This document shows positions 1 to 64,000 of a stretch of 64,000 nucleotides of DNA, in pieces. Position numbers and translations under genes: made by a program. The DNA lies in IMG/VR virus record IMGVR_UViG_3300045988_067909. The stretch is one strand, 5' to 3'. How positions within the stretch are numbered: position 1 is the first letter of the stretch; each line of letters opens with the position of its first letter. The stretch comes from a virus. Under the pieces are notes generated by a model that was not told where the DNA came from, did not search any database, and saw only the letters and a list, made by a program, of their open reading frames with translations.

Positions 1-969
1 GAATTCTGTCTCCTTCTTAGCTTTACGTGCAGAGATAGCATTAGCTAAGTTTAGTAAGAAATAGAATAAGAATAGTACATTCCCTTTATCACTGATATTG
101 ATTTTAGCAAGAGCATTTTCTACAGCATAGATTGGATACAATGGTAAACCTAATTCTTGTGCAGCAGTAAATACTACACTAGAATCAAGTTTACTAATGC
201 CGATTTTATTCAGCATTTTTGTAATTGTATCGTGATTATGCTTACGGTTCTTTAATAACTTTGTAGGGTTCAAAGCAGAATGATTAGTTTTATAATAGTT
301 AAAGATGTATTCTGCTTTTTCAGAGTCTTGTAAACAAGCTAAACGGTGTTCCATTTGAGCTTTGATTTCAGGATCTTCTGCTTTTTCAATGCCATCTTTG
401 AAACGTTGTACAAGACCAGTATAAGAATCTGTAGCTGCTGTATTAGCTAAGCCAGAATCATTGATTTTATTAGTGATCTTTTCAATCTTTTCATTAATAG
501 CAGTGAATGCTTGTACAGTACAAGCTTGACCAAAGTCTACTACTGTACCATATAACCATGTAGATAGCATATCTTCTGGTACTTCATGTTCTTTAGCCTT
601 ATTCAAGAAGTATACAGATTGGTCGCCTAGTTCTACGATAAGATTCAACTTAGGTTCTTCTTGCCCTTCAGGTACTTGGAGCTTATCATATACAGATGCT
701 ACTTTAGCAATAGCTTCTACAGGAGCATCTTCAAAGCCTTCTACTTTGATTTGTGTAAAGTCTGCATCTACAGCTTTAATATCTTTCTTATCAAGTTCTA
801 ATTCATCAATCTCATTTTCAACTTCTTGTAGAATTTGCTCTTGAGATTTGTCTTCTGGTTTCTCTGTAGTTTCAGTTACAGGTGTTTCTGGTGTAAGAAT
901 CTCTATATCTGGTTCATTCTCAGTAACTACAGTAACGTCATTAATGTCTACTACTTTATTTTCTTCCAT
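1..969 (-). CDS. Hypothetical highly expressed protein; 5' end at 969, 3' end runs off the window edge (partial)
   Basis: Open frame on the minus strand from an ATG at ~969 to position 1 with no stop codon. The start overlaps the stop of the upstream gene (TAATG). Codon usage is cgt/gaa-rich like other abundant genes here. Not in the ORF track because it is truncated. Confidence 0.45.
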   Translation of the reverse strand, partial: MEENKVVDINDVTVVTENEPDIEILTPETPVTETTEKPEDKSQEQILQEVENEIDELELDKKDIKAVDADFTQIKVEGFEDAPVEAIAKVASVYDKLQVPEGQEEPKLNLIVELGDQSVYFLNKAKEHEVPEDMLSTWLYGTVVDFGQACTVQAFTAINEKIEKITNKINDSGLANTAATDSYTGLVQRFKDGIEKAEDPEIKAQMEHRLACLQDSEKAEYIFNYYKTNHSALNPTKLLKNRKHNHDTITKMLNKIGISKLDSSVVFTAAQELGLPLYPIYAVENALAKINISDKGNVLFLFYFLLNLANAISARKAKKETEF

Positions 970-1709
970 TATAGTTCTACTCCTTGAAGATTTAATCTAA
1001 TATTAGTGATATAGTCTGGTAATAATTGATTACTAGATAAGATTGCATCAATAGCATCTTTAAAGATAGTGCCATTATCACTGAAATTACTATTGATAAC
1101 GTCACTGATAGGTGCATCATATGCTAAGTTTACAAACTGATCGAATGTAATAGTTAAACCAGCAATATATTTAAGAACTAGTTCCATATTAGATAGAATA
1201 ACTACAAGTTTATCATTCTTATAGTTCATTCTATTGTAAATGGTACTAGCGTCTTTATTCTTTTTAAGCTCATCTACATTTAAAGCATCACAAATATTAT
1301 TAGCTTCATTGATGATAAGCTTAGTGATAGCAGTAACCATATGATCACTGAATCTTGCTACAATTAAATCATAGATACAGTTAGCAGCAAAATAAGCATC
1401 CAACCCATCAATAGCTGGTTGGAATGTAAGATTGGTTGCTTTACATACTTGGTCAATGATTTCATTATAGATTTCTTGTTCCCTAGCTTTAGTATTCTCT
1501 TTATCCATAGGGAATTTAATATACATATTTTCAAAATTGTATTTGAATACATTAGGGATATTAGGCATAGGACTTATATGGCATTCATATCGTCTAGCAA
1601 TATTAGAACTTACCACATCGAAGATATAGTCTGAATTGAATACAGATAGAATTTCTGCTAATTCACGTTCAGATGCAATATCATATTCATTTTGATGGAT
1701 ACCAAACAT
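969..1709 (-). CDS. Hypothetical protein (246 aa)
   Basis: Complete ORF. AAGGAGG sits 8 nt upstream of the ATG at 1709. Confidence 0.6.
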   Translation of the reverse strand: MFGIHQNEYDIASERELAEILSVFNSDYIFDVVSSNIARRYECHISPMPNIPNVFKYNFENMYIKFPMDKENTKAREQEIYNEIIDQVCKATNLTFQPAIDGLDAYFAANCIYDLIVARFSDHMVTAITKLIINEANNICDALNVDELKKNKDASTIYNRMNYKNDKLVVILSNMELVLKYIAGLTITFDQFVNLAYDAPISDVINSNFSDNGTIFKDAIDAILSSNQLLPDYITNIRLNLQGVEL

Positions 1710-1812
1710 CGTTTTCTCCTCCTTAATAGGGTTTAATTAATTTTACTGCTTTGTTTAGGTACTATTTAAAAATTATTCCACAGTAAGGAAGTACCCTACT
1801 GTGGAAATTGTA

Positions 1813-4116
1813 TTATAGATTCTTAAATCTGTTAGCTAAGTTACCTTGGAGAACACTATACTCTTCATCTGGTAGCATATTAAAAGCAGATGCTGGTAAA
1901 GTTGCTGTAGTCTCATCACGATATACATCAACTTGGTCTTTAGTCATATTATACTTAGTAGCATATGCTTGTAAGAATACTGGGTTTTGCATAGCTTCTT
2001 TGAGTTCTTTCTCATCATCAGCTTCACGTTTCTTATCCCATTCATCAAATGTAATACCAAGACCTTTACGGAGCTCATTAATGACATCCATATTGTCTTT
2101 CTTAGTATCATCTGTAGTAAGCATATCTTTTTGGACTTTAACGATATCATCAGTGATATCCATTAGTTCTTCTGCTTCTGGACTGAATACTTCTTCTTCA
2201 GTAGCAGCATCTGTCATAATGGTAGTCTTATTGATACCGAAACGTTCTTTAAGATCTTTACCCTCATACCATACATACATAGCCATCAAATAGGAGAATG
2301 TAGCATCATCATGTGTAGTTGCAGAGTGGTCAACTTTACCATTACGTTTAACTTCAAGTCCACGGAACTCTTGGTATAGTATCTTAGATATGAACTTATC
2401 TTTATGATTGTCCATACGTTCTCTTAAGATCTGAATTAATAGTTCACGTACTGATTTACTAGAGTTCAAACCATATACTTTTACTAATTTCTTAGTACGT
2501 TTAACTTTACCAGGTCCTTCGTTGACTTCTTCTAAGATACGTTCTTTAAATTCAAAGTAAAGATTCTTCTTAATCTTAGTTTTCATAAGCATAGATACTA
2601 CAGATGCACCAAAACCACCATTAAGTTCGACATTGACTACAGCATTAGGCATATACTTAGTAACTATTTCATAGATACACTTAGCTAAGTCTTTCTGACT
2701 GATATAGTTACACTTTAAGATAGCTATAACTTTAGTAGTCTTGGAATCTATAATAGTAATAGCAGAACTATCTCGTTTATATCCACCAGATACGTCTACC
2801 CCTATGATAGGTGGATCTACTGGTTCACCATTATTCTTATATTCAAGCTTACCATACATATTCAAAGTAAACTTATTATTGTTTAATGGGATAGTTGCTA
2901 TAGGGTCTATAGTAAGTCTATCTACAGTTTCTAATTCATCTTGCGTAAATGGAGAGTTCTCAGAGAAATCTGCCCATTCAAGTAAAACTTCTCGACGAAT
3001 GGCTTCCCATTTATTCTGCATGTCGATACAGATTTGTTTGAACCACTCTTCGGAACGACCTAATTGTTGATAAGTAAACCTAATATAGACGAAACTACTT
3101 CTCATATTAGCAGATTTAATTTCATCTATCTGTGCTTTAGTTAAGTCATACCAGTTTTCACTAAACGGTGTAGCATCTTCACGCATATTATTAGCATATC
3201 TACCCATTTCATCTGTCAAGAACCCTGGTGTAGTAGTGAATAGTATACCGAATGGTGCACCATTGGCTTCAGAGTTCATAGCAGCACGTTTCCATGCAGG
3301 GATAGCATTAAGATAGATGTCTTCATTATATGGTGCGAATGCCCATTCGTCAGCCCACCATAATGGTACGGACATACCACGTAGTAAAGACTGTGCAGCT
3401 ACACGAGTACGAGCAGATGCTACAGTAATAATACGGTTACGGTTAATACTATGAGACAAAGTCATTACAGAATTTTGTGCTTTGGTCTTCTTATCACCAA
3501 CTGTAAATGATTCTGTCATTTGTAAGTAAGGTGGTAAGCAATCACGTAAGTCTTTAAGACCTAATAAGTTCTTTTTAGAACCGTCTAAAGACTTATGCAT
3601 AAATGCAAACGTTGAGTTAGATGTAGCAAAGTTAAATGCCCATAGATACCATATAGATGCGGACAATGTTTTACCTTGCTGACGAGGTAAGTCTAAGAAG
3701 ATATTGTAGTTAAATATAGTACAGAAGTATAGTGCCATACCACCACGTGTTAAAGTATAGTATGAACCACTACCACTACCACCCTGAGCTGGTACACGTA
3801 CAACTTCACGTACAAAGTACCAGAAGTTTACCATACACTCAGCTAGGACTTTAGACTTATAGTATTGGTTTAGATTTGGATCATGTGGGTCTATATATGC
3901 TAAGTCTGGATCCAATAGAGTTAGCATAAACTTATTATTCTTTATACCAACTGCTTCTAGATACTTATGCATATCTAGGAAAGATTGGTTTCTTGTACCC
4001 ATTTGGAAATATATTTTACGTTGAGAGAAGTCTACAACGTTCTGGTTAGCTGGAATCATTTGATTCATAGGATTACCTTGACCACCAGTTATATCTAGAT
4101 TCATAAAGAAGATCAC
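1813..4116 (-). CDS. terL: Terminase large subunit (ATPase plus nuclease)
   Basis: Walker A-like 'LPRQQGKTLSAS' (compare T4 gp17 'SRQLGKT'). 'WADEWAF' Walker B-like. C-terminal 'GVDVSGGYKRDSSAITII' RNaseH-like nuclease start. The listed start is a GTG; an ATG at 4104 is an alternative. Confidence 0.8.
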   Translation of the reverse strand: MIFFMNLDITGGQGNPMNQMIPANQNVVDFSQRKIYFQMGTRNQSFLDMHKYLEAVGIKNNKFMLTLLDPDLAYIDPHDPNLNQYYKSKVLAECMVNFWYFVREVVRVPAQGGSGSGSYYTLTRGGMALYFCTIFNYNIFLDLPRQQGKTLSASIWYLWAFNFATSNSTFAFMHKSLDGSKKNLLGLKDLRDCLPPYLQMTESFTVGDKKTKAQNSVMTLSHSINRNRIITVASARTRVAAQSLLRGMSVPLWWADEWAFAPYNEDIYLNAIPAWKRAAMNSEANGAPFGILFTTTPGFLTDEMGRYANNMREDATPFSENWYDLTKAQIDEIKSANMRSSFVYIRFTYQQLGRSEEWFKQICIDMQNKWEAIRREVLLEWADFSENSPFTQDELETVDRLTIDPIATIPLNNNKFTLNMYGKLEYKNNGEPVDPPIIGVDVSGGYKRDSSAITIIDSKTTKVIAILKCNYISQKDLAKCIYEIVTKYMPNAVVNVELNGGFGASVVSMLMKTKIKKNLYFEFKERILEEVNEGPGKVKRTKKLVKVYGLNSSKSVRELLIQILRERMDNHKDKFISKILYQEFRGLEVKRNGKVDHSATTHDDATFSYLMAMYVWYEGKDLKERFGINKTTIMTDAATEEEVFSPEAEELMDITDDIVKVQKDMLTTDDTKKDNMDVINELRKGLGITFDEWDKKREADDEKELKEAMQNPVFLQAYATKYNMTKDQVDVYRDETTATLPASAFNMLPDEEYSVLQGNLANRFKNL

Positions 4117-4204
4117 ATCCTTTCTTTAGGTTATATAAATGTAAAGTCTATTAAACACTTATAATAGCTATTTACGTTTTATAAATCTAACCTGGAGGAC
4201 AACT

Positions 4205-4576
4205 ATGAATCTTATCACTTTTGAGTATCTTCTTGAAGATGTACAGCTAGCTTCTGGTATTGTATCTGATGCTATGTCTAATTGTATTTATCCTAGTATT
4301 AGTAGTACCAAGCAAAATATCCATCTTAATGATACAGTGCAACTAAGTAAGCAAGTACGTAAATGTGGAAATGCTATTGGTATATGTGTATTTGACGAGA
4401 CTGCTAAATACACGTTTACTATTTTCAATAATGGTATAGTATCCATTATGGCAGATATTGATACATTTGATGCAGATGGCACACATGGTATTAAAGAAAC
4501 TAGTGACCATATTAAACATAACTTACATAAGCTACTTGGTAATATCGAAAAGCTTATTAATAATTACCGTATCTAA
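4205..4576 (+). CDS. Hypothetical protein (123 aa)
   Basis: 'ctggaggac' SD before the ATG. Sits alone on the + strand and is followed by a terminator hairpin. Confidence 0.5.
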   Translation: MNLITFEYLLEDVQLASGIVSDAMSNCIYPSISSTKQNIHLNDTVQLSKQVRKCGNAIGICVFDETAKYTFTIFNNGIVSIMADIDTFDADGTHGIKETSDHIKHNLHKLLGNIEKLINNYRI

Positions 4577-4589
4577 GAGACAGAGAAAA

Positions 4590-4616
4590 CCCTATATAGG
4601 CAATGCCTATATAGGG
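4590..4616 (+). terminator. Rho-independent terminator hairpin (12-bp perfect stem, CAATG-family)
   Basis: 'ccctatataggc-aat-gcctatataggg' followed by a T-rich tract, directly after the stop of 4205..4576. Confidence 0.6.
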
Positions 4617-4867
4617 AACTTTCTCTATTTTCTTAAGGATAATGATGGCTAGTGTTTGATATAATAATATTATTCTTTTTAAGCGGAGTTTACCCATCTA
4701 TGAAGAACACTGTTAAAATCTACATAGATAGAATTTATACAAAATGTATGTACGTTTGTTAACTATTAACCATATTCTAATTGAACCAGAATTAGCTGTA
4801 AGTTATTTGTAGCACTTAGCCATCATTAATGATTTGTTTGTCTAGTTTTTAAAAATAAATATTAAGA

Positions 4868-4892
4868 CTGTATAGATCATTGATCTATACAG
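4868..4892. repeat. Perfect 12+1+12 palindrome 'ctgtatagatca t tgatctatacag'
   Basis: Read directly in the non-coding island. Candidate protein-binding site or hairpin. Confidence 0.5.
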
Positions 4893-5074
4893 CTATAGGT
4901 GTACAGGTGGTGGATTTAACGTATTCGTAGTAGTGTGTTCTATTTTGTGTCTTTATTATATAAGAGAGAGATTTTATATTTAAAGTTATTTATTTTGGAG
5001 CGAAGTTTTCAAGCAAGTAGTATAATGCAATATACCACAGTCGTGAGAGATTTTAACCACCTGTACACCGATAG
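4893..5074. repeat. Long-range inverted repeat (~18 bp, one mismatch) enclosing ~146 nt
   Basis: 5' arm 'ctataggtgtacaggtgg' (~4893-4910) against 3' arm 'ccacctgtacaccgatag' (~5057-5074). The enclosed AT-rich segment contains a perfect TATAAT. Confidence 0.5.
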
Positions 5075-5165
5075 TTGTATATAATAGAGAATGCAGAATC
5101 TTAAGCCAACACAAACCTCTCTATTATAAAAGTGTTTATATATGCATAAAAATAAAAACAATATA

Positions 5166-5192
5166 ACCCTAACTAGTATTACTAGTTAGGGT
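5166..5192 (-). terminator. Palindromic hairpin terminating the minus-strand block
   Basis: 'accctaactagta t tactagttagggt'. On the minus strand it is followed by 'ttatattgtttttatttttatg'. Confidence 0.5.
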
Positions 5193-5267
5193 ATACTGTA
5201 TGTGGATATTCTGTAAAGAAAGGATTTAAGAAGTGACATCTGCAAATACCACTTCATTATATTGTTC

Positions 5268-5651
5268 TTAGCATATTGATATAATATATTTATCATTCAT
5301 AGTATAGATCTTATGAATGGTATTAATATTTTCGATAAGATAGTTGAACTCTTCTTCAGTAAATCCCATATCTAATAACTCAGTTTTATTATTATGGTAG
5401 CATTTTGCAATATAACTTAAGATGTGCTCATCGGAAATATTATTTAGTTTAGGTATAGAATAGGCATGGCAATAAGTAGACCCTTTGATGTCTTTCTTAT
5501 CTACGCCTAGTCTATTAAATAATTTATCAATTCTTTCTTGAGACCAGAATTTAGATCGGTATAGCTTACCCATCAATTCTGATATAGAGAAGATATATGA
5601 GTTATCATATACCGTTCCGTTTTTGTATAAAACTGTATTATCAGAAGCCAC
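5268..5651 (-). CDS. Hypothetical protein (127 aa); GTG start
   Basis: GTG start with a GGAGGA SD 7 nt upstream, 3 nt after the stop of the preceding gene. Confidence 0.45.
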   Translation of the reverse strand: MASDNTVLYKNGTVYDNSYIFSISELMGKLYRSKFWSQERIDKLFNRLGVDKKDIKGSTYCHAYSIPKLNNISDEHILSYIAKCYHNNKTELLDMGFTEEEFNYLIENINTIHKIYTMNDKYIISIC

Positions 5652-5654
5652 TGA

Positions 5655-6026
5655 TTAGTCCTCCAAAATCTCCTTAGGATCATAGTAATCTGACCCTGTA
5701 TTATCAGAAGTTTCGGATTCCTCAATAGTTACATTAAGATCAACTCCACGAGACTCCATAATCTCTTTGATCTTTTTATTATCCCCAAATCCATTCTCTA
5801 ATAGAGCATGGACTAGTTCTGTTGGTCCTTCTGGAGTGGAGAATACTACACCCTTGTTAGGAGTAAAGTCTCCATCAGTATTGACCATCCATTTACGGAC
5901 CTCAAGTTTTGCAGGTCTATTATTCCATGATACTTCAGCTAAACGAATAAGAGTATTACCTCGTTCTTCTACAATAACATCAATACCACCTTCAACAACT
6001 TCGAATGTGAGTTGTTTCTTTTCCAT
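5655..6026 (-). CDS. PC4/YdbC-like ssDNA-binding domain protein
   Basis: 'VSWNNRPAKLEVRKW' matches the YdbC/PC4 family signature 'SWNgrppKyDIReW'. GAGGAG SD. Confidence 0.5.
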   Translation of the reverse strand: MEKKQLTFEVVEGGIDVIVEERGNTLIRLAEVSWNNRPAKLEVRKWMVNTDGDFTPNKGVVFSTPEGPTELVHALLENGFGDNKKIKEIMESRGVDLNVTIEESETSDNTGSDYYDPKEILED

Positions 6027-6053
6027 AGTTATAGTCTCCTCAAAGAAAAAATA

Positions 6054-6212
6054 AACCCTGCATTATTATATGAAATATGCGTTTTAGGTTGTCATTAATG
6101 GTTGCACACGGAAATGTGTATATCCTAAATTAATGCAGGGTTATTTTTTATATACAACTATGGTAGGTTGATGATGAACGAAACAAGTGAACACATAGTT
6201 TACCTACCATAG
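6054..6212 (-). terminator. Intergenic nested hairpins (12-bp stem with 65-nt loop, then 11-bp stem with 33-nt loop), T-run on the minus strand
   Basis: 'aaccctgcatta' (6054-65) pairs with 'taatgcagggtt' (6131-42); 'ctatggtaggt' (6158-68) pairs with 'acctaccatag' (6202-12). Minus-strand T-tract 'ttattttttctttg' at ~6040-53. Confidence 0.45.
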
Positions 6213-6232
6213 TGTATTACATAATTAGATTA

Positions 6233-7063
6233 TTAGCGACGTGGTTTTACGAAGCGGTCGTTGCCAACAACTGTACCAACGTAACGGTTTTGAAGTTCGT
6301 TGATTTTGGATTGTTTAATACGACGTACTTCTAATACGTAGCCTACATCGTTACGACGGGATTGTGCACCCAATGTAACTTTGTATTGGTATTTGTCGCC
6401 ATATACCAAAGACATAGCTTTTTCCAATGTCATACCACGAACGATCAAACTGATCTTATTTGAATACTGATCGTATTCGTACGCAATATTAATTGTACGG
6501 AAGTCTTTGTTATGTTTGTCATCACGGTTATAATCAGAGATAGCAATCTTTTTCAAGATAGTAATAGCCATGTCTGTCATACGGAAACCAGCGAAATCTT
6601 CGTCAATGTATCCATTAGATGTACGGCTATTACGCATGCTATTAGTCATAGCCATGATGCGTTGAGTTTGCTCATCCAATTGATTATTGGCTTGAGCTTC
6701 TTTTAAAGTTTCTAATGCTCGGATACCGTCTTGACCAGCACCTAAGTTAATATCGAAACCTAATTCGATATAGATACGGCCATTGCTGTATGCTTCACGG
6801 CAACCAGCAAAATCAGGAAAAATGCGACCAAGGATATCAGATACTTGGGAACAGATTTCATTAGTAGAAACTAATTTACCAGCATAGTCTGCATCGAAGT
6901 CAGCGAAATCCAATTGGATATCGACATCTTCATTCTGTACAGAATTGTCTTCGCTGTTTTTAGGATTACCTGCATTGATTGCATCCACTAAATATTCCAT
7001 GGATGTAAACTGAGGTTGCATTAAATTTGGGTCTTGAACAAACCCTGGTTTGAAATAACTCAT
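6233..7063 (-). CDS. Hypothetical abundant (structural?) protein
   Basis: Strong codon bias. AAGGAGG is 8 nt upstream of the second ATG (7063); the first ATG (7069) is too close to the SD. Confidence 0.6.
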   Translation of the reverse strand: MSYFKPGFVQDPNLMQPQFTSMEYLVDAINAGNPKNSEDNSVQNEDVDIQLDFADFDADYAGKLVSTNEICSQVSDILGRIFPDFAGCREAYSNGRIYIELGFDINLGAGQDGIRALETLKEAQANNQLDEQTQRIMAMTNSMRNSRTSNGYIDEDFAGFRMTDMAITILKKIAISDYNRDDKHNKDFRTINIAYEYDQYSNKISLIVRGMTLEKAMSLVYGDKYQYKVTLGAQSRRNDVGYVLEVRRIKQSKINELQNRYVGTVVGNDRFVKPRR

Positions 7064-7184
7064 AGTCATTTCCTCCTTGTTAATAAATATATAGAAAATT
7101 ACCTAGGTGTTTGGGGCACTGTAATTGTCTACACAATACCCATGTACACACCTTTATATTATATAACCATAAAACTCTTTGGCT

Positions 7185-8066
7185 TTATAGATATATTCCT
7201 TGGATTTCATTCTTGTCTATATACTTGACTATATAGAGTCTATCGTTCTTATCTTCTACTAGCATATACTTACCTTTGATATTATACAGATTGACGTCAT
7301 GATAATACTCAGTAACTATACAGTCTAAGAAGATAGCTCTAGCTACAGATTCAAGAACGAAGATATCACCACGTGTTAACTGACCATGTGTAAGATATCT
7401 ATCTTTAAACGATAGTTCAATTCGTTTAATTTTAAAGTTAGCTCTAAAGTAAGATTGGAAATTGATTCCTTCGAAGAATTTAGTTAGTCCTTCGATAGGT
7501 GTATCGCTATATGTAATACCAAAGCTTCTATCAACTAAGAGATCAAATATCTTCTCAGTAATAACTGTATTAGTTGCAATAAGTGGAATGATAGTACTAT
7601 GGTTATCATTTACATATAAGTCTATAGTCATCTTAGAATGAAGCTCTTTAACATCACTCATTAGATTCATATAAGACATCTCATACTCTTCTACAGAGTT
7701 ATTCTCTAATAAGGCTTTAGTACAACACTTACCAGGTTGTAAAGCCCCAGTTACAGAATCTCTATAACCAACTCTACAGATATAGAATGGGTAACCATAA
7801 GATTCTCTTTCATTGTATATAGAAATAACTACGTCTTCTTGACCATTCTTCAATACAGCTATTTCTACATGTAACTTACAATGTGGATTAAGAGCCTTAT
7901 ACTCTTTATTAACTACATCTCTAGCTATACTCTTTCTACCAGTATTACCAATAATCTCAGTAACACCGTAAAAGTTTTTAGTATTAGTTGACGTTACTCT
8001 ATAAAGTTCTTTAATATTTTCATTATCATCATATTTAAGAAACTTTTGTCCTAATGTCAGTATCAT
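7185..8066 (-). CDS. Hypothetical protein (293 aa)
   Basis: Complete ORF with a GGGAGGT SD. Confidence 0.55.
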   Translation of the reverse strand: MILTLGQKFLKYDDNENIKELYRVTSTNTKNFYGVTEIIGNTGRKSIARDVVNKEYKALNPHCKLHVEIAVLKNGQEDVVISIYNERESYGYPFYICRVGYRDSVTGALQPGKCCTKALLENNSVEEYEMSYMNLMSDVKELHSKMTIDLYVNDNHSTIIPLIATNTVITEKIFDLLVDRSFGITYSDTPIEGLTKFFEGINFQSYFRANFKIKRIELSFKDRYLTHGQLTRGDIFVLESVARAIFLDCIVTEYYHDVNLYNIKGKYMLVEDKNDRLYIVKYIDKNEIQGIYL

Positions 8067-8134
8067 AGTAAATTACCTCCCAAGCACAATATATGGTGGT
8101 ACATATATAGTTATGTACCACCAATTATTATTTT

Positions 8135-10228
8135 TTATCTTAAGAATAGTACCGCTTTAAGATAGTCCAATGTATATTTCAACGTAGACCCTTTGATGCG
8201 AATGACTTTATCATTAAATTTAGTTGTGCTATAGTACTTAGTAAAGTTAAAGTTAGTTTCTTTATTAAGTATATACACCATACACTTAGTATAGTCATTC
8301 AAGATTCTAGCTCTTGTATCAATTAGCTTCTTATCTTTATGACCTTTGTTTAGCATAGACTCAATACATATATTCATATACCATAGTTTAGCTGATTCGA
8401 ATTTAACACCATCCATATTACCAGCTGTCATATAGATTACCAATAAACGATGTGTCTTAAAGAACTCATCATCAAAGTTAATCTTTTCTGGCTTAGTAAT
8501 TAATAGATCACCATAGTTATTAAACTCTATAGGGATATCTTTAGCTTCATTAATAGCAGATTCACGTAAGATTCTATCAATCACTTTCTGTTTAGCTACA
8601 GATTGTAAACGTTTCTTATAAGCTATACTATCTGACGGTAAGAACTTGGTTGTTGGTACACCTAAAGCTAATAGCTTCTCTGTAGCACTAGTAAGTTCTT
8701 CTTCACTTTCAGAAGTTCTCCATTGCTTAATGGTTTTATTAACCATAGTAAACCATTTATTGAACGCTAAACGTTTACTACGATTAGAACTGATATCGAT
8801 ACCTTGCCAGATATCTTTATATGCATCTAGCCAAGCAAGCATATCTACACAATCAGTATCAGTACTATGCTTCCTAGTGTATTCTTTTAGCTTACTTTCA
8901 ATCTCTTCTGGTGTAAAGAATGGTACACCTGCTGGTAATACTGGATCTTGTATTTGATTACCCCAAACATCTGTAGCTTCTATTAGAGTGATATCTTGAT
9001 ACTTAAGTTCCATTGTATTTAGAAGATGAGACTTCATAAAGTTATAGAACGTTTCATTAGTACAACCAACTAACTCTAATAGTTTCCAGTCAGACATTTG
9101 TTGTAATTGAATAGGCATACCCTTATATAAAGACCATAGTTCTTCTAAAGATACTATAGACTTACATAGGTTCATAATATAGATACCTGTATTTAAAGAC
9201 CATTCTTTAGCAGAATGAAGTTCTCTACCCTTATTAGCAAGATTGATACCAAACATATTTGCTCTATTAAGAATAGCACTATTCTTTAATTGTACTTCTT
9301 CATCACTGATGTCAGCTTCAGCATCTTCTTTGATAGATATATTGTCATATTTAATAGGCTGATTCAAGAACTGTTTCTTTAATTCTTCATATCTATCTGA
9401 ATTGGTTTTACCAAATAGACGAATAGATACATCATCAGAGAAGCGTTGTTGGTCATTAGTTAAACCATAGAAAATATCCATCTGTGCATCTAATTCTTTC
9501 TCAGATTCTGGTGTAGCCAATACAAATGAATTAGGGTCACAGTTTAAGAATGCTTCTTTAGTATAGTTATCACAGTTGCTACATGGTGTATCAGATAATA
9601 CATTATCAGTTAACAATACATCATTCAAATCAATAGCTGAATCAGTACGATTCATAGTCTTTACATTAATAGCAAAGTATCCATCATTATCTGTCATTAC
9701 ATCGATATCAGGATGATCTCTAACTATCTCTTTGGCTTTATTCTTTTCTAATTCACCTATTAATGGCATATAGTCATCAGGTAACTTAGAGAAGTCTATC
9801 TCAGCCATTTCTGCTTCTTGCTCTAGAGTAGCAATAACAGAAGACATTTCAACCAATGCTTTATCTGGTTCAAATGTAATCTCTTCAAAGTCTTTATTGT
9901 ATTTGATTTGGTCATGAGAGATTAGTTCCATACCAGTCAATTGTTCATAGAAGTTATTAGCTTCTAGTTTACGTTTATCTTCACCTTTGAAACGGTATAA
10001 GTTAAACTTACGGTCTTTTAAGAAATCTGATTTCTTATATTCTTTTGTACCATCAGAAGACTTTACTTTAATAGTATCATCTTCTAAGTCTTTGGTTAAA
10101 CCATAACCCTCTACTGATTCATCACCAGTAAAAGAGTTACTGTAACCATATTGTACTACGATTTGATCACTAGCATTAGCTGGTGGAACTCCACCAACGT
10201 TAGCAGTGAACTCTTTTAGATTAGACAT
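8135..10228 (-). CDS. Hypothetical large protein (697 aa)
   Basis: AAAGGAGA SD. The start overlaps the upstream stop (TAATG). Lies near the terminase, so a portal role is possible, but no motif supports it. Confidence 0.6.
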   Translation of the reverse strand: MSNLKEFTANVGGVPPANASDQIVVQYGYSNSFTGDESVEGYGLTKDLEDDTIKVKSSDGTKEYKKSDFLKDRKFNLYRFKGEDKRKLEANNFYEQLTGMELISHDQIKYNKDFEEITFEPDKALVEMSSVIATLEQEAEMAEIDFSKLPDDYMPLIGELEKNKAKEIVRDHPDIDVMTDNDGYFAINVKTMNRTDSAIDLNDVLLTDNVLSDTPCSNCDNYTKEAFLNCDPNSFVLATPESEKELDAQMDIFYGLTNDQQRFSDDVSIRLFGKTNSDRYEELKKQFLNQPIKYDNISIKEDAEADISDEEVQLKNSAILNRANMFGINLANKGRELHSAKEWSLNTGIYIMNLCKSIVSLEELWSLYKGMPIQLQQMSDWKLLELVGCTNETFYNFMKSHLLNTMELKYQDITLIEATDVWGNQIQDPVLPAGVPFFTPEEIESKLKEYTRKHSTDTDCVDMLAWLDAYKDIWQGIDISSNRSKRLAFNKWFTMVNKTIKQWRTSESEEELTSATEKLLALGVPTTKFLPSDSIAYKKRLQSVAKQKVIDRILRESAINEAKDIPIEFNNYGDLLITKPEKINFDDEFFKTHRLLVIYMTAGNMDGVKFESAKLWYMNICIESMLNKGHKDKKLIDTRARILNDYTKCMVYILNKETNFNFTKYYSTTKFNDKVIRIKGSTLKYTLDYLKAVLFLR

Positions 10229-11043
10229 TAATCTTCTCCTTTAAGTTCCTTGATGGCATTCTCACACCATGAAGTGAATTCATTAATATTGAAAGTCTTA
10301 GTATTATCATTATCCTCTAACTTGAAACGTAGTTCCATGAATATAGCTAATAGCTGTGCAAAGTTATTATCAGTAAGACGAATATAGTTATACTTGTCTA
10401 GAGTGATAATATTAAACTCTTTGGCTTTTTGTTTAGCTCTATACTCAGGCATGCTTCTTGTGTTAGGATGATCACCTCCATCTTTGACTTCGATTATGAG
10501 GTTATATGGTATATAATATATATCCGTAATCCAATTTCGTGTAACACCATTTTGGTCTACATATTGGATAGTTGGACCAGGCATCATAATATCATCACTA
10601 GGGATATGTAGAACTTTATCCATGAACTCAATAGCACGTTTCTCATATGTACCAGTATAAGTAAACATAGTACCATCAGAATATTTGTAAGTACCAGATA
10701 TACGTCTATTGGCTAACATCTTTTCTTGGTGCTCTGGATCATGCATGAATGTATATCTCCCATATACTTTATGCATATTCTCTAAAGCACGTTTACGCAT
10801 TTCTTTCTTACACTTCTCACTACAATACTTATTATATCTCCAAGTCTTTTCATTCCATTGTGTTTCATTCTTACAGATAACACAAGTTCCTTTAGACTTT
10901 TTATTAATTGTATTGAATACAATTCTAGCTGCAGAGTAACCCTCAGGGATTAGTTCTTGGTGTTTATTTTGTATATGTCTTACCAATGGTTCACGTTCTA
11001 GACGTTTCTCACAGAAAGGACATTTGAATCTTTTCGTTGCCAT
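10228..11043 (-). CDS. Zinc-finger protein with C-terminal PD-(D/E)xK (DUF559/Vsr-like) nuclease domain
   Basis: N-terminal 'CPFCEKRL...HIQNKH' C2H2-like finger plus 'CVICKNE...CSEKCKK'. C-terminal 'DIYYIPYNLIIEVKDGGDHPN' matches the D...(I/L)IEV(D/K)G core. Confidence 0.45.
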   Translation of the reverse strand: MATKRFKCPFCEKRLEREPLVRHIQNKHQELIPEGYSAARIVFNTINKKSKGTCVICKNETQWNEKTWRYNKYCSEKCKKEMRKRALENMHKVYGRYTFMHDPEHQEKMLANRRISGTYKYSDGTMFTYTGTYEKRAIEFMDKVLHIPSDDIMMPGPTIQYVDQNGVTRNWITDIYYIPYNLIIEVKDGGDHPNTRSMPEYRAKQKAKEFNIITLDKYNYIRLTDNNFAQLLAIFMELRFKLEDNDNTKTFNINEFTSWCENAIKELKGED

Positions 11044-11140
11044 ATGTACCTCCTTTAGGGCAGTTTACATGTATGTTTTCACAGGGCTAACTTTATAATA
11101 AGATGCTTAAAGCTACCCAAATAAGCCGAAAGGAGGCATT

Positions 11141-11542
11141 ATGGATACTAATAAATATAAGACATCATCTAAGATTAAAGAATATGCTTTATCGGTAGAT
11201 TCATTTAATAAACCAACAGAATATACTAATGCTAGAGCTATAGCTGTAGATATTATTAGACTATTCTTATTAGAACCTGGTACATTACAAAACAATCCAG
11301 ACTGTGGTATTGGTTTGTATAGTAGATATAAGTTTATAAATAGTGATAGACTACATGAACTAGAAGATACTGCCAAGAATCAAATACAAACATATCTTGC
11401 TCCTATGTCTTCTATTACAGTAGACTGCTCATTTATCAACGTAAATGTATTACTTATTAGAATGACTATTGACACATCTTCTGTCAATCTAGTTTTTAAT
11501 AAGGATAACCTTACTTTAAAAGATATTTCCAATTATAATTAA
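11141..11542 (+). CDS. Hypothetical protein (133 aa)
   Basis: 'gaaaggaggcattATG'. First gene of the + block. Confidence 0.5.
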   Translation: MDTNKYKTSSKIKEYALSVDSFNKPTEYTNARAIAVDIIRLFLLEPGTLQNNPDCGIGLYSRYKFINSDRLHELEDTAKNQIQTYLAPMSSITVDCSFINVNVLLIRMTIDTSSVNLVFNKDNLTLKDISNYN

Positions 11543-11555
11543 GGAGGACTATTAG

Positions 11556-13310
11556 ATGGAAAAGAAAACTCTTTCCTTATCTGATTTGCAAGCTGAAGCT
11601 AATGTATCTGCAGAAGAAAATAATGCTGTAGAAACACCAGCTGAAGATACACCTGTAACGCCACAACCTGTAGAAGAGGAAGCACCTAAAAGTATTCGTG
11701 ATAATCCACTATACAACTTAGGCAATCCTACAGAAGATGCTATCAAAGAAGTAGCAATCGAAGATGTAGCTAAGTATGAAAATGAAAACTTTGCTGAAAA
11801 AGAATACGAAAAGAAAATGAATGACTTCGATGAACAAACTCGTCGAGCATTCCAACGTCGTTTCGGTCCAGCTATCGAAGAAGTTCAACGTATGGCTGAT
11901 GAATACGAAGAACGTAAAGAAATCGAAGGTGGAGATGTACGTGTAGTTTCTACTTATGATAAGAATGCTGAAGTAAATCCTGATGAAGCTCTTACTAAAG
12001 AAGAAATCGAAGAACGTAATGCTATTGCTTTAGCAGAAGCACGTAAGAAATCTCCAGCTAAGAAAGTTGAAACTAAAACAGTAGAAACTCCGACTACAGT
12101 TAAAGAAGAAACTGTAGATGATATTGAAGCTGAACTATTAGACCAACCTACAGTACCAGAACAAACTGTAGTTGATCCAGAAGATGATGATAAAGAATTA
12201 GATATCATTGATGATGATATTATTAATGACTTAGGTCTAGCAGATGAAATGCGTGAAATTGAAGAAAAAGAACGTGAAGAACGATTAAACAAACGTATGT
12301 CTACGTTCAAAGATCAATTACGTACTATGCTAGTTCCTAATAAAGCAAAAACTGATTTATCTAAATTCAAGATTCTTAAATCTACTATGCCAGCAAGTAA
12401 TATCTTAAGTAAACAAGCTGAAGAAACTCCATATTACACTTGGGTATTACCTTATACCGGTATTTCTGTATCTGTTTCTCCATTGTCCGCTATTGAAATC
12501 CAAAACTTAATTAATACAGAAGAAGGACGTAATAACGTTGAAGCTGCACGTGCTCAATTCGAATTGATTTGGAAACACTTGCATCCTAAATGTAATGCTG
12601 GGTCTTTTGAAAACTGGTGTAAGAAAATTCACTATGCTGATATTGACCACTTATACTTCGCTGTATATAAAGCATGCTTCCAAAATGCTAATATCATTGG
12701 CTTCCAATGTCAAAATACTAAATGTGATAATATCTTTGCAGAAAAACGTGAAATCATGGAAATGGTTAAATTCGGTTCTGATAAAGATAAAGAGCTATTC
12801 GATAAGCTTTACCAAAAAGACCCATCTGTAGATTGCACTTTAGAAGAAGACTTAATGGAAGTCTCTGATAAATATGCTATTGGTGTAGGCCCTATCACAT
12901 TATACAATATCCTATTTGAAATTAACTTCGTAGATAAAGCTATGACTGAAAAGTATGATACTTTCGTTGGTATGGCCGCTACTATTAAATCCTTATATCG
13001 TATTGATGAAGAAAAAGAAGCATTGATTCCTATCGCTTTCCGTACAGATAAGAATGATGTAGTTAAGACATACAAATATCGTATTGCTTCTCTATACAAA
13101 ATCTTCAATACTTTAAGTGATATTGACTTAAACGATATCAGTGATCGTATTGGTGAGTATGCTGATAGATATGCTGATTCCATTGATATTTCTTACCAAA
13201 TGCCAGCGGCTACATGTCCTGAATGTGGTGATGAAATCCAAGCTGCTGAGGCTCCAGCTCAACAATTGGTTTTTATACGACATCGGCTAGTACAAGTTTT
13301 GAACTCCTAG
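11556..13310 (+). CDS. Abundant protein with ~290-aa acidic low-complexity N-terminal region and Cys-containing C-terminal domain
   Basis: TAAGGAGG SD, strong codon bias. C-terminal 'CPECGDE' and 'FQCQNTKCDN' suggest a zinc ribbon. Confidence 0.65.
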   Translation: MEKKTLSLSDLQAEANVSAEENNAVETPAEDTPVTPQPVEEEAPKSIRDNPLYNLGNPTEDAIKEVAIEDVAKYENENFAEKEYEKKMNDFDEQTRRAFQRRFGPAIEEVQRMADEYEERKEIEGGDVRVVSTYDKNAEVNPDEALTKEEIEERNAIALAEARKKSPAKKVETKTVETPTTVKEETVDDIEAELLDQPTVPEQTVVDPEDDDKELDIIDDDIINDLGLADEMREIEEKEREERLNKRMSTFKDQLRTMLVPNKAKTDLSKFKILKSTMPASNILSKQAEETPYYTWVLPYTGISVSVSPLSAIEIQNLINTEEGRNNVEAARAQFELIWKHLHPKCNAGSFENWCKKIHYADIDHLYFAVYKACFQNANIIGFQCQNTKCDNIFAEKREIMEMVKFGSDKDKELFDKLYQKDPSVDCTLEEDLMEVSDKYAIGVGPITLYNILFEINFVDKAMTEKYDTFVGMAATIKSLYRIDEEKEALIPIAFRTDKNDVVKTYKYRIASLYKIFNTLSDIDLNDISDRIGEYADRYADSIDISYQMPAATCPECGDEIQAAEAPAQQLVFIRHRLVQVLNS

Positions 13311-13357
13311 ACCAAGTCAATAGGCTATCTTATGAGTATCGTGGGCGAATAACTATC

Positions 13358-13630
13358 ATGGAGATTATGAATGCTCCTGTATGGTATATGGTAGCCCTAC
13401 GATACTTTAAATACCAAGAACGTGTAACTGCTAAAAAGAAACAAAAAGAAGATGATATTAAAGCCAAAGCTAAAAAGCAAAGCTTTAATAAGAATAAATA
13501 CACTGGTAGACAGTTACTAGAGATGGATATAGCCAGAGAAAATGGTCACCATATCCCTGGTTTCGAAGGATTAACTAGAGACGAAGCTGATGATCTTAAT
13601 GAACAAATGATGGAAGAAGGTCTCATCTAA
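13358..13630 (+). CDS. Small basic/acidic protein (90 aa) translationally coupled to the radical-SAM gene
   Basis: Its stop overlaps the next gene's start (ATCTAATG). The frame stays open upstream back into the 3' end of the preceding gene. Confidence 0.45.
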   Translation: MEIMNAPVWYMVALRYFKYQERVTAKKKQKEDDIKAKAKKQSFNKNKYTGRQLLEMDIARENGHHIPGFEGLTRDEADDLNEQMMEEGLI

Positions 13631-14694
13631 TGTATACTATACCTAAGAAAGCAATTAATACTTTAGATGATTTTACTCTATCAAACTTAGAATTGATTCT
13701 AAATAAAGACTGTAATATGGCTTGTAGTTATTGCTTCTTATATGGTGATACAAATAGTGGTGAAAGATTCTCCAGATGGGATGACTTATTAGAGATGCTT
13801 AAGAATATAAATATATCTGAAACATTATCTGTTGGGCTAGACTCTGGAGAATTATTTACCCCTGATAGATTACCATTAGTTATGAAAGCTATGAGAGTCT
13901 TAAAAAAAATTACTAGGTATAAAAACACTACAATAGATTGGTGTACTTATAGTAATGGTACTAACTTCGAGCCTATAAGAGATTTCTTAATAGCAACTCA
14001 GGGTGAGAATAGAACCATTAGTGTATCATATGATGGCGAAGATTCATATAGAAGACTTAAGAACAATAAACCATCTAATACATTAGACACTCTTAAGAGA
14101 TTAAGTGAATCTGGATTTGCTAATGATATCATTATCAGATATGCTATTACAGAGAAAGTGTATAATATGAAAGAGACTTTCGATGCTCTATACAAATTAG
14201 GATATAAGAATATTGAATACTATTTTATACGTAATTATAATTCTTATACCATTCCACTAGTTGTGGATACTTTTAGAAAGAGTCTTACTGATACACTTAA
14301 CTATGTAAAAGATACTGATATTGATTTGTATAATCTACATGATTACTATAGCAATCAAAATCCAACCGTTATTTGTAACTATGGTAATATGCTCACTATA
14401 ACACCTAACGGTAAAATGAGTACTTGCTGTGCAGTCTATGAGGGTATCTATGCTGATAATGTAGAAGCTGATCTATTAGAGTATAATCGTATACCTGAAC
14501 TATATAACTCTTTCGAAGCTAACTATATCTATGATAGGTCTAAAAGTGAATGTGCAGTATGTACAAATCAAATGTGTAAAGAATGCTGTTCATATAAAGC
14601 TATTGGAAGAGATAAATATTATAATAAGAGACACCATCAACAGTGTCATATTAGGCATGCTGAACTAGCTGTCTATGATTCTATTTTTAATTGA
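13630..14694 (+). CDS. Radical SAM enzyme with C-terminal SPASM/twitch-like Cys cluster
   Basis: 'CNMACSYCF' (CxxxCxxC) at residues 29-36. 'ITPNGKMSTCC' resembles the SPASM start 'v.pdGdvypC'. 'CAVCTNQMCKECC' Cys cluster. 354 aa, a size typical of anSME-like maturases. Confidence 0.75.
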   Translation: MYTIPKKAINTLDDFTLSNLELILNKDCNMACSYCFLYGDTNSGERFSRWDDLLEMLKNINISETLSVGLDSGELFTPDRLPLVMKAMRVLKKITRYKNTTIDWCTYSNGTNFEPIRDFLIATQGENRTISVSYDGEDSYRRLKNNKPSNTLDTLKRLSESGFANDIIIRYAITEKVYNMKETFDALYKLGYKNIEYYFIRNYNSYTIPLVVDTFRKSLTDTLNYVKDTDIDLYNLHDYYSNQNPTVICNYGNMLTITPNGKMSTCCAVYEGIYADNVEADLLEYNRIPELYNSFEANYIYDRSKSECAVCTNQMCKECCSYKAIGRDKYYNKRHHQQCHIRHAELAVYDSIFN

Positions 14695-14711
14695 TATTTT
14701 CGGAGACATAA

Positions 14712-15035
14712 ATGGACTTACTAGAGTTTTCATCTAAATTTATTATGGGAGAAACAGATGCATTATCTACATTTTGTCGTCTATTTACCGAGAATAATAT
14801 CTTATACTTTATGCTAGCACCATATGGATGTCTTGGTAATAAAATTGTCAAGTCTGACTTATGTGAAGATAGTGTAGCAGTTACTATATTTGGTAATAAA
14901 TCAAATATTAATGCGTTTAAAAGCATTGAAACAGATTACAATGGGAAGGTAATAAATCGCCATAACACGAATATTGCAATTTCCTGTGTATGTCATAAGC
15001 CAACTGAAATACAAATGGTTTTCAGTAGAGTTTAG
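14712..15035 (+). CDS. Hypothetical Cys-containing protein (107 aa)
   Basis: 'cggagacataaATG'. Immediately downstream of the radical-SAM gene. Confidence 0.4.
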   Translation: MDLLEFSSKFIMGETDALSTFCRLFTENNILYFMLAPYGCLGNKIVKSDLCEDSVAVTIFGNKSNINAFKSIETDYNGKVINRHNTNIAISCVCHKPTEIQMVFSRV

Positions 15036-15110
15036 ATGTGTAAATTCCCATAGTCCACATATAGGACTATGGGATTTCTACATATTAATAACTACGGAGG
15101 TTATAAAAAT

Positions 15111-16790
15111 ATGGCAGATAAACTTAGAGGAGATCATTTAGAGGTCTCTTTATTAGATATGGATGACTTCGTAAAGAAGAATAATCTACAACCTATAACG
15201 AATCCTATATTTTTTGATGTGAATGGTAATCCAACTGATGATGGATTACTATCTAATATCATCTTTGGTATTACTAAGCAAACACGTGCTGGTACTTTTG
15301 CTTATATTGATTTACATGGTAGATTCTTAGCACCATTGGTATACAAGATCTGGGGTAAGATTGATCGTAAACTAAAAGAAATTGTTAAAGGTACTAAGTT
15401 CTTTAAAATAGATTCGGATGGTCAATTTGTTGAAGATGAGAATGGTGAAACTGGTTTAGACTTCTTATATAAGAATATAGACAAGGTTAAGTTTAGAGAG
15501 ACTGGTTCTACTAAACGTAGTCGTTTTATTAAGTTCTTAGAACGTAACCGTAAGAACTTCTTCATTACTAAACTATTAATCATTCCACCATACTATCGTG
15601 ACGTTAAAAGTGATGGTGGTAAAGTCTCAGTTGGTGATATTAATAAGCTATACCAAAACGTATTAGTATCAGCTAAGTCTTTAGAAGAATCTAAATACTA
15701 TGGTATTAATATCGGTGATGCTAATAAGGGACGTATACAAGACTTACTATTAGAAATCTATAACTGGTTTGGCTCTGGTACAGAGTCTAATCCTAATGGT
15801 GGTATTCCTGGTAAGTTTGGTGTATTACGTCGTACTAATATTAGTAAGACTACAGACTATGCTACACGTTTAGTTATGTCTTCTCCAAATCTTAAAGTTG
15901 AAAATCTTGAAGATATCGAAGCTAACTTAGAATACTCAGTATTACCAATGACTTCAGCTGCAGCTAACTTCTTCCCATTTGTATTATTCCATATGAGAAG
16001 ATTCTTTGAAGAGCAATTTGCTGGACGTACAGTATACGAATGTATTGGTTCCAAGGGTGAAGTCTTATATCCTAGAATAGATGATTGGCAAACGTATTTC
16101 AATGATCTAGTTCTTAAGAAAGAGTTAGACCGTTTCATTCATGGTTATTCTGATAGATTTAGACCAATAGAAGCACCTATTAGTTCTAAAGAGATGGAAC
16201 GTATTGGTTATAAGGGTAAAACTTTATACATGAAATTTAAAGCACGTTTTAAACGAGTTGAAGATATTGCTGAAGATAAAGATTCTGGTGTAGCAAAAGA
16301 GCTTCAACGTAAACTAACTTGGTGTGATGTAATCTTTATGGCTGCTACAGAAGCTATAAAAGATAAAATGATTCTTATATCACGTTTCCCTATAGATACA
16401 TTCTATAACCAGTTCTCTACTAAATGTAAATTATCATCTACTATTGAAACTGAAAGTATAGAATTTGATGGTAAGTTCTATAAGAACTATCCTAAGATTC
16501 GTGATGAATACATTGGCACTAATACTGCAAATAAGTTTATTGATACAATGAATATCTGTAATGCTTATTTGGAATCTATTGGTGGTGACTATGATGGTGA
16601 TATGGTAACCATCAAAGGCATATTCACAGATGAAGCTAACGCTGAACTTAAAAAGCAACTAGAGTCTAATGTCCATTTTATTGACTTAGGTTGTAAAGCA
16701 GTAATAGCTAATACTAACGAATGTATCCAAGCATTGTTCTCTTTAACTATGACATTAGATGGGGATGTACTTACTGACCCTAAATTTTAA
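15111..16790 (+). CDS. Multisubunit RNA polymerase beta-prime-like subunit, N-terminal half (catalytic DxDGD)
   Basis: 'YIDLHGRFLAPLVYKIW' (beta' 'RMGHIELAAPVAHIWF'). 'LIIPPYYRDVKSDGG..INKLYQNV' (beta' 'LPPDLRPLVPLDGGRF..LNDLYRRV'). 'IGGDYDGDMVT' (NADFDGDQM). ATG at 15111 with a GGAGGT SD; the ORF track starts 42 nt earlier. Confidence 0.8.
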   Translation: MADKLRGDHLEVSLLDMDDFVKKNNLQPITNPIFFDVNGNPTDDGLLSNIIFGITKQTRAGTFAYIDLHGRFLAPLVYKIWGKIDRKLKEIVKGTKFFKIDSDGQFVEDENGETGLDFLYKNIDKVKFRETGSTKRSRFIKFLERNRKNFFITKLLIIPPYYRDVKSDGGKVSVGDINKLYQNVLVSAKSLEESKYYGINIGDANKGRIQDLLLEIYNWFGSGTESNPNGGIPGKFGVLRRTNISKTTDYATRLVMSSPNLKVENLEDIEANLEYSVLPMTSAAANFFPFVLFHMRRFFEEQFAGRTVYECIGSKGEVLYPRIDDWQTYFNDLVLKKELDRFIHGYSDRFRPIEAPISSKEMERIGYKGKTLYMKFKARFKRVEDIAEDKDSGVAKELQRKLTWCDVIFMAATEAIKDKMILISRFPIDTFYNQFSTKCKLSSTIETESIEFDGKFYKNYPKIRDEYIGTNTANKFIDTMNICNAYLESIGGDYDGDMVTIKGIFTDEANAELKKQLESNVHFIDLGCKAVIANTNECIQALFSLTMTLDGDVLTDPKF

Positions 16791-16800
16791 CAAAAGAAAT

Positions 16801-16827
16801 CCCAGTATAGTCAATGACTATACTGGG
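16801..16827. terminator. Bidirectional terminator hairpin 'cccagtatagtc-aat-gactatactggg'
   Basis: 12-bp perfect stem between convergent genes. T-tract 'tatattttac' on the + side. Confidence 0.55.
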
Positions 16828-16833
16828 TATATT

Positions 16834-17193
16834 TTACATTCTTTTACGTTTATTGCCATTGAGTAATCCATTAATTTGTGTAATAGTAGTCTTCTGTACA
16901 TTAATAGCTTTGAAGTATTCTTTATTGATTTCTTCAAACTCTTTACTTCTAGGGTCTAGTATATTCATAAAATTACGGAATAACCCAACAAACGTCACTT
17001 TTGCAGAATATCGTTGGTTTTTAAACCAAGCAGATGTTTTAGCTGATTGATATACATTCATAAGATATTCAAGTTTTTCAAACTTATTATCTTGGCAAGC
17101 TTTCCATCCCTCATTTATAGTCTGAGCATATTCAAACTTGCCACAGTCTGCAATGAAATATATCAAATCGTCTATTCTAGATAAATTTGCCAT
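16834..17193 (-). CDS. Hypothetical protein (119 aa)
   Basis: Balanced amino-acid composition. The overlapping + ORF is hydrophobic junk. Confidence 0.5.
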   Translation of the reverse strand: MANLSRIDDLIYFIADCGKFEYAQTINEGWKACQDNKFEKLEYLMNVYQSAKTSAWFKNQRYSAKVTFVGLFRNFMNILDPRSKEFEEINKEYFKAINVQKTTITQINGLLNGNKRKRM

Positions 17194-17208
17194 GCAACAC
17201 AGTTCCCT

Positions 17209-19272
17209 TTAAATAGTTATAATATTAGTATAGTTTACATTTTCCTTTTCGAATCTAGTTATACCAATAGACTCTAATGGGAAGTTCTTGATATTGGTAT
17301 TGATGATTTCAAAATAATCAGCATAGTCTAATACCCAGCTTGGTAAGTGTTCATCTGCTGGTACTGCAACGGCAAGTATCTCTCCCTTATACGTTGCTCT
17401 ATTATTATCAAAGAACTTAATAAGTCTTTCATATACCGCAGGATTAGACTGCTGTAATTCACCAATGTTTTTCTCTCTAATATTAACTTTAAGTATCTCT
17501 AAATAGTTTCTGCTATCTAAATCTATTGGTTCAGTACCCTCATCACGAATAGCTTCATTATACGCAATAGCTGCTTTAATACCTTGTATTCTCATAGGGT
17601 CTGCATATGAAGATATAGATTTTACAGATACTGGTTTGTAATAGTCTTTCTCTCCAGACTTGATACTATCATGGATATTTTTTTCAATCTTAGCTAGTAA
17701 ACCAATAACTTCTAATTGGTCTACTTCAGGTTTAAGTAATACTTTCTCTCTAAGTATTCCTTGAAGCTCATCTTTAATACTGTCTTTAAATACAGACTTA
17801 TTGATAGGAAGACCTTTAATATCCATTTGCTTATTCTTAGGTACTATATTACCCTCTTGAAGCTCTTGGATTGTAGCGTAGTTCTTCTTAGCTGGTGTAA
17901 GTAATGCACGTTTAAATAAGAACTCATTCTTCATGTCAATAAGACATACCTTGTATGGTGTCAAAGTATTATACTGCTCAGCAATAAGATGGAAATGAGA
18001 TTTAAGAATCTTACTTACGATATAGCATAAGATATTTACACTGGAAATGCGTACTGCATCATAACCCTCGGTAATCTTAGTCTCTTCTTCCACTTCTTCG
18101 ATTTCATCAGTATAGAAGTTGTATAACTCTTTTCTCTCTTTAGTTACAACTTCCTTGAGGTCATTGACTAATGTACAATCATGGTCTACTAAGATATTAT
18201 CTACAAGATGAATCCATTTATCTGTACTAATTACAGAAGAATCTGTATCTGTAAGTAATACGATATCCCTAGTCATAGTAGAGCATCTTTCAAACTTATC
18301 AGATACAATGTATCTCATATAACACCATTCCATAAATATAGTTGTAAGTTTATTTAGACTTTCAACTATATTCTCTGGTGGTTCATTAGGGTTCATAAAT
18401 GGTTCATTAATACCACTAAAGATATTCTTAATTAAGTCTTGTACGTGAGATGAATCAACTACAAGTCTATATAAGTTATTCTTATAGTATATCTTATTAA
18501 GTACTTCTTGAGATTGATACATCAAGATATTCCAAATGATATCACTATACTTACTGAAATGCTCTTCTGTATCATTAACCCATACGCCACAAGACTCTAT
18601 AACTTTCTTATAGACTTCTTCTATAGGTATATCTCTAGACAACTCTAGTTCTCTACTATAGATATGAGATGGTTCTTTAATAATCCTATTCAAGAATACT
18701 ACAGCTTCATCTATATTCTGGAACTTAAGATTATTAGTGAAGATTTGTTCAAATAAACTAATAGCATGAGTAATAAGCATACGACCTGTAGCTGTAGTCC
18801 CTACTGCAACGTATAAGTTATATGATGCTGATGCTGGTGAACCAATATCACCATATGTAGCATTACCATCACGTTTAGCTAATAGCTGTAATAGATTATA
18901 CTTATTAAATTCATCTGAACCCTTAGGGAATTCAAACATCTTCTTCTTATAAGCTTTACGTTTAGTTACATAAGACTCTAATAGTCTGTAGAATGGTGTA
19001 AACCCCTCTTCGTGTTGTTTAAACAAACACCCATTAGGAACTAAGATAGGTTTATCTGTCTCTATCTTATTAACTAAATCAGTTAACTGTAAGTCAACTA
19101 CAATATCTTTATAGTTATTATCTATACGTACATCTGGATTATTAAACTTCCGTTCAATAGCATCTTCAATGAAGAACTGTATTTCATCTATAGTCAATGT
19201 CGGGAACTGCATACGTAATAACGTAGTCATTTCCTCTTTGTATTTCTTAATCACATTCAAATCTAGTTTCAT
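17209..19272 (-). CDS. Family-B DNA polymerase, polymerase-domain (C-terminal) fragment
   Basis: Motif B 'KRDGNATYG' (Kx3NSxYG). Motif C 'VLLTDTDSSV' (YGDTDS). No DxxSLYPS motif A and no exonuclease motifs. AGGAGGT SD. Confidence 0.65.
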   Translation of the reverse strand: MKLDLNVIKKYKEEMTTLLRMQFPTLTIDEIQFFIEDAIERKFNNPDVRIDNNYKDIVVDLQLTDLVNKIETDKPILVPNGCLFKQHEEGFTPFYRLLESYVTKRKAYKKKMFEFPKGSDEFNKYNLLQLLAKRDGNATYGDIGSPASASYNLYVAVGTTATGRMLITHAISLFEQIFTNNLKFQNIDEAVVFLNRIIKEPSHIYSRELELSRDIPIEEVYKKVIESCGVWVNDTEEHFSKYSDIIWNILMYQSQEVLNKIYYKNNLYRLVVDSSHVQDLIKNIFSGINEPFMNPNEPPENIVESLNKLTTIFMEWCYMRYIVSDKFERCSTMTRDIVLLTDTDSSVISTDKWIHLVDNILVDHDCTLVNDLKEVVTKERKELYNFYTDEIEEVEEETKITEGYDAVRISSVNILCYIVSKILKSHFHLIAEQYNTLTPYKVCLIDMKNEFLFKRALLTPAKKNYATIQELQEGNIVPKNKQMDIKGLPINKSVFKDSIKDELQGILREKVLLKPEVDQLEVIGLLAKIEKNIHDSIKSGEKDYYKPVSVKSISSYADPMRIQGIKAAIAYNEAIRDEGTEPIDLDSRNYLEILKVNIREKNIGELQQSNPAVYERLIKFFDNNRATYKGEILAVAVPADEHLPSWVLDYADYFEIINTNIKNFPLESIGITRFEKENVNYTNIITI

Positions 19273-19444
19273 AGCTCATACCTCCTGGTTAGTTTGGTGT
19301 TTTAAGCTATGTATTTTTGTATTTTTAAACCAGATTGCTAGCTATAGCTATAACAATACAGTAATCGTGGTTACCAAAACCATATAAATCCAAGAAAAAT
19401 ATTTTTCTTTTAAATCAATTCTTAATATTAAGGAGGATTATCTC

Positions 19445-19882
19445 ATGTTTTTTGATGACGACATTATGTTAGAAGACGCTCCTGTACTTGAAGATACAGC
19501 ACAAAGCGTAGTTGAAGCTACTGCAGCATCTTACTTGTACACTGAGCTTGCTAAATTGGATGACGAAGCTCGTAAAGAATTCGTTGAATCCGCTGAAGCT
19601 GAAGCTTTATTGGAAAAAGCAGTTCTTAACAAAAAGACTATGGTTCGTTTGTCCCGTCAAGATGATATGGCTCGCCGTGTAAAAATCGCTGCTTATCAAT
19701 TGGCTAAAGACAAAAAAGATCCATTATGGACTAAATTGGTTCTTAACCGTGTTAAAGAACGTCAACTTATTGCTAAGATTGTTCAAAAATACCACAATGC
19801 AGCAGTTAAACTTGCTAAAGTTGGTCAACGTGAATTCATCAAATCCGCATCCAAAGTTAAAGCATTACCTAATAAAAAATAA
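19445..19882 (+). CDS. Abundant small helical protein (145 aa)
   Basis: TAAGGAGG SD, very strong codon bias. Lys/Ala-rich, predicted helical. Confidence 0.6.
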   Translation: MFFDDDIMLEDAPVLEDTAQSVVEATAASYLYTELAKLDDEARKEFVESAEAEALLEKAVLNKKTMVRLSRQDDMARRVKIAAYQLAKDKKDPLWTKLVLNRVKERQLIAKIVQKYHNAAVKLAKVGQREFIKSASKVKALPNKK

Positions 19883-19893
19883 TCACAAAGTAT

Positions 19894-19920
19894 CCACTAT
19901 AGGGCACTGCCCTATAGTGG
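19894..19920 (+). terminator. Terminator hairpin 'ccactataggg-cactg-ccctatagtgg' plus 'gtattttg'
   Basis: 11-bp stem followed by a T-tract. Confidence 0.6.
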
Positions 19921-19944
19921 GTATTTTGCCTATAAAAATCAACA

Positions 19945-19990
19945 ACGTTCCGGACATATAAATGTATATTATAGTAGTAGTAATATACAT
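19945..19990 (+). promoter_or_regulatory. AT-rich promoter-like element with TATAAATG and palindrome 'tgtatattat..ataatataca' upstream of the beta'-C gene
   Basis: 'gacatataaatgtatattatagtagtagtaatatacatgg'. Shares TATAAATGT with the duplicated leaders near 47,000. Confidence 0.35.
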
Positions 19991-20016
19991 GGTTTATTTT
20001 ATAAGGAGGAGCGTTT

Positions 20017-22143
20017 ATGAATAACCTAGCTAATTACGGTATCTATGCTGACTATGTCTTAGGTAAAGATATAGTCATAGACGTAGAAAAAATTAATATA
20101 TATAATTGGGAATCTCACTACCAAAGCATTCTAAATATCCTGAAAGATATGATTGAATCTGAATTAGTGAGAACTAAAAAGATTGGTGTACGGATTGGTG
20201 GTAAAGTTATTAAACTCACATTCGCACACTATATGATTAATATGATCTTCTGGAATATCATCGTTAAAGTCGGTGATACTATTAAACCAGAACACTTATT
20301 CTTCGATAACTGTATTCCTGGTAGAGCTATCGAAAGCTATATTAATAAACTTATCATTGGTCCATATAGAGAAATTATTCCATTGAAGACTTTGAATCAA
20401 GCTATTGCTGATATGATATTCAATATTAGTTTCGTGGACCAATTTGCACCATTCTTCGTTAATAGTGTAAACTTACATGACGAAGTTATGATGCTTAAGA
20501 ATATTCCTGAATATAGAAACCTTATCTATCCTAACTTAGATGAGGTAACTTTATCTGAATCTAAGTCTTATGGTAATAAGTTAATTGATAAGATTCAGGA
20601 TTATGTAAAGAACTCTAAGAAGTATATTGGATATGACCATATCTATGCTAATGCTTTTAGAGCAAAAGAAACTATCAACCTTAAACAGTTGAGAGAGTTT
20701 ATGGGATTCATTGGCGCTAAGCCAGATGGTGAGGGTGGTGTATATCCATACATTATCTCCAATAGCTTTATTACTGGTGGTGTAAATAATAATGTATCCT
20801 ATTTCATTGAATCTGCTGGTGGACGTATTGCCCAAATCTTAGCTAAAGATAACGTTGGTGATGCAGGTTACTTTGCACGTCTTCTTGGTCTATTAGCTCA
20901 AGAAAGTTATCTCCATGAAGATAAGAACTTCAAATGTGATACTCAAAACTTAATACCTATTACGTTTGATAATAAAGTCTTCTTCGATAAGTATATAGAC
21001 AGATGGTGTCGTCTAGAGCCTAATGGTTTTGATGTACTTATTACTGAAGATAGTTGGAAAGACCTCAAGGGTAAAACTGTATATCTATATAGTCCAGCTA
21101 CATGTGCATCTGCTGTACATGGTCATGGTATTTGCTATCGTTGTTATGGTAAGTTAGCTCATACTAATAATAATATCAATATCGGTAAATTCGCTGCAGA
21201 ACTTATCAGTAGAGAGTTTACTCAAGTACTATTATCAGCTAAGCATCTTCTTGAAGTTAAGCTTCAAACTATTGAATGGCCTGCTAAGTTCCAAAAGTAC
21301 TTTACTATCTTTGATAACCGTATTCTTCCTAAAGAAGAAGTAGATTTATCTAAAGTCAAGATTCGTATCTATAAAGATAGTATCTCTGAAGATACTACAG
21401 ATGAAGAATACGATTCTATCCGTGAAGAACGTGAAGATACTGATATCTTAAATGAATATATCGATAAGTTCATGATCATCGATGAAGATGGCGGTGAAGA
21501 AATCGATATAGACCATGTATCCAAGTTCTATCTTGGTGATATCTTTGGTAGAATGGTTAACTCTAGTATTCCTGATGATGATAGTGAGTATTTCGATGTA
21601 CGATTACATGTGGCTAAGAAGAATGCTAAACCATTATTGAATGAAGAAACTCCATTATTCTTTATGCGTATTCAAAATAACGAATTAGCTAAAACAATGG
21701 AACAAGCTCAACGTATTATCAATATTGCAAGTATAACTCCTAAGTTTACATTACCTGAAATCATTACTAAGTTTAACGCTACCATCATCGAGGGTGGTCT
21801 TAATGTAATGAGTGTACATACTGAAGTTATCATTGCTAACTTAGTTAGAGCGGCTGATGATATTATGGGTAAACCTGATTGGTCTTATCCTGAAGCCAAG
21901 TATCAATTACTTGCATTAAGCACAGCATTGAGAGAAAATCCATCATTGATTATCTCTTTAGCTTATGAACGTATTAAAGATACATTGAAGAACCCTAATA
22001 CATTCTTAAAAGAAACCCCATCTTCTATAGATTACTATTACATGCTTAATCCTCAAGAGTTCTTAAACCAAGAAGCTAGAGACTTGTCTATAGATGATAC
22101 TAAGAAAGAAGTCAAGAGCATGTTTGTTAAAGTTGAAGACTAA
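20017..22143 (+). CDS. Multisubunit RNA polymerase beta-prime-like subunit, C-terminal half
   Basis: 'CYRCYGKLAHTNNNINIGKFAAELISREFTQVLLSAKH' aligns to beta' '[35 protein letters not shown]'. AAGGAGG SD. Confidence 0.8.
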   Translation: MNNLANYGIYADYVLGKDIVIDVEKINIYNWESHYQSILNILKDMIESELVRTKKIGVRIGGKVIKLTFAHYMINMIFWNIIVKVGDTIKPEHLFFDNCIPGRAIESYINKLIIGPYREIIPLKTLNQAIADMIFNISFVDQFAPFFVNSVNLHDEVMMLKNIPEYRNLIYPNLDEVTLSESKSYGNKLIDKIQDYVKNSKKYIGYDHIYANAFRAKETINLKQLREFMGFIGAKPDGEGGVYPYIISNSFITGGVNNNVSYFIESAGGRIAQILAKDNVGDAGYFARLLGLLAQESYLHEDKNFKCDTQNLIPITFDNKVFFDKYIDRWCRLEPNGFDVLITEDSWKDLKGKTVYLYSPATCASAVHGHGICYRCYGKLAHTNNNINIGKFAAELISREFTQVLLSAKHLLEVKLQTIEWPAKFQKYFTIFDNRILPKEEVDLSKVKIRIYKDSISEDTTDEEYDSIREEREDTDILNEYIDKFMIIDEDGGEEIDIDHVSKFYLGDIFGRMVNSSIPDDDSEYFDVRLHVAKKNAKPLLNEETPLFFMRIQNNELAKTMEQAQRIINIASITPKFTLPEIITKFNATIIEGGLNVMSVHTEVIIANLVRAADDIMGKPDWSYPEAKYQLLALSTALRENPSLIISLAYERIKDTLKNPNTFLKETPSSIDYYYMLNPQEFLNQEARDLSIDDTKKEVKSMFVKVED

Positions 22144-22151
22144 AGAAACTA

Positions 22152-22180
22152 TACAGTATGGGAGCTATTCCCATACTGTA
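22152..22180 (+). terminator. Terminator hairpin 'tacagtatggga-gctat-tcccatactgta'
   Basis: 12-bp stem followed by 'ttctcttt'. Sits just before the SD of the helicase gene, so it probably attenuates rather than fully stops. Confidence 0.5.
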
Positions 22181-22200
22181 TTCTCTTTAAAGGAGGTATT

Positions 22201-23781
22201 ATGAGAGCTATAATACGAAATACCTGTATAGTAGTTACTGATTATACTCCAGGTAAAGTACCTGGGTTAGAAAAGTACTTTACTATCTTCGATCCTTTGA
22301 CTCATACATATAAATACGTAGGAGTTAGGTTTGACGAAGAGAAGAAACTTATGTATCTCCCTAGAGGGGTTGATACAGGATTTATAGCTAGAACTTTAGG
22401 TGTAGAAATGGAACGTGAGTACAATAGTGATCCATATGAGCAGACTACTATGACCACTATTAAGTATATGCCTAGAGATGATGTACAAAAAGAGGCTTTA
22501 AGATTCATTCTAGCTAAGGGTGAATACATGGCCAATAGTAATAGGACACAGTTATCGGTAAACTTAAATACTGGTGCTGGTAAAACCTATGTAACTATAG
22601 CAGCTATGGCATATTGGAATATAAAGATATGCGTAATTGCCTCAAATAAGGCATGGTTAGAACAGTGGCAAAACTGTGTAGCAGAATATACCAATACCGA
22701 CATTAGGGAGGTACTGATAATCACTGGTGCAGCTGCTATACACAAGATTCTTAAAGGATTTACCGACCTATCTAAGTATAAAGCATTCATGGTAACTCAT
22801 TCTACACTAAAGAACTTTGGTGAACGATTTGGATGGGATTCTATAGGTGAACTATTCAAGAAGCTTAATGTATATATGAAAGTATTCGATGAAGCACATC
22901 TTAACTTTGAGAATATTGCTAGTATAGACTATGCTACAAATACAAAGAAGACTTTATATCTTACAGCTACACCTATACGGAGTAATAGTGATGAGAATAC
23001 TATCTATAAACTATACTTTAAGAATGTACCTAAGATAGACTTGTTTGATGCTGATAATGATCCACATACAAGATACCATGCTATACTGTATAATAGCAGA
23101 CCGACTCCACAGATGAGAGCTAACTGTTATAATTACATGTATGGCTTAGACCGTAATAAATATATGAACTCATTAGTCAATACTGAAGAGTTTAGAAAGA
23201 TTATGCTTGTTATGATGGATAAGATTCTTCGTATAGGCGGTAAAGTCTTAGTATATATTGGGACTAACCAAGCTATTGAAGAGATTAAAGTCTGGATAGA
23301 AGAGAACTATCCAGAGTATCGTGGTGATGTGGGTATATTTACATCCACATATACACAAGCAGAGAAGCAAGTTGCACTATCTAAGACTATCATTCTCTCT
23401 ACAACTAAGTCAGCTGGCGCTGCTTTAGATATACGTGGTCTTAAGGCTACATTTGTATTAAATGAACCATTTAAGTCTGAAGTATTAGCTAGACAAACCC
23501 TAGGCAGAACTAGAAATGATGATACTGACTATATTGAGTTTGTAGATACAGGATTTACATCTACTAGACAGTATTATAGAGCTAAGAAACCTATATTTAA
23601 GAAATATGCTTCAGATTGTAAAGAAATCCAACTAGATTTCAATACATTGAATAATAAAGCTGAAGAACTTGAGTTAATTCGTGAGAATGTAAAAGCTCAA
23701 TATGAAGCAAAACGTATGTTTATAGACTATCGAGATACATTCGATATAAATAGCGTATATAAGAAAGATAAAGACAAATAA
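22201..23781 (+). CDS. SF2 DEAH-box helicase
   Basis: Walker A 'NTGAGKTY'. Motif II 'FDEAH'. Motif III 'LTATP'. Motif VI 'QTLGRTRN'. Confidence 0.75.
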   Translation: MRAIIRNTCIVVTDYTPGKVPGLEKYFTIFDPLTHTYKYVGVRFDEEKKLMYLPRGVDTGFIARTLGVEMEREYNSDPYEQTTMTTIKYMPRDDVQKEALRFILAKGEYMANSNRTQLSVNLNTGAGKTYVTIAAMAYWNIKICVIASNKAWLEQWQNCVAEYTNTDIREVLIITGAAAIHKILKGFTDLSKYKAFMVTHSTLKNFGERFGWDSIGELFKKLNVYMKVFDEAHLNFENIASIDYATNTKKTLYLTATPIRSNSDENTIYKLYFKNVPKIDLFDADNDPHTRYHAILYNSRPTPQMRANCYNYMYGLDRNKYMNSLVNTEEFRKIMLVMMDKILRIGGKVLVYIGTNQAIEEIKVWIEENYPEYRGDVGIFTSTYTQAEKQVALSKTIILSTTKSAGAALDIRGLKATFVLNEPFKSEVLARQTLGRTRNDDTDYIEFVDTGFTSTRQYYRAKKPIFKKYASDCKEIQLDFNTLNNKAEELELIRENVKAQYEAKRMFIDYRDTFDINSVYKKDKDK

Positions 23782-23786
23782 AGGAT

Positions 23787-23813
23787 TCCGATATAGGCAA
23801 TGCCTATATCGGA
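23787..23813 (+). terminator. Terminator hairpin 'tccgatatagg-caatg-cctatatcgga' plus 'ttttt'
   Basis: CAATG-family palindrome with a T-run. Confidence 0.65.
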
Positions 23814-23904
23814 TTTTTGTTATCTAAGACTTTTTCAATTGTATACTATATTGGTAATAGTGATTATGTATATTTATTTTAATTTCCACAAGGAGGGACC
23901 TATC

Positions 23905-24708
23905 ATGAGAACTATTAATTTTAGAACAGACGCTTCCCGTTACGATGTTGCAGATTTATCCTTAGCAACTGGTCTTACCATTAGTGAGTTAATGATTAAT
24001 GCAGATAAGCATTATGAAAAAACTTGCAAGGCCTTAATGAAAAAGGTCGTTACTAAAGACTTAGCGAAGGAAATCTTCAAAAACATCAAAAAAGGAAAAC
24101 TTACCAATATCCACGATATTGGTAATGCATTCTATGTAATGGGTGCACTTAGTTCCAAACCAAAGAAAGATAAGCTATTAGTAATTAAAGATTTACTAGT
24201 AAAATATCTTTCCATCTATTACAATAAACGTACTGATAAATACGGTATTGTAAAAGATGAGGACATCGCAGCGTTGCTCGATGTCTGTGGTGAAACCAAA
24301 ATTGTAGTAGCTAAGAAAGCTAAAACTAATAACAATGATGGTGAAGCCAAAAAACAACACACAGTATCCGATACAACAAAAGCTTATAATAAATTAAATA
24401 AGCTAATCAACTTAAAATCTATTAAAAAAGATGTAGTTGATGTATTGGTGAAAACTGTGAATAAGGATGCATATAAACGCATCCAAACCCAAGCTGATAG
24501 TCTTGGTAAAGATCAAAGATTCTTCTTCAATAAGAAGGAGTCTGATCTTAAAAATGGTGTTTTGATTCTTCAAGGTCTTAATGACGCTGGTGAACGTTTC
24601 AATATTAAATTGGAACTCCCTAAAGCTAATAAACCAGCGAAGAAACAAGAACAACCAAAACAAGAAACAGCTACAGTAGAAACAGAATCTACAGAAGCTT
24701 CTGCATAA
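23905..24708 (+). CDS. Abundant protein with Lys-rich C-terminus (267 aa)
   Basis: AAGGAGGG SD before the internal ATG (M36 of the listed ORF). Codon-biased. Confidence 0.55.
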   Translation: MRTINFRTDASRYDVADLSLATGLTISELMINADKHYEKTCKALMKKVVTKDLAKEIFKNIKKGKLTNIHDIGNAFYVMGALSSKPKKDKLLVIKDLLVKYLSIYYNKRTDKYGIVKDEDIAALLDVCGETKIVVAKKAKTNNNDGEAKKQHTVSDTTKAYNKLNKLINLKSIKKDVVDVLVKTVNKDAYKRIQTQADSLGKDQRFFFNKKESDLKNGVLILQGLNDAGERFNIKLELPKANKPAKKQEQPKQETATVETESTEASA

Positions 24709-24719
24709 TCACTAGGAAT

Positions 24720-24745
24720 AAAGACGGGTAACCAATCCCGTCTTT
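24720..24745 (+). terminator. Terminator 'aaagacggg-taaccaat-cccgtcttt' plus 'attttttg'
   Basis: 9-bp stem followed by a T-tract. Confidence 0.65.
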
Positions 24746-24810
24746 ATTTTTTGTCTTCTACAAGGACTTTAACTATCTTATGAAAGTTAATTTTTCTTGG
24801 AGGAAGCACT

Positions 24811-25461
24811 ATGGAAAATTTTGAATCATATACTAAGATAAGCGAGGAAGTATTTGATTTTGGTAATAATCTAATTATGAAAATTACTGTAGCATTCAAT
24901 ACTACAACACTAAGAAATGGTAATACTAAGTTTAGCCCATTACATAATGAGTATACGATAGTTAATAGTGGTAATAAGATAACTACAAATCTTAGGTATA
25001 AGTATTACATGTCTTTAACACAACGTGGTAATAGTAATGTATCTATAGACTTGACTTGGGAGAACTATGATGAGTTCTGTGAGTTAATAGATACTATTCT
25101 TGAAGTCTGTGATGTAAATGCTGAGGGTTCACCATTTGACTACGTACGTGGTAAAGATGGTGTATCTTATGACTTAAGATGCAACTCTAATACAGTAAGA
25201 CCTATGCTTATGAAAGACTATCGAGGTGCATCATTATACTGTGTACCTGTGGTAATTGATAATAAGAAGACTGGGTCATTCTATGCTGGTGTAAGTTTTG
25301 TATTTAATGAGTCTTCTGAAGATTCATTCAATGTAACTATAAACCGCATCAAAGGATTTAAAAGATTCTTGTCTACATATAATCCATTATTACATGCTAG
25401 TACTATGGCTAAGTATATGGGCACAACTGGTTTACTTGGAACTAATAATATCTCACTATAG
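24811..25461 (+). CDS. Hypothetical protein (216 aa)
   Basis: 'cttggaggaagcactATG'. Confidence 0.5.
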   Translation: MENFESYTKISEEVFDFGNNLIMKITVAFNTTTLRNGNTKFSPLHNEYTIVNSGNKITTNLRYKYYMSLTQRGNSNVSIDLTWENYDEFCELIDTILEVCDVNAEGSPFDYVRGKDGVSYDLRCNSNTVRPMLMKDYRGASLYCVPVVIDNKKTGSFYAGVSFVFNESSEDSFNVTINRIKGFKRFLSTYNPLLHASTMAKYMGTTGLLGTNNISL

Positions 25462-25473
25462 ACAAAGAAATAT

Positions 25474-25500
25474 CCACTATGAGGAAATTCCTCATAGTGG
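25474..25500. terminator. Bidirectional terminator 'ccactatgagg-aaatt-cctcatagtgg'
   Basis: Shares the 'tatccactat' 5' flank with the 19894 hairpin. Followed by 'gatttttc'. Lies between convergent genes. Confidence 0.6.
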
Positions 25501-25510
25501 GATTTTTCTA

Positions 25511-26266
25511 TTATACTGTGTACATGATTGGCTGATTACCATTTGCTGGGTTGACATAGTTCTCTTGTAAGAACTGTACAATCTCTTCACGTCTTGAAGC
25601 CTGCTGTTCAAGAGAGGATAACTTAAGATCGATATTAGCAAATACTGTCTCAATACCATCAAAGTGTTTTAAGTATTCAAACAGCCAAGTTGCTACATCA
25701 GCTGTAGCCAATCGTTCAAATGTTTCCATCTTAGTTGGTTCAATGGTCATTAGGTTAGATGGGTGTTTAACAAATACACCTAGAGTCATTTGGTCTAGGA
25801 TATTAGATACTTGTCCAGCCATATTCATAGTTACACGAACCATATTAGGTGGAATGTATTCAACGTATACATTGTTATTAAACAAAGATGCAATGTTTGA
25901 ATATTGTTGAGATAGCATCATATCATCAAAGCTTAATGCTTTAGCTGACATAACGTATGTACCATATTGCTGTACACCAGTTCTTGTAGTGTCTAAGTCT
26001 TCCCACATAAGATCTTTAACACCAAGAATTTCATAGTTCTCTGGAATATGTCTATCAAGAAGATAATAGTCTCCACGTTGATCGTCTTTAGTCAACAAGA
26101 CTCTAATCATATGAGGGAAATATCTACTAAATGTAGATAGTGTATCTGGAATGATTACTTCACTAGCCCATTTATCTTTAGCTAGTTCAGGCGGTAATCC
26201 TAATGGCTTTGTACCTAGACGTCGTTCGATCTTATTAATGACGTCTGTCATTCTATTATATGCCAT
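25511..26266 (-). CDS. Hypothetical protein (251 aa)
   Basis: AAAGGAGG SD 9 nt upstream. Confidence 0.55.
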   Translation of the reverse strand: MAYNRMTDVINKIERRLGTKPLGLPPELAKDKWASEVIIPDTLSTFSRYFPHMIRVLLTKDDQRGDYYLLDRHIPENYEILGVKDLMWEDLDTTRTGVQQYGTYVMSAKALSFDDMMLSQQYSNIASLFNNNVYVEYIPPNMVRVTMNMAGQVSNILDQMTLGVFVKHPSNLMTIEPTKMETFERLATADVATWLFEYLKHFDGIETVFANIDLKLSSLEQQASRREEIVQFLQENYVNPANGNQPIMYTV

Positions 26267-26328
26267 GCCTATTTGCCTCCTTTAAGGGTTATTTTGGTTA
26301 TATATCATAATGTTGAGGTGATAGATTT

Positions 26329-27060
26329 ATGCGTATTTCTTATGAAGTGGCCTCTAGATTAATGAGGAAAGCTGCTATTAAAGTTTATCTTAAGTACAAC
26401 GGGATTATTAATCCATCCCACCCATACACCACATTACACGTTCTAGATACTCCATTACGAGAAGATCCTGATGCATATGCAAATACATCAGTATTTGGCA
26501 AGATCAGTGTAAGCTTACCAACCATATTCAAATATGGTGAAGATGAAGATACTATAGAACGGTATATAACCAGAGTCACTGAGATTACTTTACATGAGTT
26601 ATCTCATTGTGAACAAGCTCTAGACATTTATCAATTACATTTCCAGAATAGACTGGTTGATAAATGTGAAGCAGAGAATGAGTATAGAACTGGTACATTT
26701 ATGCTTAATAGGTTAGATGAGTTAACTAAACTATTAGGCTACCAAATAGATGTAGATTTTATAAAGACTTATTATGTAGACGAGTATTCTGATCATAAGA
26801 ACTTTGTCTACAGAAATCCTACTACATACCCTATATATTTAAACTATGTAATGCTAGGTGATATGACTAATATTCCTAGAGACTGTGATCTCTATACAGG
26901 ATTAAAAGAATTTGGTGATTTACCAGTAAGACGTAATGGTATATACATACCATCCCATAAACTCTTTGAGTACTATGGTGAAGTCTATGACAATTACTGG
27001 CCTATGGGTTGGAGATTTGTAACTCCAAATAAGATAGCTTTGATAGTAAAACCTAGGTAG
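26329..27060 (+). CDS. Putative zinc metallopeptidase-like protein (HExxH; SprT-like?)
   Basis: 'TEITLHELSHCEQALD' resembles the SprT/WLM 'HEMCH' core. Weak evidence. Confidence 0.35.
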   Translation: MRISYEVASRLMRKAAIKVYLKYNGIINPSHPYTTLHVLDTPLREDPDAYANTSVFGKISVSLPTIFKYGEDEDTIERYITRVTEITLHELSHCEQALDIYQLHFQNRLVDKCEAENEYRTGTFMLNRLDELTKLLGYQIDVDFIKTYYVDEYSDHKNFVYRNPTTYPIYLNYVMLGDMTNIPRDCDLYTGLKEFGDLPVRRNGIYIPSHKLFEYYGEVYDNYWPMGWRFVTPNKIALIVKPR

Positions 27061-27079
27061 AGTCATTGACTCTACCTAG
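27053..27079. terminator. Terminator 'ctaggtagagtc-att-gactctacctag' plus 'attcttttttattttttc'
   Basis: 12-bp perfect stem that overlaps the stop of 26329..27060. Confidence 0.65.
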
Positions 27080-27097
27080 ATTCTTTTTTATTTTTTC

Positions 27098-27931
27098 TTA
27101 GAAATTCTTTTCGGCGTAGCTTCTGATTTCTTTTAAGATATAGTCTTCAGGTTTCATAACCAATGTAGAACCATCTTGGTTAAACATTTGGATTGTACCC
27201 TCTTTGGTAACAGCAACGCTATCATAAGAACTAATACCAAATGCTTCTGCCATAATATCTAAGTTAGCAGATTCAGTTTTAATGAAGTCTTTAACTTGTG
27301 GACAGTTAGTAATAGGGATAATAGAACCTTGGTAAGATTCTTCTACTATAACTTGATTACTATTTATAGAAGTTGTATCTACATCAGCAGATTCAGTAAT
27401 AAGTTTTTCTACATAAGCTACTTTATGGGAAGGATAGATTACACGGTCCCAAGTGATAACTTTAATATTTTTTACATAAGACTTACCACCATTAACTTGC
27501 ATAGTACCTAGAGCACGTAAACTGAAAGATGGTTTTTCGCCATCCATAAGGTCTCTATTAAAGTAATCACCGTATTGGTTATTAGTACCAGTAACGTGAG
27601 CTTTAATAAGATTACCTTCATTCCAGAGTTTAAGATATTTACAGCAAACTAATACTGGATCGATAGTTTGTTGACGGGATAACTCTTGGCTCATAGGGTG
27701 ACCTAATTCACCTTTAAGATTACCAGTTTCAAGAAGCTCCATAGCACGACTAGCACGCAATTCTGGCAATAAGTCATTAGGTAAGTAAATACGTCTATTA
27801 CGGTTTTGTACACCTAAGTCTTGTAAAATAGTTTGAGCAATGATCTTACCATTATTCTCAGACACAATTTCAGAAGATGCGATAGCCATAGGAGCTTCGT
27901 GGATAATGTATGGGATGTTTTTAATGGACAT
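27098..27931 (-). CDS. Hypothetical protein (277 aa)
   Basis: CGGAGGT SD. Confidence 0.55.
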   Translation of the reverse strand: MSIKNIPYIIHEAPMAIASSEIVSENNGKIIAQTILQDLGVQNRNRRIYLPNDLLPELRASRAMELLETGNLKGELGHPMSQELSRQQTIDPVLVCCKYLKLWNEGNLIKAHVTGTNNQYGDYFNRDLMDGEKPSFSLRALGTMQVNGGKSYVKNIKVITWDRVIYPSHKVAYVEKLITESADVDTTSINSNQVIVEESYQGSIIPITNCPQVKDFIKTESANLDIMAEAFGISSYDSVAVTKEGTIQMFNQDGSTLVMKPEDYILKEIRSYAEKNF

Positions 27932-28069
27932 CTATATAGTACCTCCGATTCTTCTTATGGGATTAAAATTAACTATATGTTTCCCTTATAAGTGCATTCT
28001 GGGTAAATTAATTAGAGAACCTATATATAATCATCAATTATTCATAGAAAGTGAGGGTAAAACGTAAAA

Positions 28070-29782
28070 ATGCTAAGACGACTAAGACAACGTAAAGCAT
28101 ACTTAGAAAGTAAGCGTAAACCTAGTGGGGTTATCATGGCTTATGCTTATGAGAAAGCCAGGAGAAATCCTACAGAGGAAAATTTGAAAATTGCAATCGA
28201 GAACCATTTAAACTTGGATGCTAACTTAGATGAATCAGTGGCTAAGTCTATTGGTTTATATCTTGATGCATTAGAGATTAATAACCCTGTACATGTAAAG
28301 AAATACTTTGGCCGAGTATTAGAAGGTGTACGTCGAGTACAAGATCCTGAACGTATCCGTAGAATTATGAAGAATATTCTTGCTAACCGTACAGATGCAA
28401 TCAATGAAAGTACTGAACTTACTAAGCATCAAAAAGATGCTTATATCCATGCTGTAGAAAAGATTCTTAATGAGGCTAATGCTCTATGTACTTATGACCG
28501 AGTTATTAAGAATCATACAATGATTAATAAACGTTTCAATACAGATAAGCTTATCTCTGAGAATGTATTCAATGAAGTACAATCTAAAGTATATGCTATT
28601 AAATTTGCTGAGTTGATTGATACTTACAAACTTCCTATCGAAGATAAGTATAAGATCACTCTAGAAAACTATTTCTATCTATTAGATAAGTATAACTGTG
28701 ATTATGATAGATATGCTGTACTAGAAGCTATTACTGGATACTTCTTCGTTAGAGATACTGATAATGTATTACAAGAAAGCTTTAGAAAGATTATCAAGCA
28801 TTCTTCCGTAGTTACTGAAGCTACTGAAGAAGATACTAATCATATCGATAAGGACTTCTATGATGACGGTGGTAATGAGTTACTCCGTAGTAATATTATC
28901 CGTACTTGGAGAGCATTAAAACTGGATAGTGATACTGGTTTCAAATATAAAGAGTTTATCATTAACTCTACTAAGCCAGAAGAGCTCGCTATGATTCTAT
29001 CCAAGAGCCTAGTTCTATCTGACTATATTCGTAAAGAAATCTTTGATTTGGTTGTAACTAAAATATCTTCTCTCCAAGAGGGTTATGATTACAATCAATT
29101 AGTAGCTATCTTCCGAGGATATGTAGAAGAACTAGAACGCCGTGATATGAAAGAATATCTTTACGTATTAGGTGAACTATACTATGCTTTGGAATGCGAT
29201 ATCAAAGGTATCTTTACTACACCTAGTAAGGCTAATCTAGATACTGCAGAAAAAGTACATATGGAAATGAGTTTCTTAGATACAGTTAAAGCTATTGGTG
29301 TAAAACTAGATAAGAAACTTACTGAGTTATCTGATAATGAAAAGATGGCTAGTCGTACTTTTGATGCAGCTATTAAGAACTTAATGTCTGCTGTAACTAA
29401 AGATACAGAAGATAATGCTAGGGAAGAAGTTATTGCTGATAAGTTTATCCCTAAAGCTTCTACTATTATTAAGCTTGCTATCACTACTGGTGTACTATAT
29501 ATGGTAGCACCAACGTTATCTGTAATTGGTTTATTCGGATGGTGGGTAACTAGACGTCAAGCATCTGCTGATGAACGTAGAAAACTTATGGATGAATTAG
29601 AAATCGAAATCAATATGTGTAACCGTTATCTTAAAGATGCCGAAGAAAAGAACCAATTAGAAAAGATTCGTAATCTTATGAAGATTAAACAAAAACTTAT
29701 CCGTGAAAAAGAAAAGCTTGGATATACTATGGTAGTTAAACATGGTGAAGCTATTAGTAAATCTAAAGACGAGGATGATTAA
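28070..29782 (+). CDS. Hypothetical protein with C-terminal transmembrane segment and coiled coil (570 aa)
   Basis: Hydrophobic 'IIKLAITTGVLYMVAPTLSVIGLFGWWV'. The start could instead be the ATG at 28136. Confidence 0.55.
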   Translation: MLRRLRQRKAYLESKRKPSGVIMAYAYEKARRNPTEENLKIAIENHLNLDANLDESVAKSIGLYLDALEINNPVHVKKYFGRVLEGVRRVQDPERIRRIMKNILANRTDAINESTELTKHQKDAYIHAVEKILNEANALCTYDRVIKNHTMINKRFNTDKLISENVFNEVQSKVYAIKFAELIDTYKLPIEDKYKITLENYFYLLDKYNCDYDRYAVLEAITGYFFVRDTDNVLQESFRKIIKHSSVVTEATEEDTNHIDKDFYDDGGNELLRSNIIRTWRALKLDSDTGFKYKEFIINSTKPEELAMILSKSLVLSDYIRKEIFDLVVTKISSLQEGYDYNQLVAIFRGYVEELERRDMKEYLYVLGELYYALECDIKGIFTTPSKANLDTAEKVHMEMSFLDTVKAIGVKLDKKLTELSDNEKMASRTFDAAIKNLMSAVTKDTEDNAREEVIADKFIPKASTIIKLAITTGVLYMVAPTLSVIGLFGWWVTRRQASADERRKLMDELEIEINMCNRYLKDAEEKNQLEKIRNLMKIKQKLIREKEKLGYTMVVKHGEAISKSKDEDD

Positions 29783-29784
29783 TA

Positions 29785-30447
29785 ATGAGCTTGTTAAAAT
29801 CAGAGATAGATCATCCATTATTTTTTAGTGATGATGATATATATGTAAACTTTGATAGATTTGACCGTGGCAAAGGATTCAACGTGTGTTTTATACTAGG
29901 CTATCCAGCATCTGGTAAGACAACACTATCATTTGAATTAGCTAAAAAGCATAATGCTGAATTATTGAATTTGGACGCTATAATCTATCCACAAAGTATT
30001 GATTGGTTAGTCGACTATTGTAAGAAGCACTATAAAACTTTTTATGAGTTTATTAATAAGAACCCTAAATACCTAAAGTTCATTTATACATGGGCAAGAG
30101 TATTTGCTGATGGGGAGAACCCTATGACCCCTGAAAAGAAGCAGCTTACTATTGAGCGTAGAAGATGGATTATTAAGATAATAGAATTTTGTATTTCTAA
30201 ATCACATAAGATAGTCATAGAGGGTGTAGATTTGTATCCTATATTTACAATACATCCAGAATTATGTGAATATCCTATAATTATTAAGGGTACTAGTAAA
30301 CTTACATCAATGCTCCGATATGTGAAACGAGACCTTGAATCTGGAGTAGGGGTACGAAATGTATTAGATCTAATAGAGATGTATGGGCAACAGTCAACCA
30401 AGTTAAATGATTTTAGAATAAATATGAGAGTTTTTATGAAAGGATAA
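29785..30447 (+). CDS. P-loop NTPase/kinase-like protein
   Basis: Walker A 'GYPASGKTT' near the N-terminus. 220 aa, the size of a (d)NMP-kinase-like protein. Confidence 0.5.
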   Translation: MSLLKSEIDHPLFFSDDDIYVNFDRFDRGKGFNVCFILGYPASGKTTLSFELAKKHNAELLNLDAIIYPQSIDWLVDYCKKHYKTFYEFINKNPKYLKFIYTWARVFADGENPMTPEKKQLTIERRRWIIKIIEFCISKSHKIVIEGVDLYPIFTIHPELCEYPIIIKGTSKLTSMLRYVKRDLESGVGVRNVLDLIEMYGQQSTKLNDFRINMRVFMKG

Positions 30448-30450
30448 TAT

Positions 30451-31491
30451 ATGGGATTCCTTGACGAACTAACTAATTCTATTATCCTTGAAGCAGAGGA
30501 TAATAAGAAGAAAAAAGATACCCCTGCTGAAGATGATGATACAATGGAACCAGATGTTCCTGAAGATGGAGATGAAGTTCCAGAAGATGATGACACTAAA
30601 GAAGAACCACCAGCAGATGATACAGCTGATGACGACACCGATGATGACGTTGAACCTGATGACGGGGACGATGAAGTTCCTACTGATGACGATGATACTG
30701 ATACCGGTGATGATGGTACAGATGGTGGGGATACTGCAGATGATACACCAGAAGATGATGGAGTAGAACCTGACGAAGGTGATGATATTCCAGCTGATGA
30801 TGACGGTGGGGATATTGCAGATAGAGCTGCTGATGGTGGAGATGATACTGGTGATGATATTGAACCTGATACTACCGAAGACGGTGAAGATGTACCATCC
30901 GAAGATGGAGATGATGCTCCAGACGCTGGTACTGACGACACTGGTGATGACACAGGTGATGGTGATGATATCGAACCAGATACTGGTGAAGATGGAGATG
31001 AAATTCCATCTGAAGATGGTGACGATGTACCTGATGCTGGAGGAGATGACGGTGGAGACACTGATGACTCTGGAGATGGTACAGGTGATACTGGTACTGA
31101 TGATGGTAGTACTGGTGGAGACCCTAAACTAGATACTGATATCAAAGCCATTGAAGATAACCTTTTCAACAATCTAAAACCAGAACAGAAAAATATAGCA
31201 ATAAAAGAACTTAAGACTAGATGGATGGATTTGTATGATCAAATCAATCGATTTATTACTAAGATCGATTATATTGCTAAGACCCCAGACAATATCAATA
31301 TAGTACTACGTGTGACTAAACTTACGCAACAATTACGTGATACAGTTGAACACTATATCATTAATACGTTTAGCACTAAGTCCTATATTGAGAATAAGTC
31401 TGAGCTATTTTACTCGCTGCTTATATTAGATAGACTTGTCAAACTACTTGCCACTACAGTTAAAGAAGACGATACAGAAAAAACTGAGTGA
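30451..31491 (+). CDS. Extremely acidic repeat protein (Asp/Glu/Gly/Thr/Pro repeats) with helical C-terminal domain
   Basis: About 230 residues of D/E-rich tandem repeats. AAAGGA SD. Confidence 0.6.
   Translation: MGFLDELTNSIILEAEDNKKKKDTPAEDDDTMEPDVPEDGDEVPEDDDTKEEPPADDTADDDTDDDVEPDDGDDEVPTDDDDTDTGDDGTDGGDTADDTPEDDGVEPDEGDDIPADDDGGDIADRAADGGDDTGDDIEPDTTEDGEDVPSEDGDDAPDAGTDDTGDDTGDGDDIEPDTGEDGDEIPSEDGDDVPDAGGDDGGDTDDSGDGTGDTGTDDGSTGGDPKLDTDIKAIEDNLFNNLKPEQKNIAIKELKTRWMDLYDQINRFITKIDYIAKTPDNINIVLRVTKLTQQLRDTVEHYIINTFSTKSYIENKSELFYSLLILDRLVKLLATTVKEDDTEKTE
30850..31071 (+). repeat. Two tandem 111-bp (37-aa) repeats inside the acidic-protein gene; degenerate copies run upstream from ~30540
   Basis: 'ggtgatgatat(t/c)gaacc(t/a)gatact..gaagatgg.gatga...cc.ga.gctgg' is repeated in phase. 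Confidence 0.6.
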
Positions 31492-31588
31492 CCAGTCTGC
31501 CCTGTTTAGCTAATATAACAATATATTAAAATGCGCTAATTTGAGCATTAATGTTTAAATTAAACTATCCTGAAAGGAGACTACAAAT

Positions 31589-33679
31589 ATGCCAGTTGTA
31601 GGTAATCAATCTAGCGATGTTGTATCCAGCCGTTCTTTCCATAAAGGTGCTGAATACGAATTCGCTAATGCCATTGTAGAAATGGCGGAAAATATCGCAA
31701 GCGAAACACAAACAGACTTCTTTACTGAGTCTGCTCGTTTAATGCGTAATAAGGACGCTGCTCGTGCCCTTAAAAACTTCTTCGTAAATGAATCTGCTGA
31801 TGCAGACGAATTTGCTGACAATCCAGCAGGTCTTCGTGACCACGAAATGATGATGGAACAACTTTTCGAAAATGACCGTCAAGGTATCTTGGAATATGCT
31901 TCCATCGGTTCTTACAACCCTGTAATGGGTCTTGTGTTACCTTTACACAAAAATATGATGATGAATAACGTTTTCGATAAAGGCGTTATTCCTAAAGCTG
32001 TAGCTAAAACTCCTAAGTTCACTTTGAGCATGGAAGTGCGCAAAATGATCGGTGTTGATGGTACTGAAATCGATATGTTCACAGAACAAAATCGTATTTT
32101 CGAATTGATGGAATCTTCTGCTCCTACACGTCGTGTATTCGTAGAAGTTAACCCAACTAAACCTATCATCCCTGGTGGTGCTGACGAAAAAGCTATGCGT
32201 GAATCCTTGAACTTGGCTCTTTATGGTGCTAAAGATGGTTTCAACAAAGCTTATGATGCATACTCCATTACTACAGCTATCACTGGTATCGTAATCGACG
32301 GTACTAACGCTCATGATGGCGATGCTATCGTAGTTGACTCCAAAGCTGTAAATGCTGCTGGTGAAACTTACAAAACTGTAGGCGTTAAAACTGCAACTAA
32401 TACTGGTGACTTGGTTATTGCTATTAGCCCTCGTCGTTTCGAACCTGGCTATGGTGAATTAGATCGTCAAATCACTACTAAATTCAACTTTGTAAAACCT
32501 GGTACTACAGACGTAGTTGAAGGTTACATCACTGGTTACACTAAAAACAATCAATTCATGATTTCCTGTGTTGGTTCTGCTGACATCAAAGGTGTAATCA
32601 TCGATTCCAAACGTGACACTTCCAACGCTATGATCGATACTCCATCCGTACGTTGGGATGCTGTAACTCAAATCGTAGAAATCCCTAATGCTAACCCTAT
32701 CAACGTTCCTATTTCTCCTGAAGAAGTAAAAGACGTTCAAGCATTATACAACGTTGACCAATTGTCCAAAACTCTTGGCTTGATCAAAGATGTATTGGGT
32801 AACTACAAAGATGACAAAATCCGTAAAGAATTGGACTTGTCTTTCAAAACTATGCCTGCAGCTAACAAACTTGCAGCTACATTCGACTTCTGCCCACCAG
32901 ACACTTATAACATGGATCCAGTAAACTGGAGACGTACAATGTTCATGGACCAATTAGATATGTATGTAACTACATTGCTCCAAGTATTGAACGATCCTAA
33001 CGTAACTGTTTCCGTTATCGGTGCTCCTGCATTGATTCGTCGTATTACTCCAGTAGAATACACTTACCAATCCCCATCCAGCATTGGTCCTGTAGAATTG
33101 GATTACAAACGTACAGTTGTAACTTCCGACAAACGTGTTTACAACTTCGTTTCTTCCGATAAACTTCGTAACGATTCCAACTTGATCATCGTATTGAACC
33201 CTCGTAACACTGACCGTGTTATCTACACTATTTACGATTATCAATTGTACTTATCCAACGAAATCCGTAACAAACAAAACTACGCTCTCCCAGCTGTACA
33301 TGCGTTTGAACGTTTCCACTTCTTCTCCTATCAACCAGTACAAGGTCGTCTTCGTATCTTGAACGCTTCCGGTCTTCGTGATACAGTTCAAAATACTAAA
33401 CCTGTAACTAAAGATTACAACGAACGTTACGACATGAACGATCATGGTTTCTATGATTCCATCCGTCATGACGGCACTAAAGTTGTATCCCCAACTGGTT
33501 ACCCTTATCCTGTAAAATATGACTTAGCTTCCAACCCTCATTCCTACTCTGTAGAAGCTGAATTGACTCCAGCAGCTCAAGCAGCTAAAGCAGAATTGGA
33601 TGCTATGCGTGCAGCAGGTGTAACTTCTAAAGTTGAACCATTCGAATTGGATCGTGTAGTTCGTGAAACTGAAAAATAA
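31589..33679 (+). CDS. Probable major capsid protein (696 aa)
   Basis: The most codon-optimised gene in the window (cgt/gaa/tcc/gct). Size matches phiKZ-like MCPs. Has its own SD and a downstream terminator. There is no direct motif proof. Confidence 0.5.
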   Translation: MPVVGNQSSDVVSSRSFHKGAEYEFANAIVEMAENIASETQTDFFTESARLMRNKDAARALKNFFVNESADADEFADNPAGLRDHEMMMEQLFENDRQGILEYASIGSYNPVMGLVLPLHKNMMMNNVFDKGVIPKAVAKTPKFTLSMEVRKMIGVDGTEIDMFTEQNRIFELMESSAPTRRVFVEVNPTKPIIPGGADEKAMRESLNLALYGAKDGFNKAYDAYSITTAITGIVIDGTNAHDGDAIVVDSKAVNAAGETYKTVGVKTATNTGDLVIAISPRRFEPGYGELDRQITTKFNFVKPGTTDVVEGYITGYTKNNQFMISCVGSADIKGVIIDSKRDTSNAMIDTPSVRWDAVTQIVEIPNANPINVPISPEEVKDVQALYNVDQLSKTLGLIKDVLGNYKDDKIRKELDLSFKTMPAANKLAATFDFCPPDTYNMDPVNWRRTMFMDQLDMYVTTLLQVLNDPNVTVSVIGAPALIRRITPVEYTYQSPSSIGPVELDYKRTVVTSDKRVYNFVSSDKLRNDSNLIIVLNPRNTDRVIYTIYDYQLYLSNEIRNKQNYALPAVHAFERFHFFSYQPVQGRLRILNASGLRDTVQNTKPVTKDYNERYDMNDHGFYDSIRHDGTKVVSPTGYPYPVKYDLASNPHSYSVEAELTPAAQAAKAELDAMRAAGVTSKVEPFELDRVVRETEK

Positions 33680-33750
33680 TTGCCACATTCAGTAATACTA
33701 TGCTGATGGTGAATTAGTATAGCATTCGTGGTTTATTTGTAAAAGAGCAG

Positions 33751-33775
33751 GCCTATAGACTGAGAGTCTATAGGC
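33751..33775 (+). terminator. Terminator 'gcctatagact-gag-agtctataggc'
   Basis: 11-bp stem followed by 'tcactctttgttttc'. Confidence 0.55.
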
Positions 33776-33804
33776 TCACTCTTTGTTTTCACAAGGGGAT
33801 AAGA

Positions 33805-34965
33805 ATGGATAAAGCAAAAACAAATTATGATTTTAATGATCTCTTAACTATAATTGATTCGTTAAAACAAGATGCTGATCCTGATGTCCTTCGAAACTTT
33901 GCATATGAATTAAACATGTTCTTCAGAGATGTCAAATGTGAGGGTGTCTTATACACTAATAACACAGACTTAGACTTCTTTGGTGTATACGTACAACCAG
34001 TCTTAAAAGAAAAGGATGTATATCCTTTACTTATATCTGATTATACTACTACTATTGAGAAGTACTATGTAGAACTGGACTCTAAACTATTTAATCCATT
34101 GCTAGGTTTGACTAATAGAGAGATCCTCGCTATTATTCTACATGATATAGGTTCAATGATTAACTCATCTGGTCCAATAGACCGTGCTGTAAAAGAGATT
34201 GATTTATATCTTGACACTACAAATGATGTACTACGTACTACAGACAATGTAAACTATGTAGCTATTCTTACATTTGGATTGAAAGATTTATTACATAAAT
34301 TAACCTCAATCTTCACGGCGGACTTGACTAGCAACGTTGCTATTGATGACTTTATTATGTCTTGTGGGTTCATTAACGAACTTAATAGTGCTATTAGTAA
34401 ACTCAAAAAGTTTGGCTACTTAAACATGTTCTCCGAAGGTGGTTCTCCTTCTGCGATTATTGCATGGACAATCCGGATCTACAATGATATCAAAGGTCAA
34501 CGTATCCGTACTATACGTTTACTACGTAAAGCTGCTTCTTACACTCCAGTACGTTTAGTTAAACGTGAAATGAATCATATGATTACTGCGTTATCTAGAA
34601 TTGATGATTCTTCTATCTTAGAATCTGTATTTGACGACGTTAAAATGAAATACCAAAGTATGACCAAGAAATTCACAATGTCTTCTATTAAAGACATTGA
34701 GGAAGACTATTATGATTATGCTGTCACTCTTCAAAACGTTAATGACGAGGACGATGCTCTATTACTCTTGCATAGAATTAATAGTCGTATGAGCGTTATC
34801 GATGGTATTCTTAATGACGATAATCCTCAAATCTCTGACAGAGAACGTAAAGCATTCGCTGATTTATATGAACGATATAACAAATTGCGTAATGACGTTG
34901 TAGCTAAGAAAGTATATAAACGTAACTATCGACGTATTTATGTAAACTACGGCGAAGATGACTAA
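33805..34965 (+). CDS. Hypothetical protein (386 aa)
   Basis: 'caaggggataagaATG'. Confidence 0.55.
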   Translation: MDKAKTNYDFNDLLTIIDSLKQDADPDVLRNFAYELNMFFRDVKCEGVLYTNNTDLDFFGVYVQPVLKEKDVYPLLISDYTTTIEKYYVELDSKLFNPLLGLTNREILAIILHDIGSMINSSGPIDRAVKEIDLYLDTTNDVLRTTDNVNYVAILTFGLKDLLHKLTSIFTADLTSNVAIDDFIMSCGFINELNSAISKLKKFGYLNMFSEGGSPSAIIAWTIRIYNDIKGQRIRTIRLLRKAASYTPVRLVKREMNHMITALSRIDDSSILESVFDDVKMKYQSMTKKFTMSSIKDIEEDYYDYAVTLQNVNDEDDALLLLHRINSRMSVIDGILNDDNPQISDRERKAFADLYERYNKLRNDVVAKKVYKRNYRRIYVNYGEDD

Positions 34966-34979
34966 TAACAAAACAGGTT

Positions 34980-35006
34980 CTACCATAGAGCAATGCTCTA
35001 TGGTAG
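34980..35006 (+). terminator. Terminator 'ctaccatagag-caatg-ctctatggtag' plus 'cctatttttatc'
   Basis: CAATG loop-family hairpin. Confidence 0.6.
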
Positions 35007-35094
35007 CCTATTTTTATCTAAGTAGGAAATTATAACTAGTATAACACATTCGTAATCAAAATTAAGTTAGATTTTCTATAGGAGGAAACTTAAA

Positions 35095-35850
35095 ATGGCT
35101 CTAGGACAATCATTATTTAACACACGTAAAGCTGGTAATGGTAGCAACAATCGTTCTGTAAACGTATACTGTGGTTATCGTTTCCGTATGCCAGATGGTA
35201 ACAAGGATAAAGCGCCTACTGGTATTGATATTTCTTATTGGAATAATATGCTTAAACTTACTATTGCTCATTTAGTTAAGTCTAATGGTAACAATGGTGA
35301 GTACTATACAATGGACCGTGATAACCGTGCTGATGCATTCTTGACACCAGTTAAAGCACGTATCTTAGCTAATGAAATTCGTAAGTTCATTGATGCTGAT
35401 GGTGCTATTAAATCTGCTGGTGTAACTACAGGTAAAACACTTGTAACTGTATCCACTGGTGAAGAATTTGAAGTGGCTAAAGCAGACTTCCCATGCATTA
35501 CAATTCGTAAGTTCTCTGATGATGCATCTAAAATTGAAATGGAAATCTTCTATGAAATTAACGCTGATTACTATTTCGGTGTACACAACTTCAATCGTGA
35601 TGATATGGATGGTGAACATAACACAGATGATTACAAATACATTGAATTAGAAAACTTGATTACTATCTTGGAAGACTTCTATAATGGCATGGCTTATGGT
35701 AGTGCTTATGCATCTGCTCGTGCAGTATATGACTATTCCCCAGTTGGTAAATTATTGAATGATTTATCTGGTGATGGTAATAGTTCTTCTGGTTCTAATA
35801 CTATGAATAACTCTGGTGGGTTCTCTAACGGCTCTTTAGATGACTTATAA
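35095..35850 (+). CDS. Abundant hypothetical protein (251 aa)
   Basis: AGGAGG SD and strong codon bias. Confidence 0.6.
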   Translation: MALGQSLFNTRKAGNGSNNRSVNVYCGYRFRMPDGNKDKAPTGIDISYWNNMLKLTIAHLVKSNGNNGEYYTMDRDNRADAFLTPVKARILANEIRKFIDADGAIKSAGVTTGKTLVTVSTGEEFEVAKADFPCITIRKFSDDASKIEMEIFYEINADYYFGVHNFNRDDMDGEHNTDDYKYIELENLITILEDFYNGMAYGSAYASARAVYDYSPVGKLLNDLSGDGNSSSGSNTMNNSGGFSNGSLDDL

Positions 35851-35864
35851 TAGATAGAAAAGAT

Positions 35865-35893
35865 ATAGGGAATGGTCTAAGACTATTCCCTAT
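35865..35893 (+). terminator. Weak terminator-like hairpin with G-U wobble 'atagggaatggtc-taa-gactattccctat'
   Basis: The stem needs one G-U pair. The T-tract is poor. Confidence 0.35.
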
Positions 35894-35912
35894 TATCCTA
35901 TGAGGTATTATT

Positions 35913-36557
35913 ATGTCTGAAATAAAAGCAATCTTTGAATTTGAGATGCTATTTGATTTGGATTATACATTAGCAACCCTAATACAAAGATATTATGGTA
36001 AATCTAAATACTTTGACACCGTATTAGAAGAAGACCCTATAAGTCTTAGATTGCTTCTTCTTACTAGAACAGAGAAGAATCCTATCTATATACTACTTAA
36101 ACCAGAATATAGAGATTCTGCTGATTCTTTATATGAAGAACTTAAAGAAGAGTTCTCTATGGAATTATATCTCAGACGTAATATATACTTTACAGAGTTC
36201 TATAAGTTCTTTTCTGTATTGATTAAGTCTGATGGTGCTGTAGCTGATATCGGGGTTATAGTTAATAATAAGAAAGAAGAAGCTATTGTAAGAGAACTAT
36301 CTCCATTGATTAGAGTATTTGATTCAAAAGAGATAGCTCGTAATGATTATGATGCTTTATATATAAAAGATAAAGATACAGTTGGACTTATAACCCCTAA
36401 AGTTGAAGGAAAGACTATATTTTTAGCTAATTATGGATTTAATCTAACCACCATAGGTGAAGAAGAAAGTCCTGACTTAGAATTTATGGAAGAGTATAGT
36501 GATGATAATGCAATATTTACAGTAGACCTATATTCTTCAGTGGTTAAACCTGTATAA
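35913..36557 (+). CDS. Hypothetical protein (214 aa)
   Basis: 'tgaggtattattATG'. Confidence 0.5.
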   Translation: MSEIKAIFEFEMLFDLDYTLATLIQRYYGKSKYFDTVLEEDPISLRLLLLTRTEKNPIYILLKPEYRDSADSLYEELKEEFSMELYLRRNIYFTEFYKFFSVLIKSDGAVADIGVIVNNKKEEAIVRELSPLIRVFDSKEIARNDYDALYIKDKDTVGLITPKVEGKTIFLANYGFNLTTIGEEESPDLEFMEEYSDDNAIFTVDLYSSVVKPV

Positions 36558-36574
36558 ATTAAGGAGGAAGAAAG

Positions 36575-38437
36575 ATGCAAATTCTTTCTAATATCGTATC
36601 TAAAGATAGTCTACACGAAACTAATCTTAAAACGTTAAAGATTATCCGTGATTCTATATTAACTTCTTTTGGTCCTTATGGTAGTGCTACTCAGATTATG
36701 CAAACTGACGCTACACCTAAGTTTACTAAAGATGGTAATACTATTCTTAAGAATATTAAATTCTTAGGTCAAATCGAAAGTAGTCTAGCAGACATTATGG
36801 TTGATTTGACTAATAACGTTGTCAAAGAAGTAGGTGATGGCACCACCTCTGCAACACTTCTTGCATACAACATTTACAAACGTTTTGTTACCAAAGAAGA
36901 ACCTAACTTCATGGCAACAAATGGAGCGGGAAATATCAAGATTTATGATGATGAGCTTAATAATGTACCACCAGTTATGATTGAACGTACATTCAAAGCT
37001 ATCGTAAAAGAGATTAATGAACTTATTGTATCTCGAGCTAAAGAAGCTACTCCTGATGATATGTATCGTATTGCTAAAATCTCTACTAATGGTGATGAAG
37101 ACTTATCTCTTATCATCGCTAATATCTACAAAGAGATGGGTAATGAAGTATTTATCACAGTTAAACACTCTTCTATCGATGAAGACTATACTCGCACATA
37201 TGACGGTATGACTATTAACACTGGTTATGGTGATAAAGTCTATGTAAATAACAAAGAAGGATTTGCTGAATTGAACCATCCACAAATCTACTTCTTTGAA
37301 GACCCTGTAGATACACCAGAAATGATTGGTTATGTACAAAATATTATCATGCGTAATATCATGGATCCAATCAAAGCTAATGATATTAAGGGTATGATTC
37401 CAACAGTAATTCTATGTCCTAGAACTACTCGTGATATTGATACTACTATGGATGCTGTAACTGAAGCTATCTATAAATATCGCTCCGCTGGTATTCAAAT
37501 CCCATTCTTATTTGTACCTAATATTACAGATAAGAATATGATTCTTGATTTAGCACGTCTATGTAATGCTACAACAATCAAGAAGTATGTAGACTTATCT
37601 ATTCAAGAAGAAGAACAAAAACAAGGTCTTGCACCAACTAATGAAACAGTACATGATTTCTTTGGTTGTGCTGATGCTGTAATCTCTGATTTCAGTAAAA
37701 CTAAGATTATCAATCCTTGTGAAATGTACAAACAAGGTACTACAGAATATAGTGACTTATATCAAGGTATGATTGATCATGCTGAACGTGAAGTTGCTGA
37801 AGCTAAACGTGATGGTCAAGATGTAAATACTCTTGGTACACTTAAGCGTAGACTTAACTCTCTTAAAGCTAATACATTAGACTTATATATTGGTGGGTCT
37901 ACTCAAGAAGAACGTGATAATCGTTTTGATGCTGCTGAAGATGCTGTATTGAACTGTATGTCTGCTGCTATCCATGGGTTCGGTTATGCATCTAACCTTG
38001 AAGGATTATTTGCAGCTGAAGATGTATATAAGAAATATGGTAATGCTTTTGATGAAAATCCTACATTAGAAGCGGTTATCTCTTCTATTATCTATAACTC
38101 TTACTTGGATCTTGTAGCATTGCTATATGGTACTAAACGTTCTGAAATTCATGAAAGTTATAGTGAATATGAATATCAAGGTATTGTACATCAAATGATG
38201 GTTGCAGCTCTAGGTGGTGAAGATAAACTATTACCTAGAATGCCTATTGATATCACTACAGGTGAACGTTCTGAAGACGTAGTTACTTCTATTCGTTCTG
38301 ACATTGCAGTATTGACTATCATTTCCAAATTGATGACTATTCTTATCACATGTAATCAGTTCTTAACTCCAGAGGCTTCGAATAATATGTATGACGCTAT
38401 ACGTGAAATTGAAAAGAAGAAATCTGAAGAAAAATAA
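36575..38437 (+). CDS. GroEL-like chaperonin (phage-encoded Hsp60 homolog)
   Basis: 'VGDGTTSATLLA' against GroEL 'AGDGTTTATVLA'. 'TSFGPYG' against 'TLGPKG'. 'FTKDGNTILKNI' against 'ITKDGVSVAREI'. 620 aa. Confidence 0.8.
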   Translation: MQILSNIVSKDSLHETNLKTLKIIRDSILTSFGPYGSATQIMQTDATPKFTKDGNTILKNIKFLGQIESSLADIMVDLTNNVVKEVGDGTTSATLLAYNIYKRFVTKEEPNFMATNGAGNIKIYDDELNNVPPVMIERTFKAIVKEINELIVSRAKEATPDDMYRIAKISTNGDEDLSLIIANIYKEMGNEVFITVKHSSIDEDYTRTYDGMTINTGYGDKVYVNNKEGFAELNHPQIYFFEDPVDTPEMIGYVQNIIMRNIMDPIKANDIKGMIPTVILCPRTTRDIDTTMDAVTEAIYKYRSAGIQIPFLFVPNITDKNMILDLARLCNATTIKKYVDLSIQEEEQKQGLAPTNETVHDFFGCADAVISDFSKTKIINPCEMYKQGTTEYSDLYQGMIDHAEREVAEAKRDGQDVNTLGTLKRRLNSLKANTLDLYIGGSTQEERDNRFDAAEDAVLNCMSAAIHGFGYASNLEGLFAAEDVYKKYGNAFDENPTLEAVISSIIYNSYLDLVALLYGTKRSEIHESYSEYEYQGIVHQMMVAALGGEDKLLPRMPIDITTGERSEDVVTSIRSDIAVLTIISKLMTILITCNQFLTPEASNNMYDAIREIEKKKSEEK

Positions 38438-38454
38438 ATAACGAACAGCTATCA

Positions 38455-38479
38455 AGGTTAGGGTCACTGACTCTAACCT
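38455..38479 (+). terminator. Hairpin 'aggttagggtc-act-gactctaacct' with one G-U pair and no T-tract
   Basis: Attenuator-like hairpin rather than a clear terminator. Confidence 0.3.
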
Positions 38480-38505
38480 ACGGTAGTTTATGATGGAGAA
38501 TTATT

Positions 38506-39270
38506 ATGGCTAAAAAGATAATGACTCTACGTCAATATATTAAGAACCCATCGGGTACAGGTGCATCATTTGCTGGTAATAGAACAGCATTGACATCTAT
38601 GTACTCATTGAAGTTCTTTAAGGTATTAGTAGACTACAATAATAAGATTGAATACTCTGCCATAAAAGATAAACAAGGCAACTTCTGGTGTATCATGAAG
38701 ATACCATCAGAAAATATCCCTAGATTCTTTTATGACGTTATATATAAATTCTCTCCAGTTAAAGCTGGTGATGAGCATGATACTAAGCTAGAAGATTACA
38801 AAGTGCAATTCTTTAGTAATGACCCAGCTTTTACATATACATTCTCTTATGCATATCATAAGAATGGTTTAACTATTCCTGAACTAGAGAAGAAATATAG
38901 TTCAGAAGCTATTAGTGATAAACCTAAGACTACTAACCCTAATCTAGTAATTAACTATGCTAAGATATTATACTTTGGGTATTTGACTATTAATAAGTAT
39001 AAGCTTACTGATAAGGGTAAATATAAAGATGGTACAGTAAATCTCAAAGAGATTACTGATGCTGAAACTAAGATTGCTGAACGTGTAAAACAGCAAAAGA
39101 AATATGGTACTAAGACTAAACGTACCACTTCTAAAACAACAGGGAAATCCACTGCTCGTGGAGATCGTGGTTCATCTAAGACCATAGGTAATACAAAGAG
39201 AGTTGGAATTAGTAAAGCAAGTAAGTCAATACGTAGCACAAAATCAACAAAATCTGTCAAACGAAAGTAA
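38506..39270 (+). CDS. Protein with C-terminal basic Ser/Thr/Lys/Arg tail (DNA-binding?)
   Basis: 'KTKRTTSKTTGKSTARGDRGSSKTIGNTKRVGISKASKSIRSTKSTKSVKRK'. Confidence 0.55.
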   Translation: MAKKIMTLRQYIKNPSGTGASFAGNRTALTSMYSLKFFKVLVDYNNKIEYSAIKDKQGNFWCIMKIPSENIPRFFYDVIYKFSPVKAGDEHDTKLEDYKVQFFSNDPAFTYTFSYAYHKNGLTIPELEKKYSSEAISDKPKTTNPNLVINYAKILYFGYLTINKYKLTDKGKYKDGTVNLKEITDAETKIAERVKQQKKYGTKTKRTTSKTTGKSTARGDRGSSKTIGNTKRVGISKASKSIRSTKSTKSVKRK

Positions 39271-39320
39271 GATATAATGATATATTATATCTGTGCACGT
39301 ATTAGGGAGGTTAATATTAA

Positions 39321-40964
39321 ATGCAAGCATCTGAGAAACTAAAAGATTACAGAATGTCGATGTTTACCAAACTACCATTTGAGGTCGAAAGTAAAGTACT
39401 AGACCCAAATAAGTTAACTATGGAGGTGATAAAACCGCACTTATTTGTAAAAGGCAGTAATAATATTCCTTTGGTGGATCGATGGGATCCACTACCAGAA
39501 GATGAAATTGTAAAGAAAATACCTTCCGCTTTATATATGCCTATAGCTGAGAAGTTAGGACAAGATCCAGAATTAAACGTGCATCTGGATATCTTTAACC
39601 TAAAATCTAAACGAGGCTATAGCATACCTAAGGCTAATTTTGACATGCAGGAGCACTTTTGTAAGTATATCAATTACTTTGAAAAGTTCTATGACCCTGA
39701 ACATGAGTTATTAGCAGCATATGCATACATCAAAGCAACTATGGATGCATACCCGCAATATAACAAAGCCAATCTAGAATGGGATATCAGACGATTAATC
39801 CTGGATTCTAATATTGGTAAGAAAGTTAAAGAAATGAATGATGCTAACTGTGTATTAGAGCTTCGTTCATTTGATGGTGAAGGACGTAATATTGTATTAA
39901 ACTATAATAACCAACACGTCCATGCTATGATGGAAGTAAGTTTATTCCAAGTTATACTTATTCCATTATTAACACACTTTGCATTTCATAGACAAGTAGC
40001 GAATATTGATGAGTTCTTAATCTACTTCTACAATATTCTTCTTCGTGAAATGCATCCAGAAATGGATTTGGTTAACAAGTTATATCAAACAGTAATGAAT
40101 GGTGTAATGGTTAACTATAAACGGAATACTAAGTTATGGGTTAAGTTGGAGATTGCAGCTGTAGGTGTACATGAACAAGCAGCCAATATCTTAAACAATG
40201 TAATCATTCAGTTATTCCCAAAATACACTTACATCAGAAACGTAGTTCACTTTAACCATACTAGTATCGAACAAACATTGAGCTTTAAGATAGTAGATGG
40301 TAAGTATGATTATGTCTTCAATAGATTTAATCATGATAAACGTGATGATGAAAGCAGTAGTGACTTAGATATCTTTGAAGCTCATATGAGTAAAAGAAAT
40401 GAGTCATTGCTATTACATAACCAAGTTAACTATGAACGGGTTATGGAAACTATTGATAATGAGTTTGGTCCATTTGACCCTGAAGAAATAGCTTATTATC
40501 AAAAAGAGTTATCTAAAGATGCAGTATCTCCAGTAAATGAGCTACAACGGGAATTAGTTAGCTATCTATTCTTAAGATACTTTGGAGATCCATCTGCATT
40601 AAAGTCATTGACTCTAACTGGTTATATAAAACTTATTATAGCTAGTAGAAAAATATTATGCGAAAAGGGCCTATATACGATGGCAGCTATTCTATCTGGT
40701 AAAGTAGTTAAACGTGTAAATCGTAACTCAGTAAATAAGAAAGAATCTACTAAGATTCAATCTTCTCCTGAGTATAGAAAGCTTATTGACAGATATAAGA
40801 GCGAGAAAACCGAGAACTATATTATGGCTCTTTTAGCTACTATCCTATCATCTAAGTTTACATGTATTGATTATCATAATCAAGAGAACACTGGTGCACC
40901 TATCATGTCTAACTCTGATGTAATCAATGATGAGTTCTTACGTTATGTATTGATGATTGGATAG
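39321..40964 (+). CDS. Hypothetical protein (547 aa)
   Basis: AGGGAGG SD. Confidence 0.55.
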   Translation: MQASEKLKDYRMSMFTKLPFEVESKVLDPNKLTMEVIKPHLFVKGSNNIPLVDRWDPLPEDEIVKKIPSALYMPIAEKLGQDPELNVHLDIFNLKSKRGYSIPKANFDMQEHFCKYINYFEKFYDPEHELLAAYAYIKATMDAYPQYNKANLEWDIRRLILDSNIGKKVKEMNDANCVLELRSFDGEGRNIVLNYNNQHVHAMMEVSLFQVILIPLLTHFAFHRQVANIDEFLIYFYNILLREMHPEMDLVNKLYQTVMNGVMVNYKRNTKLWVKLEIAAVGVHEQAANILNNVIIQLFPKYTYIRNVVHFNHTSIEQTLSFKIVDGKYDYVFNRFNHDKRDDESSSDLDIFEAHMSKRNESLLLHNQVNYERVMETIDNEFGPFDPEEIAYYQKELSKDAVSPVNELQRELVSYLFLRYFGDPSALKSLTLTGYIKLIIASRKILCEKGLYTMAAILSGKVVKRVNRNSVNKKESTKIQSSPEYRKLIDRYKSEKTENYIMALLATILSSKFTCIDYHNQENTGAPIMSNSDVINDEFLRYVLMIG

Positions 40965-41007
40965 ATTTCAGAATGCTAATTGTTTTATCGTAAAGGAGAA
41001 TCCTATT

Positions 41008-42078
41008 ATGTATGGAAAACTATTTGAAAGTGACGACTATATTAGCGACGTTGTTAGAAGATGTCGTGGTTTTAGAGAGTTCGTTAAAAGCGAAATCTTA
41101 AAAGGTGTCGGAGGCCATAGTAGTGCCTCTGGTACTGATGAAAACGGTGAACCTATACAATATATTGGTGAAAAGAAAGTATTGATCAAAGGTAATGTAT
41201 TAGAGTTCATTGACAAAGTATATTGGTTGACTTATCATATCGAACGGTTTGTTGTTTGGAATACACCAGCTAACCCTAGATATAAAAGTCTAAAAGTGGC
41301 TATAGATAATATCCCTGGTGGAAAATTTAATAGCAAAGAATGCTTTAGATTAGCAGATGAAGCAGTAAGCTTCTTTGTAAAATATGATGAAGCATATAAA
41401 GATAGTGATAATGCAGCTATCGCTATTCTAAAAGCAAAAACTAGACAGCAACTAACTGCTTTATCTAATGTATTTGTGGATAGAAGGAAATCAAGATCAG
41501 TAACTGATAAACTAGAGCAATTAGACTCTGTAATTGGTAGTAGATATAATGATTACAATGATGCTAGAGATCTTATCAGTGAATACTGCTGTTTCTTATA
41601 TGAATATATTAATGAAGTATATGATGATGATTTTACCAATCTACTAGACTTCCATGTTGGCGATGTAGCATACTGGCCTACAGGGGTAGATTATAGAACT
41701 GATGATAACTTCTATTATAAAGATGAGTCAGAAGATAATACTAAAAGATTTGCACCACCAACTGTCAATATAAAACAAATTGACACTTTTAGCATTCATA
41801 AAGTGCTAATGATTCTAAATGATATACGCTATGATAGCTTTGAAGAATTTATTGGAGCTATGGCGGATACTATGAGTGATTGTCTTGGTAAGGTAGATGC
41901 AACTCAAATTACTGATGCTTTATATTATTACCGTGTACAAGTTATGAAAAAATTCCCTAATGTGGAGTTTGATGTGTCTTCTGACGAATTCGAAAGAGTT
42001 ATAATGAATCTTCAACGAGTTATCAATAATTTGTATAACCCAATGCTAGTTAGTATTATTGATAAAGAAAGTTGGTAA
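41008..42078 (+). CDS. Hypothetical protein (356 aa)
   Basis: 'aaaggagaatcctattATG' at M18 of the listed ORF. Confidence 0.55.
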   Translation: MYGKLFESDDYISDVVRRCRGFREFVKSEILKGVGGHSSASGTDENGEPIQYIGEKKVLIKGNVLEFIDKVYWLTYHIERFVVWNTPANPRYKSLKVAIDNIPGGKFNSKECFRLADEAVSFFVKYDEAYKDSDNAAIAILKAKTRQQLTALSNVFVDRRKSRSVTDKLEQLDSVIGSRYNDYNDARDLISEYCCFLYEYINEVYDDDFTNLLDFHVGDVAYWPTGVDYRTDDNFYYKDESEDNTKRFAPPTVNIKQIDTFSIHKVLMILNDIRYDSFEEFIGAMADTMSDCLGKVDATQITDALYYYRVQVMKKFPNVEFDVSSDEFERVIMNLQRVINNLYNPMLVSIIDKESW

Positions 42079-42083
42079 TAGTC

Positions 42084-42623
42084 ATGTATTATAGCTATTT
42101 TGATAAACAGACCACTATTGATAAGAAAGTAAAGACTGCATTAAAGACTTTATCATATGTAATGGATGAAAATCCATTTACTGTTACAGTAGAAGATGAT
42201 ATCCATTGTAGATTCACATCCAGAGGATCTACAAACGATAACATCTTTCTTATTTGTGAGAAAGAAGTCGGTAATGCTATACGTGAAGACATTGTAGAGA
42301 TAACTTCTGAGATTGAAGTGTATCATGCTCTAATAGACTCTATTAAATTTCTTGATTACATCAATCTATTCTATGATGATATTGATGCATACTCAAGTGG
42401 TGTAGCTTATGATTTACTATATGATCTATTTAGTGATTATGGTAGAATAAGATTCCTATCCAAGGATAGAAAAGATATTACATTTAAAGATATCAACGAC
42501 ATATTAGTTAATGCTGAAAAGTTCATATTAGCAGCGTATAATGTAGATATCTCTGAAAAACTAGAAGATGCTCATAAAGCATTATTAGACCTTGATATTA
42601 TATATACGGAGGCTAGTAAATAA
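42084..42623 (+). CDS. Hypothetical protein (179 aa)
   Basis: First ATG at M5 of the listed TTG-started ORF. Confidence 0.5.
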   Translation: MYYSYFDKQTTIDKKVKTALKTLSYVMDENPFTVTVEDDIHCRFTSRGSTNDNIFLICEKEVGNAIREDIVEITSEIEVYHALIDSIKFLDYINLFYDDIDAYSSGVAYDLLYDLFSDYGRIRFLSKDRKDITFKDINDILVNAEKFILAAYNVDISEKLEDAHKALLDLDIIYTEASK

Positions 42624-43081
42624 TGAGTTACAGTAAATTAGCAGAGATTGCACAAATTGAATCGTCTTTTGATGATTATGCTAGTGATATTCTAGATCTA
42701 TTGGAAGACCTATTGAGTATTACAAAAGATGGTGATACTTATGAATTCAAAACTACAGTTAATAGATTAGCTTTGACTAATTTCAAAGGTAAAGAAGAAA
42801 CAGTAGAATCGTATACTAAGTCTTTATATAGACTTTGTAGATTGAAAGCTCTTATTCGGTATAGTTTTGCCGAAGGAGCATCTTCATTATGTATATTAGA
42901 TGTATTCTTTAATGACGATTTCCCTGGTGAAGGCATTACATTCCTTACACTATGTCAAGATGTACTTGATGTAGTAGATTGGATTGCTAAAGAATATGAC
43001 TATAAGGTAAATGAAGCTAATGCAAAAGTGTTAATTAATTTATTTGAGTGCTTTAGTAAGGCATTTGATAAACTACGTTAA
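42623..43081 (+). CDS. Hypothetical protein (152 aa)
   Basis: TAATG start/stop overlap and a GGAGG SD. Confidence 0.5.
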   Translation: MSYSKLAEIAQIESSFDDYASDILDLLEDLLSITKDGDTYEFKTTVNRLALTNFKGKEETVESYTKSLYRLCRLKALIRYSFAEGASSLCILDVFFNDDFPGEGITFLTLCQDVLDVVDWIAKEYDYKVNEANAKVLINLFECFSKAFDKLR

Positions 43082-43102
43082 GAATCAATCGAGGTAAAAA
43101 AC

Positions 43103-43600
43103 ATGAAATTCACAAAAAGATTAAAATTAGTACAAGATAAAATAGGTAGTATCATCAATGAACTATACTGGGACTATGAATGTAGTCAAGGTAGTGTATT
43201 TGAGTTTGAATATAATGGTGAAATCTATCGACCAATAAAAGATGATTGGTGGACATATTCAGACAATTGTGTTTGGTATGATGCAAAGATAGACTATACT
43301 ATTACTAATGAATCTCTATATGTGATTGGTTATCTATTTGAGTACTTTGAATACAATCAATTATATGAAATCTTTTCTGATTTAGAAGATTTCTTAGATA
43401 AAGAATATCATGTTAAAGAACTTGACCTAAATAAGGTTGGAGAAGGTATATTAGAAATTCGTGAAGGTATCGAAAAGAAATTTCCTGGTGCTAAATTCAC
43501 TAATGATGCGGATGCTATGATTAAAGGTCTCCAATCTATTCAACGTATTTTAGATAGTACAATCAGTAAATACGTTGTATGGATGATCAAAGAAGCATAA
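43103..43600 (+). CDS. Hypothetical protein (165 aa)
   Basis: 'cgaggtaaaaaacATG'. Confidence 0.5.
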   Translation: MKFTKRLKLVQDKIGSIINELYWDYECSQGSVFEFEYNGEIYRPIKDDWWTYSDNCVWYDAKIDYTITNESLYVIGYLFEYFEYNQLYEIFSDLEDFLDKEYHVKELDLNKVGEGILEIREGIEKKFPGAKFTNDADAMIKGLQSIQRILDSTISKYVVWMIKEA

Positions 43601-43619
43601 AGATAAAAGGTTCAATGAT

Positions 43620-44669
43620 ATGGACATCTATAGTTTAAAAGAGCTATTGAAAGATAGCATACAGGGCTCAATGTTTGCAGCCCAAAGAAAAGAACTAGTA
43701 GCTAGATGTCCATATTGTGGACATACATCTAGTGCTAGTAAGAAGCATTTATATATTAGCGTCCAAGAAGATAAACCTATAATGTATAATTGCTTTAAAT
43801 GTAATGAACGTGGTATAGTTGATCAAGAGATCTTAATGAAACTTGGTGTAAGAGATATTAATACAATCAAAGAAGTCAATATCTATAACCAGGAGGTAAG
43901 AGAGAACTCTGATCATTCTACGTATACTAAGAAGAGAAACTATTCTAGTATAAATTACAATAAGCTATATGATAATTTCATGCAGAGTGGTAATAAGTTA
44001 CCTAATGAGATTATACAGAAGAAACTTGATTATCTTAATGGTCGTTTAGGATTGAACTATCCTATACAGAGATATATAGATAGTCGTATAGTATTTGACT
44101 TATCAAATGATGCTATATATTATAAGATACGTAAGTATAAGAGAATGACTGACGATGATTTCGTTATACTCAATAATGAGTATATTGGATTTGTTACAGC
44201 AGACCAATCTGGGATAGTTTTACGTCATATTTATGATAATGAACTTCCCAGATACATTATAATCAATATGTCTGGGAACGATGAAATGGTCAAAAGCTAT
44301 ACAATTCCATGTTGCCTTAGTATACCCACTGGGCCTATTAAAATTCATCTCTCAGAAGGCCAATTTGATATACTGTCCATATTCTTTAACGTACGTAATC
44401 AAGAGCCTGGTATATACTTAGCCACATCTGGTTCTAACTATATATCAGCTATACAATATCTAGCTAGTAGATATGGTCTATTTAATATGGAATGGCATTT
44501 CTACTTTGATAATGATGATGCTGGTACAATATCCAAAGAAGTCACCAAGTCTTATATCAAAAGACATGGATTCTACTTCACTGGAGATGTATATTTCCAT
44601 AGTAATAGAAAGAAGAAAGACTTTGGTGTACCATTAAGTGATATAGTTGAAGAATACGAATTATTCTAA
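43620..44669 (+). CDS. DNA primase (N-terminal Cys4 zinc ribbon plus TOPRIM domain)
   Basis: 'CPYCGHTS...YNCFKCNERG' (compare T7 gp4 'CDNCGSSDGNSLFSDGHTFCYVCEKW'). TOPRIM 'SEGQFD' and 'FDNDDAG'. No helicase domain. Confidence 0.65.
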   Translation: MDIYSLKELLKDSIQGSMFAAQRKELVARCPYCGHTSSASKKHLYISVQEDKPIMYNCFKCNERGIVDQEILMKLGVRDINTIKEVNIYNQEVRENSDHSTYTKKRNYSSINYNKLYDNFMQSGNKLPNEIIQKKLDYLNGRLGLNYPIQRYIDSRIVFDLSNDAIYYKIRKYKRMTDDDFVILNNEYIGFVTADQSGIVLRHIYDNELPRYIIINMSGNDEMVKSYTIPCCLSIPTGPIKIHLSEGQFDILSIFFNVRNQEPGIYLATSGSNYISAIQYLASRYGLFNMEWHFYFDNDDAGTISKEVTKSYIKRHGFYFTGDVYFHSNRKKKDFGVPLSDIVEEYELF

Positions 44670-44670
44670 T

Positions 44671-44699
44671 CCAGTATGGGGATAATACCTCATACTGGG
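44671..44699 (+). terminator. Terminator 'ccagtatgggg-ataata-cctcatactgg' plus 'gtttattttttg'
   Basis: About 11-bp stem with one G-U pair, followed by a strong T-run. Confidence 0.6.
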
Positions 44700-44750
44700 T
44701 TTATTTTTTGTCTTTAACAGATAGGTAATCGTACACAAGGAGGAATAACT

Positions 44751-45980
44751 ATGGGTAAAATAGCAAATAAGACCTATATCAATACTGTCAACTCAATGAC
44801 AAATAGTATGGTCGATAGAATTGATAATAACTTCTATACATTCATAGATAAGGCTCCGACTACAGTAACGTATTATAATATCAATACTGAAAAGACAACT
44901 ATCGACGAAGGTACAGCTATGATGTATAGCTATACTGATAAAGATAGCAGCATTAGATTTAATAAGATCAATGATGTAGTATTATTTGGTATAGATAGAA
45001 TTGCCATAGATATTGATGCTGGTGATTTTGGTGCTGAAGGTAGTTCCGTAGAAGGGGATGCTTACTTAGTACCTAATGCGTTCAAACCATTTCCTCAAGA
45101 CTATTTCATCATTAACCATATGAAAGATAAAGCTGTATTTAAGATTACAGCTGTATCTTTAGATACTATGCCTAATGGTGCTAATATGTATAAGCTTAGC
45201 TATAAACTAAGTCTTATGGATGCAGATACTACTGAGCTAGATAACTTAGCTACAGATGAGTATGAAATGGTTGTCGGTAACCAAGGTACTAACCTATCTA
45301 TGCTTATTAGAAGCACAGACTATGATTATATCACCAGATTAGAAAATATCTGTAATAGTTTGAGAGCTATCTTTAGAAGCTACTTCTATAGTGATAGAAC
45401 TCAAGCATATATCTTTAAGTATGATGATCGTAATTTCTATGATCCTTTCATGATAGAGTTTATATTACGTACTGATTGTATGAACTCTCCAGAACTGCCA
45501 TACTTATTTATGGACCACCAACTATATATGCCACAGACTTTCCCATTAGACTATAAGCGTACATTCCAGTATGCTGTAGAGAAAGGTAAAGTCGATGTAC
45601 TATGTAATCCAAATCTTAATGCTACATTGGTTACAGACCAAACTTCTATGCTGGCTAGATGCTTAGAAGAATACTATTACGTACATTTATATAGGCCTGG
45701 TGCTTATTATCCTATCAGTGCTTATGATGATGATACAGTAAGACGTATTCAACAAGCAGATGCTTATGATAGAACAGAACCTGGATTCTATAAGAATATT
45801 CTTATAGAGTATTTCTTACGTAGAAACGATAAACGTTTCACTGAAGAGGTTCTAAGAGAGTTAGAAGAATTCAATTATGATAGACCTCTAAATGAACTAT
45901 TCTACTATTTACCAGTGATTATCTATATCTTAATGGATAAATGTAATCTACTTAGTACAGATATAGCTAAAAGAGGGTAA
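44751..45980 (+). CDS. Hypothetical protein (409 aa)
   Basis: AAGGAGG SD. Confidence 0.55.
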   Translation: MGKIANKTYINTVNSMTNSMVDRIDNNFYTFIDKAPTTVTYYNINTEKTTIDEGTAMMYSYTDKDSSIRFNKINDVVLFGIDRIAIDIDAGDFGAEGSSVEGDAYLVPNAFKPFPQDYFIINHMKDKAVFKITAVSLDTMPNGANMYKLSYKLSLMDADTTELDNLATDEYEMVVGNQGTNLSMLIRSTDYDYITRLENICNSLRAIFRSYFYSDRTQAYIFKYDDRNFYDPFMIEFILRTDCMNSPELPYLFMDHQLYMPQTFPLDYKRTFQYAVEKGKVDVLCNPNLNATLVTDQTSMLARCLEEYYYVHLYRPGAYYPISAYDDDTVRRIQQADAYDRTEPGFYKNILIEYFLRRNDKRFTEEVLRELEEFNYDRPLNELFYYLPVIIYILMDKCNLLSTDIAKRG

Positions 45981-46026
45981 GTCCAACATATTCATAATTT
46001 CATAGTCCTTATGGAGGTTAAAAAAT

Positions 46027-46281
46027 ATGAATGATTTAGACCGATTCTTCCTAGAGGATCTAGAAGGTGAACTATTTCTAGACGTTCTAAGTGAAGATAC
46101 TACATTGGATCTATTAATTGACGATACTCATCGTGGTGATGTTGATGTAGATCCTGCAAGTGATGACTACACAGCTAATTACTTAGATGATGTAGATGAT
46201 AACAATCTTGATCGTGTTATTGATGGTGAAGAAATCGATGATGACGACGATTACGATGATGATTATGATGATTTTTATTAA
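46027..46281 (+). CDS. Small hyper-acidic protein (84 aa; 'DDDDYDDDYDDFY' tail)
   Basis: GGAGGT SD. Roughly 40% Asp/Glu. Confidence 0.5.
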   Translation: MNDLDRFFLEDLEGELFLDVLSEDTTLDLLIDDTHRGDVDVDPASDDYTANYLDDVDDNNLDRVIDGEEIDDDDDYDDDYDDFY

Positions 46282-46299
46282 AAAAGGAGCTTTGTAACA

Positions 46300-46653
46300 A
46301 TGGCTGATGTAATTAGACAAGACTTAGACCGTGATGCTACTGCTGTAATTGATATTGTTAAATCTGGTAGTGCAGATGATCATGTAGTTGATAATGTTAT
46401 TGACACCGTAACTGATGCTATCTCTGATGTAGAATTAGATGATACTCATAACGATGGTGATGACATTGATGCAGTTGAAGGTTTAGAACCTCAAGAGATA
46501 GATATCTATGCTGATGATGAAAATGATGCAGCTGAAATCGAATTAATGAATGATGCTGGTACAGAAGATGATAGTGATACTGATGATGAAGGTGTTACTG
46601 AAGAAATCGTTGATGCTGTACAAGAAGCTATGTCTGAACTAGAAGACTTTTAA
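46300..46653 (+). CDS. Small hyper-acidic protein (117 aa)
   Basis: AAAGGAG SD. Asp-rich throughout. Confidence 0.5.
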   Translation: MADVIRQDLDRDATAVIDIVKSGSADDHVVDNVIDTVTDAISDVELDDTHNDGDDIDAVEGLEPQEIDIYADDENDAAEIELMNDAGTEDDSDTDDEGVTEEIVDAVQEAMSELEDF

Positions 46654-46678
46654 TTTTTTACAAAAAATAAAACAATTA

Positions 46679-46707
46679 TGTAGAAGAGGCTGCGAACCTC
46701 TTCTACA
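46679..46707. terminator. Bidirectional terminator 'tgtagaagagg-ctgcgaa-cctcttctaca' with T-tracts on both sides
   Basis: Lies between convergent blocks. 'ttttttacaaaaaataaaacaa' on one side and 'cattgttttgttt' on the other. Confidence 0.7.
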
Positions 46708-46726
46708 CATTGTTTTGTTTAGAGTA

Positions 46727-46903
46727 TTATGGTTCTAATCCTTCGATAAAGGATAAGCAGTCCATATACTCATTATGAGAATAGTTTTTTGAATTACCAT
46801 TCTCATAATTGTGTACCACAGATAAAGCTAATCTTACTTTTAGTGCAAAATTAGCTTTATAACCTGCGTTGAGATTAAAATATCTCATTTGTGCCCCTGT
46901 CAT
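46727..46903 (-). CDS. Small ORF A (58 aa) behind duplicated leader
   Basis: ATG at 46903 after a perfect 'AAAGGAGGTGATCC' SD (M11 of the listed GTG-started ORF). Confidence 0.5.
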   Translation of the reverse strand: MTGAQMRYFNLNAGYKANFALKVRLALSVVHNYENGNSKNYSHNEYMDCLSFIEGLEP

Positions 46904-47038
46904 AGGATCACCTCCTTTGACGGTGGAGAACACACCGTGTATGGTTATATTTAGATACAGCTATTTGCGGTAGCTGTATCTACCATACACATTTATAGTA
47001 TATAACTATAACTCAGTTTACTTTATAAAAAATAATGG
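46901..47038 (-). repeat. Leader/promoter repeat copy A (~135 bp, ~88% identical to copy B)
   Basis: 'cataggatcacctcctttgacggtggagaacacaccgtgtatgg...agatacagcta-N7-tagctgtatct...acatttatagtat...cagtttacttt'. Confidence 0.7.
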
Positions 47039-47040
47039 TT

Positions 47041-47089
47041 CATGGGTAGATGAGTGAACACCTACCCATGAAGGTAGTCAAACTACCTT
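47041..47089 (-). terminator. Tandem hairpins plus minus-strand T-tract that terminate ORF B ahead of leader A
   Basis: 'catgggtag-N12-ctacccatg' and 'aaggtag-tcaaa-ctacctt'. On the minus strand they are followed by 'aaccattattttttataaag'. Confidence 0.45.
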
Positions 47090-47265
47090 ACACCATATTT
47101 GTCCATCAGCCTAGCTGATGCACCTCCTCTAACAGGTAGAGGAGATGGGTGTTGTAAAACACCAAACTTATCAACGTATGGAATCGATTCAGACTCGATT
47201 CTCATACGATCAATGTCTGGGACTAGTTTACACCAGTCCAACATTTTCTCTCTTTCTGACGTCAT
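47083..47265 (-). CDS. Small ORF B (60 aa) behind duplicated leader
   Basis: ATG at 47265 after the same 14-nt SD as ORF A. The first two codons (ATG AC.) are shared with ORF A, but the protein is otherwise unrelated. Confidence 0.5.
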   Translation of the reverse strand: MTSEREKMLDWCKLVPDIDRMRIESESIPYVDKFGVLQHPSPLPVRGGASARLMDKYGVR

Positions 47266-47400
47266 AGGATCACCTCCTTTGACGGTGGAGAACACACCGT
47301 GTATGGGTAAATTTAGATACAGCTAATTCCGATAGCTGTATCTACCATGCACATTTATAGTATGCAATTGTAAAACAGTTTACTTTAACGAAAAGAAATC
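47263..47400 (-). repeat. Leader/promoter repeat copy B
   Basis: Direct repeat of 46901..47038. The stem 'agatacagcta/tagctgtatct' is conserved while the loop differs (tttgcgg against attccga). Confidence 0.7.
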
Positions 47401-47426
47401 CCTGTATAGGCATTGCCTATACAGGG
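47400..47426. terminator. Terminator 'ccctgtataggc-att-gcctatacaggg' (CAATG-family, T-tracts on both strands)
   Basis: 12-bp perfect stem. '+' side 'tatttttgtgtttc'; '-' side 'atttcttttcgtt'. Confidence 0.65.
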
Positions 47427-47440
47427 TATTTTTGTGTTTC

Positions 47441-48409
47441 TTATCGATAGTCGTATTGTTTTTGGATATCATTAGGAATATAGAATCCTAATGCTTCAGA
47501 TAATACCATCATAGTTAGTGTAGCTTCACAAGCTGCTGTGATTTTATCCATATCTAATGTACCAGATTCAGTAATCATACCATAACCTAGATTAGCTAAA
47601 GCTTTCTTAGATAGGTCACGAACCATAGCTTCATATAAACCTACTTTACGAGTATCCAAACGTTTCTTAATTTGCAATCTACCACGTTGAATAGTAGATT
47701 CTTTAATCTCTTCTTCCTCTTCAGCATTAGCTGCTTGGATAGTTGCAACTTTATCTTCTACGTTTTGTAATACATCTTTGATGTGTTCTTTATCTTCGAT
47801 ATTAGCAATGATGAACTGTTCAATACCATTAGCTACATGAGTTTTTACAGAATCACCAATGTCTTGGATTTCTTCTTTGTTTTCATCGGAGTTTACTTTA
47901 TCAACGAATGTTTCAGTATCATCTGGAGAAACTTTAGGTTCTTCATCTAAGTCATTGGATTTTAAAGCTTCTTCATTATCTTCCATGATAGCTTTATGAG
48001 TTTCTGTTACATACTTAGCAATTTGTGCAGTGAATGCATTTGTTTTGCTTAATGTAGATAGGATTTTATCAGAACCGGTTTGCTCAATGAAATTGGAGAT
48101 AACTTTGTTTCTAATTACACGGTTATCTTCAGACATCATTGGATAACTAGCAGATGCTTCGAATAAGATATTCAAAGCTTCAAAGATAAGACCATTACGT
48201 ACAGAATTAGAGAAGTCTTGACGACGTTTAGTCATTTTACTACGATTAGCAATTTGATCATATAGATTACTTGCTACTGCAGATTCATGTACAGGTTGGT
48301 ATTCTAATTCTTTTAAACCTTTTACAATTTCTTCACGTCTAGCGGATTGTACTGCTTCAAAAAATAAAGAACCAGATGTAATTCCTCTAGGTTTATTTTT
48401 AATATTCAT
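47441..48409 (-). CDS. Hypothetical protein (322 aa)
   Basis: GGAGGTT SD. Confidence 0.55.
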   Translation of the reverse strand: MNIKNKPRGITSGSLFFEAVQSARREEIVKGLKELEYQPVHESAVASNLYDQIANRSKMTKRRQDFSNSVRNGLIFEALNILFEASASYPMMSEDNRVIRNKVISNFIEQTGSDKILSTLSKTNAFTAQIAKYVTETHKAIMEDNEEALKSNDLDEEPKVSPDDTETFVDKVNSDENKEEIQDIGDSVKTHVANGIEQFIIANIEDKEHIKDVLQNVEDKVATIQAANAEEEEEIKESTIQRGRLQIKKRLDTRKVGLYEAMVRDLSKKALANLGYGMITESGTLDMDKITAACEATLTMMVLSEALGFYIPNDIQKQYDYR

Positions 48410-48423
48410 TAATCATTAACCTC

Positions 48424-49422
48424 CTAGAATAGACTGCTATTAGCACCAGCAGAATCAGGAATGCTGTCACTAATGTCATCATGTTTAAATTTAGTTTTAG
48501 AAGAATCTTCTTCTTTGATTTCTTTAGACATCTTAGCCGTAGCTGCTTTATCATTGATGTCCAATTTATCAGCATAACGACGGAACTTAACTGCAACGTC
48601 ACGTTGGTAATCAGCTGCATCTTTCATATCATCATCGTATTCAATCTTAGAAGCATTGATTTCTAGCATACTTGCTTGTACTTCAAGATATTCAGCTAAG
48701 CTAGTTCTACAGAAGTAGAAATAGTATACGATTTCACGTAAGATAGGAATGATATTGAAGATCAAGTAAATACCAGCACCAATCATGGATACTGCTGCCA
48801 TAGTACCTAAGATACCACGAGCATGTGCTTTAGTGAATAAAGATAATGCTTTAGCTAATTTACCATTACGGGAGTTTTCATTAAAGCGTTCAAGATTCTT
48901 GATAACTACGTTGTCGTCTAATACATTAAAGTGTTTAGACTCCATGGCAAACTTAGTTGTACCATCATTATCCATAATGTATTCTGTAATAGCAGATACC
49001 ATCATACTAGTAGAAGCGATGATAGACAATACGGTGAAATTATAAATAGTGCAAGGGTAATCCAAGTTACGCATGAATGCGCCAACGTAAGCATATTTAT
49101 CTTTTTCTAAGTTAGCTAATGCTTCTTTAGTAGTCTTTAATGCTTTAGATTGGATATTACGAGAAGCACAAAGACGTTCTAAAGCTTCTAGTGTTTGTTT
49201 CACTAGTTTATAGTGACGTAAACGTTGTACATCACCTTTGGATAATGGAATATCACCAAAGTCTACTTCATTAGCTTTAAGCTTAATGAAATCATAGATC
49301 TTATTGGATACATTCATCATAATCATTCGTTGGTCTGCTTCATTTACAGCAGACACGATTGCTAATGTTTCTTTATCACCCAAATCCATATAGGAGCAGG
49401 CTTCTTTAAAGTATTTAGTCAT
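48424..49422 (-). CDS. Hypothetical membrane protein (332 aa, one strong TM helix)
   Basis: 'ILGTMAAVSMIGAGIYLIFNIIPIL'. AGGAGGAGG SD. Confidence 0.55.
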   Translation of the reverse strand: MTKYFKEACSYMDLGDKETLAIVSAVNEADQRMIMMNVSNKIYDFIKLKANEVDFGDIPLSKGDVQRLRHYKLVKQTLEALERLCASRNIQSKALKTTKEALANLEKDKYAYVGAFMRNLDYPCTIYNFTVLSIIASTSMMVSAITEYIMDNDGTTKFAMESKHFNVLDDNVVIKNLERFNENSRNGKLAKALSLFTKAHARGILGTMAAVSMIGAGIYLIFNIIPILREIVYYFYFCRTSLAEYLEVQASMLEINASKIEYDDDMKDAADYQRDVAVKFRRYADKLDINDKAATAKMSKEIKEEDSSKTKFKHDDISDSIPDSAGANSSLF

Positions 49423-49433
49423 GTGTCCTCCTC

Positions 49434-50633
49434 CTAGGCCATTTTAGTTAATAGGTTAACGATTTGCTTAGCATCCATGTCTTTATCTTTCTTCAAGGAT
49501 TTGAATCGTACTAATTCGTATTCATCATCACCTGTATCAAAGATTAAAGCTACAGACTCTGTAGTTTCATCTACAATACCAATACAGAGTAAGTTGTAGT
49601 CAGACATAATCTTTCTAGCTACATTAGATCTGGAAAGGTCAATGTCATTATTCTTTTTCAATTCTTCAACTTCATCTGTAGTTACTAATAAAGAAGTGAT
49701 AGCTGTAGCATCATTCTTTTGACGGAAGAATTGATTAAGTTTAGATTTGGTAGCACGTTGCTCTAAGGCTTTCCACATTTTAGAGGAGGAACCATTACGA
49801 GCATTGGAGATAGCATCAACTTTAGCCTTACTCAATGCAAATACAAAGTCTCTCCAGAAACCAATTTCTTGAGATGTAGCACGGATAAAGTTGAATAAAC
49901 TAATGGCAGAAGAGTTCTTAGATACAATACGTTGAACGATATCTAAACCAGCTACGTCGAATAATTTACATTTGATGCCTAAGTATGCAGATGTAGTAAT
50001 AGGACGTCCAGTAGCTTTAGAGATGAAATTAACTTTCATCATCAATGGCATTTGTAGGTTAGCCTTATCAAGTTTATCTTGAGTTAATATGATGCTACCA
50101 GGTTTATTATCACCACCATTACCATTACGTTTAGCATCAGCTTCTGTAATGATAGTATTAGTTAATGGTAAGCTATGTTTTAAGCTGTGTTTGTAGTTTT
50201 CATATACAGCTTTAATACCAGGTGTAAACATGGTCATTGCACCAGATTCTTTTGCTAGTTTATTATTAATAGTAAGATAATCATCTACATCAATACCATC
50301 ATTAAATTGCATATTGCTATGGATATTCTTAACGTAATCAATAGCATCTGTAGCATTAGTAATGGCCATAGCAGTTAAAAGCATTTTAACTAAGTTTGCA
50401 TACTTAGCTTCAAGTGCTTTAGCAATTAGCTCAGCTGTTGCTAATTCCATATTACGGCTAAACATAACTGGGAATGTAAGTACCAAGTCTTTAGTTGCAC
50501 TATTAATAGACTTGAAAGACTTATATCCACCAGCTTGAGTCGGTAATAATTTGTCTAAACTGAAATCATCAGCGGTTACATTGTCATAGACATTAATGAT
50601 GTCGCTGAGGATTGATTCTTGAATGTAAGACAT
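49434..50633 (-). CDS. Hypothetical protein (399 aa)
   Basis: AAGGAGG SD. Confidence 0.55.
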   Translation of the reverse strand: MSYIQESILSDIINVYDNVTADDFSLDKLLPTQAGGYKSFKSINSATKDLVLTFPVMFSRNMELATAELIAKALEAKYANLVKMLLTAMAITNATDAIDYVKNIHSNMQFNDGIDVDDYLTINNKLAKESGAMTMFTPGIKAVYENYKHSLKHSLPLTNTIITEADAKRNGNGGDNKPGSIILTQDKLDKANLQMPLMMKVNFISKATGRPITTSAYLGIKCKLFDVAGLDIVQRIVSKNSSAISLFNFIRATSQEIGFWRDFVFALSKAKVDAISNARNGSSSKMWKALEQRATKSKLNQFFRQKNDATAITSLLVTTDEVEELKKNNDIDLSRSNVARKIMSDYNLLCIGIVDETTESVALIFDTGDDEYELVRFKSLKKDKDMDAKQIVNLLTKMA

Positions 50634-50741
50634 TATAGTCCTCCTTAAAATACGTATTCTAAATTCAATATTGAAATTTACTACTATGTTAAACTAGCCC
50701 CATTTAGGCAAAAAATAAAAGCCTAGCCGAATATAAAATAG

Positions 50742-51185
50742 TTACTTAATAAATATAGACGTTGGCTCTGCATCATTGATACAGTCTAAAATATCTTCAT
50801 AATAACCGTCTTCTTCGGCATACATTCTAGCGAGTTCCATACGTTCTTTATATGTACAACATTTCTCCTCAGGGGTTCTCATAGCTTCTTCATCACCACA
50901 GTTATAGTGTTTACCAGGTCCGATTAAAGATAATAGCTCATCCACAAGAACAGCATTCTCCAAAAGATCTTTTCTTAGCTTCTTAACGATTCTACTTGAA
51001 TAATAAGTTTTACCATCTTGGTCAATAAGAACTTCACCTGGTTTAGCTGGTCTAAAGTTTGTCTTCTCTACCTGATTAACTTTGATGCTTTCATCAATAA
51101 CTACATAGTTCCCTAAGTAAGACATATCATAAGATTCATTATAGCCCGTAATAATCTCGTTAGTATCGTAATCATAGCTGCTCAT
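50742..51185 (-). CDS. Hypothetical Cys-containing protein (147 aa)
   Basis: ATG at 51185 with 'aaaggaagaggt' upstream. The listed ORF began at a TTG. Confidence 0.5.
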   Translation of the reverse strand: MSSYDYDTNEIITGYNESYDMSYLGNYVVIDESIKVNQVEKTNFRPAKPGEVLIDQDGKTYYSSRIVKKLRKDLLENAVLVDELLSLIGPGKHYNCGDEEAMRTPEEKCCTYKERMELARMYAEEDGYYEDILDCINDAEPTSIFIK

Positions 51186-51352
51186 AGTGGTTACCTCTTC
51201 CTTTAATTGATGTCTAATAAACAAAACTTTGGAGGGAGAGTTAACTCTAATGAGTTATCAGCTAGACTCTTATCTCTTATTCATAGTTATAGTATACAAT
51301 TAAAGATATCTTTGAAACATCTCTATAATCCTATAAAGAAAGGAGACTGAGA

Positions 51353-52519
51353 ATGTCCGATGAAACAACTGACATCAGACAGGGTAAAACTTTAACCGAG
51401 AATAATCAAGAATATAAGAATCTTAAACCTACGGTTGATTCCCAAATGATGTTGCAATTCATTAAAAAGAATGGTATATACAATCCGACATCTCTAGATA
51501 GATATCATAGATTTGCTAGGTTCTCTAAGATAGATCCGTATAATCGTGTAGGTATGACTAGAGAATATATATTCTTTACCAAACCAGATTTACAAATCTT
51601 CTTACATGATAAGAACTTTTCTATTGGTAGTGGTGGTAGTAATGATATGTCTAAAACATTCATTGACTCTGTAGCCAATAATCCACTATTTGTAGAAGCA
51701 GCAACTAAATATCCTGAGGTATTGCATCAACTATGCTATTCTCAAAACCGTTCTGAACCATTCGTTAATCTTCTTTCAAACCAGAAAACTTCTAATGTCG
51801 ATTTACCAGCTATTAGTGTAGCTAATGATTATGAGACATCTAGAAATATTTTAGGTTCTTCTGTATTCTATCGAGGGACTTCAATAGAGAGTGATGAAAA
51901 CCATGAATTCAGTGTAGAGTTTCTAGATACTAAGTATCTAGAAGTCTACATGTTTTTCAAGCTGTTTGATGAATATTCTAGATTGAAGCACTTTGGTAGA
52001 ATCAATCAGCCTAATAAAGCTTATGCTATGCAACGTATTATTCATGACCAAATGTCTATGTATAAGTTCATAGTATCTGAAGATTCTGGTGGTGAAGATA
52101 TCATCTATTGGGCTAAGTATGTTGGTGTGTACCCTAAGACAGTACCACGTGATGTATTTAGTGACATGGCAGACGGTTCTGATTTAAGATTTACAGTTAG
52201 TTTTAAATCTACATTTGTTTTCGATATGGAAGTTGACACATTACATGAATTCAATCAACTATGTAGTCTATATTCTGGTGGTAATGCTGCTGGTGGTGGT
52301 TATATAGACGCATTAGATGGTTGGTCTGGTGATTGGATGCAGGCTCCATATATTGCTGGTCTTAATGGTGATGGTAAGAATCAATACAAGTTCTATAAAC
52401 TTAAATGGAAAGCTCCATCTGATTCTTATAACTTCACTGACAAAAACCCTAGAGGGTATGATGAGGCTAGAAAGAATTTACAAGAATATGCTAGATATCG
52501 TGAGAAATATAACGTTTAG
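51353..52519 (+). CDS. Hypothetical protein (388 aa)
   Basis: AAAGGAGA SD. First gene of a + block of large, presumably virion, proteins. Confidence 0.55.
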   Translation: MSDETTDIRQGKTLTENNQEYKNLKPTVDSQMMLQFIKKNGIYNPTSLDRYHRFARFSKIDPYNRVGMTREYIFFTKPDLQIFLHDKNFSIGSGGSNDMSKTFIDSVANNPLFVEAATKYPEVLHQLCYSQNRSEPFVNLLSNQKTSNVDLPAISVANDYETSRNILGSSVFYRGTSIESDENHEFSVEFLDTKYLEVYMFFKLFDEYSRLKHFGRINQPNKAYAMQRIIHDQMSMYKFIVSEDSGGEDIIYWAKYVGVYPKTVPRDVFSDMADGSDLRFTVSFKSTFVFDMEVDTLHEFNQLCSLYSGGNAAGGGYIDALDGWSGDWMQAPYIAGLNGDGKNQYKFYKLKWKAPSDSYNFTDKNPRGYDEARKNLQEYARYREKYNV

Positions 52520-52533
52520 GAAGGGGGAGATTA

Positions 52534-55170
52534 ATGGCTAATGAACTATTGACGAACTCTAATATTTATGATCTTAATTCATATATTGATGCTGTCAAGA
52601 AAAAACATATCCAAGAAGATGATCTTACCCTATCTATGGGTATATTTGGTTATCTAAGTGACGTATTCTCTACATCTCTACAAAATAATATCATTATGGC
52701 TTCTGAATTTGGTAATGAAGCTATTCCGACTAGAGCTAAATTCGAAAAGAATATTATTGCTCATGCTTTAGGTTTAGGTATTAAGAATATTAATGCTAGA
52801 CCTGCATATATGGATATAGTATTTACTATCTCTGAAGACGTACTATTAGCTAATATGCGTAATGATGTATTTACGTTTGATAGGGAAGTAGCTATTAATA
52901 TTGGTGGATTTGAATTCCATACTGAGTATGATATCCTAATTCGTCGTGTGGTATTACCAGACGGTGATTATGTGTATACTGCACAGTATGACTTATCTGC
53001 TTATAATCCAATTATTGATTCATTTGAAATCATTGATCCATACTTACCACCAGTTGGTCGGATTCTTGATGAGAATGAACAAAAGATTGCAGTAAGATGT
53101 CGTATACGTCAATATACGTATACGAAAAACACTGCTACAATTCTTAATAGAAACCCTATTGAGAATAAAACTTATCAGTTTACATTCGATGATCAGTTAG
53201 CTGGTTTCGATGTAACTATTAAGAACTATGGTAGTCAACCAGTTAAACTCTTACCTATATATGAAGGGTTACATACTGGTAGTGAAGTCAACTACTGTAG
53301 CTATACATATATAGATGAGAAGACTATTAGATTGGTATTTAGTGATACTTCTAATATTCCTGGTATGAACTCTGAGATTTCAGTTAATCTATATACCACC
53401 AAGGGTTCCGAAGGTAACTTCAAGTATATAGATCCTATCCAGTTATATCCTATCAGTGATAGATTTAACTATGACCGTCTATTTATGGTTATCACACCAT
53501 TAGGTGATCCATTAGGTTTACCTGCATCTGAAGATGGTTTGGATAAAAAGACTATTGATGAGTTAAAGTTAATGATTCCTAAAGAAGCATTAGCTCGTGG
53601 TAGTGTAACCAACTCTAAAGACGTTAATAACTTCTTTAACTCTTTAAGCTATGGTTTACCTAAGAATAAGCTATACTTCTTTAAGAAGATGGAATCTCCA
53701 TTATATCGTCTATACTATGCTTATCTTTTAGCAAGCACTGATACACAAATGATTCCAACTAATACAGTTCCTATAGAACTGATTAGACGTGACTTTGATA
53801 ACGTATCTAGTGAAAACTATATCTTCAATACTGGTAATACTATTCAGTATGATGCTGGTGGTAATGGTAAAGTCATTTATGATAGATCAAAAGAAGATTT
53901 AGAATCTATAAATAAGATTAAGTTCTTATACTTCAATCCATTTATGATTGTAATCAACAAGAGTCCTCTATACGCTTCATATTATATTAACTATATGGAT
54001 ACTAAGAAAGCTCTTGAGTTTGAGTATATCAATAAGGCTTCCAAATACCAATTCATTTGTAATAATCTTAACTGGAAGAGAGAATACTTCACTGATAAGA
54101 ATACCTACAAGTGTACAGTTAAGCTAGTTCAAAACATCGATAGAAATATTGGTGTGGTTCATAAAGACAATGAACTAGATCCTGATGAAATTACTAGTGT
54201 AGATCTTAAAGTTCTAGGTGTATTCTATAAAGATGGTAAACCTGTACGTTGGACTCAAGGTAAATTCAAGAAGTACAATGAAACAGAGTTCTCTTTCTTA
54301 TATGAGTTTGATATGGAAACAGACAACTCTATTGATACACTAAACCAACTTAAGATCTTAAATCTTAAAGAAGCTGGTTCTGATAATGACTTGTATGGTT
54401 ATATGCCAAATAATACTCAGTTTAAAGTATTCACTTTCATTAAGAATAAAGATGGTGAAGATGCTGGTACATATAAGTCAGAACAAATCTTTACTAGTGG
54501 TAACTTAGATGGATATAGTCTTACTAATATCTACAACACTCGTGGTGGTGTAGACTTTATGTATAACTACTCTGACATTATCGAATCTAAAGTTAAAGTC
54601 ACTAAGTTGGATAATGGTACACTAAGCTATACTATAGATAAAGTTCCTATGGTTGGTTGGTCTTTCATTAATACTGAGATGAAATTACAAAAGTTCATTT
54701 TAGATTTAGAGAAGAAACGTGTACATATCAATCAGTGTTTGAACGTACTAGAAGACTCATTCGGTATTGACTTTAAGTTATTTAATACATATGGCCCATC
54801 TAAACTATTCTATGTGGAAGATGGTAAACCATTGAATAGAACTAACTTAAGTTTACGATTCCGAGTTAAGTTTATCAATACTAGTACCAAAGAGATGATT
54901 ACATTGATTAAGAATGATATTCGATTATATATCGAAGATACTACTCAAATCAATGATCTTCATATACCTAATCTTATCACTTACATTACTGATAAGTATA
55001 AAGATGTATTAGTATACTTTGAGTTCTTAGAATTCAATGGATATGGACCAGGCATTCAGCATATCTATCGCAGAGATGAAATGATAGTTGGACGTATTCC
55101 TGAGTTCTTGAATGTCAATACAGCTAATACTGAAGAAAATCAATTAGATATTGAATTTGTTATTGTTTAG
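52534..55170 (+). CDS. Large hypothetical (structural?) protein (878 aa)
   Basis: GGGGGAG SD. Confidence 0.6.
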   Translation: MANELLTNSNIYDLNSYIDAVKKKHIQEDDLTLSMGIFGYLSDVFSTSLQNNIIMASEFGNEAIPTRAKFEKNIIAHALGLGIKNINARPAYMDIVFTISEDVLLANMRNDVFTFDREVAINIGGFEFHTEYDILIRRVVLPDGDYVYTAQYDLSAYNPIIDSFEIIDPYLPPVGRILDENEQKIAVRCRIRQYTYTKNTATILNRNPIENKTYQFTFDDQLAGFDVTIKNYGSQPVKLLPIYEGLHTGSEVNYCSYTYIDEKTIRLVFSDTSNIPGMNSEISVNLYTTKGSEGNFKYIDPIQLYPISDRFNYDRLFMVITPLGDPLGLPASEDGLDKKTIDELKLMIPKEALARGSVTNSKDVNNFFNSLSYGLPKNKLYFFKKMESPLYRLYYAYLLASTDTQMIPTNTVPIELIRRDFDNVSSENYIFNTGNTIQYDAGGNGKVIYDRSKEDLESINKIKFLYFNPFMIVINKSPLYASYYINYMDTKKALEFEYINKASKYQFICNNLNWKREYFTDKNTYKCTVKLVQNIDRNIGVVHKDNELDPDEITSVDLKVLGVFYKDGKPVRWTQGKFKKYNETEFSFLYEFDMETDNSIDTLNQLKILNLKEAGSDNDLYGYMPNNTQFKVFTFIKNKDGEDAGTYKSEQIFTSGNLDGYSLTNIYNTRGGVDFMYNYSDIIESKVKVTKLDNGTLSYTIDKVPMVGWSFINTEMKLQKFILDLEKKRVHINQCLNVLEDSFGIDFKLFNTYGPSKLFYVEDGKPLNRTNLSLRFRVKFINTSTKEMITLIKNDIRLYIEDTTQINDLHIPNLITYITDKYKDVLVYFEFLEFNGYGPGIQHIYRRDEMIVGRIPEFLNVNTANTEENQLDIEFVIV

Positions 55171-55185
55171 TAAAGGAATTAAAAA

Positions 55186-56091
55186 ATGGACGAATTATTA
55201 TTAGTCGATGATCTTGGTACACTATTAGAAGATACTGCCGAAAGTATTGAATCTTTAGAATCTGTGATTGAATCTTATGATGCTAAAATCCAAGAATTAT
55301 TCGATAAAGAGCAACAGCTTTTAGCTGAAGGTGCTTCTGAAGTAGCAGTAGAATGCTGGTGGGCTAACGAAGCATCTAATAACCCATATATGGGTAAAGC
55401 TGGTGGAGACTTCTTTAAAACATGTCATGACCAAATGGTTAAATGGTACAAAAGCTCTAAAGTTGGCAATATCCAAGAAGTTGTCGAAAAAACAGAGAAT
55501 CTTGAAATTATCCGTGCTAATGCTAAAAAGAAATTCTCTAAGAAATTTAAAGTACATACGTTATATGGTAAACCATTATTCGATCATATTAACTTATTTA
55601 CTTCTTTTATTGCAACTCCACTTAAAAATCTTTTAGGTCAATTTGAACATCTTGCTGGTTTAGTTACAGCATCTCGTGCCCGCATTCAAAGCGGTGAGTT
55701 ATTTAATGATGCAATCAGAAATAACTCTTTTGGTACTACAGAAATTGGTCAATCTTTCATCTCTTCCCATATCGATGAGATTATCAACTTCCTTGATTTT
55801 GACTGGTTGAAATTAGATCGTTTATATGTAAGCGGTATGGATGAATTAGCTAAACAAATAGAATTGCAAATTGAAGCAAAATTCAAAGGTGCTATGCTAG
55901 CTACATACCCTATCTGGCGTTTCCAAGCTGGACGTTTTATTTTCGCTATGCATCGCCAACAATTAGATGCTATTCGTGAAAATATGCAAACAGCTCATGA
56001 TATTTGTGTATTCTTACTTAAACTTAAAGATGGTAAAAACGAATCTTATGAATTAGAGGATGCTGAACTACTTGATTTAGATATAATCTAA
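55186..56091 (+). CDS. Hypothetical protein (301 aa); paralog of the next gene
   Basis: Shares the 'EGASE(V/E)A' motif and a 'KKWY/VKWY' motif with 56174..57076. Confidence 0.55.
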   Translation: MDELLLVDDLGTLLEDTAESIESLESVIESYDAKIQELFDKEQQLLAEGASEVAVECWWANEASNNPYMGKAGGDFFKTCHDQMVKWYKSSKVGNIQEVVEKTENLEIIRANAKKKFSKKFKVHTLYGKPLFDHINLFTSFIATPLKNLLGQFEHLAGLVTASRARIQSGELFNDAIRNNSFGTTEIGQSFISSHIDEIINFLDFDWLKLDRLYVSGMDELAKQIELQIEAKFKGAMLATYPIWRFQAGRFIFAMHRQQLDAIRENMQTAHDICVFLLKLKDGKNESYELEDAELLDLDII

Positions 56092-56173
56092 TAACAAATA
56101 TGTATAGAGCATCTTCCTTTTATAGGAAAAATATTAACGTTAATACTTTTTAATTAAATGGAGGCTAATTAAT

Positions 56174-57076
56174 ATGGCATTCTTCACTGAATCCGTTCTA
56201 GAAGACGGTATTGTATTAGAAAATAAAGAAATGTATGCTAACGAATATGGCATAGACGCTATCATGATGGAATGTGCTGAATTCGATAAAGAAACTTTCT
56301 CTGACTTAGTAGTAGCTGATTTCCGTGAAATGGCTATGATTCATGAAGGCGCTTCTGAAGAAGCTATTCAAGAAGGCGTTATCGAAACACTTAAAAAAGT
56401 TGGTAAAAAAATCGTTGAATTCGTTAAAAAATGGTACGCTAAAATTAAAACTTTCATATCCAATATGGTATCTAAAATCTTAGGTCGCTTCTCTTCCGAT
56501 AACAAAAAAGTCTTTGAAAAATACAAAGACAAAGTTAAAGAAAACAAAGATGCGGCGTCTACAGAAATCAAATGGGTTAAAGATTGCAAAAAATGCTTCA
56601 CTGCTATTGATTGCGGCGTAACTACAGCTGATATTGAAAAATTGGTGGGCCAATCTACAACTGGTAAAGTTGAATTTTCTGATCTTAAAGAAATTAAAAC
56701 TCAAGTTAAAAACTTGATGGGCTTGAAAGATCAAGATGGTGACATCACTACTAATTCTGTAATTAAACACTTCATTGGTGAAGAAATCGATTCCACTTTT
56801 GGTAAAGAACAAGCTGACATTGAACGTACATTACAAAATGGTGATGCTGCTATGAAAGCTATCCAAACTACTGGTAATACTGCTCAATCTCTTATCAAAA
56901 CTTCTGAAAGTTTGTTCAAAAACCCTAAAGAAAATGAAAGCAAACGCTACACTATGTATCGTCAAGCTGTAATGCAATTTACTGCAGCTGCAAATACTTT
57001 GATCAAAGGTCAAATCGCTGCAGCTCAATTAGTATTGCGTCTTGCACGTACTGCTTACATCAAAGCTGCTAAATAA
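56174..57076 (+). CDS. Abundant hypothetical protein (300 aa); paralog of the previous gene
   Basis: Strong codon bias and a GGAGG SD. Confidence 0.6.
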   Translation: MAFFTESVLEDGIVLENKEMYANEYGIDAIMMECAEFDKETFSDLVVADFREMAMIHEGASEEAIQEGVIETLKKVGKKIVEFVKKWYAKIKTFISNMVSKILGRFSSDNKKVFEKYKDKVKENKDAASTEIKWVKDCKKCFTAIDCGVTTADIEKLVGQSTTGKVEFSDLKEIKTQVKNLMGLKDQDGDITTNSVIKHFIGEEIDSTFGKEQADIERTLQNGDAAMKAIQTTGNTAQSLIKTSESLFKNPKENESKRYTMYRQAVMQFTAAANTLIKGQIAAAQLVLRLARTAYIKAAK

Positions 57077-57119
57077 TTTTAGTTTACTCGTAAACTGACT
57101 ATTATGTAAAATAATTTAT

Positions 57120-57146
57120 AAGGTATGGGGTACATCCTCATACCTT
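57120..57146 (+). terminator. Terminator 'aaggtatgggg-tacat-cctcatacctt' plus 'ataaatattttttt'
   Basis: 11-bp stem with one G-U pair and a strong T-run. Confidence 0.6.
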
Positions 57147-57172
57147 ATAAATATTTTTTTATGAGGTAACTT

Positions 57173-59272
57173 ATGGAAAATAAACAATTCTCCTTTAGTT
57201 ATATTATGGATGCTACTAATAATAAGTTGGTTACTGGTAAATGTGATATTTCCCGTAAACAATTTATGTATTCTCTAGTAGAAGATATCCGTAACCACGA
57301 AGCTAAAGGTCTACAAGAATTCTACCGTGGTGTATTATCCGCTGACGGTGATGTAGTTAAATACAAAGCCGTAAGTGAAAACTTATATAACGTATACCGT
57401 AAGAACTTAAAGTCTATTGTAGAAGCATATGGTAAATCTTACAATGATGCTGTATCTACATTAGCTTATGTAAGTTCTAAAGATAAACGTTTCTTAAAAG
57501 AATTTGCTAACCAAGCTGACTGTAAAGGACTTAAACTTAAGAAGTTATTCTTCGAAGAGTCTAAGTATACTCCAGCAGTTAAAGATGCTTTCAAATCTAT
57601 TAGCAAAATCTATGAAAACTTCTACCATAGCTCTAAAGAAGATCTTGATGGTGTGATTAAAACTATCAGTGAAAACTTCAATGTATTAGAGTCTGGTATT
57701 CGTGGTTCTGTAATGGGTAAAGAAGATCATTTGACTTATATGCAATTGATTGAGAAAGTCGAAAACCCTACTATTGAAGCTCGTGAAGTTACTTTAGAAG
57801 ACGCTAGTGAATTATTGAAAACACTAGATACTAATAAGAAAGAAAAGCTTACTGATCTTAAGACTGGTAAAGAAAATGCTATCAAAGAATATGACTATAT
57901 CTTTGGTAAATTAGATTCCATGAAGATTGGTGAAATCAATGCTGATACTGTACGTGAAGTGGCTAAACTTGAACAAGCTTTGTTACATCAATTACAAGAA
58001 ATGGCATTGACTGATTTGTATAAATACAATCATTCTATCTTCTTAGCTGAGAAAGCTATTGAATCTGATCGTGTAACTTTACTTAAAGCTATTTACTTAA
58101 CAGCACCAGAAGCCATTTCTAAAAACTCTGATATCAAATTGGCTACTTCTCTTGTAGCATTGACTTCTAGTGATAAAGATGGTTTAGCTGAATTAGAACA
58201 CTTGATCAAATTAAGCGAAACATCTGTAAATCTTGAAGCGTGTATTCTTGAAGCATCTACATTTGCTAAGAAAATTGATGTGGAAAACAAACTTCAACGA
58301 ATCAACGAAGGAGTAGCTGATAAGTTCTCTGGTTTCTTAGGTAAACTTAAAGACTTTATCAATAATATCTACACTAAATCTTCTGATTGGTTCAAGAAGT
58401 TCACTGGTATCTCTAAAGAGTATATCCAAAAGAATATGGCTGTAATGGACAAAGAGTTCAAAGCTATTAGTGATCTTAAAATGTTTGACTATGATAAAGC
58501 TAAAGCTAATATTAGCAACGCTGGCTTAATCAACAACTTATCTTCTAAGATTACTTCTGATACTCAAGCTATTGCTAGTGGCTCTAAATCTGTAGATGAT
58601 GCTGTTAAAGAATTGGAAAACTCTTTAGTTGGCAACACTGAAGGTGAAACTTTCAAAGATAAATGTAAGACATTCTTCTATGGTTCTAAAGAAGTAGTAT
58701 CTTATCAAATCAAGAATATGAAAGAATTGGCTGAGTACTGCTTAAATATCGATAACTTAACTAAGTTATTTGAATCTGATAAGAATAAAGCATTAGCTGA
58801 TGTAGACAACTTGATTAAATTGGCTAATACTAACCAACAACAAAAAGCAAATGAATCTGCGTTCTTATACAATGATCAATTATTCTTAGAAGATGATGCT
58901 AATGGTGGTAATAACCCAGCACCAGCAAATAATGGTAATCAACCATCTCAACCAGCAGCTAATAACCAACAACAAAATCAAAAGACTATCGGTAATCAAG
59001 ATAGTAAAGATTCTTTGTCTGGTAAAATCAATGAAAACCCTAATAAACCTAATGGTAGTGGTAATAATAATGTACAGCAATATGCTAAACGTGTAACTTC
59101 CACAGTGGCTACATTGATGTCTATTCGTATTGCTGCAGCTGAACGTTTTGCTTCTGATTTCTATAAAATCATTAAGCAACACGTTAAATATTACGAAGGG
59201 GATAATGGTAATAATAACCAACAACAACAAACCCAAGGTAATGATGATCAACAAAATCAACCTGCTAAGTAA
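57173..59272 (+). CDS. Large protein with Gln/Asn-rich low-complexity C-terminal tail (699 aa)
   Basis: 'NNQQQNQKTIGNQ...NNNQQQQTQGNDDQQNQPAK'. Confidence 0.6.
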   Translation: MENKQFSFSYIMDATNNKLVTGKCDISRKQFMYSLVEDIRNHEAKGLQEFYRGVLSADGDVVKYKAVSENLYNVYRKNLKSIVEAYGKSYNDAVSTLAYVSSKDKRFLKEFANQADCKGLKLKKLFFEESKYTPAVKDAFKSISKIYENFYHSSKEDLDGVIKTISENFNVLESGIRGSVMGKEDHLTYMQLIEKVENPTIEAREVTLEDASELLKTLDTNKKEKLTDLKTGKENAIKEYDYIFGKLDSMKIGEINADTVREVAKLEQALLHQLQEMALTDLYKYNHSIFLAEKAIESDRVTLLKAIYLTAPEAISKNSDIKLATSLVALTSSDKDGLAELEHLIKLSETSVNLEACILEASTFAKKIDVENKLQRINEGVADKFSGFLGKLKDFINNIYTKSSDWFKKFTGISKEYIQKNMAVMDKEFKAISDLKMFDYDKAKANISNAGLINNLSSKITSDTQAIASGSKSVDDAVKELENSLVGNTEGETFKDKCKTFFYGSKEVVSYQIKNMKELAEYCLNIDNLTKLFESDKNKALADVDNLIKLANTNQQQKANESAFLYNDQLFLEDDANGGNNPAPANNGNQPSQPAANNQQQNQKTIGNQDSKDSLSGKINENPNKPNGSGNNNVQQYAKRVTSTVATLMSIRIAAAERFASDFYKIIKQHVKYYEGDNGNNNQQQQTQGNDDQQNQPAK

Positions 59273-59283
59273 ATAAAAGAAAC

Positions 59284-59310
59284 TCCCATATAGGCAATGC
59301 CTATATGGGA
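59284..59310. terminator. Bidirectional terminator 'tcccatatagg-caatg-cctatatggga' plus 'ttcttttt'
   Basis: CAATG-family hairpin between convergent genes. Confidence 0.65.
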
Positions 59311-59320
59311 TTCTTTTTGT

Positions 59321-61612
59321 CTATTCTTTCTTTTTCCCAGAAGGAAGTTTATGGAATGTAAGAATTGTATTGGCTACAAGTGTAGTACCATTATTATCAT
59401 ATACTTCTTGTTTAGAAACTAGTATATACTCACCACTACGTGTAGTTTTTTCTGTTTCATTACTAATCATATATTTAATATTGATATTGAATATATCATT
59501 GTCCAATTCTAGCTTATGAACTGTAATAGTAGTCTTTTGTAAATCTAATGCATGTTTAATATTCTTTAAGATATTGATATTGTCATTAGGTAAACGAATA
59601 ATCTTTTGCTTAGCTAATGTCTCTACTGTATCTAAAGCAATACTTACTAAGGATTCACCATCAGAACCTATATCACCTAAGTCTTTAAAACTATCAATAG
59701 ATAATTGAGCACCTTGTTTGATTACATTAAATGTATCACGCATACTATTGAATTGCTGTCTATACATTTGCTTATTATCTATAAACATTTGCTTAGCAGA
59801 GTCGGCTTGTGATTTAAAGTCCTTAATTACCATATTGCCACCCTCAAGCAATTTATTACTAAAGTCTGTGGGTATACCCTGGGCCTTGTCTACAAACGCC
59901 TTTATCGTTGCACCAGCATTCCTATTTAGCTTGTTTGAGGCATCCATAGTCGCTGTATCTTTTGTAATTCCTTTACCATAAGCATCAGCACTAGTAAACA
60001 TCTCTTGAAATGGGGCACTAAATTTCTTTAAGTGTTTTAAATCTACTTCTTTGTATTGTCTAGAATCTACTGGGTCTTTTGGATTAATACAATATGTAAC
60101 CTTATCTGGTAAATCCATTAACGTTGTGGATATATTACCTATATTTTGAGACCAACCTACAAACCCTCTAGAGAATTGTGCCATACCTTTCTTATGTGTA
60201 GCATCAGTTTTCTCAGCATCTTTCTTAAAGTCCCAGCAAGATGTTTGTAAACTACCTAGATTATCTTGGAAGTTTATAGGCTTAATACCACCTACATAGT
60301 TTTTAGTTCCTTCGATATTATATATCTGGCCAGTATATGCTTTTACATACTCATCAAAGTTAGGTATACATTTATTGATGTATTTACCATACTTATCGTT
60401 AGCTTCATTTATCTGAGTCAGTATATTCTTTACATCATCTATTTGACCGATTTGTTGTAATGCTTCCTGTGGTAAAGATGCTATAGTTGCTTTAGTCTGA
60501 TTGTATAGATCTAGAGTAGTTGTTTTAAAATCATCAACCTGCTCTTTCATTTCAATCATTCTACCCTTAATCTCATATGTAGTTCTATGTATATTCTGGA
60601 CTACATTGCGTACTTGTCCAGAGAAGACTTTTACATTGTCCATGATATTAAGGATATTCTTATAAGCACCTAAGATACCGCCAAACCCTTTATGTTTCTT
60701 TAGGAATGATTCTTGCTTTTGTTTAGATGCATCAACTACAGCAGCGATACCTTCCATGGATTTGTCTATTAGATCATCGCTATTAAAGTTAGTATCGTTC
60801 ATAGGCACAATCATATCATACACTTTATCTGTATCATTTGTTTCTATACCACGAACCATACCATCTTCACCCATCAAAGGTTTTACATCAATCTTAATGG
60901 TTGGATATCTATCATTCTTACGTAATACAGATTTACCAGCTTTAGATACAAGATATGTATTATCAAAATCCATAAAGAATCTATAACCAGTCTCATAGAA
61001 TACTTTTACACTGTTTAAGTAGTCTAAAGACTTTGATAGGGATTCTTTTGGGGATAATATCAATTGAGGAATAGGGTCTTTATAATCAAATGGTTCCATT
61101 AGTAATGGGATACCATTATTTAATAACTGCATAACTATATCTTGCATATTAGAATTGTATACAGTTAGATTGGCTGGTTTTTGTAACGCATCAGCTAATC
61201 GCTTAGATAATAGGCCGACACGAATAAGTCTAAACTTATCTTTGTTTTCAGCTTCTTCTTTCGTTGGGGCTTTATTATCCCATTCTTTATTAGGGTTTAC
61301 ATCACCCTCAATGAGATATGTACATTCTTCTTTTATATAAGCCTCTACTATATTTGTAGTCGACTGTGTATTAGTATTCTTCTTATTAATAGTCAATATT
61401 ATAGTTGATTCTTTATTATCTTTAATCATTAAGTCAACTATATTCGTATCGACACTCATAGTCACCGTTATAATCGGCATATTAAGATCATCATATTCTT
61501 TATTGATGATAATCTGTTTTATATTCTCTTGCTCTATAGGATATGATTTTGATTCATTACCACCACGATGGTTAAAATCTATCCTAGCCATATATTCATA
61601 AGTGAGCTGCAT
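59321..61612 (-). CDS. Large hypothetical (structural?) protein (~763 aa)
   Basis: ATG at 61612 with a GAGGTGA SD 5 nt upstream. The listed ORF starts at a GTG at 61619-61621. Confidence 0.6.
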   Translation of the reverse strand: MQLTYEYMARIDFNHRGGNESKSYPIEQENIKQIIINKEYDDLNMPIITVTMSVDTNIVDLMIKDNKESTIILTINKKNTNTQSTTNIVEAYIKEECTYLIEGDVNPNKEWDNKAPTKEEAENKDKFRLIRVGLLSKRLADALQKPANLTVYNSNMQDIVMQLLNNGIPLLMEPFDYKDPIPQLILSPKESLSKSLDYLNSVKVFYETGYRFFMDFDNTYLVSKAGKSVLRKNDRYPTIKIDVKPLMGEDGMVRGIETNDTDKVYDMIVPMNDTNFNSDDLIDKSMEGIAAVVDASKQKQESFLKKHKGFGGILGAYKNILNIMDNVKVFSGQVRNVVQNIHRTTYEIKGRMIEMKEQVDDFKTTTLDLYNQTKATIASLPQEALQQIGQIDDVKNILTQINEANDKYGKYINKCIPNFDEYVKAYTGQIYNIEGTKNYVGGIKPINFQDNLGSLQTSCWDFKKDAEKTDATHKKGMAQFSRGFVGWSQNIGNISTTLMDLPDKVTYCINPKDPVDSRQYKEVDLKHLKKFSAPFQEMFTSADAYGKGITKDTATMDASNKLNRNAGATIKAFVDKAQGIPTDFSNKLLEGGNMVIKDFKSQADSAKQMFIDNKQMYRQQFNSMRDTFNVIKQGAQLSIDSFKDLGDIGSDGESLVSIALDTVETLAKQKIIRLPNDNINILKNIKHALDLQKTTITVHKLELDNDIFNINIKYMISNETEKTTRSGEYILVSKQEVYDNNGTTLVANTILTFHKLPSGKKKE

Positions 61613-61640
61613 ATGTATCACCTCAAGAAAAAAAAATAAA

Positions 61641-61668
61641 GTACAAGGACCGATAGTGGCCCTTGTAC
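61641..61668 (-). terminator. Minus-strand terminator 'gtacaagg..ccttgtac' plus 'ttattttttttcttg'
   Basis: 8-bp outer stem plus an inner GC pair. Long minus-strand T-run. Confidence 0.55.
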
Positions 61669-61682
61669 TAGAATGTTGAGGA

Positions 61683-62771
61683 TTATAGTCTAGTTAGATC
61701 TAATGGGTGGTTAGAGAAGTACTTATTATTAAGACTCTTTACCATATCAGGATCTATTAGATTTACATTCCATCTGATATCCTCAACTGGTTTACCAGCT
61801 AATATATACTTATTGTATTGATGTAGCACATCAACTGCTTTAAAGTTACTAAATACTTTATTAGGGTCTAAGTTCTTATTTAATAACTGACATAGTTCAG
61901 CTATATCAGCAAAGCTACTGATATAGTTTGTACGTTTATGTGCTAAGAACTGTGGTACTGTTTTAATAATCTTATCAGTACGTATACCTGTACCACTCAC
62001 ACTACGTTGTTTTACTCCTAATAATGCCATGATTAAACTTAAAGCATCTCTAGGGATAGTTCCAATTAGTTCTGGTTCAGATATATTACGTTTAAGACTA
62101 TCAATATATTCTAAGATACAGTTATCAATATTGATAGCTTTACACTCTAATTCGCCATATCTATACAAATGCTTAATCTGTACAGTCTGTGTCATAGATA
62201 TAGGAATCAATTGATGATTCATTACTGATCTACTTAGAATGATATTAGGATTATAGTTACCACTAGCAAACTCATCATTCATAATAGAATAGATTGATAC
62301 TGATGGATCTACTGGAGCCTCAATAAAGTATATATCAGGAAGATACTTACAAAGTATATTCAATACGTACATATTATGCTCAAGATATTCCTTGATACCT
62401 ATAGACATTTCATAATCATTTAATGAATTCTGATTATAAGTTGGTAACTCATCTACAGCGGTAGGAAAATATCCTGTAGTGTATATTAAGAAGAACTTCG
62501 TATGTACACCAAAGTATCTTCTATAGAAGTCTCTATAGTGACCAACTAAGTTAGTTATATATGCTACTAAGTCATGTTTAGCTATAAGAAGCATATTATT
62601 CTTATAGAAGTCTCTAAAGATATGATACAAGTCTATATAGATATTTAAACCTGTAGCGTCACTATTAGCAAACTCTCTAATAGTTAAATCATTTAATACA
62701 CGATAAGGAATCATATTAGATATAATGATTCCTTCTACGCTAGCTTTATATCTTGATTGTAATTCTTGCAT
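61683..62771 (-). CDS. Hypothetical protein (362 aa)
   Basis: 'ataggaggtaatagacaATG'. Confidence 0.55.
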   Translation of the reverse strand: MQELQSRYKASVEGIIISNMIPYRVLNDLTIREFANSDATGLNIYIDLYHIFRDFYKNNMLLIAKHDLVAYITNLVGHYRDFYRRYFGVHTKFFLIYTTGYFPTAVDELPTYNQNSLNDYEMSIGIKEYLEHNMYVLNILCKYLPDIYFIEAPVDPSVSIYSIMNDEFASGNYNPNIILSRSVMNHQLIPISMTQTVQIKHLYRYGELECKAINIDNCILEYIDSLKRNISEPELIGTIPRDALSLIMALLGVKQRSVSGTGIRTDKIIKTVPQFLAHKRTNYISSFADIAELCQLLNKNLDPNKVFSNFKAVDVLHQYNKYILAGKPVEDIRWNVNLIDPDMVKSLNNKYFSNHPLDLTRL

Positions 62772-62807
62772 TGTCTATTACCTCCTATAGTTATAATATA
62801 TAACTAA

Positions 62808-63221
62808 TTAGGCATTTCCACAATACTTACAATGCACAGAGTTTCTTAGTTTACGTAAACATGTATTACATATCGGAGTAGAGAATCCTTTAGGTGGAGA
62901 TGATTGTGTTTTACCACAGATGATACAAGTAAATGGTAAACGTTCTGCTTTAGCTAATCGCTCTAGACAGCTATCACAAAACATTAGTTTCATATCACGT
63001 ACATCACGTTGGTCTATCTTATGACATGCTTGACATTCAAAATCCCAATATTGTACATACCCTGGGTCTTCATTATCAAACTTACATGTTTCCCAAATAC
63101 ATCTACCATTATTATTTAAGTATACACAAGTTTTTCTTTCACATTTCTCAAACTGTTCATAAGGGGGTTGTGTATCACCCTTTAGTTTGTTTTCTTCTGA
63201 TTGACCGCTACCAAAACTCAT
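62808..63221 (-). CDS. Cys-rich multi-zinc-ribbon protein (137 aa)
   Basis: At least five CxxC pairs ('CQACH', 'CDSC', 'CIICG', 'CNTC', 'CKYCG'). Confidence 0.5.
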   Translation of the reverse strand: MSFGSGQSEENKLKGDTQPPYEQFEKCERKTCVYLNNNGRCIWETCKFDNEDPGYVQYWDFECQACHKIDQRDVRDMKLMFCDSCLERLAKAERLPFTCIICGKTQSSPPKGFSTPICNTCLRKLRNSVHCKYCGNA

Positions 63222-63838
63222 TTCTTTTCACCAGATTTCTTTTTAGAATTAGTACGTTTACGACGTTTCTTTTGTATAGGTTTCTTAGTGTCCTTATTTG
63301 GCTTTGTAACTTCACGTATAGCTTTAGTTATACCATCAATTACTTCTTTATTAGATACAGCTGCACCACTAAGTAATGGAGAGATATCTTCATGGTATTT
63401 AGGGTTCTTTTGGATATCCTTAAACTTTTCAGCCATATCTTTTATACCATTTACCGTAGAGTTAGGTGATTTTTTATACCATCTATCAATCTTAGCATCT
63501 ACTTCTTTGATTTCTTCTTTAGTTAGCTTTAGATCATCTTCATCTAACTCTAAACGACGCATTGCCTCTACTCCATATATCATAGAGTCTACTTTATCAC
63601 CATCAGTATCAGCTTTAACTTTTTCTTTAGGTGGTGCTGGTGGTCTAATAGGTTTTTTACTATCAGGAAGCTGAATAGAAATATTTTTACCAAACTGTGG
63701 TGGTGTAGTCCCTTTAGGTACAAAGAATCCTGGACCATTTGGTACTTGATATAAATCGTATTCAGGTTCTTCTTTTTTACCTCTAAGCTTTTGCCATAAT
63801 CTTTTAGCCCAGGTGTTTATAATCTGTTTCAATGTCAT
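63218..63838 (-). CDS. Basic protein with Lys/Arg-rich C-terminal tail (206 aa)
   Basis: GGAGGGAG SD. Overlaps the downstream gene by ATGA. Confidence 0.55.
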   Translation of the reverse strand: MTLKQIINTWAKRLWQKLRGKKEEPEYDLYQVPNGPGFFVPKGTTPPQFGKNISIQLPDSKKPIRPPAPPKEKVKADTDGDKVDSMIYGVEAMRRLELDEDDLKLTKEEIKEVDAKIDRWYKKSPNSTVNGIKDMAEKFKDIQKNPKYHEDISPLLSGAAVSNKEVIDGITKAIREVTKPNKDTKKPIQKKRRKRTNSKKKSGEKK

Positions 63839-63848
63839 AGTCTCCTCC

Positions 63849-64000
63849 CTATTTAATAATATAATCTATCTCTTTAGTTATACCTTGATTCTCTAAAGAT
63901 TTAGATATACCTTTGGCTTGTTTCTTAGTATATACTTTATCCATAAAGTATATATCTATTTCAACTCTAGGTTTTACTGAATAGAATCGTCTTACTGAAC
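63849..64000 (-). CDS. 3' end of a minus-strand gene whose start lies beyond the window (partial)
   Basis: Open frame ending at a TAG at ~63849 ('...GITKEIDYIIK*'). Confidence 0.3.
   Translation of the reverse strand, partial: SVRRFYSVKPRVEIDIYFMDKVYTKKQAKGISKSLENQGITKEIDYIIK

Follow-up and report, generated by a model that had tools for sequence, protein, structure and literature searches.

What does a radical-SAM/SPASM enzyme modify when it is encoded by a phage, between two small proteins? To our knowledge, nearly all known maturases of this class belong to bacterial RiPP or cofactor pathways, and we found no functional study of the radical-SAM (rSAM) genes of large phages in the searchable literature. 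The present locus lies in a window of 64 kb of viral DNA, the whole stretch analysed here, which represents about a quarter of a genome of ~260 kb. It comprises an ORF of up to 90 aa (p90), the enzyme itself and an ORF of 107 aa (p107) (Table 1). An earlier note, made from the sequence alone, had described this trio as a RiPP-like precursor-maturase layout in which p90 or, alternatively, p107 or a virion protein might be the substrate. In the present study the assignment to the rSAM-SPASM class and the integrity of the trio were upheld, whereas p90 as a precursor, and the coupling of the two genes as a pointer to it, were not. We propose, at a probability of about 0.4, that the trio is a phage protein-modification unit in which the enzyme introduces thioether links into p107, with p90 as a partner, adaptor or regulator.

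Results

Layout and conservation of the locus

The trio is a three-gene accessory operon of an uncultured gut/oral jumbo phage that is distantly akin to the AR9/PBS1/S6-like phages of Firmicutes. Its neighbourhood contains endonuclease, RNA polymerase subunit, DNA polymerase B and helicase genes, the RNA polymerase gene lying directly beyond the hairpin that follows p107. The comparison of gene order in related phages that the earlier note had proposed showed that the trio is kept together in all close relatives whose sequence extends far enough. The order of ORFs of 87-90, 353-354 and 107 aa is kept in L001, L004, L011, L012 and L014, the enzyme of L004 being reduced to 330 aa by an internal deletion, and the same order is found in L002 and L015, whose contigs break off within the upstream ORF. 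Purifying selection acts on each of the three ORFs (dN/dS 0.12-0.26), with variation biased to the third codon position. Broken genes in L014 were traced to scaffold N-gaps, and L019, P0145 and P0146 were discarded as products of a frameshift-ridden assembly, in which P0146 joins the C-terminus of p90 to the rSAM N-terminus as an artefact.

The cultured relatives SA1 and LPJP1 contain no rSAM gene upstream of the beta-prime gene, and the trio is therefore clade-specific. Among GenBank phages, megablast with positions 11000-17000 and tblastn with the enzyme gave nothing at 1e-5, with marginal matches at E ≤ 1. No tRNAs were found, and Rfam gave no family, either for the whole window or, at E ≤ 1, for 13000-16000. 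A 584-aa protein encoded upstream (p584), which contains eight Cys, has no match in phages, the PDB or meaningful PHROGs.

Table 1. Features of the trio, with positions in the 64-kb window.
Feature	Position	Strand	Basis
p90, 90 aa from ATG 13358; more likely 87 aa from ATG 13367	13358..13630	+	ORF
Junction inverted repeat, 13-nt arms, 92% complementary	13623..13670	+	Repeat search, folding
Radical-SAM/SPASM enzyme, 354 aa	13630..14694	+	PF04055, PapB HMM, PHROG 1802, AF2/Foldseek, CteB profile match
CxxxCxxC cluster motif CNMACSYC, C28/C32/C35 (residues 28-35)	13711..13734	+	ORF translation
SPASM domain, residues 249-339	14374..14646	+	Conserved Cys columns, profile alignment to CteB
p107, 107 aa, Cys 22, 40, 51, 92, 94	14712..15035	+	ORF, own GGAG Shine-Dalgarno
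3' hairpin (AATTCCCATAGTCC / GGACTATGGGATTT) between p107 and RNA polymerase gene	15043..15077	+	Repeat search, folding

Two hairpins accompany the trio, one at the junction of p90 with the enzyme and one at its end. The junction stem encloses both the p90 stop codon and the AUG of the enzyme, and folds at -17.2 kcal/mol (z -2.5, a modest value). Among the seven junction-covering relatives, only L002 departs from the core arms ATCTAATGTAT / ATACTTTAGATGA, with C in place of T in the 3' arm (ATACCTTAGATGA), so that the arms are near-identical but not strictly invariant. This inverted repeat is likely a translational-coupling hairpin. The overlap of the p90 stop with the ATG of the enzyme, from which the earlier note had deduced translational coupling, is real (TAATG at 13628-13632) but not distinctive, as a start/stop overlap is found in 6 of the 40 same-strand gene pairs of the window. 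The 3' hairpin folds at -29.6 kcal/mol (z -5.6), a value reached by none of 200 shuffles, and eight of nine relatives have the identical stem; in L004 the loop is altered (CACATATC) and so, at one point, is the 3' arm (GGACTATGGGACTT). We regard it as a predicted terminator-like or regulatory stem-loop closing the three-gene unit.

Identity and fold of the radical-SAM enzyme

The motif CNMACSYC, noticed earlier near the N-terminus of the enzyme, is present. Across the 49 members of the enzyme family, C28 is found in 96% and C32 and C35 in all; G73, N109 and D135 are likewise invariant and E74 occurs in at least 90% of the members, G73-E74 corresponding to the GGE-type motif. Every family-invariant residue is retained in the window enzyme, whose dN/dS is 0.12-0.14. 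No second CxxxCxxC motif was found among the window ORFs of at least 40 aa.

The Pfam Radical_SAM model (PF04055) is matched with 29.8 bits against a gathering cut-off of 29.5, and PHROG 1802 at E 5e-19. The best NCBIfam match is to PapB over the full length, although its 47.5 bits compare with a cut-off of 340 for this equivalog (NF047865), and no CX3D/E-repeat peptide is encoded nearby. The AF2 model, built on the 49-sequence alignment, reproduces the barrel fold with a pLDDT of 89.2; its top Foldseek matches are CteB (E 3e-14), anSME, ChlB, SuiB and SkfB, with EpeE and the nucleoside decarboxylase BlsE also among the structural matches. When the family profile was compared with the PDB, CteB was found at 128 bits (E 3e-36), followed at a distance by the uncharacterised 8vpo at 71 bits and anSME at 69 bits. 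The best matches are therefore PapB, CteB and anSME and not NrdG or QueE, the enzymes without a SPASM domain that the earlier note had weighed as the alternative. The accompanying claim that the widespread phage rSAM enzymes lack SPASM domains was overstated, since PHROG 1802 and proteins of Campylobacter, Erwinia and Ralstonia phages are of the SPASM type. A role in defence or anti-defence was considered and rejected, as PADLOC gives the enzyme weak viperin-core matches only. Taken as a whole, the conserved residues and the predicted fold confirm an intact, selectively constrained rSAM-SPASM enzyme of the peptide/protein-modifying type.

CteB, the SCIFF maturase (PDB 5WGG/5WHY), is the best match by both profile and structure (TM about 0.7), with the rSAM core and the full SPASM domain aligned. 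The window enzyme differs from CteB and from the ranthipeptide enzyme PapB in being phage-encoded, in sharing only ~15-17% identity with them and in the absence of an adjoining SCIFF-like or CX3D-repeat precursor. Furthermore, its rSAM cysteines already start at residue 28, as compared with 104 in CteB and 119 in PapB, and it has no N-terminal RRE/PqqD-like domain. The SCIFF maturase model TIGR03974 gave no match to the enzyme at E ≤ 1, and no SCIFF-like ORF is present.

A second point of comparison is anSME (PDB 4K36-39), which ranks second to CteB in structure (E 3.5e-12) and third by profile. Like the window enzyme it is an RRE-less rSAM-SPASM protein of similar length, and it acts on a protein and not on a leader-bearing peptide. 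In anSME auxiliary cluster 1 is fully Cys-ligated via an extra upstream Cys, and the enzyme oxidises Cys or Ser to formylglycine. The window enzyme shows no match to TIGR03942 and no extra Cys upstream of C249, and no sulfatase is found among its annotated neighbours.

The SPASM domain and its predicted cluster ligands

The C-terminal Cys cluster, which had been ascribed to a SPASM-type domain, is real and aligns with the SPASM cysteines of CteB. It follows the pattern C249-x11-G261-x4-C266 ... C308-x2-C311-x4-C316-x2-C319 ... C339, in agreement with the seven-Cys consensus for two auxiliary 4Fe-4S clusters, CX9-15GX4C - gap - CX2CX5CX3C - gap - C, apart from inner spacings of x4/x2 instead of x5/x3. 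The seven cysteines are conserved across the 49 family members, with the middle block beginning at Cys 306 or 308. The TIGR04085 HMM aligns with residues 249-339 at 15.8 bits (E 0.014), below its cut-off of 27, and PF13186 was not reported in the Pfam search of the enzyme. The domain is too divergent for the domain HMMs and is recognised via the family profile and the modelled fold.

On the basis of the alignment to CteB, the putative ligands of auxiliary cluster 1 are three cysteines, C249, C266 and C319, and those of auxiliary cluster 2 are four, C308, C311, C316 and C339. The same distribution of three and four Cys is found in CteB, PapB and Tte1186, enzymes in which a substrate Cys binds auxiliary cluster 1 (PMC10177961, also for the ligand assignment in CteB). 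Coordination of auxiliary cluster 1 by three Cys would leave an open iron site, which C267 or C320, adjacent to the ligands C266 and C319, respectively, could fill.

The downstream protein p107 as a candidate substrate

The Cys-containing ORF that the earlier note had placed after the enzyme was recovered with five Cys. Its start lies 17 nt beyond the rSAM stop. In relatives p107 is 92-99% identical and intact in nine of nine sequences, with a dN/dS of 0.17 (vs L004), and homologs are found only in this clade, on contigs of 257-262 kb. It adjoins the enzyme wherever the contig reaches upstream (L011, L012, L014 and L015); the contigs of L013 and L016 begin just upstream of p107, where adjacency cannot show. 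There is no match to p107 in Pfam, NCBIfam, the PHROG families or the PDB. Two other roles were considered and rejected, that of a ferredoxin-like electron donor, for which there is no family or PDB match, and that of a stand-alone RRE/PqqD (hhalign probability 0.1% against the RRE-type N-domains of bacterial relatives, a weak profile of which one of 11 members matches PqqD). p107 looks like a small folded protein and not like a Cys-rich repeat tail, and PapA-type CX3D/E repeats are absent.

We consider p107 the most plausible candidate for a local substrate, a model supported by its five Cys, its strong constraint and its adjacency to the enzyme in every contig covering both genes. A Cys-bearing protein is further favoured as substrate because proteins with CQ-repeat tails sit beside a PapB-like rSAM enzyme in six cassettes of related phages (see below). 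In the proposed mechanism, the radical-SAM cluster would cleave SAM to give a 5'-deoxyadenosyl radical, which would take a hydrogen from a carbon of the protein bound by the enzyme. The carbon radical would then be captured by a Cys thiolate of this protein, coordinated to the open iron site of auxiliary cluster 1, with formation of an intramolecular thioether cross-link and the loss of 2 Da per link. The target would be p107, encoded in the same hairpin-bounded unit as the enzyme.

Such a reaction would resemble QhpD stapling QhpC more than a classical leader/core RiPP. QhpD, likewise of the rSAM-SPASM type, introduces intramolecular thioethers into QhpC, a small subunit with Cys that carries Cys-to-Asp/Glu cross-links. 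The QhpD model TIGR03906 is matched by 38 of the 49 family members, although the window enzyme reaches only E 0.013 and 14 bits against a cut-off of 453. Some points speak against the p107 model. The SPASM beta-hairpin is the most variable segment of the enzyme whereas p107 is almost invariant, which is not what simple enzyme-substrate co-evolution predicts. In addition, the enzyme lies far below the curated equivalog cut-offs and the paralogs of its family are only ~25% identical to one another, so that its chemistry may have diverged.

Relatives in multi-enzyme cassettes and the case for a remote substrate

The enzyme family, as yet unnamed, occurs on contigs that, where their extent is known, are mostly of jumbo-phage size (97-258 kb), and all 49 members match the PapB model (best E 2e-57). 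Each distant member examined (24-44% identity) sits in a cassette of 4-7 rSAM genes, together with tail-fibre-like genes and a protein with a conserved CQ-repeat Cys tail. In L005, L007, L008, L009, L017 and L018 a CQ-tailed protein of 190-330 aa follows a PapB-like rSAM gene, its tail reading CQVxCQxxCQLxCQSCQYNTCHNQNCGGWS; in L005 the two genes lie at 4150-5499 (rSAM) and 5521-6120, and a weak SCIFF match (E 0.004) was obtained only for the 199-aa protein of the L005 cassette. The same protein family is found in the multi-rSAM phages Campylobacter CP220/CPt10 and Aeromonas 332-Vera, for which the literature counts 11 rSAM genes (CP220) and eight (332-Vera) and whose SPASM enzymes have been called 'highly unusual'. 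Multi-rSAM clusters inside structural gene modules have also been reported in other giant phages (PMC12390700).

The window enzyme is the ortholog of one particular cassette paralog, 'C' (39-44% identity; tree). This orthology, the cassette setting of its distant relatives and the position of the clusters in structural modules of giant phages all point to a substrate encoded elsewhere, p90 and p107 then being mere neighbouring accessory genes. The target could be a CQ-tailed virion or tail-fibre-type protein, another phage protein such as p584, or a host protein. RRE-less relatives such as anSME do act on separately encoded proteins and, since the window covers just a quarter of the genome, additional rSAM genes or a substrate with CQ repeats could be encoded outside it. 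Defining a cassette as at least four tandem rSAM paralogs plus a CQ-repeat-tailed protein, however, the window does not contain one: it holds a single CxxxCxxC ORF, no PapB-like large paralog and no CQ-tailed protein, and no CQ-repeat or CxxxC-repeat motif was found in six frames of the window or in the flanks of the relatives. In contrast to the cassettes, which lie next to tail-fibre-like genes, the window enzyme is accompanied by two clade-specific small neighbours in a replication/transcription region, in a compact, hairpin-bounded trio that is intact in all relatives and in which the start of the enzyme is coupled to p90. On balance we regard a remote substrate as somewhat unlikely.

The comparison also delimits the p107 model. 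A phmmer --max search with p90, p107, p584 and p133 gave nothing significant among the ORFs of L005, L007, L008, L009, L017 and L018, and hhalign of p90 and p584 with the 390-400 aa cassette partner gave a probability of 0.1%. All known cases of the enzyme together with p90 and p107 fall into a single cluster at 50% identity. Choosing a neighbour as the substrate therefore draws on one narrow clade.

The upstream protein p90

Translation of p90 probably starts at ATG 13367, which is preceded by a GGAG Shine-Dalgarno sequence. The aromatic N-terminus of the protein (MNAPVWYMVALRYFKYQER) is conserved and is joined by a variable, Lys-rich linker to an acidic C-terminal segment of ~40 aa that is invariant (…NGHHIPGFEGLTRDEADDL…); Cys is absent, as had been stated. 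Its homologs (66-96% identity) are confined to this phage clade, with a dN/dS of 0.12-0.18 and variable sites distributed 19/4/38 by codon position. Searches of Pfam, NCBIfam, PHROG, PADLOC and the PDB gave no match to p90 and none to a precursor family, and hhalign against RRE domains gave a probability of 0.1%, with the same weak RRE profile (one of 11 members matching PqqD).

The earlier proposal of p90 as precursor would imply a non-thioether C-C or C-O cross-link of the streptide, darobactin or triceptide type, or an epimerisation, in the invariant C-terminus, where aromatic and His residues are indeed available. Judged as a RiPP pair, the locus offers short ORFs on both sides of the enzyme, one of them coupled: p90 is coding, constrained and located immediately upstream of the enzyme in the recovered contigs, and beyond the TAATG overlap the conserved junction hairpin holds the enzyme AUG in a stem that p90 translation would open. 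SuiB and EpeE are, moreover, structural neighbours of the enzyme. Overlaps of this kind are, however, common in the window, and the enzyme has no RRE to read a leader. Known precursors do not resemble a protein of 87-90 aa with a helical, Lys-rich linker, and the invariant C-terminal 40 residues of p90 do not conform to a leader followed by a variable core. The reading is further weakened because the nearest characterised enzymes (CteB, PapB, SCIFF, QhpD), with which the three-Cys auxiliary cluster 1 is shared, all make Cys thioethers, while p90 is Cys-free. We thus consider p90 very unlikely to be a precursor; that it receives thioethers is less likely than a role as partner, adaptor or regulator.

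Discussion

Modification of a non-protein substrate (a nucleotide, DNA base or cofactor) is highly improbable: the gene does lie among replication/transcription genes, MoaA (27 bits) and viperin (19 bits) are weakly matched, BlsE is among the structural matches and a phage rSAM enzyme that modifies DNA, M6 gp53, is known (PMC8989533), but the MoaA, viperin and BlsE matches reflect mainly the shared rSAM core and fall far below those of CteB and PapB, a two-cluster SPASM domain with a CteB-type ligand scheme is typical of peptide/protein maturases, and the cassette context of the family speaks for protein substrates. M6 gp53 itself was rejected as a relative, as it is spore-photoproduct-lyase-like and belongs to a different family that is not SPASM (PMC8989533).

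The favoured reading, thioether formation in p107 with p90 in an auxiliary role, can be extended to a more specific and speculative picture. The trio would then be a self-contained stapling module, whose solitary RRE-less enzyme split off from the cassettes and forms thioethers in a folded p107 with the help of p90 as a co-translated adaptor, and the family would represent a phage-specific radical cross-linking class. In this extension p107 would act in phage transcription or replication, the p107 gene being joined, as RNA, to the very strongly conserved and highly structured leader, in the RNA of 14900-15220, of an RNA polymerase beta-prime subunit gene. As a whole, we consider this extension quite unlikely.

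The richness of large phages in rSAM genes is seen here in a minimal form, as one enzyme with two candidate partner proteins, and the relatives of the locus point to a candidate substrate that recurs in the larger cassettes, namely proteins of ~190-330 aa with a conserved CQ-repeat Cys tail. If protein modification by these systems holds true, phages would cross-link their own proteins by radical chemistry, and RRE-independent thioether-forming enzymes would be added to the tools of peptide engineering. The extended stapling module, if true, could explain the long-noted abundance of rSAM genes in large phages.

The three-gene unit

Reading of the ORFs bore out the positions, the CxxxCxxC motif, the C-terminal cysteine cluster (Cys249, 266, 267, 308, 311, 316, 319, 320 and 339 of the enzyme) and the TAATG overlap between the p90 stop and the enzyme start that the earlier note had described. 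The order of an ORF of 87-90 aa, an enzyme of 353-354 aa and p107, the downstream ORF of 107 aa, is kept in the related loci L001, L004, L011, L012 and L014 (the L004 enzyme, with an internal deletion, has 330 aa); L002 and L015 agree with it as far as they reach, ending within the upstream ORF. The layout pointed out from the sequence is thus shared by all these loci. The upstream ORF p90 is under purifying selection (dN/dS 0.12-0.18), dN/dS of p107 is 0.17 against L004, and variable sites are enriched at the third codon position in both (19/4/38 by codon position in p90, 9/5/18 in p107). The p107 frame is unbroken in nine of nine sequences, and p90 and p107 are both real genes. A GGAG Shine-Dalgarno sequence precedes the second in-frame ATG of p90 (13367), where the start is also called in several relatives, which suggests that the protein probably has 87 aa.

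Coordinates of the features discussed, in the window unless another locus is named
Feature	Locus	Position	Strand	Remarks
Large terminase gene	window	1813-4116	minus	
Endonuclease gene	window	10228-11043	minus	phrog_15137 at 2e-43
p584	window	11556-13310		584 aa, directly upstream of the trio
p90	window	13358-13630	plus	90 aa, no Cys
Junction inverted repeat	window	13623-13635 / 13658-13670		13-nt arms; enzyme AUG within stem
Radical-SAM enzyme	window	13630-14694	plus	354 aa; CNMACSYC at residues 28-35
p107	window	14712-15035	plus	107 aa; Cys 22, 40, 51, 92, 94
Strong hairpin after p107	window	15043-15077		-29.6 kcal/mol, z -5.6
DNA polymerase B gene	window	17209-19272	minus	
Second RNAP subunit gene	window	20017-22143		
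Helicase gene	window	22201-23781		
CQ-tailed protein	L005	5521-6120		
CQ-tailed protein	L007	5620-6273		
CQ-tailed protein	L008	5476-6108		
CQ-tailed protein	L009	9357-9935		
CQ-tailed protein	L017	2060-3040		
CQ-tailed protein	L018	4366-4944		

Start/stop overlaps occur in 6 of the 40 same-strand gene pairs of the window, so that such an overlap alone is weak evidence of a functional link. The arms of the junction inverted repeat are alike in all seven relatives that span it, except for one T-to-C change in the 3' arm of L002, and although its fold z-score is modest (-2.5), the enclosure of the enzyme AUG in this conserved stem would fit a real translational coupling of the enzyme to p90. The hairpin after p107 is identical in 8/9 sequences, L004 having one change in the loop and one in the 3' arm, and the two hairpins (13623-13670 and 15043-15077) delimit the three-gene unit. 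The relative P0146, in which the C-terminus of p90 is fused to the radical-SAM N-terminus, is an artefact of frameshifts in L019 (NCBI GCA_015473185.1, BNJV01000613.1), a frameshift-ridden assembly; in L014 the genes for RNAP and DNA polymerase look truncated because of 100-nt runs of N at 11263-11362 and 13740-13839.

Family and fold of the enzyme

Only 91 relatives of the enzyme (E <= 1e-3) came up when 1.84 billion cluster representatives were searched exhaustively with HMMER, and an alignment of 49 sequences was drawn from them. The enzyme is barely above the threshold of Pfam Radical_SAM (29.8 vs 29.5 bits), its top NCBIfam match is the PapB ranthipeptide maturase (residues 17-321, 47.5 bits vs a cut-off of 340) and it is matched by PHROG 1802 ('radical SAM domain-containing protein') at 5e-19. 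The PapB model matches 49/49 family members, and SCIFF, QhpD or CXXX-repeat maturase models match most. When the family profile was compared with PDB sequences CteB came first (128 bits, E 3e-36; runner-up 8vpo at 71 and anSME at 69 bits), in an alignment spanning from just past the leader-recognition domain (RRE) of CteB through the entire SPASM domain. CteB is also the top Foldseek match in the PDB (E 3e-14, TM ~0.7) of the AlphaFold2 model obtained with the 49-sequence alignment (pLDDT 89.2, pTM 0.90), followed by anSME, ChlB, SuiB, SkfB, BlsE and EpeE. A leading match to NrdG or QueE with the cysteine cluster unaligned, which the earlier note had named as arguing against the assignment, was clearly not seen, PapB and CteB leading instead. 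The dN/dS of 0.12-0.14 indicates purifying selection, and every residue invariant in the family is kept. We are almost certain that 13630-14694 encodes a radical-SAM/SPASM enzyme, and the comparisons show it to be intact, of SPASM type, from a phage-specific family and nearest to thioether-forming maturases.

Across the 49 sequences C32, C35, G73, N109, D135, C249, C266, C316, C319 and C339 are invariant and C28, C311 and G261 nearly so, the SPASM signature of the family being C-x11-13-G-x4-C ... C-x2-4-C-x4-C-x2-C ... C. The TIGR04085 model covers residues 249-339, but at 15.8 bits, below its cut-off of 27. In CteB, PapB and Tte1186, auxiliary cluster 1 has three cysteines and auxiliary cluster 2 has four, the open iron of the former being coordinated by a substrate cysteine (PMC10177961). 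Profile alignment to CteB gives C249, C266 and C319 as the equivalents for auxiliary cluster 1 and C308, C311, C316 and C339 for auxiliary cluster 2, a mapping by which the predicted 3+4 ligand scheme would be reproduced. Although this predicted scheme is common to both, CteB carries an RRE ahead of its radical-SAM core, whereas the window's enzyme has none at its N-terminus, since its radical-SAM motif starts at residue 28. Among close relatives the enzyme varies most in its SPASM beta-hairpin, which lies between C249 and C266 (14380-14439, residues ~251-270; pi 0.24, several residues being changed); p107 next to it hardly varies at all.

Cassettes of radical-SAM genes in related phages

Identity to the enzyme drops from 79% straight to 44%, with no relatives in between. 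The next ones, the proteins P0004, P0005 and P0006 (39-44% identity), are members of tandem arrays of four or five radical-SAM genes, on contigs of 97-235 kb which also carry an RNAP beta-prime gene. Family members at a greater distance have a similar setting, with four such genes in L009 (a 256-kb contig) and in L017, and seven within 15 kb in L018 (a 14.9-kb contig); the large cassette-bearing contigs, of 97-256 kb, are of jumbo-phage size. The paralogs (4-7 each in L005, L007, L008, L009, L017 and L018) form at least four clades, with conserved helical proteins of 320-570 aa between the genes and tail-fibre-like proteins adjoining. The first and largest enzyme of each cassette is clearly PapB/SCIFF-maturase-like (the L005 copy has scores of 216 bits with the PapB model and 150 bits with that of the SCIFF maturase), and after it comes a protein of 190-330 aa with a conserved Cys/Gln-repeat C-terminus (for example CILSCQVACQATCQLGCQSCQYNTCHNQNCGGWS; tail consensus …CQVxCQxxCQLxCQSCQYNTCHNQNCGGWS). 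The CQ-tailed protein of L005 has a weak SCIFF Pfam match, and additional proteins of ~400 aa in L007 and L008 contain an internal copy of the repeat. The CQ-tailed protein, for which no description was found in the searchable literature, thereby recurs as a candidate for thioether stapling by a radical enzyme.

In a neighbour-joining tree the window's enzyme groups with one cassette paralog, at position 'C', which in L005, L007 and L008 is overlapped by the upstream gene for a helical protein of 390-400 aa. No homolog of p90, p107, p584 or p133 (another neighbouring protein) was detectable in the cassettes; the ORFs of the window hold no second CxxxCxxC motif, and none of its frames a CQ repeat.

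The phage and the neighbourhood of the unit

Among 50,697 GenBank phage records there was no DNA relative of the window, nor any protein closely related to the enzyme. The trio is followed by a gene for the N-terminal portion of a split RNAP beta-prime subunit, with 29-32% identity to its counterparts in Staphylococcus phages S6, PALS_2 and SA1, Listeria phage LPJP1 and Bacillus phages BpSp and Goe21, which we take to be AR9/PBS1-like jumbo phages. No radical-SAM gene lies upstream of the beta-prime gene in the cultured relatives, so that the trio is a clade-specific accessory module. Its close relatives lie on metagenomic contigs of 257-269 kb, whose study codes suggest samples from human-associated cohorts. 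The GC content of the window is 33%, and neither tRNA genes nor Rfam matches at the gathering threshold were found in its 64 kb.

Upstream, the endonuclease gene is kept in relatives; its product has weaker HNH/homing-endonuclease PHROG matches and a sub-threshold zf-Di19 Pfam match in its N-terminal zinc finger, and its stop shares 1 nt with the start of the minus-strand gene that comes next, for a protein of 697 aa. The N-terminal third of p584 is acidic and Pro-rich, and its C-terminal domain has eight cysteines including CxxxxC and CxxC pairs; its dN/dS is 0.11, and no homologs were found in GenBank phages, the PDB or informative PHROGs. A further minus-strand ORF (62808-63221), for which there is no PHROG match and which has a 4-nt overlap with the following gene, encodes 137 aa with 14 cysteines in CxxC-type pairs and has the look of a multi-zinc-finger protein.

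A block at 14700-15300 (core 14969-15208), hyper-conserved at the nucleotide level, takes in p107 and the spacer and reaches ~100 nt into the beta-prime gene. Nucleotide diversity drops to pi 0.003-0.011 at ~14970-15210 (nine relatives), against 0.06-0.24 in the radical-SAM gene, with a further trough at 14729-14788, and the synonymous sites of p107 are almost frozen (dS 0.015 vs L001 and L002; 0.4-0.8 for the enzyme gene). The stretch 14900-15220, which contains the strong hairpin, has a much more stable fold than its shuffled versions (z -6.3) and has no Rfam match. The block at ~14970-15210 may be either a structured RNA under selection, perhaps a terminator or leader of the RNAP gene, or a recent recombination tract. 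The longest beta-prime ORF begins at 15069, within the hairpin. In relatives, gene callers place the start at ATG 15111 (559 aa), which is preceded by a GGAGG Shine-Dalgarno sequence and is most likely the true one.

Discussion

The locus is a divergent, RRE-less phage-encoded radical-SAM/SPASM maturase with unusual candidate partners. Its substrate is probably a protein or peptide, and we propose, with a probability of about 0.4, that the enzyme cross-links a Cys-containing protein and that p107 is the target. Cys-thioether chemistry is suggested by the precedent of the Cys-tailed proteins in the family, an open site of CteB type on auxiliary cluster 1 and the affinities to PapB, SCIFF and QhpD; p107, with five conserved cysteines and a place within the three-gene unit, would be the best local candidate. 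The main alternative, possible though doubtful, is that the substrate is instead encoded outside the window, in which one quarter of the genome is visible, or is p584 with its eight cysteines; relatives that lack an RRE, anSME among them, act on unlinked proteins. The module envisaged in the earlier note holds as regards the SPASM enzyme and the conserved three-gene unit, but p90 as the precursor, the first of the options given there, is improbable: the relatives are thioether-forming, a Cys-free p90 could not be the substrate of such chemistry, and the role would call for a non-thioether reaction. A stand-alone RRE function for p90 is unsupported, as it has no similarity to RRE/PqqD domains. 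A non-protein substrate, to which the replication/transcription neighbourhood and weak similarities to MoaA, viperin and BlsE might point, is very unlikely, the phage DNA-modifying radical-SAM protein M6 gp53 being of a different, spore-photoproduct-lyase-like family.

The preferred reading, of a Cys-directed maturase acting on p107, concerns the SPASM enzymes of phages, on whose function no study turned up in searches of the literature. Campylobacter phages CP220 and CPt10 carry 11-12 radical-SAM genes and Aeromonas phage 332-Vera has eight within a tail-fibre/structural cluster, an abundance that the literature terms 'highly unusual' and to which it gives no function. The present locus offers a tractable way into this unexplained wealth of radical-SAM enzymes in large phages.

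Follow-up and report, generated by a model that had tools for sequence, protein, structure and literature searches.

The window, a 64,000-nucleotide stretch of viral metagenomic DNA (IMG/VR record IMGVR_UViG_3300045988_067909), carries two genes for β′-like pieces of RNA polymerase (RNAP), ORF-A (15111–16790) and ORF-B (20017–22143), on the same strand and separated by 3226 bp, with a DNA polymerase gene on the opposite strand between them. Do these neighbors encode the two halves of one split β′, or pieces of two enzymes? A sequence-only reading had taken them as halves of a single subunit and had held that the virion and non-virion polymerases could not be told apart here. The arrangement it described is confirmed, and both ORFs are intact. 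The partnership is not upheld, and the question of virion or non-virion is decidable from the protein families, with one of each: at a probability of roughly 0.9, ORF-A is the N-terminal piece of the β′ of a virion RNAP (vRNAP) and ORF-B the C-terminal piece of the β′ of a non-virion RNAP (nvRNAP), subunits of two different enzymes as judged by sequence relationships.

The source of the window is an uncultured jumbo phage of the AR9/phiKZ group, in which each phage has genes for two multisubunit RNAPs. Profile matches and synteny with AR9 agree with the earlier proposal of a phage with its own sigma-independent, split-subunit enzymes. The source phage has a genome of ~260–267 kb with 33% GC and occurs abundantly in human-associated metagenomes. 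In AR9, gp154 and gp270 are listed as nvRNAP subunits and gp145 as a vRNAP subunit (PMC5312081). The annotated virion and non-virion subunit genes of AR9 served to anchor four PHROG families: vRNAP β′-N falls in phrog_2986 (2e-113), nvRNAP β′-N gp270 in phrog_2987 (9e-94), nvRNAP β′-C gp154 in phrog_3015 (9e-145), and vRNAP β′-C gp264 in phrog_2962 (3e-112). Profile searches place both ORFs on β′ families far beyond chance, as N- and C-terminal pieces, respectively, as had been proposed; a Pfam-A search gave no match for either.

ORF-A (+ strand) comprises the clamp/lid and DPBB regions and the DYDGD Mg-binding motif, with the motifs YIDLHGRFLAPLVYKIW, LLIIPPYYRDVKSDGG, and GGDYDGDM; as noted before, it lacks an N-terminal Zn finger. 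Its mechanical start is at 15069. The ATG at 15111 is preceded, at a distance of 8 nt, by a GGAGG ribosome-binding site, and in six assemblies the called gene likewise begins at this codon and encodes 559 residues; the coordinates 15111–16790 are therefore taken as correct. In the PHROG profile scan, ORF-A matches phrog_2986 with an E value of 2.8e-76 (257.8 bits), compared with 3.3e-5 (23.8 bits) for the non-virion paralogue family phrog_2987, and covers positions 8–535 of the 539 in the profile and thus its full length. In tblastn searches against AR9, ORF-A finds the three exons of the vRNAP β′-N gene (5e-53, 4e-6, and 1e-4) and nothing else, gp270 included. Among PDB chains, neither ORF-A nor its family profile retrieves AR9 gp270 or phiKZ gp55, whereas the nvRNAP β′-N profile retrieves them at 1e-162 and 1e-47. 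The PDB matches of ORF-A include cyanobacterial γ chains. Its matches in cultured phages, at one place per genome, are annotated as virion, "viral", or "virion-associated" RNAP β′.

ORF-B (+ strand, 708 residues) comprises the bridge-helix region, a set of Zn-binding cysteines (C..C..CYRC), the first part of the trigger loop (SAKH), and an nvRNAP-specific C-terminal domain, with the motif GICYRCYGK...ELISREFTQVLLSAKHLLE. In the same scan, it matches phrog_3015 at 4.3e-51 (175.1 bits) over positions 33–637 of 653, again full-length, compared with 1.8e-6 (28 bits) for the virion family phrog_2962. Residues 129–669 align to residues 122–625 of the AR9 nvRNAP chain 7S00_D, including the C-terminal domain (E 1.9e-38); from its length of 631 residues, this chain is inferred to be gp154. 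The only tblastn match of ORF-B in AR9 is gp154 (2e-41). Of the two AR9 proteins suggested earlier for comparison, gp154 is matched by ORF-B, but gp270 is not matched by ORF-A. The matches of ORF-B in Staphylococcus phages, also at one place per genome, are annotated as "non-viral RNAP β′".

It is very unlikely that a single phage RNAP nevertheless contains ORF-A and ORF-B as the N- and C-terminal halves of its split β′. The two cover complementary stretches of the bacterial subunit (ORF-A, which also carries DYDGD, aligns over residues 136–277 to β′ 219–380, and ORF-B residues 209–404 to β′ 698–906), lie on one strand within 3.2 kb, and no gp264-type partner of ORF-A was found in the readable parts of the genome, ~105 kb inspected of ~267 kb. 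Yet the two ORFs favor families of different enzymes, each by a margin of ~150–230 bits, and ORF-B has a canonical N-terminal partner of its own elsewhere. The contig IMGVR_UViG_3300007186_000004 (267353 bp) holds ORF-B at 100% identity (68526–70649), a stretch identical to the first 52 nt of ORF-A, and, at 190759–192303, ~120 kb from ORF-B, a 514-residue ORF with the Zn finger CECG..CPYC, INRNPT, and NADFDGD. This protein matches phrog_2987 (1.5e-63), AR9 gp270 (7S00_d, 6e-40), and phiKZ gp55 (7OGP_A, 3e-15), and its PDB matches also include cyanobacterial γ chains. Variants of the phage at 95–96% identity carry the gene as well. These matches mark it as the true N-terminal partner of ORF-B. 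In addition, relatives fuse ORF-A-type pieces to gp264-type rather than ORF-B-type pieces: on three metagenome contigs, 929-residue ORFs join the two in frame, a Rosetta-stone fusion in which residues 1–517 match ORF-A (4e-72) and 521–921 match AR9 gp264 (3e-64), with phrog_2986 at 1–515 and phrog_2962 at 535–923. Finally, AR9 has the same adjacency, yet its gp154 and gp145 belong to different enzymes.

The genes beside ORF-A and ORF-B account for their closeness. Three ORFs lie in the gap. The first, downstream of the polymerase gene on the − strand (16834–17193, 119 residues), is called as a gene in six assemblies and has no Pfam or PHROG match. The second (17209–19272, − strand, 687 residues) had been described as a DNA polymerase fragment and is in fact the full-length catalytic (C-terminal) subunit of a split divergent family-B DNA polymerase, matching PF20286 divDNApol (1.9e-34), PF00136 (2.3e-10), and phrog_2927 (3.9e-64), with motif B KRDGNATYG and motif C DTDS. 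It aligns end to end (residues 6–686, E 9e-69) with the AR9 "DNA polymerase type-B catalytic domain" gene at 125147–127072, and it is intact and not an RNAP component. The split polymerase belongs to the core genes of these phages (PMC7598289, PMC7824862); no homologue of the AR9 exonuclease half was found within the window. The third (19445–19882, + strand, 145 residues) encodes a small putative virion protein (phrog_26909 "virion structural protein", 1.5e-5), with a weak tblastn match to AR9 127281–127526 (1e-3) and a position matching that of the AR9 gene at 127260–127559. Directly downstream of ORF-B lies an SF2 (ResIII/DEAD/SNF2-like) helicase (22201–23781, + strand; PF04851, 5.9e-14; PF00270; PF00176), whose AR9 homologue (130430–131863, 1e-54) has the equivalent relative position; in group 1 jumbo phages, a helicase of this kind is described as linked with the β′-C gene (PMC7824862). 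The polB catalytic half, small virion protein, nvRNAP β′-C, and helicase thus form a conserved module syntenic with AR9. ORF-A is near ORF-B because the vRNAP β′-N gene happens to adjoin this module, as in AR9, so that the 3.2-kb distance reflects synteny rather than partnership.

Putative subunits of both RNAP sets occur in and around the window. At 39321–40964 (+ strand, 547 residues) lies a homologue of AR9 gp226, the fifth, promoter-specificity subunit of the nvRNAP. Its product is negative by single-sequence phmmer and by PHROGs, and its family profile (A2) matches PDB 7S01_A at 6.8e-65 over nearly the full length. This 464-residue "DNA-directed RNA polymerase subunit" of the AR9 nvRNAP holoenzyme is inferred to be gp226 from its length and from further comparisons with gp226, to which the product aligns with an hhalign probability of 99.9. 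The order GroEL, hypothetical gene, this gene, and, farther on, primase is shared with AR9. The protein, encoded outside the 15111–22143 region, is predicted to belong to the same enzyme as ORF-B. A gp125-type gene (phrog_2926, 1e-27) lies ~5 kb left of the window, and a 1445-residue vRNAP β gene (phrog_3148, 4e-134) lies in its flanks. In agreement with the suggestion that the remaining subunits lie elsewhere, no β-subunit gene turned up in the window when most ORFs of ≥130 residues were scanned against PHROGs and all ORFs of ≥90 residues were compared with the AR9 RNAP loci by tblastn. The nvRNAP β pieces and the vRNAP β C-terminal piece were not located in the ~105 kb inspected. In many relatives, a gp264-type gene adjoins nvRNAP β′-N (95 of 448 loci searched, unrelated regions included), and 3.4 kb separates gp264 from gp270 in AR9; in this phage, inspection out to ~6 kb from the gp270-type gene revealed none of the gp264 type.

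Even less probable is that one or both genes are pseudogene remnants of a lost second polymerase, leaving a single functional RNAP. Some subunits were not located in this phage, and PN05, a group 1 jumbo phage of Pseudomonas, reportedly may have just one β′ cognate (PMC7824862). Against decay, neither ORF is truncated with respect to its family profile, and both keep their catalytic and Zn motifs and have strong ribosome-binding sites. Independent assemblies contain an identical ORF-B and an ORF-A gene unchanged in length and position; ORF-B is 95–100% identical on 19 IMG/VR loci, and ORF-A relatives at 62–88% identity keep its length. Set-specific accessory subunits of both enzymes (gp125-type and gp226-type) are also present. 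A metagenomic mis-assembly joining regions of two phages is hardly credible: several related jumbo phages share the same samples, but the gene order is not an assembly artefact, because it is identical in six independent ENA assemblies (260–332 kb) from different assemblers, and it recurs in IMG/VR contigs and in the module order of the cultured phage AR9, with uniform GC content.

With ORF-A and ORF-B read as subunits of two enzymes, packaging, expression timing, and physical assembly can be proposed by orthology to cultured phages, at identities of only 26–32%. The vRNAP would be synthesized late and packaged into the virion, and after entering the cell together with the injected DNA it would transcribe the early genes; to this enzyme, ORF-A would contribute the catalytic Mg site (DYDGD), its expected partners being a gp264-type middle piece and a gp125-type C-terminal piece. 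The nvRNAP would be made from early or continuously expressed genes and would transcribe late genes; ORF-B would contribute the bridge helix, Zn site, and trigger loop, alongside the 514-residue N-terminal piece and the gp226-like fifth subunit. Searches upstream of ORF-A and ORF-B established no early or late promoter motifs.

A layout with separate β′-like genes for a virion and a non-virion RNAP is already known and ordinary for AR9/phiKZ-type jumbo phages. Bacillus phage AR9/PBS1 (Takahashivirus) has the same two paralogue families, vRNAP β′-N gp145 (RefSeq BI022_gp144) and nvRNAP β′-C gp154 (PDB 7S00/7S01/7UM0/7UM1), and the same order of polB (−), small virion protein (+), β′-C (+), and helicase (+), with vRNAP β′-N a few kb off. 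Both phages also have the gp226-type gene between GroEL and primase and a gp125-type gene in the terminase-to-tail-sheath region, where it directly precedes the sheath gene in AR9 and lies upstream of a 719-residue ORF and a tail-tube gene here. The differences are that identity is only 26–28%, the AR9 vRNAP β′-N gene is on the opposite strand and has two group I introns whereas ORF-A is intron-less, AR9 has an extra gene between β′-C and helicase, and ORF-B is ~75 residues longer than its counterpart. The best cultured matches are Staphylococcus (S6, SA1, MarsHill, Madawaska) and Listeria (LPJP1) jumbo phages, with 31–32% identity to ORF-A and 26–27% to ORF-B, labeled by their depositors "viral" and "non-viral" RNAP β′, respectively. 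In these phages, the two genes are 19–51 kb apart, so the 3.2-kb proximity is not general.

Similar to AR9, Pseudomonas phage phiKZ encodes a pair of multisubunit RNAPs that work without sigma and whose β′ is divided after the DPBB domain (PMC8287921, PMC7598289), a vRNAP of gp178/gp149/gp180/gp80 and an nvRNAP of gp55/gp71-73/gp74/gp123/gp68 (PDB 7OGP). It is much more distant than AR9, and its gene order is not the same; ORF-B does not retrieve phiKZ gp74 (phmmer, E ≤ 1), and ORF-A matches one place in each of ~80 Pseudomonas phage genomes. The split β′ of cyanobacteria and plastids (γ/RpoC1 and β′/RpoC2) has the same split point, after the DPBB with NADFDGD (PMC7598289). No α, ω, or sigma homologues are expected in these phages (PMC7598289). 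RpoC1 and RpoC2 are encoded by adjacent genes and form one cellular enzyme with α, ω, and sigma, whereas the neighbors described here are predicted to belong to different enzymes.

The β′-like products of ORF-A (15111–16790, + strand, 559 aa) and ORF-B (20017–22143, + strand, 708 aa) fall into different families of jumbo-phage RNA polymerase (RNAP) subunits, ORF-A into a family of the virion-packaged enzyme (vRNAP) and ORF-B into a family of the non-virion enzyme (nvRNAP), and a separate partner for ORF-B is found elsewhere in the genome. The sequence-only reading, in which the two genes are the halves of one split β′, therefore does not stand; its general placement of the phage in the AR9/phiKZ-type two-RNAP group of jumbo phages is correct, and every motif that it cited is found in the ORF-A or ORF-B sequence. 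The nvRNAP of Bacillus phage AR9 consists of gp089, gp154, gp270, and gp226, and its vRNAP of gp078, gp125, gp145, gp189, and gp264 (PMC5312081); gp105 was added to the nvRNAP list because RefSeq annotates it as one of the non-virion subunits. Four PHROG families were anchored by scanning the AR9 proteins that bear the RefSeq notes "virion RNAP subunit" or "non-virion RNAP subunit". The N-terminal β′ piece of the AR9 vRNAP, gp145, falls on phrog_2986 (2e-113) and that of the nvRNAP, gp270, on phrog_2987 (9e-94), and the C-terminal pieces gp154 (nvRNAP) and gp264 (vRNAP) fall on phrog_3015 (9e-145) and phrog_2962 (3e-112), respectively. ORF-A matches phrog_2986 with an E value of 2.8e-76 (257.8 bits, profile positions 8–535 of 539) and the non-virion paralogue family phrog_2987 at only 3.3e-5 (23.8 bits). 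ORF-B matches phrog_3015 with an E value of 4.3e-51 (175.1 bits) and the virion C-piece family phrog_2962 at 1.8e-6 (28 bits). The profiles thus place both ORFs on β′, as had been proposed, and, given the anchoring by AR9 proteins, ORF-A is therefore assigned as a virion-type N-terminal piece and ORF-B as a non-virion-type C-terminal piece. A Pfam-A profile search gave no match for either ORF, and PHROGs and the PDB were needed.

When all window ORFs of 90 aa or more are compared with the AR9 RNAP loci by local tblastn, ORF-A matches only the vRNAP β′-N gene, in three exons (E 5e-53, 4e-6, and 1e-4), and ORF-B matches only gp154 (2e-41). Each of the two ORFs has one matching place per phage genome by tblastn. 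The depositor labels on the ORF-A matches read "viral RNA polymerase beta-prime" (Staphylococcus phages) or "virion-associated" (OBP, DT01, Moabite), and those on the ORF-B matches read "non-viral RNA polymerase beta-prime". Judging from AR9 and the other annotations, the ORF-A product would be carried in the virion and injected along with the DNA.

ORF-A starts at an ATG at 15111 that is preceded by a GGAGG ribosome-binding site (RBS) 8 nt upstream, the mechanical ORF running from 15069. The sequence GGDYDGDM, the DxDGD Mg-binding motif of the β′ DPBB, lies ~65 residues before the stop; the common β′ split site is located after the DPBB (PMC7598289). Searched against the PDB, either as a single sequence or as a profile built from a small family, ORF-A matches only bacterial β′, over residues ~130–265, and retrieves neither AR9 gp270 nor phiKZ gp55; a profile built from nvRNAP β′-N proteins retrieves gp270 at 1e-162 and gp55 at 1e-47. 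ORF-A indeed has no obvious zinc finger, because in this phage the finger sits on the nvRNAP N-terminal piece; the AR9 virion-type N-terminal piece likewise has no such cysteine motif.

Comparison of ORF-B with AR9 gp154, as the sequence-only reading had suggested, places it on the AR9 nvRNAP chain 7S00_D with an E value of 1.9e-38, residues 129–669 of ORF-B aligning with 122–625 of the chain. The alignment predicts a Zn-binding cysteine cluster and bridge-helix region, FKC...WCR...ATCAS..GICYRCYGK, and the start of the trigger loop, with LLSAKHLLE, segments that align with gp154 and with bacterial β′ 698–906; the corresponding Zn site is known in phiKZ gp74 (PMC8287921). The nvRNAP carries a specific C-terminal domain that is absent from cellular β′ and from the virion C-terminal piece (PMC7824862). 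This domain is present in ORF-B, of which residues ~410–669 align with gp154 ~400–625, whereas the AR9 virion piece gp264 has only 401 aa and stops just past the conserved core. With ORF-B as a phmmer query, the PDB matches at E ≤ 1 include AR9 7S00_D but no phiKZ chain, and direct similarity to phiKZ gp74 is thus not seen at the single-sequence level; this weakens only the link of ORF-B to the phiKZ branch and not its AR9-type assignment.

The search for the partner of ORF-B used a degenerate two-motif DNA pattern tuned to the codon usage of the phage, in which CGT accounts for 54% of Arg codons; with AGA for Arg instead, the pattern did not find the gene. AR9 gp270, used as the query of a word-indexed protein search, gave 125 matches, none from the present phage; a search for related loci with an nvRNAP β′-N alignment (at least 600 rows) did not have it among the best 80 matches listed; and close-relative scans that started from proteins of loci L084 and L053 brought up different phages that co-occur with this one. 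The tuned pattern matched contig IMGVR_UViG_3300007186_000004 (267,353 bp), which carries ORF-B at 100% identity (68,526–70,649) and matches the first 52 nt of ORF-A exactly. At 190,759–192,303, this contig encodes a 514-aa nvRNAP β′-N protein, recognized by its motifs and by phrog_2987 and PDB matches: an N-terminal Zn finger (RCECGHYTG...CPYCN), INRNPT, and the canonical NADFDGD, with E values of 1.5e-63 to phrog_2987, 6e-40 to AR9 gp270 (7S00_d), and 3e-15 to phiKZ gp55 (7OGP_A). The gene recurs at 97–100% identity, ~117–120 kb from ORF-B, in other contigs of the phage and of its 95–96% variants. These matches and the presence of the gene across contigs identify the predicted nvRNAP β′ of the phage as the 514-aa piece together with ORF-B.

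The partner type of ORF-A can be approached through relatives in which the virion β′ appears as a single protein. Three metagenome contigs, OEIL01000004.1 (locus L351, 245,591 bp) and those of loci L427 and L431, contain a single 929-aa ORF, and partial copies are present in L362 and L390. Residues 1–517 of this ORF align with ORF-A (28.6% identity, E 4e-72) and residues 521–921 with AR9 gp264 (E 3e-64), and the PHROG matches, phrog_2986 at 1–515 and phrog_2962 at 535–923, describe an in-frame fusion. To ORF-B and gp154, the 929-aa ORF is related only through the universally conserved core of ~150 residues (E 1e-12). These fusions indirectly support a pairing of ORF-A-type proteins with gp264-type rather than ORF-B-type pieces. 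In addition, the best 120 of 1,887 ORF-A homologues are all 531–573 aa long, so none among these closest relatives is fused to an ORF-B-type piece. The 929-aa fusions, in which N-terminal and middle pieces are joined, represent an unsplit virion β′ in some metagenomic jumbo phages; published reviews describe it as split in the phages that they cover. Such relatives bear on the question of whether the splits are ancestral or labile.

A gp264-type virion gene of the present phage was not found in the fetched loci, which together cover ~105 kb of the ~267-kb genome, and a metagenome-wide motif scan for this gene returned 120 loci, none of which overlaps the present phage at high identity. A gp264-type gene lies within a few kilobases of the nvRNAP β′-N gene in 95 of 448 loci searched, unrelated regions included (the IMG/VR loci around nvRNAP β′-N genes are L025–L336), and in AR9 gp264 is likewise near gp270, whereas the present phage has no gp264-type gene within ~6 kb, that side being occupied by three small ORFs and a repeat protein of 1121 aa. 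The lineage could accordingly have lost a separate gp264-type piece, with ORF-A using another C-terminal module, for example an ORF-B shared by both polymerases; the neighboring ORF-A and ORF-B would then be functional partners after all. This alternative is highly improbable, and the assignment of ORF-A to the vRNAP and ORF-B to the nvRNAP is preferred.

Several features of these partner loci stand apart from that assignment. A virion piece beside a non-virion piece recurs at two separate loci. The 1121-aa ORF, located 5′ of the nvRNAP β′-N gene (96–3461 of locus L288, IMGVR_UViG_3300008275_000006), is rich in Gly/Ala/Ser/Asn/Thr repeats and, by eye from the translation alone, has a trimeric-autotransporter or adhesin-like look with an SLH-like C terminus, an unusual cargo beside a core transcription gene. 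Several relatives carry the C-terminal motif of the virion β′-C only on an ORF of 139–163 aa, in long loci, and in phages similar to L084 the nvRNAP β′-N match spans ~2.0 kb for 526 aa; the loci in question are L374, L403, L401, L375, and L407, and L127 and L131–L139. The short motif ORFs and the stretched match suggest intron or homing-endonuclease insertions as in the AR9 RNAP genes. In contrast to those of AR9, the RNAP genes of the present phage are uninterrupted.

ORF-A and ORF-B belong to a region of six co-linear genes, in which ORF-A is followed by a 119-aa ORF (16834–17193, − strand), a 687-aa gene for the catalytic half of a family B DNA polymerase (PolB; 17209–19272, − strand), a 145-aa ORF for a small putative virion protein (19445–19882, + strand), ORF-B, and a 526-aa SF2 helicase gene (22201–23781, + strand). 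An assembly error as the source of the two-gene arrangement is ruled out, since gene order and lengths are identical in six independent ENA metagenome assemblies (contigs of 260–332 kb) and the arrangement also recurs in IMG/VR, on contigs as long as 267 kb. The GC content of the window is uniform at ~33%, and a megablast search of the window against 50,697 cultured-phage records gave no match. Pfam also relates the 145-aa ORF weakly to Rpb5_C, but at E 0.027 this match falls short of the threshold and was rejected as chance. Just 5′ of ORF-A, a radical-SAM-domain protein is encoded at 13630–14694 (+ strand; PF04055, 8e-7; phrog_1802, 5e-19).

The 687-aa gene had been taken for a DNA polymerase fragment, but it matches the AR9 "DNA polymerase type-B catalytic domain" gene from end to end (E 9e-69) and contains PolB motifs B and C (PF20286, 1.9e-34; PF00136, 2.3e-10) with no fused 3′-5′ exonuclease. 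For the AR9 exonuclease half (108407–110071), tblastn finds no counterpart among the window ORFs of 90 aa or more. Among the core features of these phages is a divergent PolB that is split or lacks an exonuclease (PMC7598289, PMC7824862), and the gene is therefore regarded as that of an intact subunit. The order of the polB catalytic half (−), small virion protein (+), nvRNAP β′-C (+), and SF2 helicase (+) is common to AR9, and the linkage of the helicase with the β′-C gene has been described already (PMC7824862). The vRNAP β′-N gene is a few kilobases away in both phages, the AR9 copy being inverted and intron-bearing. A distance of 19–57 kb separates the two β′ genes in relatives that infect Staphylococcus, Listeria, and Yersinia; the 3.2-kb spacing of ORF-A and ORF-B is therefore lineage-specific synteny and not a functional unit.

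A third RNAP gene of the window is found at 39321–40964 (+ strand, 547 aa). Its product has no PHROG, Pfam, or single-sequence phmmer PDB match. A family profile built from 40 diverse homologues aligns with nearly all of 7S01_A (E 6.8e-65), one of the chains in the AR9 nvRNAP holoenzyme; this 464-aa chain is taken to be gp226 from its equal length and from hhalign against the gp226 product. Alignment of the 547-aa family with AR9 gp226 by hhalign gives a probability of 99.9, and the gene lies between GroEL and primase, as in AR9. By these comparisons, the gene product is the predicted fifth, promoter-specificity subunit of the nvRNAP, and its family, taken at 50% identity, counts at least 410 representatives. 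Beyond these three genes, PHROG scans of most window ORFs of 130 aa or more and tblastn against AR9 found no further RNAP gene in the window. A gp125-type piece, the C-most part of the vRNAP β′, lies ~5 kb to the left of the window (L196, 16636–17376; 246 aa; phrog_2926, 1e-27), and a 1445-aa vRNAP β-like subunit lies ~3.4 kb to the right (L198, 992–5329; phrog_3148, 4e-134; AR9 gp189, 3e-55), bringing the RNAP genes located to five or six of the ~10 expected.

A promoter search of the window yielded no repeated k-mer that stood out. Exact copies of TGTATAYTATA, which resembles the AT-rich early-promoter core of AR9, occur at 19963–19973 (5′ of ORF-B), 23840–23850 (5′ of the gene at 23905), and 51288–51298 (− strand, 5′ of the gene at 50742), with a fourth at 13631–13641, at the start of the 13630 gene. 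With one mismatch allowed, 19 matches compare with 16.6 expected from shuffles, which is no enrichment. Between a 107-aa ORF and ORF-A, in the interval 14990–15075, a perfect 10-bp hairpin, CCCATAGTCC..GGACTATGGG, is followed by ATTTCT, which gives it the look of an intrinsic terminator; a promoter of ORF-A itself may therefore lie within the 40 nt that precede the RBS.

In public data, this phage is encountered very frequently: a 246-aa protein encoded at 969–1709 is indexed in 1214 assembly blocks. Many of its contigs come from IMG samples 7000000xxx and 33000062xx–33000087xx, which we take to be human-microbiome samples, and at least four other related jumbo phages occur in the same samples. 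Among cultured phages, its nearest relatives are phages of Staphylococcus, Listeria, and Bacillus, with identities of only ~30%. An abundant, uncultured, presumably human-associated jumbo phage of ~265 kb is thereby placed in the two-RNAP group. Only the unsplit virion β′ of its relatives and the gp226-type promoter-specificity subunit, which PHROGs, single-sequence searches, and current family libraries miss, are mildly unexpected. AR9/phiKZ-type genomes carry two paralogous sets of RNAP genes whose pieces are interleaved, so neighboring β′-like genes cannot be assumed to be partners, and a single split-subunit annotation for ORF-A and ORF-B would misassign both enzymes.

By analogy with AR9 and phiKZ (PMC5312081, PMC7598289, PMC8287921), the vRNAP would be made late, packaged, and injected to transcribe the early genes. 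Its β′-like subunit would consist of the ORF-A product plus pieces of the gp264 and gp125 types, and the enzyme would also contain β-like pieces. The nvRNAP, which on the same analogy would comprise the 514-aa N-terminal piece, ORF-B, two β pieces, and the gp226-like subunit, would be expressed from early or continuous promoters and would transcribe the late genes, including those of the vRNAP. The phage is an uncultured member of this well-described two-RNAP kind, and nothing found here alters the current understanding of how these polymerases operate.
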